Shown: piece by piece, positions 1 to 64,000 of the stretch
Layout of the letters: each line of letters starts with the position of its first letter
Numbering within the stretch: position 1 is the first letter of the stretch
DNA from: Parcubacteria group bacterium
GTDB taxonomy: Bacteria > Patescibacteriota > Minisyncoccia > Phycocordibacterales > UBA2135
Assembly: GCA_016180525.1 (NCBI GenBank)
Contig: JACPBB010000002.1
Span: forward strand, 225,044-289,043
Direction of reading: 5' to 3'
Length of the DNA stretch: 64,000 bases
Made by a program: the position numbers and the translations under genes
The notes under the pieces: generated by a model
The model's input: only the letters and a program-made list of their open reading frames with translations
Databases searched by the model: none
What the model was told of the DNA's origin: nothing

Positions 1-321
1 GCTGCCATCAGCATCCAGCGCTCACAGCGTGACACAAAGCGTCAACGAGACGCTTCAGCGCAAATTCAGGAAGTTGCAGTTGATGTTGTTCGCGACACTG
101 TACTTGCCGCTAAAGAGAGCGAAGGCGACGTCCTTTCTCAGGTTGAGAAGTTGGCGGCGATGACTATTAAAATGACTGAGACGATGGAACTTGCCCAGGT
201 AAAGGAGCGCGAAAGTGCGGAAAAACGGAGAGAGGCGGGCGCGATTCTCGCAGAACTCGTAGCGAAGATGTCTGCGAAGGAAAAAGAATTTACGGTTCAG
301 CCGCTTTCGGTGAATTCATAA
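1..321 (+). CDS. 3' end of a CDS (C-terminal 106 aa), truncated by the window start; product unknown, charged/coiled-coil-like
   Basis: Frame 1 is open from the window edge to TAA at 319-321. It is absent from the ORF track because it has no in-window start. A hairpin plus T-tract follows at about 330-380. Confidence 0.4.
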   Translation, partial: AAISIQRSQRDTKRQRDASAQIQEVAVDVVRDTVLAAKESEGDVLSQVEKLAAMTIKMTETMELAQVKERESAEKRREAGAILAELVAKMSAKEKEFTVQPLSVNS

Positions 322-440
322 ACATTAAAACCAAAGCCCATATCGTGAAAATGATATCGGGCTTTTTATTTTTTAAAATTAATATATGAAAAAACCCAGC
401 GTTGGTGTAGCACCTACGCTGGGCGTTAATTATCTAACCC

Positions 441-1145
441 TTACTTTCCGGTTCGGACAAACTCAATCGTCTTGAGGTCCACTTCGTGGCCGGCATATGC
501 CTGGAACCAGCCGGTCTCTTTGTCCATCTCAACAACATAGAGGCTTAATCCTTCATCAGTCTCTGCAATGAAGTCCCAGTAATCAATCTTGCTTTCTTTC
601 TTTCCATCACTCGTATGCTCCGTTACAACAGCGGCGTGCTCTTCCTTGATATCGCCGGGCCGAGCAAACGACAGCCCCCCAACATCATCTACCGGAAGCT
701 TCCCACGCTTTAATTTACCATGCGCACCCTTATCATATTTACATTCAAATTGTGGCACTAAAAGATAGGAACTTGCTCCCTCAACGACTGAATCATGTTT
801 TCCGCGCGGCACAATGCGGAGCAGAAGCCACACGGCGTCGTCGTCTGTCTTTGCACCCCGCCTGTCTACCAAGAGATAGTCAGCAAACAAATACCGCTCA
901 TCACTAATAGTGCGTGCCGTGACGTTTATGGCATCAACTGCAAAGTGACTTTCTTTATACTCATCCATTCGGACAAGCGCGACGTCTCCGAGTGAGAGGT
1001 CAAGAGGATTGTATTCAATGAGTGCTCGCTTTACTTCGCGAACTCCCGCTTCTACCGCGTCCGTGACAACCTCTGTTGTCTTTTTGGCGCCCCGCATTGC
1101 TTGTTTCAACATTTCAAACGGAGTCATTTTTTCGGTACCGCTCAT
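441..1145 (-). CDS. Hypothetical soluble protein (234 aa); distal gene of a 3-gene minus-strand operon
   Basis: Long ORF whose start ATG overlaps the upstream gene's stop (ATGA at 1142-1145). A hairpin CCCAGCGT/ACGCTGGG plus T-run terminator lies just 3' at 386-420. No recognisable catalytic motif. Confidence 0.5.
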   Translation of the reverse strand: MSGTEKMTPFEMLKQAMRGAKKTTEVVTDAVEAGVREVKRALIEYNPLDLSLGDVALVRMDEYKESHFAVDAINVTARTISDERYLFADYLLVDRRGAKTDDDAVWLLLRIVPRGKHDSVVEGASSYLLVPQFECKYDKGAHGKLKRGKLPVDDVGGLSFARPGDIKEEHAAVVTEHTSDGKKESKIDYWDFIAETDEGLSLYVVEMDKETGWFQAYAGHEVDLKTIEFVRTGK

Positions 1146-2044
1146 GCATCTCTCCTGCGGATGTTAAATTTATGGAAGAATACGACGTACACAAGAGATC
1201 CGCCAAGAAGCAATGTAATGATTGTCGTCCACACGTATGTTGATAGGCTGGAAGACTCCTTAGCCTTTTCCGCGGCAACCTCGTCTTTGTAGACGAGATC
1301 CCTGTCTTTCTCTAACTCCTTCGGAACATATGTCGGATCTTTCTTAACACCAGTATCTTCAAGCGCCTTGAGGCGCTTGTCCATATCGGCGTCTTTTTGC
1401 TTGAGTTCTGCAAGACGGTTCGGGTCCATTGAGTCGCGATGGTTATAGACAAACCGGTCTCGCTCATGTGAGTTTTGGCTCATGAGCCATATCCAGAACC
1501 ACGGACTGATGCCATCGTTGTAGTGATGAACAACCGTTTGTCCGCTGGACTGATAATTGCTACCGAATCGCTCTGAGGCGCGCCTTTCGCGCGTTTGCCA
1601 GTCATTTTTTGAATAATCACGTGGCATTGCCGCGTTCTTTGTCTCCGGCTTCGGAGACGGCCTGTAGACTGGAGTTTCTTTAGCCGCGGGCTTTGGCGGA
1701 TTTGCTTTCTCAAACGCTGCTTTCGACTGCTCTTTCTTGACGCTCTTTAGGGCGCTGCTGTCATATGAAGATGATTTTGACGGCGTTGGAGATTTGCTGG
1801 GAGCGCTGAAAAAAGGCTTTGAAGCTGATGGACTTGTCGATGGTTTGTAGCTTGGCGTCGACGATCGCGACGGACTGCTTTTAAACGACGGCGATGAACG
1901 TGAAGGACTGCTTTTAAATGACGGAGAAGACTTGAAGCCACCACCACCGCCCCTAAATCCACCACCCTTAGCAAAGGAAACGGCGGGAGCAAGAACAATT
2001 GTCGCCGCAACGAGTGCGACGAGGCACTTCTTGAGGATGTTCAT
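1142..2044 (-). CDS. Secreted low-complexity Ser/Pro-rich protein with N-terminal signal peptide and C-terminal TM anchor
   Basis: The start is taken at MNILKKCLVALVAATIVLAPAVSFA (signal-peptide-like) rather than the track's upstream Met. Contains GGGFRGGGGGFKSSPSFKSSPSRSSPSFKSSPSRS repeats and a C-terminal hydrophobic segment TTIITLLLGGSLVYVVFF. Confidence 0.5.
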   Translation of the reverse strand: MNILKKCLVALVAATIVLAPAVSFAKGGGFRGGGGGFKSSPSFKSSPSRSSPSFKSSPSRSSTPSYKPSTSPSASKPFFSAPSKSPTPSKSSSYDSSALKSVKKEQSKAAFEKANPPKPAAKETPVYRPSPKPETKNAAMPRDYSKNDWQTRERRASERFGSNYQSSGQTVVHHYNDGISPWFWIWLMSQNSHERDRFVYNHRDSMDPNRLAELKQKDADMDKRLKALEDTGVKKDPTYVPKELEKDRDLVYKDEVAAEKAKESSSLSTYVWTTIITLLLGGSLVYVVFFHKFNIRRRDA

Positions 2045-2057
2045 GTGGGCCTCCTTC

Positions 2058-2921
2058 CTAGCCTGCAAGGTGAACGAACATGACGGTAATTGCGACAGAC
2101 AGGGTTCCGTCAACAAAGCCAACGCCCCAATTTCTGTCAGCCGTCATTTCTTTGCGCATCCGCGCACCAGGAATAATGATATAGTTCACGACAAGTCGCA
2201 GCACTGTCATCACAAAGAGCCAGATACCCACGTAAAGCACAACGTCCAGAAGATCGCTCGTCCAGCTTTCAAACTGCCCAGTGAGGGCGCCTCCAAGTGC
2301 CATGCCAGCCGCGATAAGCAAACCACCCATCGAGAATGCGACAGCTGTGTTTTGGTTCGCGATCTCATCGGCGGCGTTTGGCACCACAAACCGATAAAGA
2401 TACGCAACGGTGACGAGCAAGCCTTGTCCGAGCGCAAACCACACGACTTCCGTCGTGAACTTGTCTTCGCTTCCGGCAAATGCTCCCGAAAAGATAAAGG
2501 CCGTCGCCGCAAGAGTTGACGCCTCAATGATTCCGACAGCGGTATTCCGCTTTCCCACAACCTCGGCTGTGTTTGAAACTTTGCTCAAGATGCACTTGTC
2601 GTTTACCCACATTGAAATCCACAACAGCACAATAACTGTAACGAGCGACTCTCCCAGTACTGCCATGTCGTAGAGCCACCCGAGTCCGCTTGGCTTGGCG
2701 ATGCCGATAAACGCGACAATCGTCGCAAAGAGCATGCCAGCGAGCCGGATGAGTACTGCTGGGTTATCAGACTCCACTGCTTCTTGTGTGAAACTGTATT
2801 TGTGCACGACTCTGGCCTCTATGCCAAAGACGACACGGGAAACAATCACTGCCACCATTGAAACAATGATGATTGGAAGTACCTGCGATACGAGCAGGGA
2901 TCCAAGTTCTGCAAGCGTCAT
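2058..2921 (-). CDS. Polytopic membrane protein with three to four repeats of an N-x-A-V motif followed by a Gly-rich TM segment (DUF350-like repeats)
   Basis: Repeats: DNPAVLIRLAGMLFATIVAFIG, RNTAVGIIEASTLAATAFIFSG, QNTAVAFSMGGLLIAAGMALGG. First gene of the operon, downstream of a sigma70-like promoter. Confidence 0.45.
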   Translation of the reverse strand: MTLAELGSLLVSQVLPIIIVSMVAVIVSRVVFGIEARVVHKYSFTQEAVESDNPAVLIRLAGMLFATIVAFIGIAKPSGLGWLYDMAVLGESLVTVIVLLWISMWVNDKCILSKVSNTAEVVGKRNTAVGIIEASTLAATAFIFSGAFAGSEDKFTTEVVWFALGQGLLVTVAYLYRFVVPNAADEIANQNTAVAFSMGGLLIAAGMALGGALTGQFESWTSDLLDVVLYVGIWLFVMTVLRLVVNYIIIPGARMRKEMTADRNWGVGFVDGTLSVAITVMFVHLAG

Positions 2922-2989
2922 TGTAAACCCTCCTTTTAAGGGTTATTTGTTAAGGAACCGAGGACAGACTATTCTGTCCCACGAACAAC

Positions 2990-3054
2990 ATATTAGCAAT
3001 ATTATGTATTTTTGTCAAATAATATTTGACAAATAAACAATAGTATGATAAATT
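2990..3054. promoter_or_regulatory. Divergent promoter built on a 21-bp perfect palindrome TTGTCAAATAATATTTGACAA (3012-3032)
   Basis: Minus direction: -35 TTGACA (rc of 3013-3018), 17-bp spacer, -10 TAATAT (rc of 2990-2995). Plus direction: TTGACA at 3026-3031 with an A/T-rich -10 candidate 12-17 bp downstream. It sits between the divergent membrane-protein operon and the K+ channel gene. Confidence 0.45.
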
Positions 3055-3080
3055 AGATAATAGATGCTACGGTTCTGCGG

Positions 3081-4160
3081 ATGAAGGGTGTTGAAAGGAG
3101 GGGCGTGCCGATGTTTTTGAAGCTATACCGGCGGCTAAGCCGCATAAGCAGCCGCGCGCTGCTCTTCACTCTTCCGGTACTCTTCTGCGCCACATGGTTT
3201 TTGATGTGGAGGTTTGAAGGGCCGGTACCGATTGTCTCCCCGGGAGTGTACTGGTGGTATTTCATCGTCACTGCGGCAACGGTCGGGTACGGTGATTTTA
3301 CTCCGGTGACACTCGGTGGGCGCATTGTTGGCGCCACAATTATGCTCGGAGGCATCGGGATCCTCGCCGGACTGCTTGGCAAAATAGCCGAGTCCGTCAT
3401 CCGCTTCTCAAAATGGAGGGAGTCTGGAATGTTGCCACTTGACGCGAAAGACCACATTGTGGTTTTCGGATACCGAAAAGGTGAAACTGAGGAAGTCTTC
3501 AGAGAGTTGCTTGCGGATATAGATGTTCGGAAAACACACGTTGTGCTCTGCTCAAGCAGCGAAAAAACAAATCCGCTTTTGAGGCACAAAGAATTTAAAA
3601 CCGTTGAATTTGTTCACGGAGATCTTTCGTCGGAAGATGTCATGAAGCGGGCGTGCGTGGGAAGCGCGGCAAAAGTCGTTGTTCACGGACACTCGGATGA
3701 TCAAACGTTTGCTGTCGGCGTTGCCGCAAACGCAGAAATGCAGAAGAGCGCGCACATGGTTGCGTATTTTCATGACCCGCACAGAGCGTCGCTCTTACAG
3801 AAGGTTAACCCGCACATTAAATGTCAATCCTCGCTCTCCGTGCCGCTTTTGGTTCTTGAAACGCAGGAGCCGGGCTCTACAGAGATTGTGAGACAAATTC
3901 TCTCCCACTTGGATGGAGACACGGCATTTAGGTGTGATATTCCAAAAGATGTTACTTCCGTCTCTTACATGGATATGTTTGTATTCCTAAAGCGGAAATA
4001 CAACGCAGTGCTCATTGGTACCGCGGAGTCCCACGACAGGAGCGCAAAAGTGAAATTGAATTCAGAGGCAGAGCCCATGATTTCGGGTGGGATGTCCATC
4101 TTTTATGTCGCTCCGTCTCGGCTGAAAAACATTAATTGGTTTGAAGCGATACAGGTTTAA
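3081..4160 (+). CDS. Potassium channel (2-TM pore with TVGYGD selectivity filter) fused to a cytoplasmic RCK/TrkA-N domain
   Basis: ATVGYGDFTP signature sequence. Rossmann-like HIVVFGYRKGE after the pore. The start may be the internal Met at about 3111. Terminator hairpin at 4168-4196. Confidence 0.8.
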   Translation: MKGVERRGVPMFLKLYRRLSRISSRALLFTLPVLFCATWFLMWRFEGPVPIVSPGVYWWYFIVTAATVGYGDFTPVTLGGRIVGATIMLGGIGILAGLLGKIAESVIRFSKWRESGMLPLDAKDHIVVFGYRKGETEEVFRELLADIDVRKTHVVLCSSSEKTNPLLRHKEFKTVEFVHGDLSSEDVMKRACVGSAAKVVVHGHSDDQTFAVGVAANAEMQKSAHMVAYFHDPHRASLLQKVNPHIKCQSSLSVPLLVLETQEPGSTEIVRQILSHLDGDTAFRCDIPKDVTSVSYMDMFVFLKRKYNAVLIGTAESHDRSAKVKLNSEAEPMISGGMSIFYVAPSRLKNINWFEAIQV

Positions 4161-4256
4161 TATTGTTGGAGCCGTCTCGGAAGAGGCGGCTTTTTTCATG
4201 ATTGAACAAACAGAACGTAAAAAGCCGCTCTAATCGCGTGTAGAGCGGCTGTTATA

Positions 4257-4778
4257 TTATTTTTCAACTCTCGGCGTGTGTCCGGGTCCCGTAACGCGGG
4301 TTGAGAGGGTGAGGTCTGCATAGAGGTCGTAGGCCTGTCCGAATCCTTTCACATACCGCACTACTCCGGTTGGTGTCAGGCAAAACAATTTAAAATCTGC
4401 AAGCTTCGGCATTTCGTCAAATATTTTTCCAAATTTTTTACGGAAAAGCGCGAGGGTTGTCTCATACAGGCTGTATTCTCGGGAAATCATAACTGCTCTG
4501 CAGAGCATCTCAATCCGATGTCTCGCGAATATATTTTTTGATTCGCACTCATCTGCAATAAGCAGAACACTTACTTGCTTCGTTTCCAAAATGTCTCCTG
4601 TGCGAGGCACGGTCGTGCTCAAGAAGACATAAAAACTGGTGCCGCTTTTTACAAACGGAGCGTAGCTTGCAGTGGGTTTTCCCTCCGCACTAGATGTTGC
4701 GAGTATGAGCGTTTTTCTTTTCTCAACAAATTCACGCACTTCTTTATCAATGTCAGCGCTCTCGGGTATTTTGGACAT
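4257..4778 (-). CDS. Pyridoxamine 5'-phosphate oxidase-like FMN-binding split-barrel family protein
   Basis: KTLILATSSAEGKPTASYAPFV is typical of the PNPOx-like / HugZ-like fold. Size 173 aa. Confidence 0.5.
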   Translation of the reverse strand: MSKIPESADIDKEVREFVEKRKTLILATSSAEGKPTASYAPFVKSGTSFYVFLSTTVPRTGDILETKQVSVLLIADECESKNIFARHRIEMLCRAVMISREYSLYETTLALFRKKFGKIFDEMPKLADFKLFCLTPTGVVRYVKGFGQAYDLYADLTLSTRVTGPGHTPRVEK

Positions 4779-4864
4779 TAGGCTCCAACATTTTTGATTC
4801 TACATATTATTATAATCTATTAGCAAAGATACTGTCGAGAGAGTCTCACGTTCTATTAAAGAGT

Positions 4865-5557
4865 GTGGGATTAATCCTCGACAATAACTATTTTGGGTGT
4901 ATAACAAAAAGAGACACATACACAAGGGACAAATATATGCGTACACGCGGCAGACGAAATAAGGAATCACAACTGACGGATGAATTGCGCTGCGAAATGA
5001 TTTTTTACGCAACTACGCATAATTATTCGGACGCTGAGCGTTATGAGCGTTTTGCGATTGATTGCAAGCTTGATAAAAAAGCGCTTGAAATCGGTGCGGT
5101 GGTGAGGGGTCTCGTTTCAGACCTGCGCGAACGCGGAAGGCCGCCAGTTCAGATATTGGAGACCGCTTCCGCCACGGGACTTACCGCCGTCGGAGTTGTT
5201 GCAGAACTCACAAGGGCTCGTATCATGTGTATATACACCTCGCTTGATGCAGAACAGAATCTTCTCAATTATGCTTGCGCGCGCGGCAGGGGGCATAAAT
5301 TTGTTCAGGGTGATTTTGAAGCGCTACCATTTAGCGATGAAATATTTGATGTGTACATCATGATGGGCGCGGCTGGATATCGGCCGAAAGGAACGTTTTA
5401 CAGCGAAGCATACCGTGTTCTGCGTAGCGGCGGCTACTATGTGATGCCACAGATTGGCCCGCAGCCGACGGTAAGCGAGCGGGAAAAAGCCGATGCGATG
5501 AGTGCTGGATTTATTATTATTCGCGCGGATAATTATCTCATTGCGCAGAAAAGTTAA
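4865..5557 (+). CDS. Class I SAM-dependent methyltransferase
   Basis: Motif I-like ILETASATGLTAVGV and post-I acidic FDVYIMMGA. The true start may be a downstream Met. Confidence 0.55.
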   Translation: MGLILDNNYFGCITKRDTYTRDKYMRTRGRRNKESQLTDELRCEMIFYATTHNYSDAERYERFAIDCKLDKKALEIGAVVRGLVSDLRERGRPPVQILETASATGLTAVGVVAELTRARIMCIYTSLDAEQNLLNYACARGRGHKFVQGDFEALPFSDEIFDVYIMMGAAGYRPKGTFYSEAYRVLRSGGYYVMPQIGPQPTVSEREKADAMSAGFIIIRADNYLIAQKS

Positions 5558-5630
5558 TCAAGAACAGTAAAGCCCGACCATTCAGTCGGGTTTTTGTATA
5601 CAGCGAAGAAGTATTGTTTTGTGGAGATTG

Positions 5631-5762
5631 ATGAATGACGTTAGAACCTCTTTGGTTAAATCGAGAGATAGCGCGCAAATAAACGGTTTGATAGAATGTG
5701 TCAAAATATTTGAATCGCAGGTTGTCTAGGTGAGATACGTGGAAGAAGTTAGAACCTGGTAG
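5631..5762 (+). repeat. Direct repeat R1, about 132 bp
   Basis: About 90% identical to R2 (7287-7425). Both contain GTTAGAACC twice and a 32-codon open frame MNDVRTSLVKSRDSAQING.... Confidence 0.8.
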
Positions 5763-5833
5763 TTTTTCAAAAGAAAAAGGCACGACCCGTTGTGGATCGT
5801 GCCTACAGTTTTGATCACAGAGGATTGTGCAAC

Positions 5834-7126
5834 TTACATCAACTGCATCATCCTATCGTAGTCGTTGGCAAGTGCATCCTGCCGAATGAGTCGCTGGGTG
5901 TGGTCAATCTCGATGCGATAGCCCTGCACGAGACAAGTCTCCTGACTATCGGCACCGCCAGTCTTGGTTGGATCACCGACGAGCTCGTAGGCATTCGCTT
6001 CTTTGGGGAGCACAGTCTGCGCCTCGCGGATGTCGTAGCGGAAGATTGGGACGGGGTAGTTCGACTCGGTGTAAAACCGGGCGAGTTCTCCCACCTTCTC
6101 CATTGACGTGACACGGAACTCCGGCTCGTAACTATCCGCGCTGGCTCCCTTCTTCTGGAACTGCGTGAACCATGTCTTGTCCGGCATTTGCATCAGGACG
6201 AAGAGCCCGTCGGGTGTGCGGTCGAGACCGCTTGGCTCGAAAAGCTCTTGCCAATGCTTGCGCAACAACCGACGTGCATCGGGACCGTCTTGAACTTTAC
6301 CGACCGGACCCGGACGAACTCCGAGCAGTCGCACACCGTTCCACCACTCGTGGATACCGACGTCGCACGCCCAGCTCGGCAATTGCATGCCGTTCTGATG
6401 ATGGATGAGACCAATCCCACCGATCGAGGTGAGATGTGCGAAGGCAAGACCCGGCTCGATATCGCGACACCAGTACGGCAAGTTGCCCGGCTCCTCGACA
6501 TCAATGATGTGGGGATCGCCGACCTCTTTGCTTGCCTGCTTCTGGTAGTACTGACGAGCCAGCGCAGCGTGACGCGTGATGTACTCGTGCGCTTGCGGAC
6601 CAAGCCGTGCCACCAGCAAAGCATCGCGACTTGCGTCGCTCGCTCGCCGGTAACCAGTCGGAGCTCGAAACTGCTGGTCGCCCCAGCGGTTGCGGTACTC
6701 CTCGTAGTCGATGATCGACACGTCGCCGTATTCGCCACGAGCCAACTTGTCGAACTCCACCTGCGAGATACGTCCGCCGCGATGATTGCGCGACTTGTCA
6801 TCGAACTCGTAGCGGTAGGCGTCGAGGATTCCTTGCAGTGTCGACATCGGACCGATACCATGCGCGACGATGATCGACGTACGACCAGCCAGCACGCCGA
6901 AGTACTCGGCCGTCAGGGTGGTGTAGTAGCGATCCCACGGCGTGGGGTTCGAGGAGTTAGTCATTCCCAACTCCTTGTATGGAGGAGTTACGAGCCGCAT
7001 CGCGATCGCATCCGGCATGGTGCCGATGTGACCGTCTTTTCCAGCGAACTTGCTTGCTTGCTTGAACGCCGGAACGAAGCCTTTTTCGTGATAAAAGGCC
7101 ATTGAACCGCCAGCTTTCTTACTCAT
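5834..7126 (-). CDS. Hypothetical protein (430 aa) in a compositionally foreign high-GC island
   Basis: Start ATG at 7124-7126, preceded by GGAGAG at a 6-nt spacing. GC is visibly about 58-60% versus about 40% around it. Its own GC-rich terminator GGCACGACCCGTTGTGGATCGTGCC lies at 5781-5805. No recognised domain. Confidence 0.55.
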   Translation of the reverse strand: MSKKAGGSMAFYHEKGFVPAFKQASKFAGKDGHIGTMPDAIAMRLVTPPYKELGMTNSSNPTPWDRYYTTLTAEYFGVLAGRTSIIVAHGIGPMSTLQGILDAYRYEFDDKSRNHRGGRISQVEFDKLARGEYGDVSIIDYEEYRNRWGDQQFRAPTGYRRASDASRDALLVARLGPQAHEYITRHAALARQYYQKQASKEVGDPHIIDVEEPGNLPYWCRDIEPGLAFAHLTSIGGIGLIHHQNGMQLPSWACDVGIHEWWNGVRLLGVRPGPVGKVQDGPDARRLLRKHWQELFEPSGLDRTPDGLFVLMQMPDKTWFTQFQKKGASADSYEPEFRVTSMEKVGELARFYTESNYPVPIFRYDIREAQTVLPKEANAYELVGDPTKTGGADSQETCLVQGYRIEIDHTQRLIRQDALANDYDRMMQLM

Positions 7127-7255
7127 TGAGTACTCTCCTTTTTTCCGTGTTTGGGATTTGAAGGAACGGACGGGATTGTCCAAAAATATGATACCACGAA
7201 GTCTTGTATAAATCAATAGTGAGAAATATAGATAAAAACACCCAGAAAATCGGGG

Positions 7256-7425
7256 CATTTTTATTCTTCCATATTGTTCTACGGCTGTGGAGACTGATGA
7301 ATGACGTTAGAACCTCTTTGGTTAAATCGAGAGATAGCGCGCAAATAAACGCTTTGCTGGAATGTGTCAAAACATTTGAATCGAGTGTTGTTTAGGTGAG
7401 ATGCATGGAAGAAGTTAGAACCTGT
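7256..7425 (+). repeat. Direct repeat R2, with a 5' extension shared with R3
   Basis: 7287-7425 matches R1. 7256-7293 (TTTTTATTCTTCCATATTGTTCTACGGCTGTGGAGA) matches 8056-8092. R2 ends 33 nt before the CYTH gene start. Confidence 0.8.
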
Positions 7426-7458
7426 TGGTCGAAAGTGGTAAAATGAGGGAAAAGATTT

Positions 7459-8034
7459 ATGAATATAGAATACGAAGCTACATTTTTAGATGTGAATAAA
7501 GATGAAATGCGTAAGCGCCTGAAAGACGCTGGAGCTACTCTTGTACGACCAGAGTATTTACAGAGAAGAATCCCTTTTTACTTACCGGAAGGTAAGCGCT
7601 CAAAAGATGCATGGCTGCGAGTCCGCGACGAAGGAGACAAGATCACGTTGAGCTTAAAGATCGTTGCTGGTGAGAAAATTGAAGATCAAAAAGAAATCTG
7701 TCTTGTGGTTAATGATTTTGATGAAGCGGTAAAACTTCTTGAATCAATCGGCTGTGAAAAGAAATCTTACCAAGAGACTAGGCGTGAGCTCTGGGTTTTA
7801 GATAATGTCGAAATCACCATTGATGAATGGCCGTTTCTCGAACCCTTTGTTGAAGTAGAAGGACATTCAGAAGAAGAGGTAAAAAAGGTGTCAGAAAAAA
7901 TAGGATTCAACTACAGCGGTGCTCTTTTTTGTGCTGTCGGAAAACTGTACAAGATGAAATACGGAATCCATCCAGACGAGATCAATACAGTCGAGAAAAT
8001 AGTATTTGATATGAAAAACCCTTTCTTGAAATAA
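7459..8034 (+). CDS. CYTH-domain protein (CyaB-type class IV adenylyl cyclase / triphosphate tunnel metalloenzyme family)
   Basis: N-terminal EYEATFLDV resembles the E-x-E-x-K CYTH signature, with acidic clusters downstream. 191 aa. Hairpin terminator AAAACACCCTGATTTTCGGGGTGTTTTT at 8036-8063. Confidence 0.55.
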   Translation: MNIEYEATFLDVNKDEMRKRLKDAGATLVRPEYLQRRIPFYLPEGKRSKDAWLRVRDEGDKITLSLKIVAGEKIEDQKEICLVVNDFDEAVKLLESIGCEKKSYQETRRELWVLDNVEITIDEWPFLEPFVEVEGHSEEEVKKVSEKIGFNYSGALFCAVGKLYKMKYGIHPDEINTVEKIVFDMKNPFLK

Positions 8035-8055
8035 AAACACCCTGATTTTCGGGGT

Positions 8056-8092
8056 GTTTTTATTCTTCCATATTGTTCTACGTCTGTGGAGA
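8056..8092 (+). repeat. Partial third copy (R3) of the R-repeat 5' segment
   Basis: TTTTTATTCTTCCATATTGTTCTACGTCTGTGGAGA; the sequence diverges after GTGGAGA. Confidence 0.7.
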
Positions 8093-8490
8093 TGGGCAGA
8101 TTTGAACTGCCGTGCAAAAAGGATTTTTAATTGGTTCTACGCATGTAGAGTATTTTAATTTTAAGTATCGTGCGTAAAAAATATTCAAAATCGCACGGCA
8201 CCGAGTTTCTTCCGCCGAAGCGGATTTTGGAAAACAGCCGAAACAAACTATTTTCCTATTCCGAAAATATTATGCGTATATCTCTCTATCGGAAGTCAAG
8301 AGTATACACACCAACTATCGCAATTTATGCGTATGCTGGAGCAAAACCTACGCGGTCAACTCCGAAGAGCGACGCAAGCGCTGATTCCACTTTAGAAAAT
8401 AAGTTTGCACTTATTTATGTGGCCGGTTTACGAGTCAGCCAGCTCTATGCGCGCAATTAAAAATGTTCTTCTTGGCGATGCCTTTCATCC

Positions 8491-8557
8491 CCCTAAATCA
8501 CTCCGCCAGAGGCGGATGATTGGGCAAGCGTTTTCGCGAAGCGAAAAGCGCTTTAGC
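8491..8557 (+). repeat. Structured repeat E1 (paralog of E4 at 39560-39632)
   Basis: CCCTAAATCACTCCGCC-AGA-GGCGGATGATTGGGCAAGCGTTTTCGCGAAGCGAAAAGCGCTTTAGCC. The second hairpin differs from E4 by a compensatory C:G to T:A change. Confidence 0.6.
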
Positions 8558-8831
8558 CACGCTTCGCATGGCTTATTTTGTTTACATAGAAATTTTTCAC
8601 TCGTTGTTTAAATACATTTCCCCACTTAGTTTTAAGGAATCTTTCTCTCTGGAATGCTTCCGATTGAGAAATATATTTTTCTGTATAAATCAGAACGAGA
8701 GGTCTGCGAAATTTTGTTGCAGGTATAAATCCTTTATTATGTCTCGCAACTCTTTTTTGTATATTTCTTGTACAGCCTGTATAAAGTTTTTCATCTTTCT
8801 TGCTGTACAGAATGTAAACAAAATAAGACAT
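8553..8831 (-). CDS. GIY-YIG nuclease family protein (stand-alone, 92 aa)
   Basis: YFVYILYSKKDEKLYTGCTRNIQKRVARHN matches the GIY-(x10)-YIG motif. It sits in a GC-elevated patch with repeat E1 at its 3' end. Confidence 0.7.
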   Translation of the reverse strand: MSYFVYILYSKKDEKLYTGCTRNIQKRVARHNKGFIPATKFRRPLVLIYTEKYISQSEAFQRERFLKTKWGNVFKQRVKNFYVNKISHAKRG

Positions 8832-8912
8832 GTGAATTAATATAACACATCAGTCCTAAAAGGTGGGGGCAAGCTTTTGTTGTTTTTCTTTTTGTCGCTT
8901 GCCCGAAGTTGT

Positions 8913-9098
8913 TCAGCAGGATGCCGCGATCGCGATGTCCACACGCTTCCGGCCGATGTCGCGGTCAATGAAGACCGGATTTTCGTCGGATGTGTCGTGG
9001 TGCGGATGAAGTTCGGAAACCTCATCCAAATCATCGTCGTCTTCAACGGCGGGATCCAATGTTGGGATCTCTCCGTCTGGCAGAGTAAACCTTGCCAT
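8913..9098 (-). CDS. Small acidic protein (61 aa)
   Basis: Ideal SD GGAGGAAATATCATG upstream. The D/E-rich run VEDDDDLDEVSE lies within a roughly 52% GC stretch. Overlapping alternative-frame ORFs in the track are judged less likely. Confidence 0.4.
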   Translation of the reverse strand: MARFTLPDGEIPTLDPAVEDDDDLDEVSELHPHHDTSDENPVFIDRDIGRKRVDIAIAASC

Positions 9099-9182
9099 GA
9101 TATTTCCTCCGTTTGGCAGGTATGCCTGAGGTGGTCAGGCAAACATCCCACCTTTTAAAACTGATACAGATTTTAAAAGAAC

Positions 9183-9623
9183 TTAACCTCTTAATTTTCG
9201 TCCAATATCGCGCTCAGTGTCTCGCTTCTTGATAGCTTGTCGTTTATCATATTTTTTCTTTCCGCGCGCAACGGCAATCTCAAGTTTTACTTTTCCTGCC
9301 TTATTATACACTGAAATGGGCACTATTGTCAACCCTTTCTTTTTTTCATACCCCGCAATTTCAGATATTTCTTTTCTATTGAGTAAAAGCTTGCGTACCC
9401 GATTCGGATCATAATCTCCTGGGGTATTTTTCACTTGATATGGGGGAATGTGCATGCCGACTATAAACGCTTCGCCGCCACGCACTATTATATAGGCACC
9501 GGAAAGCGAGCCCTGCCCCCCCTTCAGAGACTTTACTTCAAATCCGAGCAATTTCAAACCTGCCTCGAATTTCTCAAGGACTTCATAATTGAAATATGCT
9601 TTTCTGTTTTCTATAAGCCTCAT
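9183..9623 (-). CDS. smpB: SsrA-binding protein SmpB
   Basis: Typical length (146 aa) and conserved blocks EVKSLKGG, VPISVYNKAGKVKLEIAVARGKKKYDKR. Confidence 0.85.
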   Translation of the reverse strand: MRLIENRKAYFNYEVLEKFEAGLKLLGFEVKSLKGGQGSLSGAYIIVRGGEAFIVGMHIPPYQVKNTPGDYDPNRVRKLLLNRKEISEIAGYEKKKGLTIVPISVYNKAGKVKLEIAVARGKKKYDKRQAIKKRDTERDIGRKLRG

Positions 9624-9709
9624 ATCCGCATTGTAGCATAGCGTTGACTTGTTTTTGGCAGGTGTGATAAGGTTACGGCAGATACTTATGGGTTCGCAAG
9701 GAGAAGGTA

Positions 9710-11287
9710 ATGAAAACAGCGCAGGAACGTCTTGCCAAAGTACATTTTTTCTCGGTAAAACCTGATCTTTCGGCTCTTAACACAAAACAAAAACGAGCGC
9801 TTGCTCATTGCGTCAGTGCGGCGCAAATCATGACTGACATATATCTTGGCCAAGCACACTCTGGCAATAAGGACATTTACAACGAACTTCAAAAACGAAG
9901 TGACGCTGAAGGAAGAGATCTCTTGCGTTACTTTCTTATTCATGGATGTCCGTGGGACGCGTATGATAATGATAGGCCATTTATTCATGGAGTTGGAGAA
10001 AAGCCAAAATTTGGTTCTTTCTACCCACCTGATTTGACGGAAGGCGAGTGGAAATCGTATCTGGAATCACATCATAAAGAACGCGAACAACTTGAGAGTA
10101 ACTATACCGTAGTGAAGCGCCGGGGTGCTAATCTGGTCGCAGTTCCCTATTCACAAGAATATAAGGACAGATTGGAAGATGCTGCGAATTGTTTGCGGAA
10201 AGCAGCGTCTCTTTTATCTCCCGGAGCATTGCAATCGTTTTTGCAACTTCGTGCGGATGCTTTTCTTTCGAATGATTACTTTGAAAGTGATATGGCGTGG
10301 GTGGACACAGATGGAAACCCCTTTGAAGTAACAATTGGCCCCTACGAAACATACTTTGATAGGCTGCTCGGTCTGAAGGCTTCTTTTGAAGCATTTATCG
10401 CATTACCGGACAAAGATGCAACAGTAGCTCTCGGAAAGTTTACGCCACTGGTGCCCGACTTTGATCTCATGCTCAGTCAAGAGTTCAACTTCGCTCCAAA
10501 AGGCGCTGCGATTCCTTTAGAAGTTGTTGCGGACGTGATGCGTGGAGGTGAGGCTGGATTCGGTTATATGTTCGTGGCGTACAATTTGCCCAATGATCGA
10601 AGAGTGCACGATATTAAGGGGTCAAAAAAAGTATTTTCTCGAACAATGATGGAGGCGAAGTTTTATACGGAAGTGCTTCCTGTTGCGGAGAGAATACTCC
10701 CGCCCGCTCTAGCCGAATTGTGTACCTTTGACAATCTCTTTAACTTTGTTCTCGGACATGAATTGGCACACGGCCTTGGTCCAAGCAAGGTGAAGGTTGA
10801 CGGGAGAGAAATGCCATTTGAGGTTGCGCTTAAAGATCTCCACTCTTGTCTTGAGGAAGCAAAGGCGGACATGCTCGGCTTCAGGTTACTTAATTACTTC
10901 AGGAGCCGGGGAGTGTTTGATGACAAAATGCTTGCCGGAATGGTAATTACAGAAATCGCAGCTCACTTCCGCCAATGGAGACACGGGTTTACGGAAGCTC
11001 ATTCTAAAGGCGAGCTTATTGAGTACAACTGGCTCAAGTCGGCTCATGCCCTGCATTACAACAGAACATCTAAAAAGTATGAAATTGATGTGGAACGTTC
11101 TCTTCAGGCAATGTCTCGTTTAAGCACAGAATTTCTGAATCTACAGGTGGCTGGTGATTATGAGCGTGCAAAAAATTTCGTGAAGCAGTGGTCATCCGTT
11201 CCGGATGAACTTCCTTCAATTATAGAAGGCCTCACTGATATTCCAACCGCAGTAAGTCCTGTGTGGGATCTGTCGGAGTTAAAATAA
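9710..11287 (+). CDS. Zinc metallopeptidase with HEXXH (HELAH) plus downstream EEAKAD motif, DPP III (M49)-like
   Basis: HELAHGLGP followed about 40 aa later by LEEAKADMLG, resembling the second zinc-ligand motif of M49. 525 aa. Paired hairpin terminators at 11300-11400. Confidence 0.4.
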   Translation: MKTAQERLAKVHFFSVKPDLSALNTKQKRALAHCVSAAQIMTDIYLGQAHSGNKDIYNELQKRSDAEGRDLLRYFLIHGCPWDAYDNDRPFIHGVGEKPKFGSFYPPDLTEGEWKSYLESHHKEREQLESNYTVVKRRGANLVAVPYSQEYKDRLEDAANCLRKAASLLSPGALQSFLQLRADAFLSNDYFESDMAWVDTDGNPFEVTIGPYETYFDRLLGLKASFEAFIALPDKDATVALGKFTPLVPDFDLMLSQEFNFAPKGAAIPLEVVADVMRGGEAGFGYMFVAYNLPNDRRVHDIKGSKKVFSRTMMEAKFYTEVLPVAERILPPALAELCTFDNLFNFVLGHELAHGLGPSKVKVDGREMPFEVALKDLHSCLEEAKADMLGFRLLNYFRSRGVFDDKMLAGMVITEIAAHFRQWRHGFTEAHSKGELIEYNWLKSAHALHYNRTSKKYEIDVERSLQAMSRLSTEFLNLQVAGDYERAKNFVKQWSSVPDELPSIIEGLTDIPTAVSPVWDLSELK

Positions 11288-11401
11288 TTTTTGATATAGC
11301 ATGAGCCCGAAATGAATCGGGCTTTTTCTTTTTACATATCAATTTTAACATTGTAATTTTAAAAAGCGGTCTGATGTTTATCAGACCGCGTTGATTTTTA
11401 T

Positions 11402-13231
11402 TTATTTCTTTTTCTGTTTTGCGTAGAGCTGTTCTGCCTCCGCAAGTAATTTCTCAATTGACGCGAAGCCCAAGTTCCAAAATTCTGGGTTTGTCGGGTC
11501 AAGGCCGAATGGAGCAAGTAATTCTTTCGGTCCTTTTGAGCTTCCGGCGCGCAAAAGGTCAAGATACATTTTTTCAAACTCTTTTTTCTCAAATCCACTT
11601 TGCGCCGCGTAGAGCGACTGAGTTAAGAGTTCTCCAAACGCGTATCCATAGACATAGAACGGATTGTGGAAATGTGGAATATATGCCCACAGATAGTCAA
11701 AGTCTTTGTATCTGAAGACTGAGCCATCTTTGCCATAGATTTTTTCTGTTACTCTTTTCCAAATCTCGTTAAATTCAGGAACCGACAATCGTCGAGGAGA
11801 AGCATGGATTTCCTGCTCAAAGAACGAAAAACAAATTTGGCGGATAACGGAATTCATCATATCGCCAAGCTTGCCCATATTGAGAGCGAGCAACTCTTCA
11901 GGATTATTTTTCTCTACCGCCCTCTGTTTTAAGGAATTAAATGTTGTCATTTCTCCAAAGATGGAAGCGGTCTCGGCAAGCGCGATCGGTGCCTGCTGCA
12001 TCAGTGCCCCCTGCGCCTCACCCGCAAGAATACCGTGCACGCCGTGTCCCAATTCATGTGCCAAGGTCATTACATCTCGTTCTGTTCCCAAGAAATTCAA
12101 AAGCGTGAAACATACGGGCTTGTGTCCCGGAAGGGTAAGCGGTGCGTTAAACGCGCCGCTTGATTTATTCTTAACCCGCGGTGCGTCAATGCGCTTCTCT
12201 TGTACCATCTTTGCAACAATGTTTCGTAGTGTCGGACTGAAGCTTCCATATGCGGAAAGTACGAGCTCAATTGCTTCCGGATATGTAATCAATTCATCAC
12301 TTTTTTCAAATAGTAGAGGAGCATTTCTGTCGCTCCAGAGGAGTGGCTTAATGCCGAGCATTTCTCCTTTGAGAGCGTAGTATCTCTGTGCGAGAGACGC
12401 TCCCATGTTTGCAACAGCTTCATGAAGGGCGAGAACGGCCTCATCAGGAATTTTGTTTTCTTTGTTCCGCTCTGACATGGGGTGTGGATATTTACGCTCT
12501 CGGTCAGAAACCTGTTTTAATCCGACGATCATGTTGAGCGTTTGTCCGGAAAGACGCGCGAAATGTCCGCCTAATCCCTTGTTGAATGCTTTAAGCGCTC
12601 TTGCACGGCGAGAACTCTCTTGTGCTGTTCCAAGGACGTGGAGTATCTCATTCTGGTCAAGCTTTTTTCCCTCAAACGGGAAGCGCAACAGCACATCTTC
12701 CTCATCATAATATTTACTCCATGATTCCGGTCCGAACATCTTGCGCTTAGAAAGCGCGCTCTCAACCTCTTCTTCTAAAAGATGCGGTTTTGTTTTCCGA
12801 ACATCTAGAATCCACGGCATATGGAATGAAATAACGTTGCTTTTCTTAGATTGCACTGTAATGTATTTTTGCGGCAGACGTGCGAGTTCAAGGGCAAAGA
12901 AAGTGAGATATTCTCCGTTTACGCGACTCATCAATTTTTGTACCTCATCCACTTTTGTTTTTACCTTCTCGCTTGTTTCGTCAAGAGCTTTTACAAGGAG
13001 TAGGTAAGACATTATTTTGGTTCCAAGTTCCTCAATGTTAATCCACGTTTCCACCGCTTTTCCAAGGCGCGTGCGGAGTTTTCCTTTAAACATGTTTTCA
13101 AATTGCCGCGCGCGTTCCTCAAGCAGTCTCATGTCCGCGTTTATCTGCGGGTCGTCAATTCCTTTATAAAAACAAGACAAATCCCAGCGTACATTTTCTG
13201 TTCCAAGCGCTTTTGCCGTCGCAGTACTCAT
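11402..13231 (-). CDS. pepF: Oligoendopeptidase F (M3B family)
   Basis: HELGHGVHG zinc motif; about 600 aa; overall M3B architecture. Confidence 0.75.
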   Translation of the reverse strand: MSTATAKALGTENVRWDLSCFYKGIDDPQINADMRLLEERARQFENMFKGKLRTRLGKAVETWINIEELGTKIMSYLLLVKALDETSEKVKTKVDEVQKLMSRVNGEYLTFFALELARLPQKYITVQSKKSNVISFHMPWILDVRKTKPHLLEEEVESALSKRKMFGPESWSKYYDEEDVLLRFPFEGKKLDQNEILHVLGTAQESSRRARALKAFNKGLGGHFARLSGQTLNMIVGLKQVSDRERKYPHPMSERNKENKIPDEAVLALHEAVANMGASLAQRYYALKGEMLGIKPLLWSDRNAPLLFEKSDELITYPEAIELVLSAYGSFSPTLRNIVAKMVQEKRIDAPRVKNKSSGAFNAPLTLPGHKPVCFTLLNFLGTERDVMTLAHELGHGVHGILAGEAQGALMQQAPIALAETASIFGEMTTFNSLKQRAVEKNNPEELLALNMGKLGDMMNSVIRQICFSFFEQEIHASPRRLSVPEFNEIWKRVTEKIYGKDGSVFRYKDFDYLWAYIPHFHNPFYVYGYAFGELLTQSLYAAQSGFEKKEFEKMYLDLLRAGSSKGPKELLAPFGLDPTNPEFWNLGFASIEKLLAEAEQLYAKQKKK

Positions 13232-13335
13232 CGGTCTTCTCCCTTCTTAAGTCTGGCCTAAGTTTATGGATATTCATCTGAAAGTCAAACAATCTTCTCT
13301 AATGAATCAATGTACCCCTTTTATTTTTAGAGATT

Positions 13336-15351
13336 ATGTTGTATAGTAAAATTCATATGTTTCCGGAAAATCAAAAAGAAAAAAAGAGCAAAAAGGGTAA
13401 CATGCCTCCATTTTTAAAAGGTCCCAGTAAGGGCACCTCGCGAAATCAGTTTTGGGGAAATCTTTTAAGCACTCTTTTGATACTTCTTATTATTGTTACG
13501 GCGTATTCGCTTATTGTTGAAAATAAAAAAGAGAAAATTGAAATACCCATTTCTGTTTTGGCGCAAGATATAAAAGGCGAGCTTATTTCAAAAATTACGG
13601 TTTCTGGAGAAAAAATAACGGCAACATATAAAGAAAAAGACCCGAACGCCCCCGCTCCAAAAGAAGGAGATGAGTCTGCGTATGTCACAAAAGAATCAAA
13701 AAAAGAGGCGGGTACGGCTCTCTCCGATACGTTGGTAAACTATGGAGTAACGGCACAACAGTTGGGCGCCCTTGAAATTGAAATTAAAAAAGAATCAGGA
13801 CTCGCATTCTTTTTATTAAACGCGGCGCCATTTTTGATTCCCATTATATTTATTCTCCTCTTTTTCTGGCTTATTTCTCGCCAAATGAAAGGGGCAGGCA
13901 TGCAAGCGTTTACATTCGGCCAGTCAAAGGCTCGGATTATTGACCCGAATGATAAAAATCAGAGGGTAACATTTAAAGATGTCGCCGGAGTCAAAGAAGC
14001 GAAGGAAGAACTTGTAGAAATCGTTGATTTTTTAAAAAATCCGAAAAAGTTTTTAGATATAGGTGCGCGTATTCCAAAGGGCGTGCTTTTAATGGGCGCC
14101 CCTGGAACCGGGAAAACGCTTCTTGCCCGCGCGGTTGCAGGGGAGGCGAAGGTTCCATTTTTCTCAATTTCAGGTTCAGAGTTTGTTGAAATGTTTGTCG
14201 GCGTTGGCGCCTCTCGTGTTCGCGATTTGTTTAAAATGGCGAAAAAGGCCGCTCCCTCCATCGTGTTCGTAGACGAAATAGACGCTGTTGGTCGCGTGCG
14301 TGGTACTGGTGTTGGCGGCGGGAATGATGAACGGGAACAGACACTCAATCAGATATTAGTTGAGATGGATGGATTTGAGCCGAATGAAAAAGTAATTGTG
14401 ATGGCAGCGAGCAACAGACCGGATGTATTAGATCCTGCGCTTTTGCGTCCCGGAAGATTTGATAGACGCGTTGTTCTTGATTTGCCGGATATTCATGACA
14501 GGGAGGAAATTTTAAAAATTCACAGCGTTAAAAAGCCGCTTGGAGAAGATGTTGATCTTAAAGTGATTGCACAGAGAACACCGGGATTTTCAGGAGCCGA
14601 CTTGTATTCACTCATGAATGAGGGGGCGATTTTGGCAGCGCGTGAAAGTCGCAAAACAGTTACTCAATACGACCTTATTCGTTCTATTGAAAAAGTGATG
14701 CTCGGGCCAGAACGAAAAAGCCATCTGCTTTCTAAACAAGAAAAGAAAATAACCGCGTATCATGAAGCCGGACACGCGCTCGTCGCCTCGGTCCTCCCGC
14801 ACGCAGACCCCGTGCACAAAATATCAATTGTTGCGCGTGGACATGCGGGTGGCTATACATTGAAACTTCCATTTGAAGAAAAACGGCTTCAGTCTCGCAA
14901 GGTGTTCTTAGATGACATTGCTGTTTCTTTGGGAGGCTATGTTGTAGAGAAAATGATTTTTGGAGATTTAACAACTGGACCATCAAATGATTTGCGTGTT
15001 GCTGCAGCTCTCGCGAGGGATATGGTAACGAAATACGGCATGTCAGAGGCATTTGGCCCCGTGGCGCTTGAGGACTCCGGTGGAAGGCTTTTCTTGGGCC
15101 GAACCGCAACGGGAGAGCGGGAATATTCTGAAGATGTTTCTAAAAAAATTGACGCGGAAGTTGCTCGCATTATTGATGAGGCGATGGAGAAGGCGACAAA
15201 AGTCGTTACAAAGCATAGAAAGGCGCTTGATGCGATTGCTGGTGAGCTTATTAAAACTGAAACACTGGAACGTGCAGAGTTTGAAAAAGTACTCATTGTA
15301 AATGGCATTACGCCTAAAAAAGAAGCAGAAGATGAAATTGAAAAAAAATAA
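13336..15351 (+). CDS. ftsH: ATP-dependent zinc metalloprotease FtsH
   Basis: N-terminal TM segments, Walker [19 protein letters not shown], second region of homology, and protease motif HEAGHAL. Terminator at 15377-15418. Confidence 0.9.
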
Positions 15352-15449
15352 TTACATTTTAAAGCATCTTTAAAAATGCCCTCTCATTTGTGTTGCAAAT
15401 GAGAGGGCATTTTGATAGGAATTTAGCTGCATAGTGTATAATTTTAGTA

Positions 15450-17777
15450 ATGGCTAATATTCTTTTTGTTTACAGGCTTGCGTTTGTTTGTCTTTTAGCG
15501 CTGATATTATTTTTTTTTCCATTTTTGATCGTGCGCGCCGTTAATGTAACAACGGTAGTTTTACCCAATGGGGGAGAGTGTCTTACGGTCGGCGAATCCT
15601 ACACGATTCGATTTTCGTGGAGCGGGGCTGACGTTGAACATCTTGCTATTTACTATCGAACCGACGGCGCGCAGCCTACACATCTTGACTCTTCTACTAT
15701 CAAGCACCCGATAAACGTTCCGCAACAAGGCACGACATGGAATTGGACTCCAGGCAGTTCCAATATATCTGAGACGGGCAGGGTCTGGGTTGACGGGCAT
15801 GAAAACGGTCATGATTCTCTGGCGACTTGGGATAATTCTGATGCGGATTTTGCGGTCCGCGCGGATTGCTCTGAGCCAGCTCCAGCAGAGCAGAGTAGCG
15901 CTCCTAGACCTCTTCCCACAGGCCCTGCTCCTGTGTTTTCTTTTTTACCGGAGCCCGAGCCTATACTTCCAAAGGGCGGAGGGCCAGTGTCATATCCTCC
16001 AACGATTGAATTTACGAATACCTTTAAATTTGGTCAAATTTTTAGCGATGTTATTGATATTTCATTTATGGCTGATGACCTAAATAATATTGACAAACGA
16101 GATACGTTTGGAATCTCAAATCATCCGGTATCCCTTTTTTATACAAGCGGAAAAAATTTAACCAAGCGAACCCTCATTGCGCAAGGACTTGCCAGCACGA
16201 CATCATATACATGGAGAGTCCGCGATATTCCCGACGGGAACGACTATCGTGTCATTGCCGAGGTGGCTGACAGAAGCGGACTTGTTGGGCAAGCGATAAC
16301 ACCTCCTTTTACAATTGATAACTCAATTCCTTCGGCTGAAGTATTCAGTCGTACATCTATAATTTCGTGGAGAACCCCCACTCCAACCTATTCGTTTGTT
16401 GAATATGGAGAGAGAGTCAGAGAGAGGGCGGTATCGGGGAGGGAAACAGTCCCCGATACACTCCCTTCGAGAGAACATTTTTTCATTATTGAAGGCTTGA
16501 GTCCAAATACGACATATCATTTTCGTGTGATAAACTCAATTACTCCGATTTTACGGCAAGGGCAAAGAGAGGCGCAAGACTATTTTGACCCTCAATTTAC
16601 TGTGTTTCCAAAATCATTTACAACCGCACCAGTTTCAGCCGTGGATGTTTCTCCGGTTTCTGGAATATTCACTGTTTCCGGCCGAACAACAATGTTGTTG
16701 TCATGGGTACGTTCAACAAAAGCATCTTTTGAAACTATTATTGTGCGACAACAGGGACGCTTTGCCAGAAATCCAAAAGATGGAGAGGTCGTTTTTCGAA
16801 GCAACGCGTCATATTATAGAGATGCCGGGTTGCGGCCAGAAGAAACTTATCAGTACAGTATTTTTCAAACAGATGGGCTCGGCAATTTCTCGTTCCCTCG
16901 TTTTGTGCGCGCAACAACAAAAGAAGGATTAAAAGAAGTCCCGACTCCTCCGCTTGAAGAAAGCGAACCCTCGCTACAGTTACGAGTGGGAAGTTTTTCA
17001 TCTGAATCGGGTGGAAAAACTGTTACGCTTCGTTGGAAAAATCCAAATAACCCTCATTTTTTAGGTGTTCAAATTGTGAGAAATACAGAATCACTGCCGT
17101 CACATTCCTTTGACGGCGCCGTTCTGTTCCGAGGATTAGCGGAGAGCTTTACTGACTCCGATTTAGTGCCTGGCAATCGTTATTTGTATGGGATTTTTCC
17201 GTTTGATTGGAACAACGCGTTTTACTCAGGCTCCTTTACTTCGGGTGTTCCAGAGGAGAGTTCCGCATTTGAAACACTTTCTTCTTTTTTGGTACCCGTT
17301 TCCGCGACGTCCTCTTCTATGAAACCTCTTGCCGATATCCAGATTCAGATTAACGCACTGTATGAAAAAGTTAAGGAAATTTCTCTCGCGATACAAGTAT
17401 TACTCGGGGAAGGGCCGTTTACGTCATCTCTGTCTTCCGGAAAAAAAGAGTCGATGCCGAGTCCCGAGGTACGGCAGTCCAAAACACACATCGTATATAT
17501 TACTGAATCGGGATTTAGTCCAAAGGAGATTATTATACAAAAAGGAGATACGGTATTGTGGATAGGGAGGAGTACGGGACACTCGTGGCCCGCCTCCGAT
17601 ATTCATCCGACTCACGGTTTATACCCTGAGTTGGGAGGCTGTATTGGAAGCACATTTGATTCCTGTCGCACGCTCTCCTTGGGAGACGAATATTCTTTTT
17701 TGTTCAACAAAGTTGGGGTATGGCAGTATCATGACCACCTCAATCCTCTACACGCGGGTACTATTACGGTACAATAA
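15450..17777 (+). CDS. Large secreted/surface protein with repeated beta-sandwich (FN3/Ig-like) modules and a C-terminal His-rich cupredoxin-like domain
   Basis: N-terminal hydrophobic segment. The C-terminal about 100 aa (GDTVLW...HSWPASDIHPTHGLYP...YHDHLNPLHAGTITVQ) is shared with 17857-18465 and 25164-25640. Confidence 0.5.
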   Translation: MANILFVYRLAFVCLLALILFFFPFLIVRAVNVTTVVLPNGGECLTVGESYTIRFSWSGADVEHLAIYYRTDGAQPTHLDSSTIKHPINVPQQGTTWNWTPGSSNISETGRVWVDGHENGHDSLATWDNSDADFAVRADCSEPAPAEQSSAPRPLPTGPAPVFSFLPEPEPILPKGGGPVSYPPTIEFTNTFKFGQIFSDVIDISFMADDLNNIDKRDTFGISNHPVSLFYTSGKNLTKRTLIAQGLASTTSYTWRVRDIPDGNDYRVIAEVADRSGLVGQAITPPFTIDNSIPSAEVFSRTSIISWRTPTPTYSFVEYGERVRERAVSGRETVPDTLPSREHFFIIEGLSPNTTYHFRVINSITPILRQGQREAQDYFDPQFTVFPKSFTTAPVSAVDVSPVSGIFTVSGRTTMLLSWVRSTKASFETIIVRQQGRFARNPKDGEVVFRSNASYYRDAGLRPEETYQYSIFQTDGLGNFSFPRFVRATTKEGLKEVPTPPLEESEPSLQLRVGSFSSESGGKTVTLRWKNPNNPHFLGVQIVRNTESLPSHSFDGAVLFRGLAESFTDSDLVPGNRYLYGIFPFDWNNAFYSGSFTSGVPEESSAFETLSSFLVPVSATSSSMKPLADIQIQINALYEKVKEISLAIQVLLGEGPFTSSLSSGKKESMPSPEVRQSKTHIVYITESGFSPKEIIIQKGDTVLWIGRSTGHSWPASDIHPTHGLYPELGGCIGSTFDSCRTLSLGDEYSFLFNKVGVWQYHDHLNPLHAGTITVQ

Positions 17778-17856
17778 TTAATAACAACTTAATAATTCAG
17801 ATTTACATTTTTTATTTGGGCTATTTGAATGAATTTGTGTATCAGGATTACTATCC

Positions 17857-18465
17857 ATGGCTTCTAGTCTTAAAATAATATTAATTGCAGTTTCAATCGG
17901 TCTCCTTGCTGGTGGTTTTTATTTTTTGTCATTGAAAACTGAAGCACCAAACAATGTAGTCCAAAATCCTGAACAAAAAAACGAAATGGTCGTATCTGAT
18001 ATTCCAGCCACTGAAGCGGGCGATGTTTCTACACCAGAGAGTAATGCAACAATCCAAGATGAAGGCCTGAAAAATGATACCCCGTTACCGCAACAAGAGC
18101 CTTCCCCGATAAAGCAACCTGAAATTACGAATACTTCAACAATCCAAAAACCAGCAGTAATTTCGCAAGAGCTGCAAGAGTACTTAGTGCATATTTATAG
18201 TTTTACTGACTGGCGTCCCACCAGCCTTACTGTTTATGTTGGAGATACGGTAACGTTTATAAATGAAGATAATGCTCTTCACTGGCCTGGCGCGGATCCG
18301 CACCCAACACACAGCTCTTTACCCGATTTTGACGCTCTTGGTGGAATATCAAGGGGGCAGAGTTACTCGCATACATTTAGAAAAATTGGAGCACATGGGT
18401 ATCACGACCATCTTCTTGAAGTGCCCCCCACTATCGGAGTTATTACTGTTTTGCCGCGGCAGTAA
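17857..18465 (+). CDS. Secreted protein with a His-rich cupredoxin-like C-terminal domain (paralog of the C-terminus of 15450-17777)
   Basis: N-terminal TM/signal; GDTVTFINEDNALHWPGADPHPTH...YHDHLLEVPPTIGVITV. Confidence 0.45.
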   Translation: MASSLKIILIAVSIGLLAGGFYFLSLKTEAPNNVVQNPEQKNEMVVSDIPATEAGDVSTPESNATIQDEGLKNDTPLPQQEPSPIKQPEITNTSTIQKPAVISQELQEYLVHIYSFTDWRPTSLTVYVGDTVTFINEDNALHWPGADPHPTHSSLPDFDALGGISRGQSYSHTFRKIGAHGYHDHLLEVPPTIGVITVLPRQ

Positions 18466-18476
18466 ACATTCAAATC

Positions 18477-19943
18477 ATGCTCAAAGGATTTCACTTCAAT
18501 ACATTTTGGCAATTTGTTTTTTTAGGCACGATTGTGTTTTTTATAATCGGCATCTTTCTTTCAAGCCTTGTCCGTCCAACGCTCGTGCATTTTGTGCTAC
18601 GACAGCAAGAGCTGACGACTGTCGTGTTTGCAAACAGGCTTGCCGCGGAACATTTATTTGCTGAAGATTTTAAAAAACCGGCAGATGAAAATTCTCGCGT
18701 GCGTTTTGAGGCATTTGTTGACGGCCTTCAAATTCCTGGATTGTTTCGGGTAAAATTTTGGAATCCAGATGGAGTTATCGTGTATTCTGATGAGCCACGT
18801 CTTATCGGACAAAAATTTTCTCTGACCGAAGGGCTACAAGGAGCGCTTGACCTTAAATCTGTCGCTGAAATTGAAAAATTCAAAGAAGGGGATCCGCATC
18901 ACGAGTACGAGACATCTTTTGTCGAAGGGCTTGAAATATATGCGCCCATTACCTTTGGCGCTTCGCCCAAAATTATCGGGATTTTTGAAGCATATGCCCG
19001 AACAGGATTCCTTAACGAACAAATTAATGAACTTCGTAATTTATTCATAGGACGAATTATTATTTCATTGACACTCATGTTTTTGGCACTCTCGTTTATT
19101 GTCTGGCGTGCATCCCGCACGGTAGCTCGTCAGGGAGTAAAGCTACAGGCATACGCGACTGGTCTTGAAAGAATGGTTGAAGACAGAACAAAAAAACTGA
19201 AGGAAGCATCGGAAAGCGAAATTAAAAAAGCGAAAGAATTGATAAAACTCAAAGACCAGTTTGTATTTGTTGCGGCTCATGAATTACGTACCCCCGCAAA
19301 CGCGATTAAATGGGGACTCGATGCCTTTAAGATGGATTCCCCGGATATTTTTGAAAAGAAAAAATCTTTTTTGGATATCATAAAAAATAGCAATGAACGA
19401 CTGTTGCGACTTGTAACCGACCTTCTTGAGGTTGCCCGCATTGAGGGAACAACAATTACCATTGACATAAACAAGGTTTCCATTCCCGAATCTCTCGGTG
19501 AGGCAATAAAAGAAACTGAAGGGATGGCAAAATCTAGTGGTGTTGGGGTTGTCAACAATATCCCAAAAGACATTTCTTATGTACTTGCTGATCCTGTGCG
19601 GCTTAAAGAGGTTTTTATAAATCTTCTGACAAATGCGATTAAATACAATAAGGAACGCGGAGTCATTACGATTTCTTCGGAACAAAAAGATAGTTTAGTT
19701 ATCATTCATGTGGCTGACGAAGGTATTGGCATTAGTTCGGAAGACCAAAAACACGTGTTTGAAAAATTCTGGCGTTCAGAATCAGTGCACGGCATTGAAG
19801 GCACGGGTCTCGGTCTTTTTATCGTAAAACAGCTTGTTGAACTGATGAACGGCGAAATCTGGTTTGAGTCTAAACCGCAACAGGGAACAGTGTTCTCTTT
19901 TTCACTCAAAAAATATTTAGGAGATAAAAGAAATAAGTCATAG
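18477..19943 (+). CDS. Sensor histidine kinase (two N-terminal TM segments, HisKA, HATPase_c)
   Basis: H-box ELRTPANAIKWGLD; N, G1 and G2 boxes including GTGLGLFIVKQLVELMNGEIW. Starts 11 nt after the preceding gene. Confidence 0.85.
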   Translation: MLKGFHFNTFWQFVFLGTIVFFIIGIFLSSLVRPTLVHFVLRQQELTTVVFANRLAAEHLFAEDFKKPADENSRVRFEAFVDGLQIPGLFRVKFWNPDGVIVYSDEPRLIGQKFSLTEGLQGALDLKSVAEIEKFKEGDPHHEYETSFVEGLEIYAPITFGASPKIIGIFEAYARTGFLNEQINELRNLFIGRIIISLTLMFLALSFIVWRASRTVARQGVKLQAYATGLERMVEDRTKKLKEASESEIKKAKELIKLKDQFVFVAAHELRTPANAIKWGLDAFKMDSPDIFEKKKSFLDIIKNSNERLLRLVTDLLEVARIEGTTITIDINKVSIPESLGEAIKETEGMAKSSGVGVVNNIPKDISYVLADPVRLKEVFINLLTNAIKYNKERGVITISSEQKDSLVIIHVADEGIGISSEDQKHVFEKFWRSESVHGIEGTGLGLFIVKQLVELMNGEIWFESKPQQGTVFSFSLKKYLGDKRNKS

Positions 19944-19946
19944 TTT

Positions 19947-20498
19947 ATGCGCATGCCTATAGGCACAAAAAAATATTTCTTTGCTCTGTTGCTGGGAGCT
20001 TTGTTCATATTTTTTCCTCTTTTCGTAAGCGCGCATGTGGGACTTGGAATGTATGCGGGTACGCACGCGGTTGCGCTTGTGGTGGAGCCACATCATTCTC
20101 CGTTTGTCGGGGAAGACGTATTTTTCACGTTTTACATGAAAGACCTGCATGGCTATTTCCCGACAGAGCCGTTCATTACCTCTGTAATTATTCAAGAAAT
20201 AACAAAAGACAATGAAGAGCTCAATATCGTCGCGCTTGTTCCTGAGACCGTTAAGAGTGGCGTATATAAAACATCGTATCGATTTAAACAAGCGGGCCTT
20301 TACAGAATTGAATTTGGCTTTGGAAAGGCCGATGAGCCGGATGTTATACGAGATGCGGTATTTGAAATTGAAGTACGAGACCCGGGATACCCGATTTCCG
20401 CAAAGATGGCGCCCACGATTGTTCTTTTGGGGGTCATTATTTTTGTTTTAGGAATATTGACGGAGAAATATATACGCGATAGAAACGCTTTTGAGTAA
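19947..20498 (+). CDS. Exported protein with N-terminal signal and C-terminal TM anchor, unknown function
   Basis: Starts 3 nt after the kinase stop. Hydrophobic N-terminus and C-terminal TM APTIVLLGVIIFVLGIL. Confidence 0.4.
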   Translation: MRMPIGTKKYFFALLLGALFIFFPLFVSAHVGLGMYAGTHAVALVVEPHHSPFVGEDVFFTFYMKDLHGYFPTEPFITSVIIQEITKDNEELNIVALVPETVKSGVYKTSYRFKQAGLYRIEFGFGKADEPDVIRDAVFEIEVRDPGYPISAKMAPTIVLLGVIIFVLGILTEKYIRDRNAFE

Positions 20499-20544
20499 CG
20501 CATACTGATTATGATAGTATAAAGAATATAGACATTGTTTTTTT

Positions 20545-20925
20545 ATGGAAACGCAAAGCAAAAAAATTCTCATCATTGAAGATGATAAAGATCTCGCTCA
20601 CTTTTTAGAAGAAGTTCTTAAAAAAGAGCGATACTCTGTTTTCGTGGCACACGACGGCAAAGAAGGTCTTGCAAAGGCGCTTGCGGAAAGTCCGGATCTT
20701 ATTTTTCTTGATGTGCAAATGCCCAAGATGAACGGTATAGCGTTTTTAAGGGAGTTGCGGAAAGACAAAAAGGGAGTTGCCATTCCTGTTATTGCGCTCT
20801 CTAATATTGACGACGCGACCACGGTGAGCGAACTTATGGTTGGGAATGTAAAAAATTTCTTTGTGAAGACAAATCTAAGTCTCCCGGATGTCATCGTAAA
20901 AGTAAAAGAGATACTGGGAAATTAA
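20545..20925 (+). CDS. Single-domain response regulator (CheY-like receiver)
   Basis: ILIIEDDKD ... DLIFLDVQMPKMNG ... conserved Lys region; 126 aa. Confidence 0.8.
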   Translation: METQSKKILIIEDDKDLAHFLEEVLKKERYSVFVAHDGKEGLAKALAESPDLIFLDVQMPKMNGIAFLRELRKDKKGVAIPVIALSNIDDATTVSELMVGNVKNFFVKTNLSLPDVIVKVKEILGN

Positions 20926-20975
20926 ATGTAGTCATTGTTTTTGCGGCACTTCTGTACTACAATAAAAACATTCTT

Positions 20976-21365
20976 ATGGATACACAAAAGAAAAAAATTC
21001 TCATTGTTGATGATAACAAAGATTTACGAGGCGTTTTAGTAAATGCTCTCCATGCCGAAAATCTGACGGTTCTTGAGGCGGGAAATGGGGAAGAAGGCCT
21101 TGCTCTGGCGCTTGCCGAGCACCCCGACATGATACTTCTCGATATCGTTATGCCTAAAATGGACGGAGTTACGATGCTTCAGAAATTAAGAAAAGATAAG
21201 TGGGGGCGAGATGCCTGGGTCACCATGCTTACCAATTTAACTGATGCCGAAAAAGTTCACGCTGCCATGGAAGAGGGGGTATATGACTTTTTAGCAAAAA
21301 GTGATTGGGCGCTTGAAGATTTGTTGTCAAAAATACGTCTTAAATTGAATATTCCAACAGGCTAA
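20976..21365 (+). CDS. Single-domain response regulator (CheY-like receiver), paralog of the preceding gene
   Basis: ILIVDDNKD ... DMILLDIVMPKMDG; 129 aa. Confidence 0.8.
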   Translation: MDTQKKKILIVDDNKDLRGVLVNALHAENLTVLEAGNGEEGLALALAEHPDMILLDIVMPKMDGVTMLQKLRKDKWGRDAWVTMLTNLTDAEKVHAAMEEGVYDFLAKSDWALEDLLSKIRLKLNIPTG

Positions 21366-21439
21366 ATTAACGGCGCACGCACCTTTTATATTTTACACCA
21401 AAACTTGACTAATGAATTATTTTATAGTACAATAACCAT

Positions 21440-21739
21440 ATGTCAAAAGAAAGACCTAACCAAGCTAATCAAAATAAACATGAGCACGTTGCTGAAGGTG
21501 TAAAGCTTTCTCCCGAAGAAATTCAGCATCTTTTAAATAAGTATGGCGAGAGAGGACTTGAAGAGGATCCAGAACATTCTGAGTATTTAAAAATAAGAAA
21601 CACAAGGATTCAGAAGTTAAGCACAATTGGCAGGATTGGTGCAAAAAAAGGAGCTGATGGTCGTCTCATGGGCGGAAAACCAAAAAAAATCGAGCAGAGA
21701 ATAAGAGAGCTCCTTGGTCTTGAGGAAGAAAAATGGTAA
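21440..21739 (+). CDS. Hypothetical small basic protein (99 aa)
   Basis: ORF followed by the hairpin terminator AAAACACCTCGTTTTAAACGAGGTGTTTT. Confidence 0.3.
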   Translation: MSKERPNQANQNKHEHVAEGVKLSPEEIQHLLNKYGERGLEEDPEHSEYLKIRNTRIQKLSTIGRIGAKKGADGRLMGGKPKKIEQRIRELLGLEEEKW

Positions 21740-21798
21740 ATCACTCAAATTCATAATTCAAAACACCTCGTTTTAAACGAGGTGTTTTGAATTATATC

Positions 21799-21838
21799 CA
21801 CACTCCCCTGGATTCGAACCAGGGACCGCAGAGGTATA
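21799..21838 (-). pseudogene. tRNA 3' half fragment (anticodon stem 3' strand, T arm, acceptor 3' strand) of a paralog of the adjacent tRNA
   Basis: Minus-strand reading: TATACCTCTGCGGTCCCTGGTTCGAATCCAGGGGAGTGTG. No matching 5' half is adjacent. Confidence 0.55.
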
Positions 21839-21875
21839 TAAATATATAATTTCTTCGTTCGGTCGAAATATAATA

Positions 21876-21960
21876 ATGTGCTTGTTGGTGTGCGCGCCAG
21901 GATTCGAACCTGGAACCGCAGAGGTATAAGCTCTGTGCTCTACCGTTGAGCTACGCGCAC
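21876..21960 (-). tRNA. tRNA-Ile (anticodon UAU), CCA encoded
   Basis: GTGCGCG-TA-GCTCAACGGTAGAGC-A-CAGAG-CTTATAC-CTCTG-CGGTT-CCAGGTTCGAATCCTGG-CGCGCAC-A-CCA. Cloverleaf folds; anticodon loop CTTATAC. Confidence 0.65.
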
Positions 21961-21986
21961 ATTTTATATTTCTTCCTCTCTCGAAA

Positions 21987-22025
21987 TTATAAGCTCTGTG
22001 CTCTAACCAACTGAGCTAGGGGTGG
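21987..22025 (-). pseudogene. tRNA 5' half fragment (acceptor 5' strand, D arm, anticodon stem 5' strand and loop start) of a paralogous tRNA
   Basis: Minus-strand reading: CCACCCC-TA-GCTCAGTTGGTTAGAGC-A-CAGAG-CTTATAA, then unrelated sequence. Confidence 0.55.
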
Positions 22026-22084
22026 GTTCATTCATACAATACTATGTATTACTCATTTTTTCAATTCTCAAATATTTAAATTCA

Positions 22085-22125
22085 AAAAACATTCTAATAT
22101 TCTGGAGAATATTAGAATGTTTTTA
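22085..22125. terminator. Perfect 19-bp-arm palindrome AAAAAACATTCTAATATTC-TGGA-GAATATTAGAATGTTTTT; bidirectional terminator-like. Copy 1 of a conserved palindrome.
   Basis: It abuts the 3' end of recG (minus strand). The 20-nt core CTAATATTCTGGAGAATATTAG is identical to 57934-57955. Confidence 0.6.
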
Positions 22126-22133
22126 CCCTTAGT

Positions 22134-24386
22134 TTATTCAAAATGGATTTTTTCTCCTGTCTCGATCTGTTTAGCAATAAGCGGATATTTTTTAAATGTG
22201 GGATCTTTTGAGATGATATTTTGCGCTTCGGTGCGCGCCGCCTCAACCATTTTTATATTTTTGATTGCCTCCATGCCGATGTCAGAAATACCCCACTGCT
22301 TTCTTCCGGAGAGTTCTCCGGAGCCGCGCATTTCTAAATCAAGTTCCGCAAGTTCAAATCCGCTTTTTGCTTTTTGAATTGCCTTAAGTCGCTCAATTGA
22401 TTTTTTGCTTTTTGTATCCGCAAAAACATAACAATACGCTTGATGGTTGCTCCGCAATACCCGTCCGCGTAACTGATGTAGTTGCGCAAGCCCAAATCGC
22501 TCTGCGCCTTCAATCACAATCATAGTAGCATTTGGAACATTTACACCGACCTCAACAACCGAGGTTGCCACAAGAATATCTATGTTTCCATCGGAAAATT
22601 TTTTCATTATGTTTTCTTTTTCTGCGGGCCGTAACTTGCTGTGGAGAATTTCTATTTCATATTCCGGAAATACTTCTTGTTTCAGTCGTCTTGCTTCTGC
22701 TTTTACCGATTTTGTGTTGAGCGCAAGGAGTTTTTTGGGGTCTGGCTCATCAATTCTCGGACAGATGACATACAACTGCCGGCCTTCTTTGAGGCGCGTG
22801 GCAATTTCTTCATATGCTGCACCTCGTTTATCCGGAGAAATAATTTCCGTAATAATTGGCTTTCTGCCGACTGGCATTTCGTCAAGAAGCGTTAAGTCAA
22901 GATCTCCAAAAACAGTAAGTGCAAGCGTGCGGGGAATAGGGGTCGCAGTCATTGACAGCAAATGCGGTGCCGCGTACACCCCATCGTTTTTTTTGGATAA
23001 TTTGGCTCGCTGCATGGTGCCGAAGCGGTGTTGCTCGTCTATAATAATGAATGCCAAGTGTTTAAACGAAACAGTTTTTTGAATAAGGGCGTGTGTGCCG
23101 ATAAGAATTGGAATTTCTCCGTTTTTTACCCATTTTAAGAGCTGGGCTCGTGAAATATCCGTTGCACTTTTGGGATTTACTTTTGAGGGAAATTTTTTGC
23201 ATCCACTTCCCGTTATAAGACCGATCTGTATGGGCATATGTGAGAAATATTCCATAAAAGATTGAAAGTGTTGCTGTGCCAGAATTTCTGTCGGTGCCAT
23301 ATATGCTATCTGTAAATTTCCAAAATTTTGGCCTTTGGGTTGTGATGTTACGACTGCGTATGCGGTGATTGCCGCAACGGCAGTTTTTCCCGAACCCACG
23401 TCTCCTTCAAGAAGTCTTGACATCGGCTCGTCTTTTTCAAAGTCGGATAAGATTGTTTTAATAGCCGTCTCTTGTGAATTTGTGAGCGTAAAGGGGAATC
23501 TGTCAGAAAATGTTTTTATCTGTTCCCCATTAGATTCAATGGTATATGAGGCATTATTTTTATATTCATGCCGTATTTTTTGTCGTGACAGCTGAATAAA
23601 AAAAACCTCCTCAAACGCGAATCGTTTTCGCGCGGAGATACGATGCGACTCTTTCTGCGGATTATGAATCCATACCAAGGCTGTTTTTAATTGTGGAAGA
23701 TTATATTTTCCTAAAATATTTTTCGGAATTGAGTCTTTTATATCCTCATGCACCTTCTCACGCAACAATTTTTTGATTGCGTGATAAAACCACTTTGAAG
23801 TTATTCCGCGGCTTTCCGGATAGACGGGGTACATCATTGTTGTTCCGCCATCTAACGCGGTATTTTTTTTGCGTGAATGATATGAATGTTCAAATTCTGG
23901 ATTTGCGACATAGAGCTTTCCGTTTCTCTCTCCGATTTTTCCTGAAAACCGCAACTCTACTCCTATTTTTAATTTGTCCGCGATATATGGTTGGTGAAAC
24001 CATAATGCCTTAATTGCCCCAGTGTGATCTCTTATTTTCGCTTCGGTCATTATCATCCTTTTTCTGAATGCTCGGATTTTTTTAACGCTCTCTATCGTGC
24101 CGTGGAAAGTGGCAACGTCTCCCCTCTGGAGAAGGGAGATTAGTTTTTCGTCCGCAACTGATTCGTATCGTGAGGGAAAGTGATACAGTAGATCTATCAT
24201 TGTTACAATTCCCAATTTTTTAAGGGCCGCTTTTTGGTAGCGTGTAAGCCTAAAAATGTTTTCAAGCGCTGTACTCGGGTTCATTTCTAAAGCATATCTT
24301 TTTGGGACTTTTTTGGGAAGTTTACATTTGCTAGTAAGCGCCTTGTCAAAATTCATGCAAAGCATATACTTTCTCATAGAATACAA
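22134..24386 (-). CDS. recG: ATP-dependent DNA helicase RecG
   Basis: N-terminal wedge region; helicase motif I GDVGSGKT; motif II DEQHRFG; C-terminal helicase domain. 750 aa. Confidence 0.85.
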   Translation of the reverse strand: MYSMRKYMLCMNFDKALTSKCKLPKKVPKRYALEMNPSTALENIFRLTRYQKAALKKLGIVTMIDLLYHFPSRYESVADEKLISLLQRGDVATFHGTIESVKKIRAFRKRMIMTEAKIRDHTGAIKALWFHQPYIADKLKIGVELRFSGKIGERNGKLYVANPEFEHSYHSRKKNTALDGGTTMMYPVYPESRGITSKWFYHAIKKLLREKVHEDIKDSIPKNILGKYNLPQLKTALVWIHNPQKESHRISARKRFAFEEVFFIQLSRQKIRHEYKNNASYTIESNGEQIKTFSDRFPFTLTNSQETAIKTILSDFEKDEPMSRLLEGDVGSGKTAVAAITAYAVVTSQPKGQNFGNLQIAYMAPTEILAQQHFQSFMEYFSHMPIQIGLITGSGCKKFPSKVNPKSATDISRAQLLKWVKNGEIPILIGTHALIQKTVSFKHLAFIIIDEQHRFGTMQRAKLSKKNDGVYAAPHLLSMTATPIPRTLALTVFGDLDLTLLDEMPVGRKPIITEIISPDKRGAAYEEIATRLKEGRQLYVICPRIDEPDPKKLLALNTKSVKAEARRLKQEVFPEYEIEILHSKLRPAEKENIMKKFSDGNIDILVATSVVEVGVNVPNATMIVIEGAERFGLAQLHQLRGRVLRSNHQAYCYVFADTKSKKSIERLKAIQKAKSGFELAELDLEMRGSGELSGRKQWGISDIGMEAIKNIKMVEAARTEAQNIISKDPTFKKYPLIAKQIETGEKIHFE

Positions 24387-24400
24387 ACAAAAGGAATCTC

Positions 24401-24682
24401 ATGAGTTTCCGTACCCAGCTTAAAGTCTTTGGGATAATGGCATTTGTTGTCGTCGTTGCGCTCTTTGCGTGTGAACGTAGCCTTCCGATTAAAGGAGAAC
24501 AATTTGAAGCACTTAGATCTTTGTGTGAATCTCATGGAGGCATTGATCGCGTGGTCTATAATCTTGATGCGGATGCAGAGACATTTGGCCTTACAACTCT
24601 ACCCGTACCCAAAAGGGTTGTTTGTAAAGATAAAAGTACACGCTTTGTTCCAAGAAGCATCCAAAAAATGAGCAATAAGTAG
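24401..24682 (+). CDS. Hypothetical small secreted protein (93 aa)
   Basis: N-terminal hydrophobic segment; hairpin terminator AAAACACCCCGATGTTTCGGGGCGTTTTTTT downstream. Confidence 0.3.
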   Translation: MSFRTQLKVFGIMAFVVVVALFACERSLPIKGEQFEALRSLCESHGGIDRVVYNLDADAETFGLTTLPVPKRVVCKDKSTRFVPRSIQKMSNK

Positions 24683-24721
24683 AATGTGTTCAAAAACACC
24701 CCGATGTTTCGGGGCGTTTTT

Positions 24722-25072
24722 TTAATTTTCGTTAGGTTTGTGGATAATCGCAAGGGCGACTGCCATTGCAAGAATTGAAAGGTCGCGGAAGACAACATCC
24801 ATCTGTGACAAGTTAAAGACAACGATGAGAAAGAGGAGTATTGCGGAAACTACACTCGGGTAAAATGCCCGCTTTCCCGAGAGAAGCCAGATGGCAATTA
24901 TAATTTCTAATACTCCGAATGAATGGAGCAAAAATGCGTCATTTGGAATAAGTGCGTGCGCAAATTGCGGGAAATAGCCAATCCACGCAAATGGGTTAAA
25001 AAACGCCGATATCGCCGGATAGAGAAATGCAAACGCAAGTCCAATACGAAGAATGAGAGAAATGTGTTTCAT
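24722..25072 (-). CDS. Small polytopic membrane protein, DoxX-like
   Basis: Three to four TM helices in 116 aa. Preceded, in minus orientation, by a copy of the leader repeat that ends 1 nt before its ATG. Confidence 0.4.
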   Translation of the reverse strand: MKHISLILRIGLAFAFLYPAISAFFNPFAWIGYFPQFAHALIPNDAFLLHSFGVLEIIIAIWLLSGKRAFYPSVVSAILLFLIVVFNLSQMDVVFRDLSILAMAVALAIIHKPNEN

Positions 25073-25152
25073 GATACTAGGCTTTAGGCTCTAGGCCTTA
25101 GGCTTTAGGAAATTTAATGTCCCTAGAGCCTAGTGCCTAACGCCTAGCGCCT
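25073..25152 (-). promoter_or_regulatory. Leader repeat copy 1 (minus orientation): imperfect hairpin (C)TAGGCGTTAGGCACTAGG ... CCTAAAGCCTAAGGCCTAGAGCCTAAAGCCTAG ending with TATC before the ATG
   Basis: Same element as 32847-32917, 36394-36465 and 55224-55280. A short variant is at 48268-48307 and a degenerate one at 34519-34580. Confidence 0.7.
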
Positions 25153-25163
25153 GAAGAATTTAT

Positions 25164-25640
25164 TTATTTAACAGTAATTGTTCCTCGGTGATTTGCCTGT
25201 ATGTGGTTGTGATAGTTCCACGAGCCGACCTCGGTAAATGCAAAACTCCATGAAGACCCCGGCGCGGTAACGGCGCAGGCATCAAACGAAGAACCGAGAC
25301 AGTCGCTCGATGATTTTTTGGGATAGAGCGAGTGTGTTGGGTGAATAGCCGAGGCAACCCACAGAGAAAGCTCACTCTCATTTTTAAACATCACCGTTTC
25401 TCCTGCCTTTATTTCAACAGTTTCAGGGCTGAAACCGTCTTTCGTGTAGGTGACGACTGTGGCAGATATTTTTTCCCCTGCTTTGTTGAGAGTAGAGGGC
25501 AGAGGAGTATTTGAGACCTCCTGTTTTACCTCTTGCATTGAGTTTGTTTCTGGCGCCGCGGCTTTTTTATTAAAGAAAAAAAGACCACCAACAACGACGA
25601 GAAGCACGAGCACAATTCCTAAAATAACTTTAGACTGCAT
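25164..25640 (-). CDS. Secreted protein with a His-rich cupredoxin-like domain (third paralog)
   Basis: Signal/TM N-terminus; GETVMFKNESELSLWVASAIHPTHSLYP...WNYHNHIQANHRGTITVK. Confidence 0.45.
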   Translation of the reverse strand: MQSKVILGIVLVLLVVVGGLFFFNKKAAAPETNSMQEVKQEVSNTPLPSTLNKAGEKISATVVTYTKDGFSPETVEIKAGETVMFKNESELSLWVASAIHPTHSLYPKKSSSDCLGSSFDACAVTAPGSSWSFAFTEVGSWNYHNHIQANHRGTITVK

Positions 25641-25760
25641 ATTTTACTGTTGTAATGATTAACTGCTAATTTGTTTTAGTATACAGTATTTGCCAATTCT
25701 TTCAAGGGGTTATATTAAAAAACAGTAAAGCAAAAACTCTGGTACGATGCCCAGAGTTTT

Positions 25761-26057
25761 CTATAGCGTTTTGAGCCCTGCTACGCGATGGTTTCTTCGC
25801 ACATCAATAACGATTGAAGCAAGTTTTTTAAATCCCAGGATCATAGCCTCTTCCCTGCCGTCGTCAACTAAAACCCAATAGAGTAATCCGTCTTGAGTCT
25901 GAATGAATTCTTTAACGCGGAGCTCAAAAAATTTTTCTATCACATCCCGCGCCTCAGTAGTCGACACTCGTTTTGCAAATCTTACGATGATTTCCCCAGG
26001 AATGTATTGCATTAATAGAATTTCCCACTTTTCTATTATTAGACTATCACAAAACAA
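25761..26057 (-). CDS. Hypothetical protein (98 aa)
   Basis: ORF only; same strand as, and 24 nt upstream of, the ASCH gene. Confidence 0.25.
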   Translation of the reverse strand: MFCDSLIIEKWEILLMQYIPGEIIVRFAKRVSTTEARDVIEKFFELRVKEFIQTQDGLLYWVLVDDGREEAMILGFKKLASIVIDVRRNHRVAGLKTL

Positions 26058-26081
26058 AAATCCTGCCAGAAAGGCAGGATG

Positions 26082-26825
26082 CTAACAAATTTCGTCATTG
26101 AGATCAAAGAACAATTTATCGGTTTTAATACGACATGATGTTCGTCGCAATATTTTACCAATGACACATCTGAACATTCGTGTCTTCTTCCTGTGTTTTC
26201 TCATTGCGTATCTCTGCTGCGCTCGAGCCGCAGAGCGCGTGGGGGTAACCCACAGGCCACCTTCACAAGGTCCACGTGACACTGGCTCCCGTGGAATATT
26301 CCACTCGTTTGGCATGTATGTAATCTCTCGGGCACCCATAAGCCCAAGCGAGGAGAGATTTTCTCCGAGCACCTTATATGCAATGCCGGGTATTTTTTGT
26401 TTGTCCAGATTTTTTAATATATCAGCAGTGGGCGACCATAGCCCGAGTTTTCCATCGCAAAAGATTGGCTTTTCAAAAAGCACCGGGTTCTCAAACGACC
26501 ACATGTACGTATCGTTTCCATAGCATCGCTTTCCCCATTCAAGATGTTTCTGTCGGTGCGCGTGCCACTCTTTTTCATTTTCAATTCGGATTACGTCTTT
26601 CAGCATGACAAACCCTAAAATTGCTCCTGTGTCTTCTTTTTGGACATCTATCTTAAAATGCTCGGCGGCCATTTTGTTTATTTTTGAACCTGCGTGAATT
26701 AAGAGCGGCCCGCGGTACTTTGTGTTCCATTTTCGTATCTCCGCGCTACGGATGAGTCCATGGCTTTTTACAAATGAGCCGACAATAAGTCCCGCCCACG
26801 GCTCCTGTATAGTCAGAGCTTTCAT
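26082..26825 (-). CDS. ASCH (PUA-like) domain protein with C-terminal extension
   Basis: N-terminal MKALTIQEPWAGLIVGS ... YRGPLLIHAGSK resembles the ASCH beta-barrel signature. Confidence 0.5.
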   Translation of the reverse strand: MKALTIQEPWAGLIVGSFVKSHGLIRSAEIRKWNTKYRGPLLIHAGSKINKMAAEHFKIDVQKEDTGAILGFVMLKDVIRIENEKEWHAHRQKHLEWGKRCYGNDTYMWSFENPVLFEKPIFCDGKLGLWSPTADILKNLDKQKIPGIAYKVLGENLSSLGLMGAREITYMPNEWNIPREPVSRGPCEGGLWVTPTRSAARAQQRYAMRKHRKKTRMFRCVIGKILRRTSCRIKTDKLFFDLNDEIC

Positions 26826-26913
26826 TTCGGAGCCTTTTTGTTTGTTGTTCTGTCCAACAGGGTATCACAATATTCAGATTTTAAAAAACCCGCATAGTGT
26901 GTTATGCGGGTCG

Positions 26914-27534
26914 CTAATTTTTCGTTCTCCACTCGTAATATCCGGCTACAAGGAGAATAATTCCTATCATGATAAGCGCGCGAATAGTGTAGGCGACAGG
27001 AAGAATATTTCCTTCAATATATGTATTGTATGCGGGAATTAAGGAAAACAGAGCCGCTAAAAAAAGAATACCCCATGCAGCCAAAGGCTCTGTGTTTCTT
27101 TTTTCTTTAAACATATTGTGGAGCGTCGGGAAATATCCGCACACAATAAGAAATTGGGTAAACCAATTTGATGTCCACGCGTCACCAGAGGCAATTCCGT
27201 AAAGCACAATAATTCCGGCACCGAGAAGATAATATTTTTGCCACCAGAATGTTTTTTGAAGCATCTCACGGCTACCCCACAGAAATATAGCGGCTACAAC
27301 GAACAGTATGGAAACAAAATCGGCGGCGTTAAAGATATTCGTCTCAAAATCTTTTTTCTCGGCAATCACATATGTGGCAAGGCTTAATCCAGTCGCGAAA
27401 GCCCAGATGAGCCAGGAAGAAAGTGCCGGCTTTGCTTTTTTTGTGTAAATCAATCTTCCGTATACGAACGTAAAGAGCACCATCAATATTTCCACAAACC
27501 ACACGGCAACCTCATGCAAGGGCGTGGAAGACAT
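26914..27534 (-). CDS. Polytopic integral membrane protein, function unknown
   Basis: About six hydrophobic segments in 206 aa. Confidence 0.35.
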   Translation of the reverse strand: MSSTPLHEVAVWFVEILMVLFTFVYGRLIYTKKAKPALSSWLIWAFATGLSLATYVIAEKKDFETNIFNAADFVSILFVVAAIFLWGSREMLQKTFWWQKYYLLGAGIIVLYGIASGDAWTSNWFTQFLIVCGYFPTLHNMFKEKRNTEPLAAWGILFLAALFSLIPAYNTYIEGNILPVAYTIRALIMIGIILLVAGYYEWRTKN

Positions 27535-27644
27535 ATTGTTGCTATTCGTGTTTGTGTTCTTGTTTATTTTTAATACAGATTATGTTCACAATCAAGGTTT
27601 TATATTACAATTGTAAAAGAAATTAAGCACAAGGGCAGGGCGCT

Positions 27645-28280
27645 GTGCGCAGAGCATTGATTGAGGGACATATCCGGAAATTGTCTGATTCGCTTGGCGG
27701 AATTCGTCCTCCGGTTACTGGAGAAATACTTTACGTGCTGCATGCGAAAAAAGATTTTGCCGGAATGGTGAAATACATTGCCCGCGCGCTTAAGGTAAAC
27801 TGTAAGATACGAATTGACTATGTTAACTGTACCGATGACGCCAATGCAAAAATAGGTTATCCAGAGCACATATCTCCCTTTGGAACCAGAGAATTTAGAA
27901 ACACTAAAGTTACACTGTATCTGCATCAGGCATTCCTGCGGGCGGCGCCATGCGACATGGTTATTTTTGCTATTGCGCATGAATTTTCCCACGTTGTTCT
28001 TGCCTCTATTGGCCACGAATTAAAGAGTGACGAAGTGGCAGCTGATTTAACGGCAATGATATTAGGATTTCGTTATTTTTATCTTTCGGGAAATAGATAT
28101 GACAAAGAGGGGAACCAGTTTGAAACAGATATTTTTTTGAAATTGTGGCGTGAATTCAATAAACGATTGTTGGGACATGTGTATATACATGTTACATGCG
28201 GATATCTCACTATGGAAGAAATACAGTTTGGATGCTCACTTATGGAGGAAATAGAAAAAACGCAGCATAAAAATAAGTAA
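27645..28280 (+). CDS. Putative HEXXH zinc metallopeptidase-like protein
   Basis: MVIFAIAHEFSHVVL carries an HEXXH motif. No other assignable domain. Confidence 0.35.
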   Translation: MRRALIEGHIRKLSDSLGGIRPPVTGEILYVLHAKKDFAGMVKYIARALKVNCKIRIDYVNCTDDANAKIGYPEHISPFGTREFRNTKVTLYLHQAFLRAAPCDMVIFAIAHEFSHVVLASIGHELKSDEVAADLTAMILGFRYFYLSGNRYDKEGNQFETDIFLKLWREFNKRLLGHVYIHVTCGYLTMEEIQFGCSLMEEIEKTQHKNK

Positions 28281-28365
28281 CCGCCCATGATTGGGGCGGT
28301 TTTTCATTGACTTTTGAGATTTTCTTAAGTAATCTGCCAGATAGTTTGTTCAAAAAGGGGCGTGC

Positions 28366-28917
28366 ATGAAAATCATTCTTCCGAAAATTTTTTATGGCAT
28401 TGATCTGGCCGAAGAGCCGCTGTTCTTTTTGGCGGGGCCAATACGAGGTGGAGGAGACTGGCAAAAAGAGACGTGCGTCGCGCTTCAAAAGCATGTGCCG
28501 AATTGCATTATTGCTTGCCCCTGCAGGTGGAGTGCAAAGCACCCGCTCTCTTCATATTTTACAGAGGGGCTGGATACTGTTTTTGAAAGGCAGACAGACT
28601 GGGAGCGATATTACCTTGAACGAGCGGGCACATTAAACTTTGCCGGCGGCATCATTTTCTGGCTTCCGTGCGAAAGCAAAAAAGATCCCCATCCGGGACC
28701 CGAGCCATACGCAATGGATACCCGGGGAGAGTTGGGAGAGTGGAGATGGCGGATGAAGACAGAGAACGCGCGCGTTGTTGTCGGCGCCGAAGAGGGTTTC
28801 TTCGGTCTCAGCCAAATGCAGCGCAATTTTAGCAAGGCTCTCGGCTATGATTTTCCGGTCTATTCTTCTATTGAAGATACGGTGGAAGCGGCAGTGGCTC
28901 TTGCCTCGAGACAGTAA
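28366..28917 (+). CDS. Nucleoside 2-deoxyribosyltransferase-like / YtoQ-like Rossmann protein
   Basis: LFFLAGPIRGGGDWQ resembles the N-terminal signature of that fold. Weak call. Confidence 0.3.
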   Translation: MKIILPKIFYGIDLAEEPLFFLAGPIRGGGDWQKETCVALQKHVPNCIIACPCRWSAKHPLSSYFTEGLDTVFERQTDWERYYLERAGTLNFAGGIIFWLPCESKKDPHPGPEPYAMDTRGELGEWRWRMKTENARVVVGAEEGFFGLSQMQRNFSKALGYDFPVYSSIEDTVEAAVALASRQ

Positions 28918-29273
28918 CTAAATCCCCCATTTTATCAGATGGGGGATTTTTCAAATTTTAAAATTGTTAAAATATTTTACGCGTGGCTATTTATTAATAC
29001 AAAATATTATGCGACGCTCCGTTGAAACTCTCTGGGGTCGGTGGATGGAAGGCGTGTGAGCGATTTCAAGTTCTTCGGCTATCGGCCCAAAGAAACAGAA
29101 CGCCCAAAGCAAAATAAAGTGTTACTTCTATCCAACTTTGTTTCTGAAATGCTTCAAAAAGCGCTGTTCCAAAAAAGATTATGAATATTGTAAGATTTAT
29201 GAATTTCGGGCTTTTCATGCTTTCGTTCTAGCTAATTTATTCTTTGGCGGCAAATTTTATTCGGAAATTTTTA

Positions 29274-29486
29274 TTATTCAATAAAACCCACTATCGCCAA
29301 AAATCCCAAGAGCACAAAAATGACTCCTATAAATCGAGTAATGTTGTACGTGCGTTGGCTCGGTTCATATTTTGCACCCATAATTACACGTTGAGTCCAA
29401 ATTTGAAATTGTATTAAAATATCTGGCCTTACCACCATAAGCCCACCCGCAACCAAAAGAATAAATCCGACTATTGTAGATTCCAT
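29274..29486 (-). CDS. Small two-TM membrane protein (70 aa)
   Basis: Two hydrophobic helices. A second small TM ORF of about 49 aa on the minus strand ends at about 29219; it is not in the track. Confidence 0.3.
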   Translation of the reverse strand: MESTIVGFILLVAGGLMVVRPDILIQFQIWTQRVIMGAKYEPSQRTYNITRFIGVIFVLLGFLAIVGFIE

Positions 29487-29518
29487 ATGAGATAATTATA
29501 ACTAATTTATTTTTTAGC

Positions 29519-29650
29519 GGAGGCGGCAGGAACCTCACTACTCAGCCGATGGTCATCGGCTTGCGTTTTCAAACCACTCGGTTTGAAGAATCCTCCACGA
29601 GAAAATTACAGTTTTCCCGACCCCTTTCGTGTTCGAATCCTGCCGTCACG
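29519..29650 (-). repeat. Structured element A: about 105-nt multi-hairpin core capped by tRNA-Ser 3'-end-like termini
   Basis: 5' GGAGGCGGCAGGA equals the last 13 nt of the adjacent tRNA-Ser (as read on the plus strand). 3' ...GTTCGAATCCTGCCG is the inverted copy. The core CTCACTACTCAGCCGATGGTCATCGGCTTGCG... is homologous to element B, with compensatory changes. Confidence 0.6.
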
Positions 29651-29700
29651 AAAAGACGCTTTTTCAAAATACCCATATGGGGTATCTTAAAAAATCATTT

Positions 29701-29787
29701 CGGAGGCGGCAGGATTCGAACCTGCGGAACCCTTTCGGGTTCAACACATTAGCAGTGTGCTGCTTTCGACCGCTCAGCCACGCCTCC
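29701..29787 (-). tRNA. tRNA-Ser (anticodon GCU)
   Basis: GGAGGCG-TG-GCTGAGCGGTCGAAAGCAGC-ACA-CTGCTAA-TGT-long variable arm (GAACCCGAAAGGGTTC)-CGCAGGTTCGAATCCTGCC-GCCTCC-G. Confidence 0.85.
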
Positions 29788-29791
29788 AATA

Positions 29792-30037
29792 TTATTTTGT
29801 TGTTATTAATTTTTTAAATGCCCCTCCTCCTTTATACCTCTTTATTTGTCTTTCTCGCAACCAAGCGTCTTTTTTTGAGAAATATTTCTCTACTTTTACC
29901 ACCTTCCACGGAATACCAGATTTCGTTGATTTATTTTTTTCAGAATTATGATAATGCAGACGCTTTTCTAAATTAGAAGTATATCCAATGTAATATTTTT
30001 TATTTATGTCACTGTAAAGAATGTATACGATAAACAT
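29792..30037 (-). CDS. GIY-YIG nuclease family protein (81 aa)
   Basis: MFIVYILYSDINKKYYIGYTSNLEKRLHYHN. Start chosen at the Met preceding the GIY motif. Its stop lies 4 nt from the tRNA-Ser 5' end. Confidence 0.65.
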   Translation of the reverse strand: MFIVYILYSDINKKYYIGYTSNLEKRLHYHNSEKNKSTKSGIPWKVVKVEKYFSKKDAWLRERQIKRYKGGGAFKKLITTK

Positions 30038-30038
30038 A

Positions 30039-30103
30039 AGCTGCTTTCGACCGCCCACCGCCTTTGGCGGGGTCCCGCTCCGGCGGTGATCAGCCACGCC
30101 TCC
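30039..30103 (-). pseudogene. Degenerate duplicate of the tRNA-Ser 5' third with a 35-nt hairpin inserted in the D-loop
   Basis: Minus-strand reading: GGAGGCGTGGCTGA-[TCACCGCCGGAGCGGGACCCCGCCAAAGGCGGTGG]-GCGGTCGAAAGCAGC. It is followed 2 nt later by the GIY-YIG start codon. Confidence 0.6.
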
Positions 30104-30270
30104 CTAAATCATAATTTGCTTTGCAAATTTGATTGGGCAATCGTCCGCTATGAGCGGAGCGATTTAGCCAAATCATTCTTTACCATACCATATTTTCATA
30201 TCTTTTCCAGTATTTTTTTACTAAAAATCTTATATACTTATTTTTAGAAAATACAAAGGAGATTTTTTAA

Positions 30271-30597
30271 ATGACAAAAAAAATGTCTCCGGTTGTAAAG
30301 AATTTTGGACGAACGTTGCGCAGTATTCGAAGGACAAGCGCGAATTTTAACAAAGCGATGGGTTTTAAAAATCAGGTGAAAAATGCGCACGAAGCATTAA
30401 AGGGAAGTGTGATAAAAAAAGTTGTTGGAGAAGAGGGGCCAATGGGGAAAACAGTTCGAGTGATTTGCGAAGATGGCATGGAATTTGTTGCCAAATCAGT
30501 AAGCAGGCCCGGGATACATTACGAATGGGATACAGGGACGCTTGTTCAGGTGGAACGTCGTGGCGCGAGACTTGACGGACCAATTATTGACGAATAA
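30271..30597 (+). CDS. Hypothetical protein (108 aa)
   Basis: ORF; the upstream AAAGGAG lies 9 nt before the ATG. Confidence 0.35.
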   Translation: MTKKMSPVVKNFGRTLRSIRRTSANFNKAMGFKNQVKNAHEALKGSVIKKVVGEEGPMGKTVRVICEDGMEFVAKSVSRPGIHYEWDTGTLVQVERRGARLDGPIIDE

Positions 30598-30624
30598 TGT
30601 AGTAAAGCCGCACGTGCGGCTTTT

Positions 30625-31278
30625 TTAATGCGCCACCGTGCAGCATAAAATTTTTCGCGCGCCGGCAGCTTCTAAAACTTTTCGCGCCTCTAGCATTGTT
30701 CCTCCTGTTGTATAAATATCATCAATTAAAATTATATTTCTCCCGGCAATTTGTTCGGGATGAGAGAGGCTGAAACACCCGAGAACATTTCGCAGGCGCG
30801 CTTCACGATTTTTTATTGTCGCCTGTGGCGCTGTTTCTTTGTGTTTTTCTAAAACTTCAACGCACAATTTAAATCCCTCTCCGTGAGTTACGAGTTCTTT
30901 TGCGATTAACTCCGCCTGATTAAATCCGCGTTCACGCCACCGTTTTTGTGAAAGCGGAATGGGTATTACAAGCGGCTTTTCAAATTCTTGAAACAAGACC
31001 AACTCTTCCAGCTCGGCGCAGAGTTCCTCGTAGAGCATCTTCGCGCACACTGCCGCAATGTCTTTGCCGCCCTTATATTTTAATGTCCACAGCAGGCGGC
31101 GTATTGTTTCATCTTTGTATTGAAAAACCGAAACAAAACCAGTTTCATCGTGCGCGACCCTCGGCAGCTCTTCAACACAGCTCATACATATATATGTACC
31201 CGTCACTCCGCATTTAAAACACCGCGCGGGAAAGAGCTCGTTGAGTAAGGTCGACCAAAATATCTTTATATATTCCAT
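30625..31278 (-). CDS. comFC: ComF family protein (ComFC-like phosphoribosyltransferase with N-terminal Cys4 zinc finger)
   Basis: CFKCGVTGTYICMSC pattern. PRTase motif NIILIDDIYTTGGTM. 217 aa. Confidence 0.7.
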   Translation of the reverse strand: MEYIKIFWSTLLNELFPARCFKCGVTGTYICMSCVEELPRVAHDETGFVSVFQYKDETIRRLLWTLKYKGGKDIAAVCAKMLYEELCAELEELVLFQEFEKPLVIPIPLSQKRWRERGFNQAELIAKELVTHGEGFKLCVEVLEKHKETAPQATIKNREARLRNVLGCFSLSHPEQIAGRNIILIDDIYTTGGTMLEARKVLEAAGARKILCCTVAH

Positions 31279-31681
31279 ACCTCTTAATGAATCTCCACAC
31301 CTTAACAGGCGTGGAGATTCATTTCAAGAACCCTCGGTTCTTGACGTGACGTGTCGCTTTGCTCGCGTCACTGATCTCCGACACGGGAAAACTGCGCCTC
31401 TCGCCTGTTTCGCTTTGCGAAACAACGGCGAGTCTGCCTGCGACAGATAGGATGAAAAGCAAAGCAGCTTGCTTTTCATTCCTGCTCCCCCTTTCCTTGC
31501 AGCTCTTATTTTCCGCCTTTACAGGCGGAGAATAAGAGCTGAATTAATGGGGATAAGTTTGACAGTTTCAATATTATAATTCAACGCTTGCGTGGTATAA
31601 TTATATAGGCCGAATTCACTTGTGGCGAGCGAAGCCGAATCCACATAGGAAGACACGGAGATACTTGATATTATTAAAGCA

Positions 31682-32842
31682 ATGAGTCTTTTAGAGCAGA
31701 TAATTCGCGCTCCCTTATCTTTTCTTGGAAAATTTGGGAAAAAGAGCGGAAACAGCGTTATCGGTGTTGATATTGGGCCATCCTCAATTAAGGTGGTGCA
31801 ATTGCGCCGTGAAGGCGGCCGCGCCATCCTTGAAACATATGGGGAGCTCGCGCTCGGTCCCTACGCAGGGCTTTCAGTCGGACAAGCGACAAATCTTTCT
31901 GCTGAAAAAATCGCGGAAGTGTTGAAAGACATATTGCGAGAAGCAAATGTTACGACAAAAGAAGCAGCGTTCTCTATTCCGCTTGCCGCAAGTCTCACAT
32001 CTGTCATCTCCCTTCCGGCGGTCAGCGAGAAAGAATTAAAAAGCATGGTTCCGATTGAGGCGCGTAAGTACATACCGGTACCGATTTCCGAAACAACACT
32101 TGATTTTTGGGTAATACCCAAAAGAGAAAACGACACTCTTGAAATTGAGCGCGAGTCTCTGGCGGAAAATTCGGGCGAAGCAAGTGATTCGGGGCGCGTT
32201 GATGTGCTTTTGGTTGCGATTCACAACAGCATTATTCAAAAATATACGCGAGTCGCCGAACTTGCTAGTCTCTCTGTTGGCTTTTTGGAAATTGAAACAT
32301 TTAGTGCTATCCGGGCGCTTCTCTCTGGCGGCATCTCCACATCTCTTATATTGGACATTGGATCAAACGCCACGAATGTTTCAATTGTTGAAAACGGCGT
32401 TGTGTACCGGTCGCATGTGGTAAACCGCGGCTCGCAGGACATAACAGTCGCGCTCTCAAGGGCCTTGAGCATCACGCCGCTTCAGGCAGAAGAAATGAAG
32501 CGCGAAAAGGGAATTTTGGAGGCGGATGGGGAAGAGAGTAAGGTCGCGCACACCGCACGGCTCATATTGGAAAATATTTTTACGGAAGCAAACCGAGTGC
32601 TTCTTGAATACGAGAAGAAACAGCATGCGGCCGTGAGTAGAGTGTTTCTTTCCGGTGGTGGAGCATTGCTCAAAGGGCTATTGTCGTTTGCAAAGCAAAA
32701 TTTAGATACTGAAGTGATATATGGAAATCCTTTTTCAAAAGTAGAAACTCCAGCCTTTCTTGAATCTGTATTAAAGGATATTGGCCCGAGCTTTTCAGTC
32801 GCAGTTGGAGTAGCGCTTCGTAGATTGCAGGAATTAGAATAA
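31682..32842 (+). CDS. pilM: Type IV pilus assembly protein PilM (actin-like ATPase fold)
   Basis: N-terminal VIGVDIGPSSIKVVQL phosphate-1-like motif; about 386 aa; gene order with pilN and pilO. Confidence 0.75.
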   Translation: MSLLEQIIRAPLSFLGKFGKKSGNSVIGVDIGPSSIKVVQLRREGGRAILETYGELALGPYAGLSVGQATNLSAEKIAEVLKDILREANVTTKEAAFSIPLAASLTSVISLPAVSEKELKSMVPIEARKYIPVPISETTLDFWVIPKRENDTLEIERESLAENSGEASDSGRVDVLLVAIHNSIIQKYTRVAELASLSVGFLEIETFSAIRALLSGGISTSLILDIGSNATNVSIVENGVVYRSHVVNRGSQDITVALSRALSITPLQAEEMKREKGILEADGEESKVAHTARLILENIFTEANRVLLEYEKKQHAAVSRVFLSGGGALLKGLLSFAKQNLDTEVIYGNPFSKVETPAFLESVLKDIGPSFSVAVGVALRRLQELE

Positions 32843-32846
32843 ATTT

Positions 32847-32917
32847 CAGGCACTAGCCATTAGGCACTAGGGGAAAATAAAAATATTCCTAAAGCCTAAA
32901 GCCTAAAGCCTAGTATC
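32847..32917 (+). promoter_or_regulatory. Leader repeat copy 2, ending 4 nt before the pilN ATG
   Basis: CAGGCACTAGCCATTAGGCACTAGGGGAAAATAAAAATATTCCTAAAGCCTAAAGCCTAAAGCCTAGTATC-ATG. Confidence 0.7.
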
Positions 32918-33520
32918 ATGGCAGAATTTAAAACATCCTTTATTCCCAAAAAACCCATTTCCCCAAGCGGGGCCGGGCAAGCACAAAAAGGCATCAACCT
33001 TGTTTTGTTTGTTTCAATTGTAATTTTTTTCGCCTCTGCGCTTATCGCGGGCGGGGTATTTTTATTCGGAGTCTTTCTTGACCGGCAGGAACAAGGACTC
33101 ACCTCCTCAATTGAACGTGCACGAGAAGCCATTGAGCCGGAGCTTGTTTCTAGTTTAAGTAGAATTGATGCAAGAATTAAGGCCGTAAAAAATATTCTTG
33201 ATAATCATCGCACGGTTTCTCCGCTTTTTGATTTACTTGAACAAATTACGCTTCAGAGCGTTTCATTTGAAAGTTTTCAATATATTGTTGAGTCCGAAGG
33301 GAAAATTAATTTACTGCTCAGCGGTACGGCACGGAATTATTCCTCCATAGCGCTCCAGTCGGTATTGTTCGGGGAAGACAGATCTATTGAAAATCCTATT
33401 TTTTCAAATCTTCAGCTTAATAATCAAGGAAATGTTAAGTTTAATTTTTCCGCGAATGTGAATCAGCGTCTTACTTTGTACCGGAACGCGGTTTTGGGAG
33501 CAGTAACTCAAAGTTTTTAA
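32918..33520 (+). CDS. pilN: PilN-like pilus assembly protein (N-terminal TM, periplasmic domain)
   Basis: Single TM LVLFVSIVIFFASALIAGGVFLF, then a coiled region; position after pilM. Confidence 0.5.
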   Translation: MAEFKTSFIPKKPISPSGAGQAQKGINLVLFVSIVIFFASALIAGGVFLFGVFLDRQEQGLTSSIERAREAIEPELVSSLSRIDARIKAVKNILDNHRTVSPLFDLLEQITLQSVSFESFQYIVESEGKINLLLSGTARNYSSIALQSVLFGEDRSIENPIFSNLQLNNQGNVKFNFSANVNQRLTLYRNAVLGAVTQSF

Positions 33521-33526
33521 CATACT

Positions 33527-34066
33527 ATGATACGACAAATTTTACCAATTCTTCTTGTCTTAGCGTCGCTTGCGATATTCTTTTTCTTTGTTGTTCCACA
33601 ATACGCGACGCTTCAAGGAAAACGTAGTCAGATAGCCGCCCTTAACGAAGCCCTCAACAATTCACGACAAGTACAGGCCGTGAGAGACAGGTTGCTCACA
33701 AGTTACAACAATATTGCGGACGAAGACATTGACCGGCTGAAGAAAATTTTACCGGACCACGTTGATAACGTGCGTCTCATTCTTGAAATTGATCGTATTG
33801 CTTCCCGGAATGGTATGGTTCTCCAGAATGTGGTTACGAGAGATAGCACGAAAGAAAGCGCCGGTTCTTTTGGACCGAATGACGCGCTTTTCGGGAAGAT
33901 TCGCATAGGGTTTTCTTTGATTGGGCGGTATGAGTCAATTGTGAATTTTCTGGCTGAACTTGAACAAAGTCTCCGCGTTGTTGATGTCGTGGCACTGTCA
34001 TTTGCGCGCGGGCAAGGAGATTTGTTTGAATACGATTTGGAAATTGATACGTATTGGCTAAAGTGA
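33527..34066 (+). CDS. pilO: PilO-like pilus assembly protein
   Basis: N-terminal TM then coiled-coil; 179 aa; operon position. Confidence 0.45.
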   Translation: MIRQILPILLVLASLAIFFFFVVPQYATLQGKRSQIAALNEALNNSRQVQAVRDRLLTSYNNIADEDIDRLKKILPDHVDNVRLILEIDRIASRNGMVLQNVVTRDSTKESAGSFGPNDALFGKIRIGFSLIGRYESIVNFLAELEQSLRVVDVVALSFARGQGDLFEYDLEIDTYWLK

Positions 34067-34218
34067 ATTGGCCCGCCATTTTTGAACTTTCGTTGAGAGT
34101 TCAAAAATGGCGGAAGCCAAACCTTTACCCCTTTCTTTTCGCGCAAGCGCGCAAAAGGAGGGGGTGCTCAAAAAATATATTCATTATTCATTTCATTCAT
34201 AATTCATTATTTTTTGGC

Positions 34219-34518
34219 ATGTCTCAAAAAAATAAAAACATAATACTTGGCGTTGTTCTTCTCGTTGTTATTTTTATGGCGTACTCGTTCTTTTTTAAAA
34301 AAGATTCAAACGAAAGTCCGCTCATTGCAGAGAGTACTCTTTCTCAAAACAAGGAATCAGGAGTTGTTGAAGAATTTTTAGTTCTTTTGCGAACTCTCAA
34401 TAATTTAAAACTTGACGCGGAATTGTTCAATGACGAGGTGTATCGTAGTTTGCGCGATGAGAGCGTGGAGCTTGTTGGGCAGCCTCGTGGACGAGTAAAT
34501 CCGTTTGCACCACTGTAG
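34219..34518 (+). CDS. Small single-TM protein (about 100 aa), possibly a PilP-like accessory protein
   Basis: Start taken at the ATG within the conserved leader motif ...TTTTTTGGCATG. TM IILGVVLLVVIFMAYSFFF. Confidence 0.3.
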   Translation: MSQKNKNIILGVVLLVVIFMAYSFFFKKDSNESPLIAESTLSQNKESGVVEEFLVLLRTLNNLKLDAELFNDEVYRSLRDESVELVGQPRGRVNPFAPL

Positions 34519-34580
34519 CCTCTAGGCCATAGGGTCGTCAAAGACTAATGGCTAAATCCTAGTGGTTAACTACTAACATC

Positions 34581-36383
34581 ATGGCTTTTTTAGACTATCT
34601 TGTTCAAAAAGGAATTTTAGAGTCGCGTGATATTGATACAATTATAGAAGAAAGCGCCGACTCGGGAGACATAGAACCCGCATTACAAAAGCGCGGCATT
34701 CCCGAGGAAAAACTTTTAAATCTTAAGGCGGAATATTTTGGTGTGCCTGCCAAAAATATTGACCCAGCGGCCGTTTCCGCCGAACTGTTGCGGTACATAC
34801 CGGAAGAATCGGTGTTACATTATCATTTTATTCCCATTGGATTTGCCGATGGCGTGCTTGAGGTTGGCGTCATTGATCCCGACAACATGGAGGCACGCGA
34901 TGCGCTCCAGTTTATCGCTTCAAAACTCGGTGTCCCATTTAAAATATTTCTTATTTCCAAATCAAATTTTGATGCGTTACTTGAAAACTATCGCGGATTA
35001 ACTGGGGAAGTACACCAGGCTCTTTCAGAAATTGAAAGCGAGGTACAGTCGGAAAACGCACCTCCCGTGCCCGTGCCGTCCATAAGTGACCTGCAATCAG
35101 GAAAAAACATCGGTACGAATAAGAAAAAAATATCCATAAATAAAAACGGATTGCCGACCGATAAAATTACGAATGACGTCAACATTGGCAAAGGGGTAAT
35201 TCTAGAAGATGCTCCTGTTACAAAAATTGTTGGTGTTATTTTACGGCATGCGATTGACGGAGGAGCTTCGGATGTTCACATAGAGCCGACTGCCAAAAAT
35301 ATTCGCGTGCGCTTTAGGGTAGACGGAGTTTTATACACGAGCTTACAGCTTCCCTCGGCTGTTTTAAACGCAGTTGTCGCACGGATTAAAGTTATGGCGA
35401 ATTTGAAACTTGATGAAAAAAGGAAACCACAAGACGGAAGATTCCCCATGAAGCTAGAGGAAAGGACCATTGATCTGCGCGTTTCCACTTTTCCTACGTA
35501 TTATGGGGAAAAGGTAGTTATGAGAATCTTAGACCCACAGCGGGGCGTTGCCGAACTTGAAAAAACGGGTCTTTCTGAAGAAAATATTAAAAAAATACGC
35601 GAAGCGATTAAACGTCCTTACGGAATGATTTTGCTTACTGGCCCCACTGGTTCTGGAAAGACGACGACTCTCTATGCCATGTTAAAAGAACTTGACCGTG
35701 ACAAGAAAAATGTTGTCAGTCTTGAAGATCCCGTAGAATATACGATTGAGGGCGTGAGTCAGTCACATGTTCGACCAGAAATTGGATACACATTTGCGAC
35801 TGGTTTGCGCACTACGCTTCGTCAAGATCCAGATGTGGTTATGGTGGGGGAGATTAGAGATAAGGAAACCGCAGAACTAGCGATTCAAGCGGCGCTTACG
35901 GGACACCTTGTACTCTCAACGCTCCACACGAACAACGCTGCTGGAGTTGTGCCAAGACTTGTAGACATGGGCATTGACCAATATCTTATAGCGGCAACCC
36001 TTGCAGTCGCGATTGCGCAGCGTCTTGTAAAAGTAATTTGCCCTGATTCTAAAAAGCCAGTGCCGGTTACGGAAAGCATCAAGGTAATGGCAGAAAAGTT
36101 ATTTGCGGATCTTCCCGCTGAATTTAAAAAACAAATTCCCCGTATGAAAAATGTCTATGAAGCGGTGCCGTCGGAGAGTTGCCCCGGTGGTACCCGTGGC
36201 AGAACAGGCGTTTTTGAGCTTTTTGTGGTTGATCGGGATATGGAAAAAGTGATACTGACAAACCCCGTTGAGTCTGAAATATTTAGGGTGGCGCGGGGAC
36301 AAGGAATGCTTACTATGAAAGAAGATGCCCTCATTAAAGCATTAGAGGGTGTAATCCCTTTTGGTGAAGTTAACGCACTGTAA
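34581..36383 (+). CDS. pilB: Type IV pilus assembly ATPase PilB (GspE family)
   Basis: N-terminal GSPII_E_N-like domain; Walker A LLTGPTGSGKTTTLYAML; Asp and His boxes; tetracysteine-like CPDS...CPGG region. Confidence 0.9.
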   Translation: MAFLDYLVQKGILESRDIDTIIEESADSGDIEPALQKRGIPEEKLLNLKAEYFGVPAKNIDPAAVSAELLRYIPEESVLHYHFIPIGFADGVLEVGVIDPDNMEARDALQFIASKLGVPFKIFLISKSNFDALLENYRGLTGEVHQALSEIESEVQSENAPPVPVPSISDLQSGKNIGTNKKKISINKNGLPTDKITNDVNIGKGVILEDAPVTKIVGVILRHAIDGGASDVHIEPTAKNIRVRFRVDGVLYTSLQLPSAVLNAVVARIKVMANLKLDEKRKPQDGRFPMKLEERTIDLRVSTFPTYYGEKVVMRILDPQRGVAELEKTGLSEENIKKIREAIKRPYGMILLTGPTGSGKTTTLYAMLKELDRDKKNVVSLEDPVEYTIEGVSQSHVRPEIGYTFATGLRTTLRQDPDVVMVGEIRDKETAELAIQAALTGHLVLSTLHTNNAAGVVPRLVDMGIDQYLIAATLAVAIAQRLVKVICPDSKKPVPVTESIKVMAEKLFADLPAEFKKQIPRMKNVYEAVPSESCPGGTRGRTGVFELFVVDRDMEKVILTNPVESEIFRVARGQGMLTMKEDALIKALEGVIPFGEVNAL

Positions 36384-36393
36384 TATAATAAAA

Positions 36394-36465
36394 ATAGGCA
36401 CTAGGCGTTAGGCATTAGGAAAAAACAACGATATTCCTAAAGCCTAAAGCCTAAAGCCTAGTATC
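36394..36465 (+). promoter_or_regulatory. Leader repeat copy 3, ending 4 nt before the pilT ATG
   Basis: TAGGCACTAGGCGTTAGGCATTAGGAAAAAACAACGATATTCCTAAAGCCTAAAGCCTAAAGCCTAGTATC-ATG. Confidence 0.7.
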
Positions 36466-37515
36466 ATGGAAAAAACAACTCTGGAACAATTAATTGATAT
36501 CGTAATGAAAGAGGGGGCATCAGACCTTCATATTTCTTCTGGCAGACATCCTACGATTCGTGTTGCTGGGGAATTGACCACTCTTTCTAAATACCCCGTT
36601 TTGTCAAAAGGAGACGCTTTGGAGATTCTTACACTTCTTGTCGGAGAGAGTTCAAAAAAGGAATTTCTGGAAACCCATGAGCTTGATTTTTCTTATTCCG
36701 CAAAAAACGGCTCTCGTTTCAGAGGAAACGCGTTTGTGCAGCAGGGTGCTGTGGGCATCGCGCTCCGTTTTATTCCTTCGCGAGTGATGACCCTCGAAGA
36801 ATTAAGTCTTCCTCCTATTCTTGAAACATTCGCCATGCGAAAGCAGGGATTTTTCTTAGCGGTTGGGCCGGTGGGTCAAGGTAAATCAACAACTCTTGCA
36901 GCAATGATAGATATTATAAATAAACAACGCACGGAACATATTGTTACCATTGAAAATCCTATTGAATTTGTTTACGAAGCCGGTAGTTCTATTATTGATC
37001 AGCGGGAAGTTGGTGTTGATACGAGAGATTTTCACATAGCCCTGCAGTCAGTATTCAGGCAAGACGTTGATGTTATTATGGTTGGTGAAATGCGCGGGCC
37101 TGATACTATTGCGACCGCGGTAACTGCAGCAGAGACGGGGCACCTCGTACTCTCAACGCTTCACACGAATAATGCTGCGCAAACCATTGACCGCATTATT
37201 GATACCTTTCCTTCGGAGCAGCAGAATCAAATTAGGGCGCAACTTTCTCAAAGCCTTGCCGGCATTTTTTCGCAAAGGCTTATTCCCAGAATTTCTGGAG
37301 GCGTAATTCCCGCCTATGAACTCTTAATAAATACTCCGGCCGTCGCGAACCTGATTCGTGAAGGAAGGACGCACGAGATAAATGTTGTCATAGAGACCGG
37401 CGCCGAGGAGGGAATGATTCATATGGACCGAACTCTCGCGGAGTTGGTTCGACGAGGGGAAATTACTCAAGAGAGCGCTCGGGCGTATTCTCTGAATACG
37501 GAGATATTTAAGTAA
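36466..37515 (+). CDS. pilT: Twitching motility ATPase PilT
   Basis: Walker A GPVGQGKSTTLAAM; AIRNLIREGK-like motif; 349 aa. Confidence 0.9.
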   Translation: MEKTTLEQLIDIVMKEGASDLHISSGRHPTIRVAGELTTLSKYPVLSKGDALEILTLLVGESSKKEFLETHELDFSYSAKNGSRFRGNAFVQQGAVGIALRFIPSRVMTLEELSLPPILETFAMRKQGFFLAVGPVGQGKSTTLAAMIDIINKQRTEHIVTIENPIEFVYEAGSSIIDQREVGVDTRDFHIALQSVFRQDVDVIMVGEMRGPDTIATAVTAAETGHLVLSTLHTNNAAQTIDRIIDTFPSEQQNQIRAQLSQSLAGIFSQRLIPRISGGVIPAYELLINTPAVANLIREGRTHEINVVIETGAEEGMIHMDRTLAELVRRGEITQESARAYSLNTEIFK

Positions 37516-37669
37516 ATTAAGAAGCGAAGCGACTATGATTTACTTAACCCTGTTAAATAACCTCGTTTGATAATTTGATTGCAAATTATCAAACGAGGTT
37601 CCCGCTTCGCGGGATTTAACAGGGTGATGATTTTTAAGAATTCGTTATCACTCGTTTAAAAAATCTATC

Positions 37670-38878
37670 ATGCTTTTTCAATACAAAGTTATTAATCAAG
37701 AAGGGAAACCGCAGGAGGGCTCGATTGACGCGCTTAATGAAGAAGTGGCTATTAATTCTCTTCAACGAAGAGGACTTACTGTTGTTTCAGTAACTAAAGA
37801 AAAAGAAGAATCTTTTTTTGAAAAGCAACTTTCATTTTTTGAACGGGTTTCCGTTCGAGATGTGGTTATACTGTCAAGGCAAGTTTCTACTCTTTTTACC
37901 GCGGAAGTTTCTGCGCTTCGTGTATTTCGTCTTTTGGCGGGAGAATCCGAAAATCCAAATTTACGAAAAAAACTTGGAATAGTGGCGGATGACATACAGG
38001 GAGGTTCTTCAATTTCTGACGCACTCTCAAAGCACCCATCTATTTTTTCTCCGTTTTATGTAAATCTTGTGCGCGCAGGAGAAGAGGCGGGAAAACTTAA
38101 TGAAGCATTTTCGCACTTAGCAGATTACCTTGATCGGTCGTACGAGCTCACCATTAAAACGAGAAACGCTCTTATTTATCCGGCGTTTGTTATCGCTACC
38201 TTCGTGGTGGTTATGATACTTATGCTTACTATGGTTATACCGCGGCTCTCCGCGATTTTATTTGAGACAGGGCAGGAGATTCCTATATATACAAAAATAG
38301 TTGTGAGTATAAGTGATTTTTTTGTGAGTTATGGGATTTTGGTTCTCATATTGTTGCTGGGAGGCGGCATCGCGCTCGGCAGATTTGTAATGACCCCTAC
38401 GGGAAGACACTCGTTGGATCGATTTAAAATCTCAGCTCCCTTTTTTGGCAAATTGTTTCAAAAATTATACCTTGCTCGTATTGCCGATAACATGCACACC
38501 ATGCTTACGAGTGGCATTTCAATGGTTAAGGGGCTTGAAATCACCGCTTCTATCGTAGGGAATGTCGTGTATGAAGACATATTGAAAAAAGCGGCAGAAG
38601 ACGTGAAGGGGGGAGATTCGGTTTCAAATTCTTTTGGTGGGCACAGGGCGGAAATTCCAAATATCATGGTACAGATTATAAAAGTGGGTGAGGAGACTGG
38701 AGAACTGGGAAACATTCTCCGCACGCTCTCTGCTTTTTACGAGCGCGAAGTACGCAATGTTGTCGATACTCTTGTCGGACTTATAGAGCCCGTGCTTATT
38801 GTAGGGCTTGGTCTTGGAGTAGGGCTTTTGCTTACCTCAGTGCTCATTCCGATATATAATATTTCGAGTGGGTTTTAA
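37670..38878 (+). CDS. pilC: Type IV pilus inner-membrane platform protein PilC (GspF family)
   Basis: Two GspF repeats; 402 aa; TM segments. Confidence 0.85.
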   Translation: MLFQYKVINQEGKPQEGSIDALNEEVAINSLQRRGLTVVSVTKEKEESFFEKQLSFFERVSVRDVVILSRQVSTLFTAEVSALRVFRLLAGESENPNLRKKLGIVADDIQGGSSISDALSKHPSIFSPFYVNLVRAGEEAGKLNEAFSHLADYLDRSYELTIKTRNALIYPAFVIATFVVVMILMLTMVIPRLSAILFETGQEIPIYTKIVVSISDFFVSYGILVLILLLGGGIALGRFVMTPTGRHSLDRFKISAPFFGKLFQKLYLARIADNMHTMLTSGISMVKGLEITASIVGNVVYEDILKKAAEDVKGGDSVSNSFGGHRAEIPNIMVQIIKVGEETGELGNILRTLSAFYEREVRNVVDTLVGLIEPVLIVGLGLGVGLLLTSVLIPIYNISSGF

Positions 38879-39106
38879 GAGAAAATAAAGAGCGAAGCGA
38901 CTCTATTTTTCTTACCCCCCCCTCACTCTTAGAGAGTGAGGGGGTGCTCAAATTTAACACTCGCTAACGCTCGTTTAAATTTGGCATGTGGATAATATAC
39001 GCACCTTATTTTATTGTATGGTATACTATATAGTACAACTGAGAATAATAATTTCTCAATTTTAAAATGTTTTTAGGTCGAGTTCAAAACAATAATTAAT
39101 ACATAT

Positions 39107-39565
39107 ATGATTTTTTATAAAAAAGGTGGAACCAGAGAAGGTTTTACTTTGATTGAACTTCTTGTGGTTATTGCGATTATCGGCATTCTTTCTTCTGTGG
39201 TGCTTGCCTCCCTCAACAGCGCGCGAGAAAAATCACGGGACGCAAAGCGAGTTGCCGACTTAAAACAGATTCAGCTTGCTCTTGAACTTTACTTTGACGA
39301 TAACAACAGCACATATCCCGCAACACTTGCCCCGCTTACAACAGGAAGCTATATCCCTGTTATTCCCGAAGACCCAAATGGAGCAGCGTATAGCTACTCA
39401 GGACTCGGAGGTGCTACATGTACTGATTATCACTTGAGGGCGACGCTTGAGAATGCGGCAAACCCCGCGCTTGATAATGATTCAGATGCGGCAGCGGGAA
39501 CGGCTTGCACGGGAAGCGCCGCAGATGCTGCCGGGACTGATCCGATATATGATTTGAAGCCCTAA
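39107..39565 (+). CDS. Type IV pilin (prepilin with class III signal: leader ...REG / FTLIELLVVIAIIGIL)
   Basis: G/F cleavage site, Glu+5, hydrophobic helix; 152 aa. Confidence 0.8.
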   Translation: MIFYKKGGTREGFTLIELLVVIAIIGILSSVVLASLNSAREKSRDAKRVADLKQIQLALELYFDDNNSTYPATLAPLTTGSYIPVIPEDPNGAAYSYSGLGGATCTDYHLRATLENAANPALDNDSDAAAGTACTGSAADAAGTDPIYDLKP

Positions 39566-39632
39566 CTCACTCCGCAGTTGATTTTGCGGATGACCGGGCA
39601 AGCGTTTTTGCGAAGCAAAAAGCGCTTTAGCC
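39560..39632 (+). repeat. Structured repeat E4 (paralog of E1); it overlaps the pilin stop codon
   Basis: CCCTAACTCACTCCGCAGTTGATTTTGCGGATGACCGGGCAAGCGTTTTTGCGAAGCAAAAAGCGCTTTAGCC. Confidence 0.6.
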
Positions 39633-39721
39633 GTAATTTGCTTTTTACTGCACGCAGTGCGTTAAACAAGCTCTGTTTCATCAGGAACGGGGCTTGTTTC
39701 TGTTGATGGTATAATGAATCT

Positions 39722-40552
39722 ATGATTTTATATTTTTCAATTCTTGTTTTTATACTGGGACTTATTGTCGGCAGTTTTTTAAATTCGTTTATTACTCGAT
39801 ACCAAACAGGGCTTGGATATGGCGGGCGATCTTTTTGTTTTTCATGCGGACACAAGCTGTCCTTTAGAGACCTTATTCCTATTTTGAGTTTCATATTTCA
39901 AAAAGGCCGTTGTCGGTACTGTGGGGCCCGTCTCTCGCTTCAGTATCCATTAGTTGAGGTTGTCACAGGACTAGTATTTGTTTTTGTAATTATAAAATTG
40001 GGCTTTTTTTTATCGCCACTCTACTTTCTACTTTCTACTTTCTACTTGTTTATTTTCAGTATTCTTGTCGCGATTGTGTTTTATGACATTCGACATAAAA
40101 TCATTCCGAATGCCCTCGTCTATTTATTTATTGCTCTTTCTTTCTCAAGCATCTTTTTCAATGATTTTTTGCTACAAACTACAAACCACAAACTACAAGC
40201 TCTCAGTGCAGGGCCAATTGTTGCCGCCCCTCTTTTCCTTTTATGGCTCATATCAGCAGGAAAATGGATCGGTCTCGGAGACAGTAAGCTCGCACTTGGT
40301 ACTGGATGGTTTCTTGGAGTATCAGGTGGGTTTACCGCACTTATTCTGGGAACATGGATTGGCGCTGCCGTCGGCATCTTGTTTATTATCGGAGGAAAAA
40401 TGTTTCGCGCATTTCCTTATTTGTCCCAAAGGTTTAAAAGATTTACAATGAAGAGTGAGATACCGTTTGCACCGTTTATTATTTTGGGAACATTAATCGT
40501 TTTTTTCTGTGACATTTCTTTTGCGGACATCCAATCACTGTTTATGTTCTGA
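39722..40552 (+). CDS. pilD: Prepilin peptidase PilD (A24 family) with N-terminal zinc-binding CxxC...CxxC
   Basis: CFSCGHKLSFRDLIPILSFIFQKGRCRYCGARLS plus polytopic TM. Contains the tandem repeat (CTACTTT) x3.9 at 40021-40047. Confidence 0.85.
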   Translation: MILYFSILVFILGLIVGSFLNSFITRYQTGLGYGGRSFCFSCGHKLSFRDLIPILSFIFQKGRCRYCGARLSLQYPLVEVVTGLVFVFVIIKLGFFLSPLYFLLSTFYLFIFSILVAIVFYDIRHKIIPNALVYLFIALSFSSIFFNDFLLQTTNHKLQALSAGPIVAAPLFLLWLISAGKWIGLGDSKLALGTGWFLGVSGGFTALILGTWIGAAVGILFIIGGKMFRAFPYLSQRFKRFTMKSEIPFAPFIILGTLIVFFCDISFADIQSLFMF

Positions 40553-40599
40553 TACCTACGAAATTGTACTAAAAATATACGAACAAATACAAAAAAAGT

Positions 40600-41238
40600 A
40601 TGAATTTACGAAAGTGCATTAAAAAAACATACGAACAAATACGAAAAAATTTCGCACGGTTTTCGTATAATTTCGTATATGTTCGTAGAGAAGGTTTTTC
40701 TCTCGTAGAGCTTTTAGTGACGGTTTCTATTTTTGTAATCGTTACAAGCATCGTGCTTATAAATTTCCCCTCATTCAGCAGTAAAATAGCTCTTGATAAC
40801 TTGGCACACGAAGTGGCTCTTTCGGTTCGGCAGGCACAAGTGTTTGGTGTTTCATCAAAAGAGTCTGCTATTGGATCAGGAATTTTTCCTAGCCATGGAG
40901 CGCATTTTGACATAAACCAAAATGCCAAATTTTCACTTTTTATTGATATTGATGAAAACAACAAATATACCGGCGAATCTGAACTTTCAGAAACGTTTAA
41001 TATTCAGCGGAGAAATTACATTAGTGAAATCTGCGGCTTTTTAACGTCCGCATCAAGCTGTACCCCGCTTGATGTTGTTGATATTGTTTTTACACGGCCG
41101 AATCCGGAACCAACACTTTTAGGAAAGGTTGGTGTGTCTGAAAATCTATATTCATACGCAACCATAACGATTTCTTCCCCGTCTGGAGCAACGCGTTCCG
41201 TGGTTGTATGGTCAAACGGACAAATAGCCATCCAATAA
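40600..41238 (+). CDS. Pilin-like protein 1 (prepilin-type N-terminal domain) with 32-aa leader
   Basis: MNLRKCIKKTYEQIRKNFARFSYNFVYVRREG / FSLVELLVTVSIFVIV. Confidence 0.65.
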   Translation: MNLRKCIKKTYEQIRKNFARFSYNFVYVRREGFSLVELLVTVSIFVIVTSIVLINFPSFSSKIALDNLAHEVALSVRQAQVFGVSSKESAIGSGIFPSHGAHFDINQNAKFSLFIDIDENNKYTGESELSETFNIQRRNYISEICGFLTSASSCTPLDVVDIVFTRPNPEPTLLGKVGVSENLYSYATITISSPSGATRSVVVWSNGQIAIQ

Positions 41239-41240
41239 AC

Positions 41241-41858
41241 ATGAACCTACTAAACTGTACTAAAAAAACATACGAACAAATACGAAAAAATTTCGCAATG
41301 CTTTCGCGTAATTTCATACATGTTCGTAGGAGAGGCTTTACCCTTATAGAGATGATTGTTGCTGTTTCGGTGTTTGTGGTTGTCATGGTCTCTGGTATCG
41401 GCGCGCTTGTTTCTATGATTGACGCTAATCGAAAAGCCCAATCGCTCCGTATTGTTATGGACAATCTCAATTTTGCGCTCGAAAACATTACCCGTAACAT
41501 GCGTGTCGGGGTTGATTACCACTGCGGCGCGGTCGGAGATTTAAATGTTCCGCGCGACTGCCCCGTTGACGGAGATAGCTTTATTGCATTTACAAACTCA
41601 AGCGGGGATAGAATTATTTTTAGATTAAACAGTGGAAGGATTGAAAAATCAGAAGACCTTGGGGCGAGCTTTTTGGGCATTACGGCTCCGGAAATTACGG
41701 TTGAAGAATTGCGCTTTTTCGTTCAAGGTTCGGAAGCAGGGGACGGGCTTCAGCCAGAAGTTCTTGTTATTGTAAGGGGCGTTGCCGGAGCAACTCCAGA
41801 GACAAGCACTACATTTAGCCTGCAGACCATTGCGTCTCAAAGGCTGCGAGACACGTAA
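41241..41858 (+). CDS. Pilin-like protein 2, paralog with a homologous 32-aa leader
   Basis: MNLLNCTKKTYEQIRKNFAMLSRNFIHVRRRG / FTLIEMIVAVSVFVVV. The leader region is about 85% nt-identical to gene 1. Confidence 0.65.
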   Translation: MNLLNCTKKTYEQIRKNFAMLSRNFIHVRRRGFTLIEMIVAVSVFVVVMVSGIGALVSMIDANRKAQSLRIVMDNLNFALENITRNMRVGVDYHCGAVGDLNVPRDCPVDGDSFIAFTNSSGDRIIFRLNSGRIEKSEDLGASFLGITAPEITVEELRFFVQGSEAGDGLQPEVLVIVRGVAGATPETSTTFSLQTIASQRLRDT

Positions 41859-41859
41859 T

Positions 41860-42384
41860 ATGAAAATTCAAAATTCAAAATTCAAAATTCAAAATTTTCG
41901 TGAATCCGCAGGGTTCACATTGGTGGAATCTTTGGTCGCGATTTCAATCGTTCTGGTGTCTGTCGTCGGGCCGCTTACTATTATTTCAAAAACGCTTTCA
42001 TTTGCGCGCTTTGCTCGTGATGAAATTACCGCATTTTATCTTACACAAGACGCGGCAGAGTTCGTGAGAAACACGAGAGATAACAGTATAATTGCAGGAG
42101 AGGATTGGCTCGCAGACCTCTCTGCGTGCGTTGGAGGAGTGTGTGCAGTTGACCCAACTGCGGGAATTATTTTTAGCTGTGGCGTCTCTTGTGACCCGCT
42201 CAAACTCTCTTCTTCCGGGGTGTATGGGTACACAAATGGAAACAACACTATCTTTACAAGAGAAATAACCATTGATGAGACATCAGGAAACAGAGAGGCA
42301 ACGATTGATGTAACGCTTAGGTGGCGACAAGGTCTCGCTGAAAGAAATTTTACAATACGAGAGTATATATTTAATTGGCAGTAA
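41860..42384 (+). CDS. Pilin-like protein 3
   Basis: MKIQNSKFKIQNFRESAG / FTLVESLVAISIVLV. Leader encoded by (AAATTC)x4. Confidence 0.6.
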   Translation: MKIQNSKFKIQNFRESAGFTLVESLVAISIVLVSVVGPLTIISKTLSFARFARDEITAFYLTQDAAEFVRNTRDNSIIAGEDWLADLSACVGGVCAVDPTAGIIFSCGVSCDPLKLSSSGVYGYTNGNNTIFTREITIDETSGNREATIDVTLRWRQGLAERNFTIREYIFNWQ

Positions 42385-42447
42385 AAATAATTTCAAATTG
42401 CAAATTGTAAATTTCAAATTTATAGTTAACAATCTGCAATCTGAAAT

Positions 42448-45014
<2,567 letters not shown>

Positions 45015-45096
45015 GTTTCTAAAATTTTTTTGACATATTTTTATAGATGTGGTAACATCAAACAAGATACGTGATTAAACCGAACGGAGTTTGCGT

Positions 45097-46464
45097 ATGA
45101 AATACTACGCATTGCCGCCGTATAAGAATAAAGCTGTAGAATTTATTTCTCTCATTTCTCGTGAAGATAGGGAAAGAGCGATTAAAGATGCTGGATACAA
45201 TACGTTTCTTCTGAAATCAAAAGATGTTTTCATTGATTTTTTGACAGACAGCGGAACATCGGCAATGTCCGACCGCCAGTGGGCCGGCATTATGCTCGGA
45301 GACGAAGCATATGCCGGAAGCGAAAATTTTTATCATCTGGAAGATGCTGTCAAAGACGTGTTCGGCTATCCGTATTTGGTGCCGACACACCAAGGGCGTG
45401 GCGCCGAGCATATTATGGCACAGGTTTTAATTGGCGGCAGAGGCGGCTTTATTCCGAACAATTTATATTTCACTACAAGCCGCCTGCATCAGGAAATTGC
45501 CGGCGGTACGTGGCTTGACGTGAGTATTCCCGAGGCGAGCGATCCGAAAAGCACTTGTCCGTTTAAGGGCAATATAGATGTTGCAAAACTTGAAACATAC
45601 ATTAAAGAAAAAGGACCAGAATCAATTCCGTTTGTGCGAATGGAAGCATCGGTGAATATGGCGGGTGGCCAGCCGTTTTCAATGGAAAACGAGAGGGCAG
45701 TAAGCGCGCTTTGTAAAAAACACGGCATATTTTTGCTCTTAGATGCCACGCGAATTGTTGAGAATGCTCACTTTATAAGAGAGCGTGAGGAGAAATATAA
45801 GAGTTGGTCGCTTAAGAAAATCGTGCGAATGATGTGCGCATTTTCCGATGGATGCACGATGTCGTCAAAAAAAGACCATTATGTAAACATCGGCGGTTTT
45901 TTGGCGACAGTACGAAAGGATGTGTTTGAAAGGGCGCGTGCTCTCGTCGTGGTATATGAGGGGCTTCATACCTACGGCGGTATGGCGGGTCGCGACATGG
46001 AAGCGCTTTCAATCGGCATAAAAGAATCGGTTGAGAATGAGGAGCTGGTTGCTCATTATGTGGGGCAGGTTTCTGTGCTTGCCAAAATGCTTCGCGATAG
46101 AGGAATTCCCCTTTGCGAACCGCCTGGCGCGCATGCTGTTTTTCTTGATGCAAAGCAATTTTTACCGCACCTCTCCCAGAGTGAATTTCCGGCGCAGACA
46201 CTTGCCTCGGAACTCTACATTGAGGGTGGCGTGCGGACCATGGAACGCGGTATTGTCTCCGGGCAGCATGGCAGTGAGCCATACGACGGGCTGGAATTTG
46301 TCCGTCTTGCTATTCCGCGGAGAGTGTACGAATTGGCACACCTTATGTATGTTGCGGATGTGGTGGAAACAGCATGGAGACGGCGTTCACACATTCGTGG
46401 GCTTGCCATGGTATATGAGCCGAAAGACCTGCGATTTTTCCAGGCGCGTTTCGAAAAAAAATAA
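45097..46464 (+). CDS. tnaA: Tryptophanase / tyrosine phenol-lyase family beta-eliminating lyase
   Basis: The N-terminal region aligns block by block with E. coli TnaA (FLLKSKDVFIDFLTDSGT ... GDEAYAGS ... GYPYLVPTHQGRGAE). Confidence 0.8.
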   Translation: MKYYALPPYKNKAVEFISLISREDRERAIKDAGYNTFLLKSKDVFIDFLTDSGTSAMSDRQWAGIMLGDEAYAGSENFYHLEDAVKDVFGYPYLVPTHQGRGAEHIMAQVLIGGRGGFIPNNLYFTTSRLHQEIAGGTWLDVSIPEASDPKSTCPFKGNIDVAKLETYIKEKGPESIPFVRMEASVNMAGGQPFSMENERAVSALCKKHGIFLLLDATRIVENAHFIREREEKYKSWSLKKIVRMMCAFSDGCTMSSKKDHYVNIGGFLATVRKDVFERARALVVVYEGLHTYGGMAGRDMEALSIGIKESVENEELVAHYVGQVSVLAKMLRDRGIPLCEPPGAHAVFLDAKQFLPHLSQSEFPAQTLASELYIEGGVRTMERGIVSGQHGSEPYDGLEFVRLAIPRRVYELAHLMYVADVVETAWRRRSHIRGLAMVYEPKDLRFFQARFEKK

Positions 46465-46527
46465 GATGAAAATAACCCCGTCTTTCTCGAGGCGGGATTT
46501 TTTTAGTCAAATCTTTTTATTTCTGAT

Positions 46528-46827
46528 ATGATTGAGTCAATGGATAAAAAAGAACTTCAAAAACTTGCCACGCTTGCCCGCATTGCGGTTTCTTCGGATG
46601 AATTGCAGACACTCCAAAAGGACATGGAGGGGGTTTTACAATATATTTCTCAAATTCAGGAAGTCTCTGCCGGCCATCATGAAACTAAAAACGGCTTCTC
46701 TTTACAAAATGTAATGCGAGAAGACAAAGATTCGCACGAGAGCGGTGCATATACAAAAGAGTTGCTTGCCGAGGCTCCGCAAAAAAAAGACGGCTATATA
46801 CAAGTAAAAAAGATTATTTCCGCATGA
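46528..46827 (+). CDS. gatC: Glutamyl/aspartyl-tRNA amidotransferase subunit C
   Basis: 99 aa; LATLARIAVSSDEL...; 4-nt overlap with gatA. Confidence 0.8.
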   Translation: MIESMDKKELQKLATLARIAVSSDELQTLQKDMEGVLQYISQIQEVSAGHHETKNGFSLQNVMREDKDSHESGAYTKELLAEAPQKKDGYIQVKKIISA

Positions 46828-48266
46828 GCATCGATCTTTCACAATTGACTATTTCAAAAACTCGTAACCATTTGCTGAGAGGTGATTTTACCGTACAGGA
46901 ACTTACCGAGAGTTATTTAAAGAATATCGCCAAAAAAAATTCCGATATTAACGCATATGTAGAGATATTTGATGATGTGCTCGCGCAAGCCGAGAAGGCG
47001 GACAAAGAGATTGCTACTCAAAAAGAGAAATCGTCACCATTATGCGGGACTCCGGTTGCGATAAAAGACAATATTTTGATTAAAGGACGCCATGTTTCAT
47101 GTGGTTCCAAAATTTTAAAAAATTATAAAGCGACATATGACGCCACGGCGATTGCAAAACTGAAAGAAGCGGGGGCAGTTTTTCTGGGACGCGCGAATAT
47201 GGACGAGTTTGCCATGGGGAGCTCTACTGAACGCTCTGCATTCGGTCCGACAAAAAATCCACATGACACCCTTCGTTCTCCGGGCGGCTCCTCCGGTGGT
47301 CCTGCGGCCGTGGTTGCGATGGATGGGGCGCTGGCTTCGCTCGGCTCTGACACGGGCGGTTCAGTGCGTCAGCCGGCAAGTTTTTGTGGTGTCGTTGGCC
47401 TTAAACCAACATACGGTGCGGTATCACGATACGGGCTTGTCGCCATGGCATCATCTTTTGATCAGATTGGCCCTATTACAAAAACCGTTGAAGACGCGGA
47501 GATTGTCTTTAATGCAATTTCTGGAAAAGATCCGTATGACTCAACATCCGCTGAATCTATAACTCAAAACTCAAAACCTAAAACCTCAAAATTTACTATT
47601 GGCATTCCAAGTTTTTTGTTTGGAAAAGAGACTCCGCTTGAGGATGATGTGTTACAAAATTTTAATAATTCTATAGAGATGCTCAAAAAAGAGGGCCATA
47701 CCGTAAAAGAGGTTGAAATGCCGCTCGTTAAATATGCTTTGCCCGTTTACTATATTATTATGCCGGCAGAGGCGTCTACGAATCTTGCGCGCTTTGATGG
47801 TGTGCGGTATGGGCTCTACGCAGAAGGTAAAAATTTATTTGATGATTATGCAGATACACGCGGTGTGGGATTCGGACCCGAAGTAAGAAGGCGCCTGCTT
47901 CTTGGGGCGTATGTGCTTTCATCTGGATATTATGACGCGTATTACAGGAAAGCAGTCGCTGTTCAAAACGCTATTAGATTTGATTGTGAATCTGCGTTTA
48001 AGAATGTTGATGTGATAGTTACGCCAACTTCGCCAACCCCCGCCTTTGTTCTTGGAGAAAAATTGGAAGATCCTGTTGCCATGTATCTCTCTGATATTTT
48101 AACTGTTGTTGCAAATATTGGAGGGTTCCCCGCAATTTCCGTTCCTTCGGGCACTGTTATGCGTGGGAAGAGCAGTCTTCCGCTTGGAATTCAGTTTATG
48201 GCTCCGCACAATGAAGAAAATGTCCTATTTTCAATAGGAAAAGAATTTGAAATAATTAAGGAATAA
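46824..48266 (+). CDS. gatA: Glutamyl/aspartyl-tRNA amidotransferase subunit A (amidase signature family)
   Basis: GGSSGGPAAVVA and GSDTGGSVRQPA amidase-signature motifs; 480 aa. Confidence 0.9.
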   Translation: MSIDLSQLTISKTRNHLLRGDFTVQELTESYLKNIAKKNSDINAYVEIFDDVLAQAEKADKEIATQKEKSSPLCGTPVAIKDNILIKGRHVSCGSKILKNYKATYDATAIAKLKEAGAVFLGRANMDEFAMGSSTERSAFGPTKNPHDTLRSPGGSSGGPAAVVAMDGALASLGSDTGGSVRQPASFCGVVGLKPTYGAVSRYGLVAMASSFDQIGPITKTVEDAEIVFNAISGKDPYDSTSAESITQNSKPKTSKFTIGIPSFLFGKETPLEDDVLQNFNNSIEMLKKEGHTVKEVEMPLVKYALPVYYIIMPAEASTNLARFDGVRYGLYAEGKNLFDDYADTRGVGFGPEVRRRLLLGAYVLSSGYYDAYYRKAVAVQNAIRFDCESAFKNVDVIVTPTSPTPAFVLGEKLEDPVAMYLSDILTVVANIGGFPAISVPSGTVMRGKSSLPLGIQFMAPHNEENVLFSIGKEFEIIKE

Positions 48267-48267
48267 T

Positions 48268-48307
48268 TAGGTACTAGGAAAAATAGAGATTCCTAAAGCC
48301 TCGTGTT
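48268..48307 (+). promoter_or_regulatory. Short variant of the leader repeat (TAGGTACTAGG...TTCCTAAAGCCTCGTGTT-ATG)
   Basis: It shares both arms with the other leader copies but has a shorter stem. Confidence 0.5.
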
Positions 48308-48308
48308 A

Positions 48309-48426
48309 TGGATCCCGTTCCAAATCGCGGGCGCGAAACAACGCATATGATATATACAACAAAAATTCACATTACAAGTAACATAATGGGTCGTTGCGCT
48401 TAAGGCGCCCGCGCCCTATTTGGAAC
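48309..48426. repeat. MITE-like unit: 27-bp terminal inverted repeats (TGGATCCCGTTCCAAATCGCGGGCGCG ... CGCGCCCGCGCCCTATTTGGAACGGGATGGA) around a 65-nt core
   Basis: The arms are reverse complements with one indel. The right arm overlaps the first codons of the 48394 ORF. Confidence 0.5.
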
Positions 48427-49065
48427 GGGATGGATTTACTTGCACAAGCAACAAAAGTCGAGCAAACTGCGCAACAGGTTACTTTTTTTGATCCGAATTA
48501 TCTGAATATTCAGTATTTTTTTAATCTGGTCCCCACCTTTTTCAAATGGCTCTTTTCCATAAGTGGAGGAGCATTTTTAGACGGAACTTATATTGACAAA
48601 AGTTCTCTTGAAAATATTTTTTTGTTTTTTTCAGCTGTCCTCCTTTGGGGTAGCATTTATTCATTTTGGAAAATACGAAATATACGGAAAGAACAAAATG
48701 CTCGCTGGAGCGACATTCATATTTCAGCGCTTGAAAATGTCACGAAAACAGAACACAACAGAACCTGGGCCGAGATTCTTGACCGCCTTGATTCGTTTAA
48801 TGAATCCGACTGGAGAAGGGCGATTCTCTCTGCTGACTCCATGCTTGATGAAATGCTTGAGACAATGGGCTATCACGGAGAGACTATCGGAGAGCGGCTG
48901 AAAACGATTGAAGAGAGTGATTTTCTTACGCTTGATAAGGCGTGGGAAGCGCATAAGGTACGCAACCGCATCGCGCACGAGGGAGAGTTTGTGCTCACAA
49001 AACGAGAAGCTCGCCGCGTGATCGATCTCTACAAAGACGTCTTTGAGGAGTTCCATTTTATTTAA
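48394..49065 (+). CDS. Membrane-anchored protein with a C-terminal HEPN-like R-x4-6-H motif (RNRIAH)
   Basis: Two N-terminal TM helices. C-terminal KAWEAHKVRNRIAHEGEF. The true start may be the Met at about 48430. Confidence 0.3.
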   Translation: MRLRRPRPIWNGMDLLAQATKVEQTAQQVTFFDPNYLNIQYFFNLVPTFFKWLFSISGGAFLDGTYIDKSSLENIFLFFSAVLLWGSIYSFWKIRNIRKEQNARWSDIHISALENVTKTEHNRTWAEILDRLDSFNESDWRRAILSADSMLDEMLETMGYHGETIGERLKTIEESDFLTLDKAWEAHKVRNRIAHEGEFVLTKREARRVIDLYKDVFEEFHFI

Positions 49066-49106
49066 TACAAAACAAAATGCCCCATATGGGGCATTTTGTT
49101 TTGCTA

Positions 49107-49177
49107 TTGCGGGAGCGGGAATTGAACCCGCTTCTCAAGGTTATGAGCCTTGCGACTTACCGTCCGTCCCTCCCGCG
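49107..49177 (-). tRNA. tRNA-Met, initiator type (anticodon CAU; C1:A72 mismatch)
   Basis: CGCGGGA-GG-GAC-GGACGGTAA-GTC-G-CAAGG-CTCATAA-CCTTG-AGAA-GCGGGTTCAATTCCCGC-TCCCGCA-A. Anticodon loop CUCAUAA. Confidence 0.6.
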
Positions 49178-49266
49178 GCATGCTTTGCATCATACTCTGT
49201 TTATAAGAAAGTTTCAATGAGAAAGTATTAAAAGAAAAAGAACCCAGACTAGGTTCTTAAATATGC

Positions 49267-49671
49267 TTATTGCGAGAAACCAAAAGAATAAGAGCAACTT
49301 TTTACGTCATATATAATATCAACTCTTTTTACACCTTTTCCAAACGTGAAATTACCCATTCGTGCTCCGATGCAACCCTCAATGACGATAAAAACGGCAT
49401 ATGCCCCATATGGAACATCATGAAATTGCGCGACGGGCTTATTTCCGGAAACATACTGTTCTTCTACACCGTATCCCCGGTATCCTTTCCAGCTCTCGTC
49501 TCTGATACTTGAAAGCACTGATGTGCCCGTATAGTCTTTTACGAACACCGATACGGTCGCAAATGAATTCTGCGCGGACGCCTCTTCGGAATTGGCATGT
49601 TTTTCAGTCCATCCGAGCGCAAGAAACAGGATAGCAATAATCAAAAGCCCCCGTGATAAAAGTGAATTCAT
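49267..49671 (-). CDS. Hypothetical secreted protein (134 aa)
   Basis: N-terminal signal-like LLSRGLLIIAILFLALG. Confidence 0.3.
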   Translation of the reverse strand: MNSLLSRGLLIIAILFLALGWTEKHANSEEASAQNSFATVSVFVKDYTGTSVLSSIRDESWKGYRGYGVEEQYVSGNKPVAQFHDVPYGAYAVFIVIEGCIGARMGNFTFGKGVKRVDIIYDVKSCSYSFGFSQ

Positions 49672-49770
49672 TTTTTTGCCCCTAATGTTCTATATATATT
49701 CCTATCATGGTCTATTCACGGTTGCAACGGATTGTCTTTCCATATTTTTCATGCTATTTTGTGTTAGAAT

Positions 49771-49843
49771 GTCGGGGTAGCTCAGTTGGTAGAGCATGGG
49801 ACTCATAAACCCAAGGTCGGCGGTTCAATCCCGCCCCCCGACA
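49771..49843 (+). tRNA. tRNA-Met (anticodon CAU; elongator or Ile2-type)
   Basis: GTCGGGG-TA-GCTCAGTTGGTAGAGC-A-TGGGA-CTCATAA-ACCCA-AGGTC-GGCGGTTCAATCCCGCC-CCCCGAC-A. Confidence 0.75.
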
Positions 49844-49888
49844 CCCTGGACGAGTCACATAAAATTTTTTTATAGAACATAAAACGAT

Positions 49889-49962
49889 GCGGGCGTAGCT
49901 CAGCTGGTTAGAGCGCTTCCCTGTCACGGAAGAGGTCGCGGGTTCAAATCCCGTCGCTCGCG
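49889..49962 (+). tRNA. tRNA-Asp (anticodon GUC)
   Basis: GCGGGCG-TA-GCTCAGCTGGTTAGAGC-G-CTTCC-CTGTCAC-GGAAG-AGGTC-GCGGGTTCAAATCCCGT-CGCTCGC-G. Confidence 0.8.
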
Positions 49963-50066
49963 CAAAAATAAAGAGGACGAAGTGAAGCTTTGGCAGACTG
50001 TATTTTTATAGACAACAGTCTGAGGCTGTGCTAGTTTGAGGTAAGATATATAAAACGGAGGCACTG

Positions 50067-50453
50067 TTGAACATCCAGCTTGTGAATGAGGCGCGCGAAG
50101 CGGCTGAAGCATTGGAACAGAGTGTATTAGGGCGAATGAAACTGTACTTTGCGAAAAATTTTGGTAAGAAAATATTTCTCTGTTACGAAGGCCCCGAAAA
50201 GCATGAACATTGGACGGGGGAAAATCCTTTTTATCTCTTTTGGTGTCATGTGTGCGAACATTGGGCAAAAAATTATCCGAATGGATTCCCGGAAAAACAA
50301 CGGCTTCACTGTAGCAATTGCGATACGCGTTATAGTTTCATTCAGTTACATACGCGATTTCAAATGCTGCGAGAGTTTTTCAAACTTATTCGTAGTATTC
50401 GTAAAATGAAACGAGAGCAAGGAAGTGGCGGTGGTGGAACAGGTCTTGTGTAA
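50067..50453 (+). CDS. Hypothetical Cys/His-rich protein (128 aa), possible zinc ribbon
   Basis: CHVCEHW ... HCSNCD spacing. It lies between two tRNA clusters. Terminator AAAACCCACCCAGACGGTGGGTTTTT downstream. Confidence 0.3.
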   Translation: MNIQLVNEAREAAEALEQSVLGRMKLYFAKNFGKKIFLCYEGPEKHEHWTGENPFYLFWCHVCEHWAKNYPNGFPEKQRLHCSNCDTRYSFIQLHTRFQMLREFFKLIRSIRKMKREQGSGGGGTGLV

Positions 50454-50601
50454 TTTTTCAAAATTAAAACCCACCCAGACGGTGGGTTTTTGCATAAAAG
50501 TTAAAAATAAAATATTATGGTATTGAGTGCCGATGTAAGAGAATCTTGCATCGGCGGCACTCGGAGAAAATGAAAACAAGTTTTCATTTTACTCCTCGTT
50601 T

Positions 50602-50674
50602 GCCGATGTAGCTCAGATGGTAGAGCAACTCCATGGTAAGGAGTAGGTCGCCGGTTCAATTCCGGCCATCGGCT
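50602..50674 (+). tRNA. tRNA-Thr (anticodon GGU)
   Basis: GCCGATG-TA-GCTCAGATGGTAGAGC-A-ACTCC-ATGGTAA-GGAGT-AGGTC-GCCGGTTCAATTCCGGC-CATCGGC-T. Confidence 0.8.
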
Positions 50675-50679
50675 TCAGT

Positions 50680-50752
50680 GCCACCTTAGCTCAGTTGGTA
50701 GAGCACAGCTTTCGTAAAGCTGGGGTCCGGAGTTCGATCCTCCGAGGTGGCT
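50680..50752 (+). tRNA. tRNA-Thr (anticodon CGU)
   Basis: GCCACCT-TA-GCTCAGTTGGTAGAGC-A-CAGCT-TTCGTAA-AGCTG-GGGTC-CGGAGTTCGATCCTCCG-AGGTGGC-T. It lies 5 nt after the preceding tRNA. Confidence 0.8.
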
Positions 50753-50811
50753 TCTAAACTATATTACTAGGAAGTTCGTCGGTTCAGACATGGTATAATG
50801 AAAGTTATAGT

Positions 50812-53439
50812 ATGAAGTTTTTCTTGAACTATCTTAAAATAACACTCTTCTTCTTTTTTTTGATTGCTACCTTTGCGGGCATAGTTTTTGCGAATGCGGA
50901 AGAGGAAGATGATCTATTGGGGCAAACAAGTCTTCGAGCAGTCATTCAAATTGCGGACGAACTTGACCGTTTGCACCCTGAACTTTCCTCTGGTGAAGAG
51001 AATCTGGCGAGTGCTGTAGATGCCGTCTTCTCGGTTCGCAAAGAGGCAGCAGTTGAAGCAACCGCGCTCGGTAGACAGCTTGAAAATGTTCTGGATGATT
51101 TTAAAGGGAATCTTATAGATGTCGATTCTTTTTCTGACGAGGATTTGCCGATTGATGAAAATAAAATCATTAAAGTTTTTATTCTTGATGATGGGGCGGC
51201 ATGTGACGATCCAGACATTGTTTATGTAAGTAAGATATCAATGGGAGATACTTCAGAATGTAGCTCCAGTGGACATGGCGCAACAGTCTCACGCCTTTTT
51301 GTAGACACGGCCAAACAATTACACATTGACAATCATATAGAGCTTTACTCGATACGCACTTTTAATGAAGAAGGATATGCAGTGTGGGAAAATGAAGCAA
51401 TTCGTTATGCAGTGGATAATGGAGCGGATGTCATCAATTTATCAACTGGTTTTTATCTGTTACAAGACGAAGAAGGAAACTTTTTACTGAACCAGGACGA
51501 AGAAGGTAATTTTATACCGGATACCTATAGTGAAAGTTTCTTGGGAGCGGAAGCACTTGATTATGCGCATGGCAAAGGGGTTACTATAGTTACTGCTGCT
51601 GGCAATACTTCCGGCCTTCTCCGGGATTATGGGAAATTCCATCCGGCGTCTATCAGCGTTGGAGCGCTTGATAAGGACGGGAAACCTGCACATTGGCGCT
51701 TTGCTCTCATTGGCACAAGCGGATTGATATTTGGTGAGTCAGCGTCTTTTTTTGCCAACGGAGATGGATACGATATTGTTGAATCGACAGGTGAAATAGA
51801 AGGTGGCACATCTTTTGCGAGCCCCCGCGTCGCGGCTGTTGTTGCACAGGTAAAATTAAAACCAACAAATTCTTTCTACGACATAAATCAAAATGGGAGA
51901 TGGGACACTCCAGAAGTCGAATTTTATATACGAGTGAACCTGAATCGTTCCGAGTATGCGCCACTTCAGTTGAAAGACGGCATAAATGTGGGAGAAGAAT
52001 ACTGGGGGACTAAAAGTGATCTAGTAGATCAGATACAGCTACTTGCCTTCGATGGATTTAGGGACCCATCAACAGAAGATGTGCTGGCGTTACGAGAGTT
52101 GCTTGACGGATTTTTCATAAAATTATGGGAGGTTATTGGGGACAGAGTTGGACAAACGGAAGAGTTGCAGACGCTAAAAGAAGGAGCGAAAGAGAGAGTT
52201 GCTGCAGTCGGGTTTTTTGACTTTTCTCCGCTTCGCGATCTGCTTTCTTATCTTTTTCCATTTTTTGATGAACGGCCGGCAGATGACCTTTATGTAATTC
52301 AAAATTCTCGCCCAACTTCCTTTTATGGTTTTATAATTCAAGGATTTAATTATTTACAAAAGCCTTTTAATGAACGCGCACGCAAAAGAGAATTTTCTGG
52401 CGCCACCGGTTTGTATACCATTCAATATGTAGACAGTCTTATTGATGAATCACTGGAAAAAATATATGGTGCGGACAGGGTATTGCTTGACAGTATTTTG
52501 CGTCTCGGTGTTTCAGATGTTTCTTTGCGATCAAATGCAAGAGTAGAGACGTTGTTTACTGCAATGACTGAAACTGAAGCGGCTCTTCAAAATGATATTT
52601 TTGCGGCGATTGCCCGATTTGAAGAAGATGTCACTACTGAAGAAGCCGATGATATCGCCGCTGAATCTAGAAAAGAAATCATCCCTGAAAAATCACAGGC
52701 CACTGAAGACGTGTCAAAACAAGGACGACCCGCGATTTATTTTACAGCCGTGCCACATGGTTCTGGAGAGGTAATGCTTAAGTGGGAAACATCAGGGGCG
52801 CGAATCTGTACGGGATACAATTTTGAAACAGGAGGGAAGACAGACGGGGAAGTTGTTGTTTCTTTGCCTAAAGAAACCACTACATACGCGCTAACATGTT
52901 TAGCGGGCAATGGGAATTCAGCCCATTACTCAATTAATGTATCATCGACTCAACAAGGGTCTCTAAATTCCACTACGCCACCCACCTTCGCACCGTCGGC
53001 GCTAGCACCTACAATAGAATTGAAATCTTTATCTGACTTTACCGGTCGCAATACCACGCTCTCGTGGGAGAGTGAAAATACAGCTGTTTGTATTGGAGCA
53101 AATTTTGATACTGGCGGAAAGACATCAGGATCTGTACAAGTAACACAAACAGAAAACACGGAATATAAAATAACCTGTGTAGGCTCCGGGGGTTCGCAAA
53201 CGAGAGCTGTGGCCGTTGAGGTTTTAAAAGAGGCTGAACTGCCCAAAAACCCGACTATTACGCTCTCTCAAAAAAGTGGAAATATTATTCTCACCTGGAG
53301 CGCGCCCTCCGCAAACTGCGCGATTCGCGGCACCGACGGATTTGAATATAAAACAGAAGCAACATCGGGCTCGGTGAATGCCGGTCCTTTGAAATCCGGA
53401 ATAAACTACACAATAGAGTGTCAGGTGGAGCGGCAATAA
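50812..53439 (+). CDS. Secreted subtilisin-like serine protease (S8) with C-terminal Ig/FN3-like beta-sandwich repeats
   Basis: Signal peptide. Asp region ILDDGAACDD, His region HGATVS, Ser region GTSFASPRVAAVVA. Repeated TxxxW...C...G modules at the C-terminus. Confidence 0.6.
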   Translation: MKFFLNYLKITLFFFFLIATFAGIVFANAEEEDDLLGQTSLRAVIQIADELDRLHPELSSGEENLASAVDAVFSVRKEAAVEATALGRQLENVLDDFKGNLIDVDSFSDEDLPIDENKIIKVFILDDGAACDDPDIVYVSKISMGDTSECSSSGHGATVSRLFVDTAKQLHIDNHIELYSIRTFNEEGYAVWENEAIRYAVDNGADVINLSTGFYLLQDEEGNFLLNQDEEGNFIPDTYSESFLGAEALDYAHGKGVTIVTAAGNTSGLLRDYGKFHPASISVGALDKDGKPAHWRFALIGTSGLIFGESASFFANGDGYDIVESTGEIEGGTSFASPRVAAVVAQVKLKPTNSFYDINQNGRWDTPEVEFYIRVNLNRSEYAPLQLKDGINVGEEYWGTKSDLVDQIQLLAFDGFRDPSTEDVLALRELLDGFFIKLWEVIGDRVGQTEELQTLKEGAKERVAAVGFFDFSPLRDLLSYLFPFFDERPADDLYVIQNSRPTSFYGFIIQGFNYLQKPFNERARKREFSGATGLYTIQYVDSLIDESLEKIYGADRVLLDSILRLGVSDVSLRSNARVETLFTAMTETEAALQNDIFAAIARFEEDVTTEEADDIAAESRKEIIPEKSQATEDVSKQGRPAIYFTAVPHGSGEVMLKWETSGARICTGYNFETGGKTDGEVVVSLPKETTTYALTCLAGNGNSAHYSINVSSTQQGSLNSTTPPTFAPSALAPTIELKSLSDFTGRNTTLSWESENTAVCIGANFDTGGKTSGSVQVTQTENTEYKITCVGSGGSQTRAVAVEVLKEAELPKNPTITLSQKSGNIILTWSAPSANCAIRGTDGFEYKTEATSGSVNAGPLKSGINYTIECQVERQ

Positions 53440-53533
53440 AATATCTCGCCGTAAGCGGCACTTTTTTCAATTAAGAACAATAACCTACCCTCGCGTAGGT
53501 TTTTTCTTTGGCATTTTTTGCTATACTGCTTTC

Positions 53534-54415
53534 ATGGTCAATGATAAAAAAGCAATAGAGGCGCGCATACAGGCGATAGAAGAGGAAATGTCTATAGCCG
53601 ATTTTTGGAATAACAAAGAAAAAGCGCATGAAATGGTAAAAGAGTTAAACGAACTTAAGGCAAAAGCCGTAGGAGTAAATAAGTATGACAAAGGACACGC
53701 GATTATAACTATTTTTTCAGGGGCCGGAGGAGACGATGCGGAGGATTTTTCCCGCATGCTCTATGATATGTATCTCAAATACATTGAACGGCAAGGGTGG
53801 GGAGTTCGGCTATTGCACAAAAATGAAAATAATCATAACGGGTTTCGCAACGTGACTGTTGAGGTTGAGGGAAAAAATGCATATGGCACCCTTAAAAACG
53901 AATCAGGCGTACACCGGCTTGTGCGTGTCTCTCCTTTTTCCGCGAAAAAACTTCGCCATACGTCATTTTCAATGGTTGAGGTTATTCCCAAAATAGAAAA
54001 AAAAGAGATTGATATTTCACCGAATGACATCAAAATAGAGTTTGCTCGCTCAAGCGGGCCGGGTGGACAGAACGTAAACAAGCGGGAAACGGCTGTTCGT
54101 ATTGTTCATATTCCGACAAACATTTCCGTTCATGTTGATTCAGAGAGAAGCCAGGAAAGCAACCGCCAAAAAGCATTGGAAATTTTAAAAGGTAAGCTTT
54201 TTGTGCGGGCGGAGAAAGAACGGGCGAAAGAAGACGCGGGCTTTCATGTTTCAAAAACAACGGAGGCGGAATGGGGCAATCAAATGCGCTCGTACGTGCT
54301 CCACCCCTATAAAATGGTTAAAGACCATCGAAGCGGGGTTGAGGTAAGGGATACAGATGCGGTATTATTAGAAGGACGGCTAGATGAGTTTATTGAAAAA
54401 GAACGAGATCTTTAG
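53534..54415 (+). CDS. prfB: Peptide chain release factor 2 (short N-terminal domain; no programmed frameshift site seen)
   Basis: GGQ motif SSGPGGQNVNK; RF2-specific SPF in RLVRVSPFSAKKLRHTSF; 293 aa. Confidence 0.75.
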   Translation: MVNDKKAIEARIQAIEEEMSIADFWNNKEKAHEMVKELNELKAKAVGVNKYDKGHAIITIFSGAGGDDAEDFSRMLYDMYLKYIERQGWGVRLLHKNENNHNGFRNVTVEVEGKNAYGTLKNESGVHRLVRVSPFSAKKLRHTSFSMVEVIPKIEKKEIDISPNDIKIEFARSSGPGGQNVNKRETAVRIVHIPTNISVHVDSERSQESNRQKALEILKGKLFVRAEKERAKEDAGFHVSKTTEAEWGNQMRSYVLHPYKMVKDHRSGVEVRDTDAVLLEGRLDEFIEKERDL

Positions 54416-54534
54416 ATTGAGTATCTTTTTCAATAACCCCCTCTTTTTAGATTCTTCTAAATTTAAAAGAGGAACTCAAAAAGAGGGGGTGCTCAATTTT
54501 GCAATTACTCACTCCGTTCGTAAACAAAATTGGC

Positions 54535-55215
54535 ATGATTCACTACGACAAAGTTTCTAAAATTTATTCCGACAACTCCATCGCGCTTGATGACGTGAAT
54601 CTTTCAATTGAGCCGGGAGAATTTGTTTCTGTCGTGGGTCAGTCGGGTGCGGGAAAAACAACATTATTGAAAATGCTTTTAGCGGAGGAGCGACCCTCGC
54701 AAGGGAGTGTTTTTTTTGAGTCTGTTGATATCCACGCGCTTCCGCACAAACACATCCCTTCGTTCCGCCGCAGGATTGGTGTCATATTCCAGGACTTCCG
54801 GCTCTTGCCTCACAAGACGGCATATGAAAACATCGCCTTTGCGATGGAGGTTGCGGGTCGTACTGATGAAGAAATTGCCTCCGATGTTCCACATGTGCTT
54901 GACCTCGTGGACCTTGGAAACAAAATGTGGAATTTTCCAAGCGAGCTCTCCGGCGGGGAAAAACAGCGCATCGCAATCGCTCGCGCGATTATTAATCAGC
55001 CCGATGTAATTATTGCTGATGAGCCGACGGGAAATTTAGACCCCTTGAACACTCGTGAGATTATTGAAATTTTAAATAAGATTCATGAGATGGGGACGAC
55101 AGTGCTCCTCACGACGCACAATAAAGGGGTTATTGATGCTCTGCGCAAAAGAGTCATTACCATGGATAAAGGAAGGATTGTCCGCGACGATAAATCGGGA
55201 AGATATGTGCTGTAA
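54535..55215 (+). CDS. ftsE: Cell division ATP-binding protein FtsE
   Basis: Start placed at MIHYDKVSKIY, the typical FtsE N-terminus. Walker A GQSGAGKTT, ABC signature LSGGEKQR, Walker B IIADEPTGNLD. Confidence 0.85.
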   Translation: MIHYDKVSKIYSDNSIALDDVNLSIEPGEFVSVVGQSGAGKTTLLKMLLAEERPSQGSVFFESVDIHALPHKHIPSFRRRIGVIFQDFRLLPHKTAYENIAFAMEVAGRTDEEIASDVPHVLDLVDLGNKMWNFPSELSGGEKQRIAIARAIINQPDVIIADEPTGNLDPLNTREIIEILNKIHEMGTTVLLTTHNKGVIDALRKRVITMDKGRIVRDDKSGRYVL

Positions 55216-55223
55216 TTTACGTT

Positions 55224-55280
55224 AAGGCACTAGGCGTTAGGAAAAAATAAAAATATTCCTAAAGCCTAAAGCCTAGTTTT
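55224..55280 (+). promoter_or_regulatory. Leader repeat copy 6, ending 4 nt before the ftsX ATG (inside the ftsEX operon)
   Basis: AAGGCACTAGGCGTTAGGAAAAAATAAAAATATTCCTAAAGCCTAAAGCCTAGTTTT-ATG. Confidence 0.7.
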
Positions 55281-56225
55281 ATGTTTTGGATAAATATTAA
55301 AAGAATCATACGGTCGGGGTTTGTTAATTTTTGGAGAAATGGCTTTGTTTCCCTCGCCTCAATTCTCGTTATTACCATAACGCTGTTTCTTATCGGCTCC
55401 CTTATTTTTTTTAGCGCCGTTTTGAATTTTGCCCTTGATGAGCTTCGCAATAAAGTAGATATTAATGTTTACTTTACAACCGCCGCGCCAGAAGGGGATA
55501 TTTTAGCACTTAAGGGGAATTTAGAATCTCTCACGGAAGTTTCTTCCGTAGCGTATATTTCCCGCGACGAAGCCCTTGCCGAGTTTCGTACGCGGCATGA
55601 AAATGATTTTTTGACGCTTCAGGCTCTTGAAGAATTGGGAGAAAATCCGCTTGGTGCGAGTTTCAATATTCGTGCGACGGAGACTTCTCAATACGAATCA
55701 ATCGCGCGGTTTCTTGAAAATGTGGGTCCATCCGCGGAGGGGAACTCGTCAATCATTGATTCAATAAACTACAATCAAAATAAAGTTGCCATTGAGCGAC
55801 TGGGCAGAGTCATTGACGGGGCCGAAACACTCGGTATTGCTATTATTGTTGTCATGGCCGCTATTTCTATTGTCATTGTGTTTAACACCGTGCGTTTGGC
55901 AATTTATACCTCGCGCGAGGAAATCAGTGTCATGCGGCTTGTAGGAGCAGAGAACAGATTTATCCGCGGGCCATTTATGATTGAGGGGTTTTTGTATGGT
56001 ATTTTTTCCGCAGTCGTATCTCTTATTATTTTTTATCCGGTTACCGCGTGGATGGGGGGAGCAACGGAACGGTTTTTCGGAGGCATCAACGTGTTTGATT
56101 ATTACATAGCAAATTTCGGACAGATTTTTCTCATTATCACGGTCTCTGGAATTGTGCTCGGTGTTATTTCAAGTTATATCGCCGTACGAAGGTATTTGGG
56201 GGGAAAATATTATCAAGTAAAATAA
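55281..56225 (+). CDS. ftsX: FtsX-like permease
   Basis: N-terminal TM, large extracytoplasmic loop, three C-terminal TMs; position after ftsE. Confidence 0.7.
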   Translation: MFWINIKRIIRSGFVNFWRNGFVSLASILVITITLFLIGSLIFFSAVLNFALDELRNKVDINVYFTTAAPEGDILALKGNLESLTEVSSVAYISRDEALAEFRTRHENDFLTLQALEELGENPLGASFNIRATETSQYESIARFLENVGPSAEGNSSIIDSINYNQNKVAIERLGRVIDGAETLGIAIIVVMAAISIVIVFNTVRLAIYTSREEISVMRLVGAENRFIRGPFMIEGFLYGIFSAVVSLIIFYPVTAWMGGATERFFGGINVFDYYIANFGQIFLIITVSGIVLGVISSYIAVRRYLGGKYYQVK

Positions 56226-56258
56226 TGAGCGAAGCGAATATATTTTAACAACATTGGC

Positions 56259-57899
56259 ATGAAAAAATCTCGTAAATATATATTCGTCATCGGAGGTGTA
56301 ATGTCGGGCGTTGGCAAGGGTATTGCCACCGCCTCTATTTCTAAAATATTGGAGGCGCGCGGGCTCTCTGTAAACGCCATCAAAGTTGACCCGTATTTAA
56401 ACGTTGACGCCGGCACTATGAATCCAACCGAGCACGGAGAGGTGTTTGTTTTAAAAAGCGGGCTTGAGTGTGATCAGGATATGGGCAACTACGAGCGTTT
56501 TTTGGGGAAAGATTTAAAGGATGATTTTTATGTCACGAGCGGCATGGTGTACAAAAGTGTCATAGACAGAGAGCGGAGTCTCGGATATAAGGGAAAGTGC
56601 GTTGAGGCCATACCGCATGTTCGGGATGAGATAACTCGTCGGTTCAAGCGTGGCGTTGATTTAAACAACGCGGATGTTGCCGTGATTGAAATCGGTGGCA
56701 CCGTTGGCGATTACCAAAACGTCATGTTTATTGAAGCCGCGCGCGTGCTCAAAGTTGAAAATCCTAATGATGTGCTTTTCGTGCTCGTAACATACCTTCC
56801 GATACCTAAAATGATAGGAGAAATGAAAACGCGTCCGACGCAAAACGCCGTGCGCCAGCTTAACTCATATGGCGTTCAGCCCGATGTGATCATCGCGCGA
56901 AGCGAAGCGCCGCTTGATAAACGGAGAAAAGAGAAGATTGCCGTTTCCTGCAATGTCCTCTCCGAATATGTTATCTCCGCGCCTGATGTAGAGAGTGTGT
57001 ATGATGTGCCGATTAATTTTGAAAAAGATAAAATCGGAGAGATGCTATTGCGGAAATTACAACTCAAAATATCTCGGCGGAAGAGCGACATGGGAGGCTG
57101 GAAGCGTTTTGTTTCTAAAGTAAAGGGCGCGAGAAAGAGCGTGAAGATCGCGCTTATCGGCAAATATTTTGATACGGGAGATTTTGTGCTCTCCGACTCC
57201 TACATTTCCGTTATAGAGGCACTTAAAATATCGGCATATACGCAAGGGAGAAAGCCGGAGCTCACATGGCTCTCCGCCGAGGAATTTGAGAAAAATTCCC
57301 GCGCGCTCCGGAAATTGGATTCATTTGACGGCATCGTGGTGCCGGGAGGGTTTGGTAGCCGCGGCATTCTCGGGAAAATAAAGGTTATTGAATACGTGCG
57401 TAAGAAAAAAATTCCGTATCTCGGGCTTTGCTACGGCATGCAGCTTGCGGTGGTTGAGTTTGCCCGTAATGTTGCCAAATTAAAACGGGCGCATACGACT
57501 GAGATTTTGTCGCAGACCCCGCATCCGGTGATTGACATCATGCCTGAACAGAAAAAGATTGTCGCCGATGAGAATTACGGTGGCACAATGCGGCTTGGCG
57601 AATACGTAGCGCTTCTTAAAAAGGGAACGATTGCACGGAATGCCTATGGCAAAGAAACCGCGCATGAGCGGCACCGGCATCGCTTTGAAGTAAACCCAAA
57701 CTATATTAAACGGCTGGAGAAAGCGGGAATTGTGTTTTCTGGCGCCTCACCTGACGGAAAACTTATGGAAATAGTGGAGCTTCCTAAAAAAGTACATCCA
57801 TTTTTCCTCGGCACGCAGTTTCACCCCGAGTTTCAGGCGCGACCACTCTCTCCGCATCCGCTTTTTACGGAGTTTATAAAAGCGGCAATCAAAAAGTAA
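56259..57899 (+). CDS. pyrG: CTP synthase
   Basis: N-terminal synthetase domain GGVMSGVGKG. C-terminal glutamine amidotransferase with GLCYGMQ and H/E. 546 aa. Confidence 0.9.
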   Translation: MKKSRKYIFVIGGVMSGVGKGIATASISKILEARGLSVNAIKVDPYLNVDAGTMNPTEHGEVFVLKSGLECDQDMGNYERFLGKDLKDDFYVTSGMVYKSVIDRERSLGYKGKCVEAIPHVRDEITRRFKRGVDLNNADVAVIEIGGTVGDYQNVMFIEAARVLKVENPNDVLFVLVTYLPIPKMIGEMKTRPTQNAVRQLNSYGVQPDVIIARSEAPLDKRRKEKIAVSCNVLSEYVISAPDVESVYDVPINFEKDKIGEMLLRKLQLKISRRKSDMGGWKRFVSKVKGARKSVKIALIGKYFDTGDFVLSDSYISVIEALKISAYTQGRKPELTWLSAEEFEKNSRALRKLDSFDGIVVPGGFGSRGILGKIKVIEYVRKKKIPYLGLCYGMQLAVVEFARNVAKLKRAHTTEILSQTPHPVIDIMPEQKKIVADENYGGTMRLGEYVALLKKGTIARNAYGKETAHERHRHRFEVNPNYIKRLEKAGIVFSGASPDGKLMEIVELPKKVHPFFLGTQFHPEFQARPLSPHPLFTEFIKAAIKK

Positions 57900-57923
57900 G
57901 AAAAGACCATTATCGTATCTCAT

Positions 57924-57967
57924 TACAGACATCCTAATATTCTGGAGAATATTAGGATGTCTGTAAA
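57924..57967. promoter_or_regulatory. 20-bp-arm palindrome TTACAGACATCCTAATATTC-TGGA-GAATATTAGGATGTCTGTAA. Copy 2 of the conserved palindrome.
   Basis: Its core is identical to 22096-22115. It lies between pyrG and the TfoX-like gene, with no T-tract on the plus side. Confidence 0.6.
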
Positions 57968-57972
57968 AAGCG

Positions 57973-58323
57973 ATGTCTTCAAATTCCGAATATCACGACT
58001 ATATTGTGCACGATGTACTCGGAGGCATTCCGGGCATCACGTCGCGCAAAATGTTTTCCGGCTTTGGAATATACAAAGACGGGATTGTGTTTGCCATCAT
58101 TGCCGATGGCGATTTGTATTTCAGGACCGACGATAAGAATCGTCCTGATTTTGAAAAATATGGAAGCGAGCCGTTTTCATATCCGCGCGCGGGGAAAACC
58201 GCGACATTAAAAAATTACTGGCGCCTGCCGGAGGAAATAATGGAAGACAAAGAAAAAATTTTTGATTGGGTAGAGGAGGCTGTGCGCGCAAGTGTTGAGC
58301 GGCAAAAGAAAAAGACCTCATAG
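57973..58323 (+). CDS. TfoX/Sxy N-terminal-domain-like protein
   Basis: KMFSGFGIYKDGIVFAIIADGDLYFRTDD resembles the TfoX_N signature. 116 aa. Confidence 0.5.
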   Translation: MSSNSEYHDYIVHDVLGGIPGITSRKMFSGFGIYKDGIVFAIIADGDLYFRTDDKNRPDFEKYGSEPFSYPRAGKTATLKNYWRLPEEIMEDKEKIFDWVEEAVRASVERQKKKTS

Positions 58324-58414
58324 AAAAGAGGTTTTTTATTTGACAATTATTGTGCAAATTGCTCTACTCTATATTAGATTGTTTGCTTAGCAATATGTAC
58401 AGAGGAGGTCTGTA

Positions 58415-59326
58415 GTGGCAAAAAGTCCGCTCGTTTCATTTACAGAGTTTCTTGCGCTCGTGAAGTCGGGATCTATCGGGGAGACAGTTCTTGTGCCCGC
58501 GGTGCCGCTTTTCTATGAGATAGGAACTGATAAGTTTTGGGAAATAGAGATTGATGATGACCCGCTTGTTGCCGTTAATAAGGCCGGTAGAAAATATTTT
58601 CAGGAGTCTAGCCTAGACTGGCGCTGGCCGGCAGGAGGGCTTGCGATTATCCTTGCGCTCAAAGACAACCAAAATGTTCTCATTGCGCTTCACAGAGACG
58701 CAGGGGCTCCATCTAACCCGGATTGCGATACGATTGCGGCAGGACTCGGTTCGTCTGTTGAAGATATGTGTTATCCGCTTCGTCTTGCGTTTCGCGAAGG
58801 AATGGAAGAAGTTCTTGTAAAAACTCCGCACGGAGTTTTATATCCGCACCTGCAAGATGATCCGTTTGGACACTCGCTTGCGCTTAAAAATATTGTTGAA
58901 AGTACCGCAAGGGCAATTTTTAATTTATCAGTTTCTAACTTTATACCAGGGGAAGCATTTATCCTTGAGACGCCCGCGGAAGAGGATGTTCGGGTAAAGT
59001 GGCGCGGTGTATCATATCTCTCCCGAGGAATTGTTCTCTTAGATCCAAAAACGCACGGAATAGATGTAATCAAGGTGCTTATCATGCACGCTCCATGCAC
59101 ACTTGATGAACTTACTGTCTGTGACGGCGAGTGTATTGACGGCGTGCCAATTCATCGAAGCGTGTATGCGTACGAACTTGATGAGGATCATTGCCCCACG
59201 GGGAAAATCATAGCCGGATGGAAGGCTGGCGCGCGACTTTCTGCCTCTCAAATACCCGCCACCCAGAAACAAACTCCAACATTAGAAAAAGCTCTTTGGG
59301 CGCTCGGACTTTATAGACCAGCGTAG
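58415..59326 (+). CDS. Hypothetical protein (303 aa), GC-elevated
   Basis: ORF with moderately higher GC than the flanks. No recognised motif. Confidence 0.3.
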   Translation: MAKSPLVSFTEFLALVKSGSIGETVLVPAVPLFYEIGTDKFWEIEIDDDPLVAVNKAGRKYFQESSLDWRWPAGGLAIILALKDNQNVLIALHRDAGAPSNPDCDTIAAGLGSSVEDMCYPLRLAFREGMEEVLVKTPHGVLYPHLQDDPFGHSLALKNIVESTARAIFNLSVSNFIPGEAFILETPAEEDVRVKWRGVSYLSRGIVLLDPKTHGIDVIKVLIMHAPCTLDELTVCDGECIDGVPIHRSVYAYELDEDHCPTGKIIAGWKAGARLSASQIPATQKQTPTLEKALWALGLYRPA

Positions 59327-59469
59327 TGAGAAAATCGTACAGTGCGAATGGTTCAACCCGTTCGCATTTTTATTAGGCCACAGGGCCACTTTTGCTTGAC
59401 AGGATATCTATATCATGCTAGAAATGGCACAGAATAACGCATAGCAACTTTGGCGAAGGAGTTCTGCAC

Positions 59470-59886
59470 ATGCAGACCGTGAAAACAGTTACAGTGCAAC
59501 AGCGAGGCACATACAGCATTTATTACTCTCACGGAGACGACAGTCCGGATTTGTTTGCGCTTGATTGGGCGTTTACGCCAACCGACGGCATATCTAAAAA
59601 CGATGGCAAGCCCGCCGAGCACAAATGGTTTTCGTCGGTGAAAGAGGGACAGCGCTGGTGGCCACACAATGAAACAGATGAAAAAATGCATGAGGTGCTT
59701 CTCGAACATTTCGGTCTTGCCGAGTGGAAAGAACAGTATCCGCTTAAGGAGATGAAGTTGATGTCCCCGCGGATGCTTGCTCGTGAGCGATTGGAAAAAG
59801 AGAGAAAGAATCCAAGGTTAGAGAAGCATAAAATGAAAAGCGATACTGCTGGATTTCCGATTCTCGCCAAAGAGTACCGCGACTAA
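59470..59886 (+). CDS. Hypothetical protein (138 aa)
   Basis: ORF. A short hairpin (GCGCACACACGTGCGC) ending in a T-run follows at about 59901-59924. Confidence 0.3.
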   Translation: MQTVKTVTVQQRGTYSIYYSHGDDSPDLFALDWAFTPTDGISKNDGKPAEHKWFSSVKEGQRWWPHNETDEKMHEVLLEHFGLAEWKEQYPLKEMKLMSPRMLARERLEKERKNPRLEKHKMKSDTAGFPILAKEYRD

Positions 59887-59950
59887 GATTTAGAAATTAA
59901 GCGCACACACGTGCGCTTTTTTTAACACGAGTTCTTTTGCTCTACTCAAA

Positions 59951-60083
59951 ACTGCCGGGCTTGGAATCTCACTGCTCAGCCGATGGCCATCGGCTTGCGC
60001 TCACGAACTCAGCGGTTCGTGGGCTCCGCCGCGGGGAAACTCCCGTTTCCCCGACCCCCTTCACGTTCTCGTCCAGCCCGGCA
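59951..60083 (-). repeat. Structured element B: tRNA-Gln-like acceptor/T-stem minihelix closing a roughly 105-nt multi-hairpin core homologous to element A
   Basis: Termini CTGCCGGGCTTGG ... CCAGCCCGGCAG match the ends of tRNA-Gln at 62342-62412. Core CTCACTGCTCAGCCGATGGCCATCGGCTTGCG-CACGAACTCAGCGGTTCGTG-GGGGAAACTCCCGTTTCCCC-GACCCCC. Confidence 0.6.
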
Positions 60084-60208
60084 GTTTTTCACTGCGTTCA
60101 AAACTGGCCGTCTTGAGTTAGAACTATTGACGGTTAAGTCCCGCTTACTCGGTTTAATTTTCTTTTCGCTTATCAAAACGACGTGTCTCGTGCGAGTTAA
60201 AGAACGTG

Positions 60209-60574
60209 TTACTTAAGCCACTTTGGTTTTAGCTCATCAACATCGTGCGCGTCGAGGTATTCTGAAGCATCTCTTTTCCTTTTTAGCCCCAAGTGATCCA
60301 ATTGTTCTGCTTTTTCAGCAATTTCTCCAGCTTCGTCACGCTGTACAAACCTGCCCGTACTTGTCATAAAACCATCTTCGGGTTTCGTATCATAATCGGA
60401 CCAATCAGGACGTTCCTCCTCCATAGCAATAACGGCATCCATATGAGTGTTGCCTGTAAATATCTGCCCACCTAACCTAATTGCAGAGGCAGTGATTTTT
60501 TCTATTTTGGGAGTGAATTTTTCTAGGCCACCTTCCATAAATATAGTATAGCCCTTAACCTTAGATAAATTCAA
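60209..60574 (-). CDS. Hypothetical acidic protein (121 aa)
   Basis: ORF only. Confidence 0.3.
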   Translation of the reverse strand: MNLSKVKGYTIFMEGGLEKFTPKIEKITASAIRLGGQIFTGNTHMDAVIAMEEERPDWSDYDTKPEDGFMTSTGRFVQRDEAGEIAEKAEQLDHLGLKRKRDASEYLDAHDVDELKPKWLK

Positions 60575-60694
60575 ATAAACGCACCTCGTGCGCGATTACC
60601 TGTCACGAGTTGGTTGCCGGGCTTGGTATCCTTCGCTACCCCCCTTCGCCAAGGCTTCGGAGGTCAAGAAAGCTTCGGAATACCTCTTTTGCGC

Positions 60695-60877
60695 TTAGTC
60701 ATCTTTCTTCAAGGCTTCAGTGTTCAATAGTCTTTTATACGCAAAAGCCTTTCCAGAACCTGATTTTAAATATCGCTCAAAATCTTTGGCAAGTTTCTGT
60801 CTTTTCCGCAAATCTTCTGTATAACCATAATAAAAATTCTTAGATTTTGAGCTCCATAAAATGTAGACATAATGCAT
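60695..60877 (-). CDS. GIY-YIG domain protein (60 aa, minimal domain) flanked by 12-bp inverted repeats
   Basis: MHYVYILWSSKSKNFYYGYTEDLRKRQ. CGCCAAGGCTTC at 60647-60658 and its reverse complement GAAGCCTTGGCG at 60895-60906. Confidence 0.55.
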   Translation of the reverse strand: MHYVYILWSSKSKNFYYGYTEDLRKRQKLAKDFERYLKSGSGKAFAYKRLLNTEALKKDD

Positions 60878-61012
60878 AGCTTTAGTCGTTCTGAAGCCTT
60901 GGCGAAAGACGACTGACTACCTCAGTTTAGAACCCCACACCTTGAGACCTTGTAAGGATTCTTTGGGTACTTCCAGTGTAGCAAATTGAGGCATCTCAAT
61001 CAGACCTGTTTT

Positions 61013-62299
61013 TTATCGCTTATGGTATTCCCAAACTTTGTAGACCCGAGTCAAAAAACCTATATTCCCAACAGACTCTTTGAATTCCTTATCTAATGTC
61101 GCAGTTCCATCAGGTTTTCGATTTATTCCCATAAAATGCATCTCTGTTCTTTCCGGCGATGCGGCCAATATCATTACTTGTTCTTTTTTATTTTTTTGAA
61201 GCCGAGGAGGCACTAAATCTTCACCTTCTTTCGGCAGCTCACCCAACCACATCTCACCGACTATTAACACAGCTGCGCAGTGCGTTTCTTCTACTTTCTC
61301 AGCAATACGCTCAGCCATTAAATAACGGTCTTCTGGTTTATCCATCTGTATGCGGATTATTTCAGGGTGTCGATCGGGAAAATATAAAAATGCGACAGGG
61401 TCCACATAACCATCAATACTAAACAAATGTTTGGCTGTCTCAATGTGGTACCTTACTTGACTGAAAGGGAGATCTTTTCCTCCCGTATTCATCAGAGCCA
61501 TTATTTCTTTTGGTACGCCATAACGTTTCTTGGCACGTTCGTAGTGTGTTTCATCGCTACCAGATATTTTGTCAAAAAGAGAAACTGATCTTTCTTTGGG
61601 AGTAAGAATTGTATTTTGACTATAATGAACTTTAAGGATGCGTCCCTTTTTCACGTCGTTCCGAATGGTAATCATGAAATCCTGACCTGGTTTTACAAAA
61701 GTATTATGATCACAAACCATGGGATTTACACTGCATACCACATGAGCGTCATAAACTATCTTTGTGAGGATGGAGAGACAATAAATCAAGACATCAGTTA
61801 TTTCGGCTTTCGGGAAACTCTCTACAACCCATTTGCGCTCTGCTTCGATAATTGTCTCGTCTTTGTAATGCTTAGGTAACTTTAGTTTTACTACTTTTTT
61901 GAAGTTTACTACCGCTTCTTCTAGAGAAACATATGGGTTAAGTACCGCTGCAAAAAGAACTTGGTCTAAATGATTTTTTATCCTCAATGTGAGATGACTT
62001 TCCTTTTCTAGGTCCCCTCTCTTAACTACATAGTTACGGGCATCTACGAGCCAGCGTAAAATTTTGTCTGTTTTCATTTTCGCTTGGTATGGCGCGTACC
62101 AATTATCAAAATCTGGAATTTTTGACTTCTCTGACTGAAGAATAAAAGTTATGTTGCGTAGGGCTTGTACCAAGTCGTTGAGTGCCGTTGTGAACTCCTC
62201 TGGTTTCTGATATTGGATCCCTATTTCTTCAAACATTGAAAAGGCCTGATTCAGGCGTCTATGAGTCTGTGGGAGTGAACAAACGGATTTACTACTCAT
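61013..62299 (-). CDS. Hypothetical protein (428 aa), no recognisable domain; sits between a GIY-YIG element and tRNA-Gln
   Basis: Long clean ORF; the tRNA-Gln gene lies 43 nt upstream on the same strand. Confidence 0.4.
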   Translation of the reverse strand: MSSKSVCSLPQTHRRLNQAFSMFEEIGIQYQKPEEFTTALNDLVQALRNITFILQSEKSKIPDFDNWYAPYQAKMKTDKILRWLVDARNYVVKRGDLEKESHLTLRIKNHLDQVLFAAVLNPYVSLEEAVVNFKKVVKLKLPKHYKDETIIEAERKWVVESFPKAEITDVLIYCLSILTKIVYDAHVVCSVNPMVCDHNTFVKPGQDFMITIRNDVKKGRILKVHYSQNTILTPKERSVSLFDKISGSDETHYERAKKRYGVPKEIMALMNTGGKDLPFSQVRYHIETAKHLFSIDGYVDPVAFLYFPDRHPEIIRIQMDKPEDRYLMAERIAEKVEETHCAAVLIVGEMWLGELPKEGEDLVPPRLQKNKKEQVMILAASPERTEMHFMGINRKPDGTATLDKEFKESVGNIGFLTRVYKVWEYHKR

Positions 62300-62341
62300 A
62301 TGAAATTTGTGAGATTACTGGCATCTCAGTCACCTGACTTA

Positions 62342-62412
62342 GCATAAGCTTCCTGCCGGGCTTGGACTCGAACCAAGATAAATAGATCCAGAGTCTATTG
62401 TCCTACCGTTAG
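62342..62412 (-). tRNA. tRNA-Gln (anticodon CUG)
   Basis: TGCCGGG-TC-GTCTAACGGTAGGAC-A-ATAGA-CTCTGGA-TCTAT-TTAT-CTTGGTTCGAGTCCAAG-CCCGGCA-G. Confidence 0.75.
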
Positions 62413-63052
62413 ACGACCCGGCAATGTTATTAATCTATACTAAAATCAAGCTTGTTTCAATAATGAGAGAATAGCAATATTTAATGTGTTAAAATAAACT
62501 CATAGAAACAATACAATCAGAAAAATGGCCGCGGTTTGTAGAAATGGTGGGGAAATGGTGTCACTCCTTCGTCCTCCTACGCTGAAGCTTTGGAAGGACT
62601 ACGGACGGGCAAGCAGGTACCTTTTTCTGTAAAAAATAGATTTAAACCCCCACACCTATCGAGTAATTCTTAACGTGCGCTACGGCGCTATTGCTCGATA
62701 GGTGTGGGGGTAAACATTTCGCCGTAGCTCTAAATTCCGCAACACAACATCCTTACATTCTCCCCAAGTAGTAGAGCAAAGCTCACTACGGGGCAGGCAA
62801 GTATGTAAGGATGTTGTTTGAGGGGGTTGTGGTTTGGGGGAGGAGGGGCGGGCGGGGTTTTGCGCTTGAACTTGAAATAGAACGTTTTTGCGCGCCCACG
62901 CAAAGGCAAAAAATTGACTTTTGCGCTTCAGGGTGTGATTATGGGGAAATAATATGTCTAAAACCAATTTAATGAAGTAAATATGCAAAAACTTTTTGCA
63001 AATTACATTCAATCTGTCTCCACTAAATTTTCTCACAAGGAGACAAGCGAAA

Positions 63053-64000
63053 TGGGCTACCGCACCGATTTTGAGAGTTTACTCAAGGGAATTTTTGAAT
63101 CCATAAATGTAAAACGAATTGACCACGACGCTCGCGCAAAACAAGGGAATAAGCCAGATTTTGTTCTTTATAATCATGAAATACCAATTTTATATATTGA
63201 AGCAAAAGATATTGGTGTTTCTCTAGATAAGGTTGAAAAGTCGGAGCAGATGGCGAGATACTACGGCTACACAAATTTGGTCCTTACGGATTATGTAGAA
63301 TTTCGTTTTTATAGAAACGGTGAACCATATGAAGAGCCAATAAAAATAGCAAATTATGATTTAAAAAACAGAACGATTACACCAATTTCGGAAAATTATG
63401 AACATGCCACCAAAACACTTTTAGATTTTACGCAATCGCAAAAGGAGCCGATAACATCTGGACAGCACCTTGCAAAAATTATGGGAGGAAGAGCGCAGAG
63501 AATCAGAGATAATGTGAAACAGCTTCTTGCGGCGGAATCGGGCAAAGATGCTGAAATTAATCGTGTGTATGAAGCGGTTAAAAAATTTCTTGTTCATGAC
63601 CTTACGCTAGATACTTTTGCTGATATGTATGCGCAAACACTCGTGTACGGACTTTTTGTGGCTCGCTTTCATGATGAAACGCAAAAAGATTTTTCTCGCC
63701 AAGAAGCGCGCGATCTTGTTCCTGCGTCTAACCCATTTCTCGGACATTTCTTTGACCACATTGCAGGCCGTAATTTTGAGAAACGACTTGGGTATATTGT
63801 AGATGAACTGTGCGAAATTTTTTCTCACGCAAACGTTAAAGAGCTAATGAAACAATACTTTAAAGATGATCTGTGGGGGCAAAAGCACGAAGGACCTGAC
63901 CCGGTTATTCATTTTTATGAAGATTTTTTGAAAGAATATGACGCAGACCTCCGCAAAAACAGGGGGGCATATTATACACCCCTACCCGTTGTGCGGTTTA
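63053..64000 (+). CDS. 5' part of a type IIG (MmeI/Eco57I-like) restriction-modification enzyme: N-terminal PD-ExK endonuclease motif plus gamma-class N6-adenine methyltransferase; runs off the window
   Basis: Not in the ORF track (no in-window stop). Hand translation from ATG 63053 is open to position 64000. PDFVLYNHEIPILYIEAKD (PD...E-x-K). Methyltransferase motif I DPVIHFYEDFL and GAYYTP at the last codons. Confidence 0.65.

Follow-up and report, generated by a model that had tools for sequence, protein, structure and literature searches.

A repeated heptanucleotide-array hairpin directly before start codons in a Patescibacteria-like lineage

In a 64,000-nucleotide stretch of a Parcubacteria group genome (hereafter the window), several genes are preceded by copies of one imperfect hairpin that ends a few nucleotides before the start codon, and the question is what such an element is and what it may do at that place. 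A large part of bacterial diversity belongs to the Patescibacteria, and gene expression in them has hardly been studied. If a hairpin of 50–80 nt standing 4–5 nt before the AUG permits or drives the translation of essential, highly expressed genes, start recognition in this group departs from the textbook account; gene callers and ribosome-binding-site (RBS) models for Patescibacteria genomes would then need adjusting, and a native, ready-made expression element would be at hand for the Saccharibacteria genetic tools now under construction. Tools of this kind are already available for a transformable Saccharibacterium (PMC10633639). The element also offers a testable case for the role of start-adjacent heptanucleotide repeats, as found in Beggiatoaceae and cyanobacteria, and for how one short repeat comes to populate unrelated phyla. 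On the practical side, the repeat breaks short-read assemblies and can mislead annotation.

Six heptamer-hairpin sites were found in the window, of which four are full copies, one is short and one is a decayed relic.

Copy A, 25077–25153, minus strand: full element with 5+5 heptad units, ahead of the ATG (25072–25070) of a DoxX-like gene.
Copy B, 32847–32913, plus strand: element with 4+4 units, between the pilM stop codon (32840–32842) and the ATG of a pilN-like gene (32918).
Copy C, 34519–34562, plus strand: decayed relic, CCTCTAGGCCATAGGG ... GGCTAAATCCTAG, 18 nt before the pilB ATG (34581).
Copy D, 36395–36461, plus strand: element with 4+4 units, between the pilB stop codon (36381–36383) and the pilT ATG (36466).
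Copy E, 48268–48303, plus strand: short element with 2+2 units, between the stop codon of a gatA-like gene (48264–48266) and ATGGAT at 48308.
Copy F, 55224–55276, plus strand: element with 3+3 units, between the ftsE stop codon (55213–55215) and the ftsX ATG (55281).

The element consists of (T/A/C)AGGCNN units, an A-rich loop of 12–16 nt and CCTAAAG units closing with CCTAG. In mRNA sense, the 5′ arm of copy A reads CAGGCGC TAGGCGT TAGGCAC TAGGCTC TAGG, its loop is GACATTAAATTT and its 3′ arm reads CCTAAAG CCTAAGG CCTAGAG CCTAAAG CCTAG, followed by the spacer TATC and the ATG. Copy B is divided into a left arm (32847–32871), a loop (32872–32887) and a right arm (32888–32913) before the spacer TATC, copy D into a left arm (36395–36419), a loop (36420–36435) and a right arm (36436–36461) before the spacer TATC, and copy F into a left arm (55224–55241), a loop (55242–55257) and a right arm (55258–55276) before the spacer TTTT. 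Copy E, which reads TAGGTAC TAGG, loop, CCTAAAG CCTCG, lies 1 nt past the gatA-like stop codon and 4 nt ahead of ATGGAT; copy C overlaps or follows the stop codon at 34516–34518. An earlier note on this DNA had described six copies of about 75 nt directly 5′ of start codons. Sites were present at or near all six places, and their lengths proved to range from 36 to 77 nt. The numbers of units in the two arms of the window copies, read by eye, were equal (5/5, 4/4, 4/4, 3/3 and 2/2); matched arms are claimed for the window copies only, the arm-length correlation over all parsed elements being poor (r about 0.1–0.17) because degenerate units were mis-parsed.

The periodic signal was confined to these sites. 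CCTAnnnCCTA and TAGGnnnTAGG each occurred 11 times in the window, always at element sites (mononucleotide-shuffle means 0.56 and 1.34, respectively), and no period-7 TAGG/CCTA pair lay elsewhere in the window. With at most one mismatch allowed, GCCTAAAGCCTA gave 14 matches in the window against 0.16 expected, and 52 of the 140 TAGGC/GCCTA-type 5-mers fell inside the elements, which occupy 0.6% of the window, with no second cluster. TRF reported period-7 arrays of 2.6–4.6 copies in the arms, with 100% identity in three 3′ arms, in line with the tandem GCCTAAA noticed earlier in the 3′ arm. A search with 9-nt repeat seeds found copy A alone, as the seeds are interrupted by a mismatch every 7 nt. 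As separate observations, direct arrays of AATCTGA-type units stand ahead of one start codon at 42431–42461 of the window, and TRF reported many further period-7 arrays in the genome besides the elements.

All six window copies carry stop codons in all three sense frames, and a co-directional gene lies upstream of every one of them; for copy A this is a cupredoxin-like gene whose stop codon is at 25164–25166. The placement of three copies inside operons (pil and ftsEX) was confirmed. The positions reported before the DoxX-like, pilN, pilT and ftsX starts were also correct, with two of the gene names weaker than they had appeared: the DoxX assignment comes from a weak Pfam match (E 6.7e-4, below the curated cut-off), and pilN had no Pfam match, its name resting on its place after pilM and on orthologues. 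A short form does precede 48308, as had been described; the mini-ORF said to begin there, however, owes its start codon to duplication by an unrelated palindromic insertion of 116 nt that has the direct repeat ATGGAT on either side, and the real gene starts at 48430. Three other identities were tried and rejected: a DNA uptake sequence, the core 5-mers not being enriched outside the elements; an integron attC site, because the flanking genes are core housekeeping operons; and, as far as the elements themselves are concerned, phase variation of the genes they tag, given that the arrays are situated outside ORFs with their 3′ end anchored to the ATG.

Relatives and other genomes were then used to define the placement of the element. 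Its borders were set by unit-by-unit arm extension; borders taken from RNAfold overshot into flanks and start codons and wrongly classed many copies, including those at pilN and pilT, as not start-adjacent. Orientation was scored by counting CCTA(A/G)(A/G)G-type units against their complements, metrics based on purine spacers and A/T counts being noisy. The results showed that in low-GC, Patescibacteria-like contigs the last CCTA stands 2–10 nt from the start codon, with a mode of 5, and that the start codons behind elements are ATG in 44 cases and GTG in 2. The CCTAAAG arm was start-proximal in 39 of 46 low-GC cases (binomial 1.8e-6), the opposite orientation being found in 7 of 46 by strict parsing, and all start-adjacent copies in the window and the closest relatives, the minus-strand copy included, shared one orientation. 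Roughly 10–15% of low-GC copies adjoined stop codons only. The repeat showed no orientation bias in high-GC phyla (16:12).

The short distance to the start codon could partly reflect the short intergenic spacers of a compact genome. ATG adjacency is kept despite 150–400 nt of non-coding DNA upstream, and in the 5′-UTR of the pilin gene of relative L229 the element adjoins the ATG downstream of a conserved TATACT promoter. A co-directional stop codon lay within 40 nt of 29 of the 53 start-adjacent low-GC copies, mostly at −7 to +11 nt from the 5′ arm, and in several copies the first TAG of the element doubles as the stop codon of the upstream gene; about 45% of the start-adjacent copies had no nearby upstream stop codon and lay in 5′-UTRs or after divergent genes. 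The genes directly behind elements include those for SecY (twice), S7 (twice), L9 (twice), S11, S12, DnaK, GroEL, FtsZ and NusA. Placement before such genes is compatible with high expression, and the tagged genes have no common function.

No SD motif was found between element and ATG in the window copies, which agrees with the earlier proposal that the element replaces the Shine–Dalgarno (SD) sequence. Of 54 window genes, about 14 carry an SD and about 9 carry TAnnnT 5–8 nt before the ATG; the remaining genes have AU-rich leaders. The 16S 3′ end of L166, a relative that bears the element, is without CCUCC; in L118, from a lineage with SD, the element lies upstream of AAAGGAGAG and does not replace the SD. 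The possibility that the 3′ arm pairs with the 3′ tail of the 16S rRNA was considered and rejected, inspection of the L146 tail showing that only a negligible AAAG–CUUU pairing is possible. As to the distance from the start, given as 1–4 nt in the earlier note, the element measured from CCTAG stops 4 nt short of the ATG, and its last predicted base pair is 6–9 nt away from it; relic C lies 18 nt before the ATG. These results demonstrate that in the Patescibacteria-like lineage the element occupies the transcribed spacer and has its 3′ foot 4–5 nt before the start codon, in one orientation to the gene and with no SD left.

As RNA or single-stranded DNA, the element can form a long hairpin in which invariant blocks of 5 bp are interrupted every 7 nt by a conserved purine·A mismatch, the 5′ unit being (U/A)AGGC-R-Y and the 3′ unit GCCUAAA. 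The predicted sense-RNA folding energies of copies A to F were −42.8, −20.0, −20.1, −31.8, −9.6 and −20.9 kcal/mol, with z-scores of −5.9, −2.0, −3.1, −7.4, −2.2 and −4.6, respectively. The mismatches on the mRNA strand are G·A, A·A and C·A; the G–U wobbles through which the arms had been thought to pair occur on the antisense strand only. Left spacers were CGT in 67 cases, CAC in 43, CGC in 36 and CAT in 28, and the perfect complement CTT occurred just 5 times. The mRNA-sense hairpin was weaker than the antisense one by a mean of 3.0 kcal/mol (35 vs 18, Wilcoxon 2e-4). In the minimum-energy folds of the five repeat-type copies the AUG and the preceding 4 nt were unpaired, which argues against the suggestion of a gate that hides the start region. 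A predicted hairpin of −20 to −43 kcal/mol whose pairs end 6–9 nt before the AUG would be expected to hinder a conventional 30S subunit.

Covariation was absent from an alignment of 31 copies (A1), for which the covariation score was 0.037; the shuffles averaged 0.045, and 494 of the 500 reached or exceeded the observed value. The earlier note had made compensatory substitutions the sequence half of its own refutation test, and none was present in the 31 copies, since the paired cores are constant and variation falls mostly on mismatched positions; in the alignment, the core pairs were invariant and the two variable positions were unpaired in 15–27 of the 31 copies. RNA structure therefore draws no independent support from covariation, and the hairpin potential follows from the inverted-repeat design alone. 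Rfam gave no match at gathering score in the window, and at E values up to 10 the region 32800–36500 gave chance-level matches to eukaryotic families only.

Among the matches listed, more than 115 loci were in public genomes and more than 120 in metagenomes. The metagenome loci were found with a hairpin pattern instead of the lineage-specific pattern ATATTCCTAAAGCCTAAAGCC, which had 0 matches in metagenome contigs, where the species of the window is apparently absent; Logan contigs break inside copy D. Relatives carry 3–5 copies in 7–11 kb. At the pilM–pilN junction the element is also present in L185/L203, whose PilM is 67% identical, and in L096, a Candidatus Saccharibacteria MAG whose PilM is 51% identical over 146 aligned C-terminal residues. 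The pilB junction of L185/L203 has an intact full element where the window has the decayed copy C, which bears out the earlier description of that copy as degenerate. An element before pilT was also found in L174 and L185. At ftsX, L123 is without an element but has one before ftsE, the reverse of the window, and the pilin and ligA genes have no element in the window and have one in L229. Presence and absence thus vary between relatives at 62–80% protein identity; paralogous copies within a genome are nearly identical, whereas orthologous copies differ. One copy in L166 lies within a 120-nt insertion in a helix loop of the 16S rRNA. The same repeat core occurs in many phyla, and the GCCTAAA heptamer is abundant in Chamaesiphon genomes; the repeat is also present in Vicinamibacterales, Hydrogenedentes and Bacteroidota.

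These data show that the element is an interspersed multi-copy repeat of the REP/MITE kind, with arms that are opposed tandem 7-nt arrays, and that it spreads or is homogenised within genomes and comes and goes from one relative to another. Heptamer slippage, to which the genome is generally prone, is the probable cause of changes in arm length. No transposase family and no RAYT was found among about 65 window proteins compared with Pfam, and filled and empty junctions (the window vs L229, L123 and L185) showed no clear flanking direct repeat; the inverted repeat takes up the entire element, and no parent IS element was seen. No published description of the element was found in literature searches with the repeat as a sequence string and with heptamer or repeat terms joined to Patescibacteria or Saccharibacteria.

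The reading that we tentatively favour is that of a REP-like interspersed hairpin, made up of heptanucleotide arrays, which forms the immediate transcribed leader of the gene behind it and is tolerated or used as an SD-free start-site module. The element would act as RNA: the hairpin would lock all upstream sequence in a helix that ends where the SD–antiSD helix normally lies, and past it would follow a single-stranded stretch, a pseudo-5′ end, with the AUG as its first accessible codon. Ribosomes would load at this AUG, in a lineage that already starts many genes without SD from leaderless promoters and AU-rich leaders. The stops in three frames of the arms would end read-through translation just upstream of the start, and the conserved mismatches and the orientation bias would hold the mRNA-strand hairpin below its possible strength. 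The element is dispensable at any one gene, as seen at pilB (a relic), at the pilin gene and ligA (absent here) and at ftsE/ftsX (swapped relative to L123); it would therefore be a tolerated, probably modulatory, module and not an essential signal.

It is possible, if somewhat doubtful, that the element is instead a selfish or neutral repeat, arising by heptamer slippage with duplicative spread or gene conversion and surviving in scarce non-coding DNA, mostly in the spacers before starts; the orientation bias would then reflect removal of the more stable, more harmful orientation, and the RNA hairpin would be useless. Fast gain and loss between relatives at 62–80% protein identity, paralogues closer than orthologues, the decayed relic ahead of a functional pilB, the lack of covariation and the copy in the 16S rRNA helix-loop insertion of L166 are all consistent with this explanation, as are the many phyla that carry the repeat without positional or orientation rules, the all-frame stops that confine the element to non-coding DNA and the abundance of other period-7 arrays in the genome. 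However, it does not readily account for ATG adjacency where 150–400 nt of free spacer lies upstream, for an element kept at the pilM–pilN junction down to 51% PilM identity, for an avoidance of the perfect complement CTT so consistent that the mismatch seems maintained, or for copies kept in streamlined genomes before highly expressed essential genes; nor was a transposase or RAYT found in the window.

The SD-free start-site module could also be given a far-reaching form, which as a whole we consider rather unlikely. The element would be a self-propagating translation-start cassette, a third ribosome-loading signal beside SD and true leaderless starts, in which the mismatch-tuned hairpin, whether or not it is cut at the foot, makes any internal cistron pseudo-leaderless. 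The heptamer hairpin would have spread between phyla and, copying itself before new genes, would therefore have replaced SD sites across Patescibacteria, including those of ribosomal protein, secY, dnaK, groEL and ftsZ genes.

Processing of the transcript at the element is an unlikely explanation. Here the hairpin would punctuate polycistronic RNA, an endonuclease (RNase III in the stem, or an RNase Z- or RNase Y-like enzyme at the 3′ foot) cutting it; the hairpin would remain as a 3′ stabiliser of the upstream mRNA, and the downstream mRNA, with a leader of at most 5 nt, would be translated by the leaderless (70S) pathway. The strict spacing of 2–10 nt (mode 5) with 44 ATG against 2 GTG suits such a scheme, as do the leaderless-type promoters of the genome (TAnnnT 6–7 nt before the ATG) and the elements at internal cistrons, which cannot have a true leaderless start; the geometry resembles that of the intercistronic RNase III sites of phage T7 and of mitochondrial tRNA punctuation. 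An RNase III site of the T7 R-site type has about 20 bp or more of double-stranded RNA with an internal loop. In predicted folds the full copies reach this helix length, and an RNase-processing or stabiliser role may be regarded as possible, but the copies with 2+2 units, at about 11 bp, fall short of what RNase III needs, and those adjoining stop codons only are left unexplained. No RNase gene was found in the window, although linkage is not required.

Translational coupling appears quite unlikely. According to this explanation the hairpin bars independent loading, a ribosome that terminates on the upstream gene opens the lower part of the stem and starts again at the AUG, and the folded stem brings the AUG beside the stop codon, fixing the stoichiometry of operon partners. 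It finds support in the 29 of 53 start-adjacent low-GC copies with a co-directional stop codon within 40 nt, some of these stops being the first TAG of the element, and in the co-directional gene ahead of 6/6 window copies; E. coli REPs within 15 nt of a stop codon have been reported to stall ribosomes, according to work cited in PMC12306157. However, about 45% of the start-adjacent copies, for example that of the L229 pilin gene, have no nearby upstream stop codon, which means that coupling fails as a general mechanism.

An operator for a periodic RNA- or DNA-binding protein, a multimer of which opens or clamps the hairpin and co-regulates the tagged genes, is very unlikely. HutP-type sites consist of three or more UAG triplets spaced by 4 nt and are bound by HutP-type oligomers, and the 5′ arm of the element, (UAG-N4)n, presumably follows a similar pattern. 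The invariant UAGG/CCUA cores at exact 7-nt spacing, the conserved R·A mismatch and a core common to several phyla are compatible with this idea, and a binding partner has been proposed for other heptamer repeats near start codons (PMC4679880; bioRxiv 10.1101/2022.06.06.494920). The tagged genes, however, are functionally unrelated, close relatives differ in presence and absence, and the window encodes no HutP, TRAP or CsrA-like protein.

An internal promoter, as the earlier note had considered, or a transcription terminator or attenuator is largely refuted and hardly credible, for although the window copies have an A/T-rich loop and the hairpin follows stop codons, no sigma-70-like or terminator-like consensus was found on the three pil-operon elements (scan of 31000–40000), no TAnnnT hexamer was seen in their loops on inspection, the loops are not conserved between genomes, a U-tract after the stem is missing in three of four full copies, and elements lie inside operons whose downstream genes need expression.

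Compared with known systems, the element resembles REP/BIME and REPIN-RAYT sequences in being a short, imperfect, extragenic palindrome in many copies (six non-coding copies in 64 kb) that is co-transcribed in operons and, as with REP/BIME, often lies within 15 nt of the upstream stop codon and evolves in concert within a genome. REP/BIME sequences differ in having no tandem 7-nt units, a GTAG or CGTC head, both orientations, a tie to RAYT and no positioning to downstream starts; neither head occurs in the window copies or in alignment A1, where the 5′ ends read (A/T/C)AGGC. The Correia/NEMIS MITEs of Neisseria and the intercistronic sites of T7 are RNase III-processed hairpins within mRNAs that affect the stability and translation of flanking cistrons, and the element is like them a repeated hairpin transcribed between genes. 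Correia elements, however, are bounded by terminal inverted repeats, duplicate a TA target and contain promoter elements, the T7 sites are not mobile, and neither is heptamer-periodic or fixed 4–5 nt from a start codon.

The arms themselves are heptanucleotide simple-sequence repeats of the LSSR/STRR type, a type defined by 7-nt units joined head to tail in three or more copies and in excess of chance. In many bacteria, tandem arrays of 7-nt units form the most frequent class of long simple repeat (Mrazek 2007, as cited in PMC4679880), and heptamer repeats of Nostoc lie near start codons or promoters (bioRxiv 10.1101/2022.06.06.494920); the cyanobacterial STRR and Nostoc heptamers, in contrast, are mostly direct and of other sequences, a start-adjacent inverted-array hairpin being undescribed for them. 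The TAACTGA heptamers of marine Beggiatoaceae, for which a translational role has been proposed (MacGregor 2015, PMC4679880), are likewise short tandem 7-nt arrays a few nucleotides upstream of starts in one orientation, which overlap or replace the RBS, carry forward-frame stop codons, tag unrelated genes including ribosomal protein genes and are distributed patchily across phyla. The element shares the start-proximal heptamer leader of that description, at 2–10 nt (mode 5), with an orientation of 39:7 and no SD. The Beggiatoaceae arrays are direct and have no predicted structure, whereas here the arrays are opposed, the full copies are predicted to fold at −20 to −43 kcal/mol, the units are GCCTAAA / TAGGCRY and the host is Patescibacteria-like.

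The six sites in the window, read directly in the orientation of the downstream gene, were as follows.

Full copy, minus strand, before the weak DoxX-like gene
Full copy, before the pilN-like gene
Decayed relic, before pilB
Full copy, before pilT
Short copy (2+2 units), after the gatA-like gene
Full copy, before ftsX

The result bore out the earlier note in that six copies share a hairpin-leader design 5′ of start codons, the pilB copy being degenerate. In the common design, (T/A/C)AGGCNN units ending in TAGG are followed by an A-rich loop of 12–16 nt, CCTAAAG units, a terminal CCTAG, 4 nt (TATC three times, TTTT, TGTT) and ATG, with equal unit numbers in the left and right arms (5/5, 4/4, 4/4, 3/3, 2/2). 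Because 7 mod 3 = 1, three units place a stop codon in every frame, and stops in all three sense frames were present in 6/6 copies. Pfam confirmed the PilM, PilB, PilT, FtsE, FtsX and amidase identities; the DoxX assignment was below the Pfam threshold and the name pilN rests on position and orthology. CCTAnnnCCTA and TAGGnnnTAGG each occurred 11 times in the window, exclusively at element sites (shuffle means 0.56 and 1.34, respectively), the 12-mer GCCTAAAGCCTA had 14 window matches with at most one mismatch (0.16 expected), and 52 of 140 related 5-mers lay within 0.6% of the window, with no other clusters. The element pattern in the window is far above chance.

The predicted sense-RNA hairpins had folding energies of -42.8, -20.0, -20.1, -31.8, -9.6 and -20.9 kcal/mol (lowest z-score -7.4), and the antisense strand was predicted to fold equally well or better. 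The arms had been proposed to pair through G-U wobbles; G-U pairs turned out to be confined to the antisense, the sense irregularities being G.A, A.A and C.A internal loops. The AUG and the four bases before it stay unpaired in the predicted folds of all five repeat-type copies. Among 87 oriented low-GC elements (from Patescibacteria-like contigs in public genome and metagenome scans), the 3′-arm spacers were uniform (AAG 162, GAG 34) and the 5′-arm spacers mixed (CGT 67, CAC 43, CGC 36, CAT 28), with the perfect complement CTT found only 5 times. Each 7-nt step therefore consists of an invariant 5-bp block, a purine.A mismatch and a U-A pair or C.A mismatch, and the periodic mismatch appears to be maintained. 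The gene-sense hairpin was weaker than its complement by a mean of 3.0 kcal/mol (35 vs 18; Wilcoxon 2e-4). A formal pair count on 31 copies showed no covariation (score 0.037, shuffle mean 0.045; 494/500 shuffles at or above the score), and the two variable positions were unpaired in 15–27 of the 31 sequences; covariation speaks neither for nor against an RNA structure.

The position of the element relative to genes was determined in the low-GC loci. The last CCTA lay 2–10 nt (mode 5) upstream of the first initiation codon in a long ORF, an earlier parse counted 44 ATG and 2 GTG starts, and of 46 oriented cases 39 had the CCTAAAG-type arm nearer the start (binomial 1.8e-6). Elements failing the strict adjacency test were mostly at contig edges, composites with extra outer arms or copies with additional degenerate units; roughly 10–15% of elements had only stop-codon neighbours. 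Genes directly behind elements include those for SecY (2), S7 (2), L9 (2), S11, S12, DnaK, GroEL, FtsZ, NusA, LigA, RuvC and PilB/PilT, implying that the element can stand before highly expressed genes and is no marker of a functional regulon.

Within the window, about 14/54 genes have an SD-like motif 4–12 nt upstream and about 9/54 have a leaderless-type TAnnnT 5–8 nt before ATG; the others, including the pilin gene and pilC, have AU-rich leaders without SD. A TATAAT-like hexamer stands exactly 6–7 nt before ATG in many window genes, e.g. 9623(-), 15450, 21440, 31682, 39722, 53534 and 60538(-), among them pilM, the prepilin peptidase gene, the RF2 gene and smpB, a spacing that points to putative leaderless transcripts. 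In the IMG/VR contig L118, the element lies upstream of AAAGGAGAG-N7-ATG, and the SD is not replaced. Of two element-bearing lineages, L146 has a normal 16S tail, and the 16S 3′ end of L166, GGAAUAAUUCAAUUU, lacks the CCUCC anti-Shine-Dalgarno sequence. In L166 (a low-GC metagenome contig, 1-602 and 1482-1530), a family hairpin lies within a 120-nt insertion in a 16S rRNA helix loop at model position ~1160, and the 16S is apparently interrupted by ~900 nt before helix 45. This copy is the single non-mRNA context found, and its orientation is the opposite, more stable one.

The exact search for CCTAAAGCCTAAAGCCTAG, with one genome per species, returned at least 115 loci; the hosts among those listed were Candidatus Saccharibacteria, other Patescibacteria, Chamaesiphon cyanobacteria, Vicinamibacterales and other Acidobacteriota, one Hydrogenedentes MAG, Bacteroidota and others, and many of these loci also showed the opposed-array hairpin. 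A hairpin-shaped pattern search of metagenomes gave at least 120 loci (GC 0.26 to 0.68), and 198 non-redundant elements were parsed from the matches listed. Across L001–L115, GCCTAAA/TTTAGGC heptamer arrays, often near-perfect hairpins, are abundant in unrelated phyla (L003, L016, L071 and L076 in Hydrogenedentes; L009, L066 and L078 in Vicinamibacterales; many Chamaesiphon loci), where their position relative to start codons varies and neither orientation prevails. High-GC loci likewise showed no orientation bias (16:12). Some Saccharibacteria MAGs carry a composite variant (L030, L055, L101, L144, L165, L180, L183, L190, L198, L204, L231, L233), in which an oppositely oriented TAGGC/GCCTA hairpin is nested within outer arms AGCTTCCTAGCTTTC / GAAAGCTAGGAAGCTA and an SD-like AGGAAG lies in the outer 3′ arm within ~20 nt of ATG.

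Relatives of the window were identified by tblastn: L185/L203 (pil operon, 53–74% protein identity), L174 (PilT 80%), L229 (54–79%), L123 (RF2 70%, FtsE 79%) and the Saccharibacteria MAG L096 (PilM 51% over 146 aligned C-terminal residues). The pilM-pilN junction carries the element in the window, L185/L203 and L096, the pilB-pilT junction in the window, L174 and L185, and the counterpart of the window's pilB relic in L185 is intact. Window genes 39107, 40600, 42475 and 42993 have no element in front of them, but their homologues in L229 do. Of ftsE and ftsX, L123 has an element before the former alone and the window before the latter alone. The window's ligA-like gene begins 2 nt after its neighbour. 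Copies at different loci of one genome hardly differ, even in the loop (the L185 pilN and pilT copies match exactly over left arm and loop), and orthologous copies across genomes differ in unit order and loop. The behaviour is that of concerted evolution or recent duplicative spread, as in REP/MITE families, and not that of an independently conserved regulatory RNA. At 661-1251, L185 has an additional small ORF (~120 aa) between pilB and pilT, with elements before both that ORF and pilT. The Logan contigs L116 and L117, which encode the window's exact PilT, start 23 nt upstream of the pilT ATG, within the 3′ arm, indicating that short-read assemblies break at the element.

Other repeats were also found in the window. 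The mini-ORF reported at 48308 proved to be an artefact, a spurious 30-codon ORF made by a palindromic insertion (48314-48429, 116 nt; arms CCCGTTCCAAAT... / ...ATTTGGAACGGG) that is single-copy in the window, has a predicted regional fold of -58.7 kcal/mol (z -5.3) and lies between two direct copies of the 6-bp ATGGAT (48308-48313 and 48430-48435). It has the appearance of an independent, MITE-like insertion flanked by a target-site duplication, implying that the short element originally adjoined the start of the gene now beginning at 48430 (function not assigned), from which the insertion has split it. Period-7 direct arrays, (AATTTCA)x4.7 and (AATCTGA)x4.4, lie right before ATG 42475 (42389-42461), and (AATCTGC)x3 right before pilC in L174; at the L229 junction homologous to 42475 the hairpin element replaces the direct arrays, so heptamer-periodic leaders seem interchangeable in the lineage. 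Two perfect heptamer arrays lie within genes: (AAAATTC)x4.9 at 41863-41896, which immediately follows ATG 41860 and belongs to the leader-peptide portion of a prepilin-like gene (MKIQNSKFKIQNFRESAGFTLVE), and (TCTACTT)x4 at 40020-40047 in the prepilin peptidase gene. A single unit gained or lost would throw the gene out of frame, making both arrays candidate phase-variation switches. Two neighbouring minor-pilin-like genes carry inverted period-10 tandem repeats (AAAAAATACG / TTTCGTATAA; 40624-40687 and 41265-41291) at their 5′ ends, in regions that apparently encode long leader peptides.

Taken together, these results demonstrate a repeat family of opposed heptanucleotide arrays. In Patescibacteria-like genomes its members adjoin start codons in a preferred orientation; the family turns over fast, is homogenised within genomes and conserves a periodic mismatch. 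We tentatively favour the reading that the hairpin delimits the 5′ side of a ribosome landing site that needs no SD. The element would act as RNA within the translation initiation region, providing a pseudo-5′ end in a lineage where leaderless starts and starts without SD are already frequent; mismatches and orientation would keep the hairpin's stability low, and the element would be a tolerated, modulatory module, not an essential signal. The main rival, a purely selfish or neutral repeat whose position is merely where insertions survive, is somewhat unlikely. Processing into near-leaderless mRNAs is improbable. Translational coupling through an upstream terminating ribosome is given little credence. 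About 55% of start-adjacent low-GC copies have a co-directional stop within 40 nt upstream, mostly at -7 to +11 nt, and the rest have longer 5′UTRs or follow divergent genes, the element of the L229 pilin gene lying ~190 nt past the pilC stop, yet 5 nt from ATG, downstream of a promoter-like TATACT also present in the window. A periodic protein operator is very improbable. The internal promoter suggested earlier was not supported, as the three pil-operon elements showed no sigma-70-like consensus; they showed no intrinsic-terminator consensus either, and a promoter or terminator role is essentially excluded.

Rfam searches gave no family match, up to E 10 included (32800-36500), and Pfam revealed no RNase, transposase, RAYT or candidate RNA-binding regulator among essentially all window proteins. 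In the literature searched, no paper gives the repeat as a sequence string or joins heptamer/repeat terms to Patescibacteria or Saccharibacteria. Among published repeats, the TAACTGA heptamer direct repeat of marine Beggiatoaceae comes closest: it lies near start codons in forward orientation, takes the place of the RBS, stands before unrelated genes and recurs in several phyla, its function being unresolved (PMC4679880). A second parallel is the heptamer repeats near start codons in Nostoc (bioRxiv 10.1101/2022.06.06.494920). REPs resemble the element as multi-copy extragenic palindromes near stop codons (PMC12306157), but they lack heptamer periodicity, have a GTAG or CGTC head and a RAYT gene, and are unrelated to start codons. 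We therefore rate the element as an interspersed hairpin repeat and a start-proximal heptanucleotide array in one.

Follow-up and report, generated by a model that had tools for sequence, protein, structure and literature searches.

Two related elements beside tRNA genes

The window analysed here, a 64-kb stretch of the genome of a Parcubacteria group bacterium, contains two related elements of approximately 130 nt, termed A (29518-29650) and B (59952-60084), each of which adjoins a tRNA gene encoded on the opposite strand. Both lie where the first-pass annotation of this DNA had placed them. They align with 78% identity overall and contain a 37-nt block (GGAAYCTCACTRCTCAGCCGATGGYCATCGGCTTGCG) in which A and B differ by three mismatches, and a 25-nt core pattern occurs twice in the 64-kb window against an expectation of 0.00. 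Contigs from at least five sequencing runs have the same sequence at the elements, which shows that these are not an assembly artefact. Each element consists of a left repeat (t'), a core made up of hairpins (H) and joining segments (J), and an inverted copy (t*) of the end of the neighbouring tRNA gene, as follows:

29518-29531, + strand: left repeat t' of A, the reverse complement of tRNA-Ser positions 60-73 and a perfect 14-nt direct repeat of 29701-29714
29532-29631, + strand: core of A, comprising in order J1 (29532-29543), H1 (29544-29561), J2 (29562-29566), H2 (29567-29588), J3 (29589-29597), H3 (29598-29619) and J4 (ACCCC..., 29620-29631)
29632-29650, + strand: t* of A, tRNA-Ser positions 54-73 copied imperfectly in inverted orientation
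29651-29700, - strand: 50-nt spacer from A to tRNA-Ser, with a terminator-like hairpin of the tRNA at 29694-29660
29701-29787, - strand: intact tRNA-Ser(GCT), whose 3'-terminal 14 nt make up the right-hand repeat copy
59952-59965, + strand: left repeat t' of B, the reverse complement of tRNA-Gln positions 60-73 and a perfect 14-nt direct repeat of 62353-62366
59966-60065, + strand: core of B, in the same order, J1 (59966-59977), H1 (59978-59995), J2 (59996-60000), H2 (60001-60022), J3 (60023-60031), H3 (60032-60053) and J4 (60054-60065)
60066-60084, + strand: t* of B, an inverted copy of tRNA-Gln positions 54-73 (TTCTCGT CCAGC CCGGCAG)
60085-62352, - strand: cargo from B to tRNA-Gln, 2.27 kb, GC 0.37-0.43
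60209-60574, - strand: ORF of 121 aa (Pfam T4_Y16D, phrog_839)
60615-60626, same orientation: third copy of the tRNA-Gln end (TGCCGGGCTTGG), a 12-mer with about 0.008 occurrences expected by chance in the window
60695-60877, - strand: truncated GIY-YIG gene
61013-62299, - strand: ORF of 428 aa (phrog_19262, a family with no function assigned to it)
62353-62423, - strand: intact tRNA-Gln(CTG), whose 3'-terminal 14 nt make up the right-hand repeat copy

The tRNA-Gln gene had previously been given as 62342-62412, and its actual position is 62353-62423.

A third copy and the rarity of the family

A scan of 241 million metagenome records with an exact 22-nt pattern yielded one true copy, here termed C, and one chance match. 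C lies at 407-563 of the metagenome contig Ga0187878_1054646 (locus L119), scores 98.7 bits with the covariance model of the element, and contains the same 37-nt block and the same three hairpins, plus one extra hairpin. A spacer of 45 nt containing a bidirectional terminator hairpin separates it from a tRNA-Ser(TGA) gene encoded on the other strand, and this arrangement is the same as that of A beside tRNA-Ser(GCT). The earlier proposal of related elements of about 130 nt with a conserved core thus holds for A and B and extends to C, the one further copy that came from the metagenome search which the first-pass annotation had suggested.

Other searches recovered none: there was no true copy among the matches listed for a loose pattern (CAGCCGATGGNCATCGGCT) in the genome collection; scans of viral contigs with two patterns gave no copy of the element; blastn against phage and plasmid collections gave no matches; and the covariance model (R1) detected no diverged copies in the window, where with filters off it recovered A and B only, or in 24 loci. 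Likewise, six-frame translations of the three cores, compared with a protein database in search of spurious ORFs over homologues, had no matches. The family, with three known copies, is rare. The matches listed for CAGCCGATGGNCATCGGCT comprised high-GC coding sequence and an unrelated palindromic repeat of Patescibacteria.

A covarying fold on the + strand

On the + strand A and B are predicted to form a closing helix and three hairpins, H1, H2 and H3, with z-scores of -3.9 and -6.1 respectively against shuffled sequences, and the - strands fold more weakly as RNA (z-scores -2.3 and -3.4); the z-scores across the element folds range from -3.8 to -6.1. With DNA energy parameters the + and - strands fold about equally well. 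RNAalifold applied to A and B identified six pairs changed at both sides, and in a manual pair table of all three copies 10 of the 18 pairs of H2 and H3 show double changes, with 53 of the 54 cells paired. Across the three copies there are eight G.U/G.T pairs on the + strand versus two on the - strand, and there is almost no variation in H1 and the joining segments. The double changes in H2 and H3 together with the strand bias of the G.U pairs indicate, on the three sequences at hand, that one strand folds and that this fold has been under selection, the wobble pairs pointing to the + strand.

The paired substitutions that the first-pass annotation had noticed in its second and third helices are hence real. 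Of the four hairpins that it had described, three correspond to H1-H3, and the remaining one, CCGACCCC, is a conserved unpaired motif; its covariation evidence applies to H2 and H3, with the invariant H1 contributing none. A and B also have an open frame in common (MVIGLR.../MAIGLR...), but a coding reading was rejected, as in C this frame meets a stop after 11 codons.

The 37-nt conserved block and the covarying hairpins are equally to be expected of a functional RNA. One alternative is that the elements are genes for a structured small RNA on the + strand, in which a tRNA-derived T-stem helix, with part of the acceptor stem, closes a four-way junction. Such an RNA might act through the single-stranded J1, UGCG, CUCC or CCGACCC segments, or through 14 nt that are perfectly complementary to the 3'-terminal part of the adjoining tRNA. 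The combination of invariant junctions and H1 with covarying H2 and H3 is typical of functional RNA conservation, the G.U pairs and the better RNA folding z-scores both favour the + strand, the T-loop sequence is kept in A and C, and a T-run follows the closing helix of B and a bidirectional terminator follows C.

Comparison with known families

Rfam searches, both at the gathering score and at E<=10, placed no family on 29518-29650 or 59952-60084, and no known family thus explains the elements in the search that the first-pass annotation had proposed. ARAGORN and Rfam together recognise eight tRNAs and one tmRNA in the window, none of these being A or B, and the tRNA model (RF00005) does not match the elements even at E<=10. 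A tmRNA or permuted tmRNA was rejected, as the only match scores 12.6 bits versus a gathering score of 47; this match covers 29618-29725, that is, the inverted repeat and the tRNA end.

Several further classes were considered and rejected: 1) a group I or group II intron fragment is ruled out by size and by the lack of an Rfam match. 2) A MITE is at odds with terminal repeats that differ between the copies and equal the local tRNA, and with a count of only two copies in the 64-kb window. 3) In the case of an integron attC site, the ends CGGAGGCGGCAGGA and CTGCCGGGCTTGGA are tRNA-derived and without GTTRRRY, and no integrase domain was found in the ORFs between the repeats or in 10 other ORFs of the window.

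The tRNA-derived ends as DNA repeats

In every copy the order on the + strand is t', the reverse complement of tRNA positions 60-73, followed by the core and then by t*, which carries positions 54-73 in the sense direction. The t' segment is perfect in all three copies, over 14 nt in A, 14 nt in B and 15 nt in C (for tRNAs Ser-GCT, Gln-CTG and Ser-TGA, respectively), and its first position corresponds precisely to the final nucleotide of the tRNA gene. Since that gene is encoded on the - strand, its 3' end read on the + strand has the same sequence as t', and the two form a direct repeat. Thus, the 5' end of A (CGGAGGCGGCAGGA, 29518-29531) is identical to 29701-29714 and that of B (CTGCCGGGCTTGGA, 59952-59965) to 62353-62366, in agreement with the earlier claim that the ends are copied from the neighbouring tRNA. 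The direct repeat bounds the putative insertion and the tRNA itself is intact (61.1 and 60.6 bits for the two tRNAs), as is seen with integrative elements.

The t* segment has decayed, with three changes in A, one deletion in B and about seven changes in C. In A it comprises the T-loop (TTCGAAT), the 3' strand of the T-stem and a mutated 3' strand of the acceptor, and its region forms a 24-nt inverted match that is 83% complementary to 29698-29721; in B the one-base deletion is accompanied by two changes in the T-loop. Consequently, only the five T-stem pairs of the putative minihelix are kept in all copies, and its acceptor half retains 7 of 7 pairs in B, 5 of 7 in A and 2 of 7 in C. With DNA parameters, the only ones with which C was folded, the closing helix of C is absent from the prediction. 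The acceptor/T-stem closing helix of the first-pass annotation hence survives in its T-stem pairs only; the pairing of its acceptor half has not been kept across the copies.

Selection for recognition by RNase P, the CCA-adding enzyme or EF-Tu should preserve complementarity between the two strands of a helix, whereas in a recombination scar one strand stays identical to the target and the other drifts. The perfection of one strand fits such a scar and not a selected helix, and the minihelix cap is better read as a pair of DNA repeats. Moreover, the ends of the element match the adjoining tRNA in each copy and the core is common to all, which suggests that the core moved between tRNA loci at the DNA level.

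These observations bear on the small RNA. Even if it were expressed, a DNA-level process would still be needed to place the core beside three tRNAs, and an RNA function leaves unexplained the one-strand perfection, the exact stop at the tRNA terminus and the adjacency to the cognate tRNA. The cap has not maintained its acceptor pairing, the closing helix of C is unpredicted with DNA parameters, Rfam offers no match, and so rare a family would be unusual for a housekeeping RNA. No promoter-like site was seen upstream of the elements on the + strand, and B and C begin 30-35 nt past the terminator of the preceding gene. We consider the small RNA gene rather unlikely, and the leading idea of the first-pass annotation, a small RNA that borrows tRNA-end recognition, is weakened by the loss of the acceptor helix, the one-strand match and the lack of a promoter-like site.

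Gene context and occurrence in relatives

The interval between t* and the tRNA gene is 50 nt in A, 45 nt in C and 2.27 kb in B. The interval of B has a GC content of 0.37-0.43 versus 0.45-0.50 upstream, and its ORFs are all encoded on the - strand, like the tRNA, and read toward the element. For the 428-aa and 121-aa ORFs no informative domain was recovered, only PHROG families of unknown function and T4_Y16D; no relative of the cargo proteins was found in PDB, and the single-sequence AlphaFold model of the 428-aa protein (pLDDT 40) is unusable. The third copy of the tRNA-Gln end at 60615-60626 has no associated structure (z-scores are positive), and this copy and the cargo make up the pattern of tandem insertions at one tRNA. 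B and C have plausible original terminators, in the orientation of the tRNA, just past the outer repeat. No recombinase, Rep or transposase gene was found beside any of the three copies, and searches for Phage_integrase, resolvase, HUH and DDE domains returned none in the ORFs between the repeats or in 10 other ORFs of the window.

Orthologous loci were retrieved through ComF and its neighbour, a protein of 183 aa. In locus L126 tRNA-Ser(GCT) lies beside the orthologous ComF and is followed by an ordinary terminator without the element; in locus L133 it lies in a different gene neighborhood and is likewise followed by an ordinary terminator without the element. These relatives, which have tRNA-Ser(GCT) and lack the element, are the more distant ones (50-64% protein identity), and the contigs of the nearest relatives end inside tRNA-Ser. 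In the other orthologous loci synteny is lost or the element is absent. All contigs from the same species have the element, match the window exactly and break off within A or B, with breaks at 29596 and at 60033/60058; no empty sites or circle junctions at A or B were present among them. Neither an excised form nor a population polymorphism was recovered among the retrieved loci, and no close relative yielded an empty site. The distribution appears sporadic, and we counted this toward a mobile element.

Proposed attachment modules of a tRNA-targeting mobile element

Integration at a tRNA 3' end would produce the very order that is seen here, namely repeat, core, inverted copy, cargo and intact tRNA. 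We take this layout as the footprint of a small mobile element and not as clear evidence of a new tRNA-mimicking RNA, and the best reading is that of a family of small integrative elements that lack an integrase and target tRNA genes. Of the three interpretations offered by the first-pass annotation, it is the tRNA-targeting miniature mobile element that the evidence favours. We hold with about even confidence that A, B and C are the end (attachment) modules of such a family of mobile elements, which insert at the 3' ends of tRNA genes in Patescibacteria. A and C would then be miniature, cargo-less forms with the tRNA terminator as their sole 'cargo', and B would close a phage-related stretch of 2.3 kb.

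For such an element we infer mobility, a single-stranded intermediate and a recombinase, which might operate as follows. A circular element carrying t' would recombine with the tRNA gene inside the common 14 nt; the product would read t', core, t*, cargo and then t' within a restored, intact tRNA, with the direct repeat left behind. The + strand would fold as single-stranded DNA, with t' and t* pairing across the core such that the hairpin stem mimics the double-stranded tRNA-gene target, and a recombinase supplied in trans would exchange one strand with the tRNA gene. In this scheme t' would be the exchanged strand, and hence perfect, and t* would be imperfect. Action through a folded single strand is possible, and we propose it only tentatively on the basis of this anatomy. 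The closing helix of C is hardly formed, and C at least could not act as a folded attP today. The lack of a recombinase at any copy, the number of copies (three) and the equality of the strands under DNA parameters all count against the mobile element.

The same layout is equally compatible with a double-stranded attP. The elements could on this account be remnants of islands inserted at tRNA genes by double-stranded integrases, consisting of attR and the adjoining attP arm, with the hairpins as terminators or insulators and with no single-stranded intermediate. B is flanked by AAAA/TTTT and resembles a bidirectional terminator, and the cargo ORFs and the tRNA are all on the - strand, reading toward the element. 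On the other hand, A and C, at 190 bp, would make a very small circle as a double-stranded intermediate, an inverted target copy 100-115 nt from the crossover is foreign to ordinary attP arms, and the wobble-pair bias points to the + strand whereas local transcription is on the - strand. As there is also no integrase gene in the repeat-bounded ORFs or the 10 other ORFs of the window, we regard such a remnant as distinctly unlikely.

An RNA-mediated or RNA-guided element appears very improbable. Here the tRNA would prime reverse transcription of a + strand transcript and the tRNA plus cDNA would recombine back into the tRNA gene, or the 5' 14 nt would guide a nuclease or a recombinase. Such an element would account for the perfect complementarity of the 5' segment to the tRNA end, which is like that of a primer-binding site or a guide, and for a repeat that in three tRNAs spans the mature 3' end to position 60, near the usual modified positions of the T-loop. 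We know of no precedent for it in Patescibacteria, no CCA complement lies beside t', and no gene for a reverse transcriptase, TnpB/IscB, Cas or an IS110-type protein is found at any copy. In addition, a recent survey reported group II introns to be absent from the phylum Patescibacteria (PMC13011429).

Parallels with folded attachment sites and other elements

The attachment module proposed above has its nearest parallel in the CTX phage, whose genome contains two dif-like sites in inverted orientation, separated by about 90 nt; their pairing yields a forked hairpin of 150 nt that serves as a mimic of dif (PMC3089051). The single-stranded CTX genome is integrated by one strand exchange catalysed by the host XerC, after which a single functional target remains along with two target-like sequences that are non-functional, and tandem insertions also occur (PMC3089051). 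Like CTX attP(+) and other integrative elements that exploit Xer (IMEX), the present elements have inverted copies of the target, here t' and t* (100-115 nt apart; about 90-115 nt across the systems), which can pair into a hairpin of about 130-150 nt that imitates the target; they likewise have no recombinase of their own, and one functional and two non-functional copies of the target are present. The differences are that the target is, by inspection, the last 14-20 nt of a tRNA gene, without recognisable XerC/D-type binding sites, and not dif, that no filamentous-phage genes are found here, and that the sequence separating t' and t* is conserved and structured in its own right. The likeness is one of anatomy, and the single-stranded intermediate of the present elements enters the comparison as our inference. 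With this qualification, the anatomy appears closely to parallel the folded attP of CTX once dif is replaced by a tRNA 3' end.

Other known systems resemble the elements in part. Integron cassettes, whose attC sites are a second precedent for the proposed mechanism, carry behind each ORF an imperfect palindrome (57-141 nt) that is presumed to fold single-stranded, and a short core sequence recurs at the cassette boundaries; locus B has a similar order of ORF(s), a tRNA-end copy, an ORF and the hairpin element with its tRNA-end copy. However, no GTTRRRY/RYYYAAC core sites and no intI or attI were seen, and attC sites have conserved ends and a variable centre, whereas the elements have a conserved centre and ends that depend on the target. 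Islands and prophages placed at tRNA 3' ends by tyrosine integrases, and CIMEs, which derive from these and lack the integrase, share with the elements the direct repeat flanking foreign DNA, the restored tRNA, tandem accretion, lower GC and phage-related genes. The elements differ in that they have no integrase in the ORFs between the repeats and have minimal forms of only about 190 bp, and in that an inverted target copy and covarying hairpins adjoin the outer repeat. Like tRNA-like RNAs (the tmRNA domain, viral structures and minihelices), the elements join a T-stem, a T-loop sequence and part of an acceptor stem in the absence of D and anticodon arms, but covariance models of tRNA and tmRNA give no match to them, the insertion lies between T-stem and T-loop, and the acceptor pairing is degenerate in two of the three copies. 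Finally, ERIC, BOX, Correia, REP/BIME and MITE sequences are similar in size (about 130 nt), intergenic location, pairable terminal inverted repeats and strong fold; they differ in that the terminal repeats here are specific to the neighbouring tRNA and not to the element, the copy number is very low (two in 64 kb) and the association with tRNA genes is strict.

We put forward, as tentatively as the folded strand itself, the idea of an undescribed class of mini-element of Patescibacteria without an integrase: a single strand of about 130 nt in which paired tRNA-end copies would imitate the end of a tRNA gene and recruit a host recombinase, with phage-type cargo being optional. In such a class the nucleic acid itself would determine the target, and the local tRNA could re-set this specificity.

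tRNA genes are classical landing pads of mobile DNA, and those of the present genome are recombination hot spots; mobile DNA is nevertheless poorly charted in the reduced genomes of the candidate-phyla-radiation bacteria. Integration at tRNA ends being already known, the new part would be a hairpin attachment module without an integrase. If the above mechanism is true, recombination of folded single-stranded DNA would extend past its two established cases, attC and the CTX-type phages at dif, and an element that restores the tRNA gene, lacks a recombinase and derives from the local tRNA the ends that match its target would be a counterpart of CTX/dif and attC/attI. It would also explain some of the short 'tRNA-like' fragments that confuse the annotation of these genomes. 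Should the element be transcribed instead, it would define a new family of structured RNAs linked to tRNA loci. With three copies, we offer this as a lead rather than a result.

GIY-YIG genes and partial tRNA copies

The first-pass annotation had placed both elements near GIY-YIG ORFs and had offered an RNA partner of these genes as one interpretation. The proximity holds for A (142 nt, beyond the tRNA) and for B (610 nt, a truncated gene), but there is no GIY-YIG gene within 1.2 kb of C. A partnership is not supported: the 1.8-kb contig of C contains no GIY-YIG gene, and locus L124 of a more distant relative (48% ComF identity) has a GIY-YIG gene without the tRNA and without the element. The GIY-YIG gene beside A is part of another insertion, which lies 5' of tRNA-Ser.

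Partial tRNA copies occur elsewhere in the window. They are found on the 5' side of tRNA-Ser and ahead of tRNA-Ile, and the former includes a pseudo-copy of tRNA positions 1-27 that lies ahead of the GIY-YIG ORF.

GIY-YIG genes and partial tRNA copies

The region 5' of the tRNA-Ser gene that adjoins element A, one of the two structured elements, was found to contain two features:

29792-30037, (-) strand: GIY-YIG ORF
30040-30103, (-) strand: tRNA-Ser pseudo-copy (positions 1 to about 27), immediately preceding the start codon of the GIY-YIG ORF

The pseudo-copy reads GGAGGCGTGGCTGA...GGCGGTCGAAAGCAGC, with its D-loop interrupted by a 35-nt hairpin, and at the other end of the ORF only 4 nt separate the GIY-YIG stop codon from the start of the intact tRNA-Ser. 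This combination of a pseudo-copy upstream of the gene and an intact tRNA just past its stop gives the GIY-YIG cassette the appearance of a separate insertion event within the 5' portion of the tRNA-Ser gene. As a result, tRNA-Ser has partial copies of itself to either side.

A further feature precedes the intact tRNA-Ile (21889-21960) by 26 nt:

about 21987-22018, (-) strand: partial copy of tRNA-Ile positions 8-36 (31 nt, two mismatches and two single-base gaps)

This is one more partial tRNA duplication in the window.

The truncated GIY-YIG gene (60695-60877) in the cargo between element B and tRNA-Gln is bracketed by repeats:

60645-60661 and 60890-60906: 17-nt inverted repeats TTCGCCAAGGCTTCGGA / TCTGAAGCCTTGGCGAA, 94% complementary

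Their position on both sides of the gene suggests that it is a small cassette with terminal inverted repeats at its bounds.

The tmRNA gene was also examined:

8084-8492, (-) strand: tmRNA gene (Rfam, 105.5 bits)

It encodes the tag peptide ANLFSKVESALASLFGVDRVGFAPAYA. A search of the 64-kb window for partial duplicates of the gene's 3' end found none.

Possible origin and occurrence of hairpin H1

Sequence comparison with tRNA-Thr(GGT) (50602-50674) was informative for the first hairpin of the element core:

29544-29561: hairpin H1 of element A
59978-59995: hairpin H1 of element B, a perfect 18-nt palindrome, AGCCGATGGCCATCGGCT

H1 corresponds to the last 9 nt of this tRNA placed head-to-head with their own reverse complement, the matched part comprising the acceptor stem (GCCGATG/CATCGGC) and the discriminator T. 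This identity raises the possibility that the core contains an older inverted duplication of a different tRNA end. The H1 hairpin CAGCCGATGGNCATCGGCT is also the centre of a different, longer palindromic repeat (e.g. GATTGCTTCAGCCGATGGCCATCGGCTTCGCAATGAC) in several other Patescibacteria genomes (loci L017, L025, L030, L033, L037, L047, L079 and L081), some of which have several copies; no tRNA genes were found in these eight loci, each of up to 8 kb.

Contig breaks at the elements and at tRNA-Ser

Same-species Logan contigs from several runs break off within both elements beside hairpin H3: those from three runs end at 29596 in element A, while in element B contigs from at least five runs end at 60058 and one from the opposite side begins at 60033. 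Reduced coverage at the hairpin could account for these breaks, as could community heterogeneity or additional copies of the sequence in the community. The contigs of the two nearest relatives (L121 and L123) end at an identical base 55 nt into tRNA-Ser(GCT), hiding the orthologous site of element A in both; this shared end probably marks a point where the assembly graph branches at a tRNA that genomes have in common.

Follow-up and report, generated by a model that had tools for sequence, protein, structure and literature searches.

Introns colonise a gene and splice out of it again, and integrases recombine at a site and carry the 3' end of the gene with them. Classical GIY-YIG homing endonucleases join an N-terminal GIY-YIG domain through a linker to a C-terminal DNA-binding domain, which provides site specificity, and in "collaborative homing" an intron is combined with a neighbouring free-standing endonuclease gene. 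The SegB protein, of about 220 amino acids, contains a DNA-binding domain as well, and the UPF0213 (COG2827) proteins are, to our knowledge, of unknown function. SegB is a free-standing GIY-YIG homing endonuclease of the tRNA gene cluster of T-even phages (phage T6); it is statistically enriched beside tRNAs of many isotypes, and has recently been shown to amplify tRNA genes in phage (PMC13096335). Fusions with tRNA methyltransferases have hinted that Slx1-like/UPF0213 proteins are linked to tRNA biology (PMC1564403).

In the window, by which we mean the whole 64-kb stretch of DNA that was analysed, a tRNA-Ser(GCU) gene is occupied by a cassette whose kind has three components. These are an Slx1/UPF0213-like GIY-YIG gene of about 80 codons, encoded on the strand of the tRNA and reaching with its 3' end up to or across nt 1 of a tRNA sequence, a partial pseudo-copy of this tRNA beyond the opposite end of the open reading frame (ORF), and, depending on the member, one to four GC hairpins (CCCGCC/GGCGGG stems) placed precisely within the pseudo-copy. 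It is rather probable that the locus is a type A member of a very large family of selfish, recombination-driven cassettes living in tRNA and tmRNA transcription units. By analogy, their closest experimental precedent appears to be the SegB-tRNA amplification of phage, since in both cases a GIY-YIG nuclease gene is embedded among tRNA genes, and the SegB findings fit the overlap of ORF and tRNA as well as the arrays of cassettes. However, SegB is a phage protein, whereas the cassette proteins are 80-aa catalytic cores in cellular chromosomes and stand nearer to UPF0213/Slx1 by profile, and hairpin-bearing tRNA pseudo-copies have not been described for SegB. The UPF0213 proteins BH0048 (PDB 1zg2) and EF2693 (1ywl) consist of the same minimal stand-alone GIY-YIG domain and are the best sequence-profile matches of the window's protein (ORF1) among solved structures, and conserved Y, G, R, H, N and E residues are shared with UPF0213/Slx1-like proteins; nesting in tRNA or tmRNA genes with pseudo-copies and hairpins is absent from the published analysis (PMC1564403). 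Integrase islands and prophages also insert inside a tRNA gene, where a carried partial copy regenerates the gene and leaves a partial duplicate, but the cassettes hold no integrase, have a single gene of ~250 bp as cargo, duplicate a 5' tRNA part in some cases and a 3' part in others, and bear specific hairpin insertions in the partial copy. I-TevI and collaborative homing share with them the GIY-YIG fold, an interrupted conserved gene sequence and a nuclease gene adjoining the interruption, yet the cassettes contain no intron, and their function is kept through duplication rather than through splicing of the interrupted copy. REP elements with RAYT transposases and the subterminal hairpins of IS200/IS605 are likewise small GC-rich palindromes whose stems are conserved; they go with one dedicated nuclease gene and insert precisely without target duplication. 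In contrast, the cassette enzyme is of the GIY-YIG type and not an HUH/Y1 transposase, and its hairpins are confined to tRNA pseudo-copies rather than dispersed over the genome.

Table 1. Features of the window, with positions counted from its first nucleotide.
Feature	Position	Strand	Basis or remark
Promoter region of the tRNA-Ser transcription unit (CTGGAAAA...TATGGTATGGT)	30171..30250	-	aligned to L185:5036-5135
Two-hairpin leader motif, copy 1 (GGCTAAA-H1-TTGCCCAATCA-H2-TGATTTAGG)	30100..30170	-	pattern search
Pseudo-copy, tRNA-Ser nt 1-14 (GGAGGCGTGGCTGA)	30090..30103	-	14/14 identical
GC-rich double hairpin, 35 nt, 77% GC (TCACCGCCGGAGCGGGACCCCGCCAAAGGCGGTGG)	30055..30089	-	clean insert between pseudo-copy nt 14/15
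Pseudo-copy, tRNA-Ser nt 15-29 (GCGGTCGAAAGCAGC)	30040..30054	-	15/15 identical
ORF1, 81-aa minimal GIY-YIG nuclease gene (predicted)	29792..30037	-	Pfam PF01541, E = 1.8e-15
Intact tRNA-Ser(GCU)	29701..29787	-	Rfam 61.1 bits; ARAGORN 29700-29788
Intrinsic-terminator-like hairpin 3' of tRNA-Ser	29660..29694	-	
Element A, structured, ~140 nt	29518..29659	-	bounded by inverted and direct tRNA-Ser 3'-end copies
ORF2, intact 92-aa GIY-YIG gene, tmRNA-linked lineage	8553..8831	-	PF01541, E = 4.9e-15
ORF3, internally deleted GIY-YIG remnant, 60 aa	60695..60877	-	~28 internal residues lost

The preliminary description of this locus had distinguished a partial tRNA copy, a GIY-YIG ORF and an intact tRNA-Ser, with a GC-rich hairpin of 35 nt inside the copy, and this layout is confirmed by the coordinates and by Rfam, ARAGORN and Pfam (Table 1). 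The copy had been called degenerate; it is in fact identical to tRNA-Ser at 29 of 29 positions and just interrupted. A "TT" separates its last nucleotide from ORF1, whose stop codon falls 4 nt short of the intact tRNA. Apart from positions 1716-1727, which were rejected as a second tRNA-Ser fragment since they are a chance 12-mer within a coding region, no 12-mer of the tRNA-Ser 5' third was found elsewhere in the 64 kb, so that a chance origin of the pseudo-copy is excluded. The promoter region of the tRNA-Ser unit has a weak sigma-70-like match at 30277-30248, and the first copy of the leader motif, which adjoins nt 1 of the pseudo-copy, gives an RNA fold z of -4.2; the same two-hairpin motif also adjoins tmRNA +1 in the window and in the loci L196, L199 and L202. 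ORF1 has a GC content of 28%, against 43.7% for the window, and the neighbours of the cassette are a ComF-like gene, a 108-aa ORF and a DUF6199 gene.

The ORF1 protein scores 57.4 bits against PF01541 (cut-off 22.6), which places it in the GIY-YIG superfamily. Residues Y5, Y16, G18, R26, H30, N31 and E62 are conserved in 43 homologues, with Y16, G18, R26, H30, N31 and E62 invariant. The AlphaFold2 model (pLDDT 91.8) has the beta-beta-alpha-beta-alpha GIY-YIG fold, Foldseek ranks 1zg2 and Slx1 at the top for it, and profile matches were obtained with 1zg2 (E = 3.8e-16), 1ywl (1.3e-11), SLX1 (4e-6) and, at only 8e-3, I-TevI. Judged by sequence and model, ORF1 is a predicted nuclease of the minimal stand-alone Slx1/UPF0213 (COG2827) type. 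A classical homing endonuclease of the I-TevI/Seg kind was rejected, because the 81-aa protein is a catalytic core only and its match to the group I intron endonuclease family TIGR01453, which covers residues 4-42, stays at 27.1 bits, below the cut-off of 56; NUMOD or helix-turn-helix DNA-binding modules are absent from the protein. The family is represented by 8,068 cluster representatives at E <= 1e-10 (~8,000 clusters at 50% identity). A protein identical to ORF1 exists at NCBI, and an exact-sequence lookup of ORF1 itself returned nothing.

tRNA genes are classic integration sites at which partial tRNA copies are common, and downstream, at 29518-29530, the tRNA-Ser 3' end is indeed found copied. 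Both facts would agree with an ordinary scar, that is, the remnant of an integrase island or a random local duplication that caught a small ORF; an insertion of the intron type, with a group I intron and its homing endonuclease gene, is a related possibility. An integrase-type element is recognised by a tyrosine or serine recombinase gene inside it and by attL/attR direct repeats of the tRNA 3' part; the cassette holds the 81-aa ORF only, with no integrase, and the duplicated part of the tRNA is the 5' one. A group I intron is recognised by a P3-P9 core fitting the Rfam model (RF00028) within an interrupted tRNA that needs splicing. The search for such introns that had been recommended gave no Rfam match for group I or group II, either in the window (at the gathering threshold, and locally at E <= 10) or in nine representative related loci (at the gathering threshold). 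The intron reading was rejected on these grounds and because the downstream tRNA is uninterrupted and needs no splicing; in addition, the non-coding DNA of the cassette, only ~70 nt, is too short for an intron core. Since the three-part design recurs in ~100 independent loci, scar and intron are effectively refuted by the recurrence data, and we regard this whole class of explanations as extremely improbable.

Among the three close homologues of ORF1, all 24 loci that carry them share the design, at tRNA-Ser genes with the anticodons GCU, CGA or GGA. Eighty genome loci were then fetched from many phyla, and these, together with representatives of the earlier loci and the window's own cassettes, gave 76 loci with enough flank. 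In all 76 the ORF has a tRNA or tmRNA gene as its immediate neighbour on its own strand. A same-strand tRNA starts at -60 to +40 nt of the ORF stop in 56 of the 76 and lies within 140 nt upstream in 17 further loci; the other three are the interior of an array (L070), a locus whose first in-frame stop comes well beyond the tRNA-Ser start (L073), and the tmRNA case. An exact copy of the cognate tRNA, at least 12 nt long, precedes the ORF in 42 of the 76 loci. The architecture is found at many different tRNA genes, each time with a pseudo-copy that corresponds to the local tRNA. Since the ARAGORN and Rfam calls are independent, the recurrence is hardly an artefact of the search. Two mirror layouts occur: type A, to which the window cassette belongs, reads pseudo-5', ORF, tRNA, and type B reads tRNA, ORF, pseudo-tRNA and forms tandem arrays of at least seven units of 347 bp that are only 1-2 SNPs apart. 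The hosts of homologues include Patescibacteria, Bacteroidota, Omnitrophota, Ignavibacteria and other phyla, and among them are the cultured Terrimonas ferruginea DSM 30193 and Aquimarina rubra. ORF clades cluster by tRNA identity across phyla in a neighbour-joining tree, which, being built from 80-aa proteins, is weakly resolved, and an identical protein (P0010) was found in three distinct downstream contexts. A phage origin was rejected, as tblastn gave no match in 50,697 phage records and IMG/VR gave only seven weak matches, one of which is a tRNA-Pro cassette. This recurrence beside many tRNA genes in several phyla points to a widespread selfish gene cassette, and a full-text literature search found no description of a nuclease gene nested in tRNA or tmRNA genes with pseudo-copies and hairpins, so the type is apparently undescribed so far.

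The stems of the hairpins are conserved (CCCGCC-loop-GGCGGG) and their loops vary, and homologous 35-nt double hairpins (CCACCGCC-N3-GGCGGGGTCCCGCC-N3-4-GGCGGGA) are present in L001, L041, L042, L043, L047, L049, L077, L092 and others. A GC hairpin lies within 160 nt upstream of the ORF in 60 of the 76 loci, against 0.09-0.15 expected. Cassette loci totalling 303 kb contain the motif CCCGC..GCGGG 116 times, in 98 cases within 200 nt of an ORF, versus five times in 477 kb of control Parcubacteria loci. The hairpin, far from having landed by accident in a dead copy, is a conserved cis signature of the whole family. It could even be supposed that mobility resides primarily in the hairpins, as REP- or MITE-like palindromes that the GIY-YIG nuclease mobilises in trans and that insert into the single-stranded loops of tRNA-gene cloverleaf DNA, with ORF and tRNA duplication as the autonomous partner; they would then be seen only in pseudo-copies because insertion into functional tRNAs is lethal. 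The hairpins are clean insertions, without target duplication or deletion, after tRNA nt 8, 11-17, 21-23, 26 or 34-37, mostly in the D-loop or anticodon loop; up to four share a pseudo-copy, whole arms are replaced by a hairpin in type B copies, and the association with GIY-YIG loci is strict, all of which, together with the conserved stems and variable loops, would suit such mobility. However, they are not dispersed, given that two of the three CCGCC-N(3-6)-GGCGG hairpins in the window adjoin GIY-YIG ORFs, and outside cassettes none was seen except the rare, chance-level cases of the control loci; moreover, we know of no mechanism by which a GIY-YIG enzyme inserts DNA. Primary mobility of the hairpins is, on balance, very unlikely. 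Stem mismatches, counted as a possible sign of selection at the RNA rather than the DNA level, comprise 12 G.T and 10 A.C pairs, numbers that are contaminated by tRNA arms and do not discriminate between the two. A correspondence between the hairpin insertion site and the position of the stop codon within the tRNA, as a mark of the left end, was rejected since the two positions vary independently.

The closest sequenced relative (L185), recovered from the larger protein database, has a ComF 70% identical to that of the window and, behind a homologous promoter, a different GIY-YIG subfamily in a different layout: it enters the GIY-YIG ORF directly after the promoter, whereas the window continues into the leader and the pseudo-copy. 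The L185 contig stops within the tRNA. When metagenomes were scanned with the ComF-like neighbour, the relatives obtained were all at or below 50% identity, and those at 44-50% have ComF followed by tRNA-Ser(GCU) without the cassette; L186 and L187 are too short to inform, and the L188 locus is rearranged. The same arrangement with conserved spacing, which would have marked an ancient and fixed state, was thus not what the relatives showed, as L185 differs and the 44-50% relatives are empty. Homologues of the 108-aa and DUF6199 neighbours are missing from the metagenome ComF loci, so that synteny does not extend beyond ComF followed by tRNA-Ser. No isogenic pair of filled and empty sites was found in the metagenome or the larger protein database, the nearest relative being already 30% diverged in ComF, and it is for this reason that mobility is something we infer. 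The core of the earlier proposal, a small nuclease-gene element that kept a functional tRNA by duplicating a tRNA segment, is supported and generalises well past this locus, except that the protein is not of the classical homing-endonuclease type.

Cassettes need not be selfish if the enzyme is a domesticated, tRNA-related host factor kept beside its substrate genes, with pseudo-copies and hairpins as regulatory leader or trailer structures. It might, for example, process or survey tRNA precursors, or resolve R-loops or stalled forks where tRNA genes are heavily transcribed, and Slx1 is indeed a structure-specific rather than sequence-specific nuclease. In the window, ORF2 stands between smpB (9183-9623) and a two-hairpin leader (8493-8552) followed by tmRNA (8086-8492), and this order of smpB, GIY-YIG gene and tmRNA is common to L196-L203. 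Diverse Patescibacteria keep the tmRNA-linked lineage stably placed between smpB and ssrA, at 65-76% identity, a pattern that resembles vertical inheritance or host function more than mobility. Prokaryotic Slx1-like minimal domains also occur in fusions or operons with COG4123 and TrmH-type methyltransferases, and on this ground Dunin-Horkawicz et al. suggested a role in RNA metabolism (PMC1564403). Against a host factor stand the copy number, which ranges from 0 to more than 7 per locus, the existence of pseudogenes such as ORF3, the near-identical tandem arrays in Bacteroidota, the atypical GC content of ORF1, and the presence at the same locus of different subfamilies in close relatives and of nothing in others. 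In addition, the cassette is always tied to a disabled tRNA duplicate, which no host function requires. We therefore consider a host-beneficial enzyme unlikely.

If the cassette is selfish, tRNA genes would offer it strong transcription and extreme sequence conservation. Homologous recombination between matching tRNA sequences may let it enter or amplify, and nuclease breaks in or near tRNA-gene DNA would probably stimulate this; the product would be tRNA, ORF, tRNA, of which one tRNA copy must remain functional and the other could become truncated and hairpin-bearing. Recombination between the two copies would lead either to precise excision, the window's unit being the 316 bp between its two nt 1-14 repeats, or to expansion into tandem arrays. 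The ORF would be expressed by read-through from the tRNA promoter, within the tRNA precursor; as its stop codon lies inside the tRNA in ~70% of relatives, cleavage by RNase P would leave the message non-stop, a possible brake on nuclease dosage. The hairpin, whose role we infer, may serve the nuclease as its cognate cis element, or it may act as a lock disabling the pseudo-copy. For a nuclease that targets tRNA-gene sequence, the intact tRNA next to its own gene ought still to be a substrate; the selfish reading offers no account of self-immunity, which counts against it. An 80-aa catalytic core without an obvious DNA-binding domain for specificity is another observation that speaks against it.

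A bolder idea, to which we give little credence, sees in the minimal GIY-YIG nuclease, together with its cognate GC hairpin, a mobile system of a new, structure-targeting class, in which tRNA-shaped nucleic acid is recognised, a loop is cut, and the hairpin or ORF is installed. The targets could be precursor RNA, or else DNA that is extruded as a cloverleaf or cruciform where tRNA genes are highly transcribed; the cut would fall in the D-loop or anticodon loop, and the hairpin, the ORF or both would be placed there. Rescue would come through duplication and not splicing, amounting to an "intron-free" colonisation of essential RNA genes in many bacterial phyla.

If the selfish cassette is real, a widespread and overlooked occupant of tRNA genes, with ~8,000 clusters in several phyla, would exemplify another strategy for colonising essential genes, namely partial gene duplication with a hairpin-disabled spare copy. 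It would be a cellular counterpart of the phage SegB finding and would suggest a biological role for the uncharacterised UPF0213/COG2827 proteins. It would also account for some oddities of annotation and assembly, among them partial-tRNA "fragments", tRNA-like pseudogenes, the tRNA-Pro arrays in Bacteroidota, contig breaks at cassette loci, and ORFs in databases whose N-terminus is spuriously extended through the hairpin. Since cultured carriers exist, the mechanism is directly testable.

The two further stand-alone GIY-YIG ORFs reported earlier for the window do exist, and so do the 12-bp inverted repeats around the second of them, at 60647-60658 and 60893-60904. ORF3 is probably a pseudogene, and near it, at 60615-60626, 12 nt of the tRNA-Gln 3' end are copied. 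The idea of an active family within this genome is weak, because ORF1, ORF2 and ORF3 are mutually only 40-48% identical, one is a pseudogene candidate, and ORF2 belongs to the stable smpB/tmRNA lineage. Element A, downstream of the tRNA-Ser terminator-like hairpin, is bounded by an inverted 15-mer of the tRNA-Ser T-loop/acceptor (29631-29645) and by a direct 3'-end copy with a 5-nt deletion (29518-29536). It had been said to begin with a 13-nt copy of the tRNA 3' end; the copy (CCTGCCGCCTCCG) is present but marks the distal end on the tRNA's strand. Element A may be a second tRNA pseudo-copy, remodelled far more heavily than the first, or else what is left of another element, and a paralogue of it at ~59950-60095 is bounded by copies of the tRNA-Gln 3' end.

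A minimal GIY-YIG gene lying between an intact tRNA-Ser and a hairpin-bearing partial copy (pseudo-copy) of the same tRNA is a conserved design, which is referred to here as a cassette. In the window, which derives from a metagenome-assembled genome of a parcubacterium (Patescibacteria), the coordinates and matches bear out the three-part layout of the preliminary description, with ORF1, the GIY-YIG gene of this locus, ending 4 nt upstream of tRNA-Ser(GCU), whereas the duplicate that had been called degenerate is in fact identical to the tRNA at 29 of 29 positions. A promoter-like region also lies upstream of this pseudo-copy.

Features of the GIY-YIG loci and associated elements in the window
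Feature	Coordinates	Strand	Remarks
Two-hairpin leader	30100-30170	-	~70 nt; upstream of, and fused to, the tRNA-Ser pseudo-copy
Exact copy of tRNA-Ser nt 1-14	30090-30103	-	
GC-rich insert	30055-30089	-	35 nt, 77% GC; separates the two copied segments
Exact copy of tRNA-Ser nt 15-29	30040-30054	-	2 nt upstream of ORF1 ATG
ORF1	30037-29792	-	81 aa; Pfam GIY-YIG, E = 1.8e-15
tRNA-Ser(GCU), intact	29701-29787	-	ARAGORN and Rfam, 61 bits
Terminator-like hairpin	29660-29694	-	downstream of tRNA-Ser
Element A	29518-29660	-	downstream of tRNA-Ser
Inverted 15-mer of tRNA-Ser T-loop/acceptor	29631-29645		near start of element A
Direct copy of tRNA-Ser 3' end	29518-29530		end of element A
Element A paralogue	59950-60095	-	~145-nt alignment with element A
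ORF2	8553-8831	-	between smpB (9183-9623) and tmRNA (8086-8492)
Two-hairpin leader	8493-8552	-	at tmRNA
Two-hairpin leader	39560-39633	-	solo
ORF3	60695-60877		
tRNA-Gln(CUG) gene	62352-62424	-	
12-nt direct copy of tRNA-Gln 3' end	60615-60626	-	1.7 kb downstream of gene
12-nt direct copy of tRNA-Gln 3' end	59953-59964	-	2.4 kb downstream of gene

Three close homologues of ORF1 (62–68% identity) were traced to 24 metagenomic contigs, in which the 5' part of a tRNA-Ser, broken by GC hairpins, lies upstream of each ORF, and in every sufficiently long contig that same tRNA-Ser (GCU, CGA or GGA) follows the ORF at -14 to +7 nt. Searching one genome per species with an alignment of 43 sequences yielded at least 482 confirmed relatives, and 80 loci were fetched from Patescibacteria, Omnitrophota, Bacteroidota, Ignavibacteria, Zixibacteria, Planctomycetes and others. 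Enough flank was available at 76 loci, counting the fetched ones, a single representative for every earlier set and the cassettes of the window itself. In 56 of these loci a same-strand tRNA starts at a position from -60 to +40 nt relative to the ORF stop, and in another 17 a same-strand tRNA lies at most 140 nt upstream of the ORF. The remaining three are the interior of an array (L070), the tmRNA case of the window, and L073, where the first in-frame stop comes well after the start of tRNA-Ser. Downstream partners include tRNAs for Ser (all isoacceptors), Tyr, Pro, Gly, Glu, Lys, Asp and Trp, and the stop codon lies within the tRNA in 39 of the 56 loci. Upstream of the ORF, an exact copy of the cognate tRNA of at least 12 nt is present in 42/76 loci, and a GC hairpin occurs within 160 nt in 60/76 (expected 0.09–0.15). 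This recurrence of the same design across loci effectively rules out the reading of the tRNA-Ser arrangement as a scar.

Hairpin positions, mapped by chaining exact matches between each flank and its cognate tRNA, show that the hairpins are clean insertions between tRNA nucleotides that are otherwise adjacent. Each pseudo-copy carries one to four of them, inserted after tRNA nt 8, 11–17, 21–23, 26, 29 or 34–37, mostly in the D-loop, the anticodon loop and junctions. A 35-nt double hairpin, CCACCGCC-N3-GGCGGGGTCCCGCC-N3-4-GGCGGGA, of which the insert in the window is a variant, is common to many Patescibacteria, a planctomycete and a zixibacterium. Across 303 kb of cassette loci, 116 copies of the motif CCCGC(C/T)-N3-6-(A/G)GCGGG were counted (98 of them at most 200 nt from an ORF), compared with five times in 477 kb of control Parcubacteria loci, one of these five being itself a cassette; two of the three CCGCC-N(3-6)-GGCGG hairpins in the 64-kb window adjoin GIY-YIG ORFs. 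The hairpins could serve as a nuclease recognition site, as a lock against re-excision, as a means of disabling the spare tRNA copy or as an RNA end structure.

Cassettes occur in two orders. Type A, found in the window and most Patescibacteria, runs from promoter through hairpin-bearing 5' pseudo-copy and ORF to intact tRNA, while type B is its mirror, with the intact tRNA followed by the ORF and a pseudo-copy of the 3' part or nearly the whole tRNA, into which hairpins are inserted or in which they replace whole arms. All Bacteroidota tRNA-Pro loci are of type B, with GCCCCGC-N3-5-GCGGGGC in place of the D-arm, and their pseudo-tRNAs score 43.6 bits in Rfam versus 60.5 for the normal copy. 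These loci form tandem arrays, such as that of a Chitinophagaceae member (L074) with at least seven units of 347 bp, 1–2 SNPs apart.

The AlphaFold2 model of ORF1 is confident (pLDDT 91.8). Profile comparison places the uncharacterised UPF0213 proteins BH0048 (1zg2, E = 3.8e-16) and EF2693 (1ywl) nearest among solved chains, with SLX1 next, and the match to I-TevI is far weaker than these. Among 43 homologues the GIY/YIG tyrosines, Arg26, His30/Asn31 and Glu62 are invariant or nearly so. An exhaustive profile search returned 8,068 cluster representatives at E <= 1e-10, and a tblastn search of 50,697 phage genomes gave no hit. N-terminal extensions of 20–50 residues appear in the annotation of many database homologues and are probably a gene-caller artefact of reading through the stop-free GC hairpin; in the window, the ORF1 frame has no stop codon across pseudo-copy and hairpin (30040–30097), so that a 101-aa GTG-initiated version is possible.

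The earlier view of ORF1 as a homing-endonuclease-type gene does not hold in the classical sense, because the protein is too short to hold a DNA-binding domain; its score against the group I intron endonuclease model also stays under that model's cut-off. In the suggested check for a group I intron, no Rfam intron model matched in the window or in nine related loci, which argues against an intron; the published tRNA group I introns of Patescibacteria are a different phenomenon. The cassette, which contains no integrase gene, does not qualify as an integrase element either. Dunin-Horkawicz et al. (PMC1564403) described fusions and operon links of prokaryotic Slx1-like minimal domains with COG4123 and TrmH-type methyltransferases and suggested a link to RNA metabolism; they reported no linkage to tRNA genes. 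The best experimental precedent is SegB of phage T6, a GIY-YIG endonuclease enriched beside tRNA genes, which drives tandem amplification of a tRNA-Tyr and segB unit through cleavage and through recombination that joins the 5' end of the tRNA with the 3' end of segB (PMC13096335). The cassette would work similarly to such free-standing homing endonuclease genes. It also shares with tRNA-targeting integrative elements the use of a partial tRNA that it carries to regenerate function. In full-text searches of a limited library, no account came up of minimal GIY-YIG genes that are nested in tRNA or tmRNA genes of bacteria and accompanied by hairpin-bearing pseudo-copies, and as far as this literature goes the arrangement appears to be undescribed.

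Alongside the observed architecture, recurrence, hairpin association, arrays and nuclease fold, we propose that the cassette is a selfish gene riding on tRNA transcription. Integration, excision and amplification would proceed by homologous recombination across the tRNA homology, stimulated by nuclease-made breaks, with selection keeping one tRNA copy intact while the second is truncated and hairpin-bearing. The two tRNA-Ser nt 1–14 repeats in the window start 316 bp apart, and recombination between them would recreate a plain tRNA gene. At loci whose stop codon falls within the tRNA, processing by RNase P would leave the message without a stop codon, and this may restrict the dosage of the nuclease.

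No isogenic empty site was found among the relatives' loci compared, so mobility is something we infer. ORF1 has 28% GC versus 43.7% for the window. A neighbor-joining tree of 82 ORFs, short and weak, groups them largely by partner tRNA, sometimes across phyla (tRNA-Glu in Omnitrophota and Planctomycetes; tRNA-Ser(UGA) in Ignavibacteria and Bacteroidota). The protein P0010, identical in each case, is found with three different sequences directly after the tRNA. Contigs with another identical cassette (P0003) show strain-level variation immediately 3' of its tRNA: ~280 nt beyond tRNA-Ser, some, not all, carry a gene for an IS200-like Y1 transposase (L002–L004), and L001 has an ABC transporter there. 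In five Parcubacteria loci (L105–107, L179, L183) ComF is followed by tRNA-Ser(GCU) without a cassette; the cassette of L116 contains an ORF with 37% identity to ORF1. In the closest relative (L185, GCA_964653905.1; ComF 70% identical), the promoter is alignable base-for-base with that of the window and the first 55 nt of the tRNA are identical. The promoter is directly followed by a GIY-YIG ORF, a 12-nt tRNA 5' pseudo-fragment and a 22-nt palindrome adjoining the tRNA. This ORF belongs to a different subfamily, being 46% identical to ORF2 and visibly less similar to ORF1 in global alignment; a different subfamily behind the same promoter shows turnover of cassettes at one tRNA locus.

At the tmRNA, the order smpB, GIY-YIG, tmRNA is kept in other Patescibacteria, with ORF2 homologues 65–76% identical. 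A two-hairpin leader, H1-TTGCCCAxxCA-H2-GTGAxTTAG, ends exactly at tmRNA nt +1 in several Patescibacteria (the window, L196, L199, L202). Both stems covary, differing in sequence among copies with pairing kept, and no Rfam family corresponds to the leader; it may serve stable RNAs as a promoter or as a processing leader. The solo copy lies between a pilin-like gene and another gene, which we take to encode a prepilin-peptidase-like membrane protein.

ORF3 has lost ~28 internal residues; a copy of the tRNA-Gln 3' end follows 75 nt on, and the tRNA-Gln gene lies 1.5 kb upstream on the same strand. The deletion and the 3'-end copy fit a decayed type B cassette. Between the tRNA-Gln gene and its 3'-end copies lie a 428-aa ORF, the degenerate ORF3 and a 121-aa ORF, and the pattern looks like nested insertions at one tRNA. 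Element A, a structured stretch, shares with its paralogue the core GCAAGCCGATGNCCATCGGCTGAGNAGTGAG and two hairpins that differ in sequence with pairing ability kept. Both lie between an inverted and a direct 3'-end copy of a same-strand tRNA in the vicinity, which is tRNA-Ser in the case of element A and tRNA-Gln in that of the paralogue. Neither an Rfam family nor any of the 203 fetched loci matches element A; candidate identities are a small RNA, a miniature tRNA-targeting element and a conserved integrative-element end.

In another Parcubacteria locus (L134:3811-4197), an intact tRNA-Ser(GCU) is preceded, with no ORF in the stretch, by a pseudo-copy of nt 1 to ~72 with two long structured insertions, one each in the D-loop and the T-loop, neither of them the GC hairpin, whereas a near-identical tRNA in L179 has a plain promoter-tRNA order, which suggests that insertion-bearing upstream pseudo-copies are a broader phenomenon in this group.
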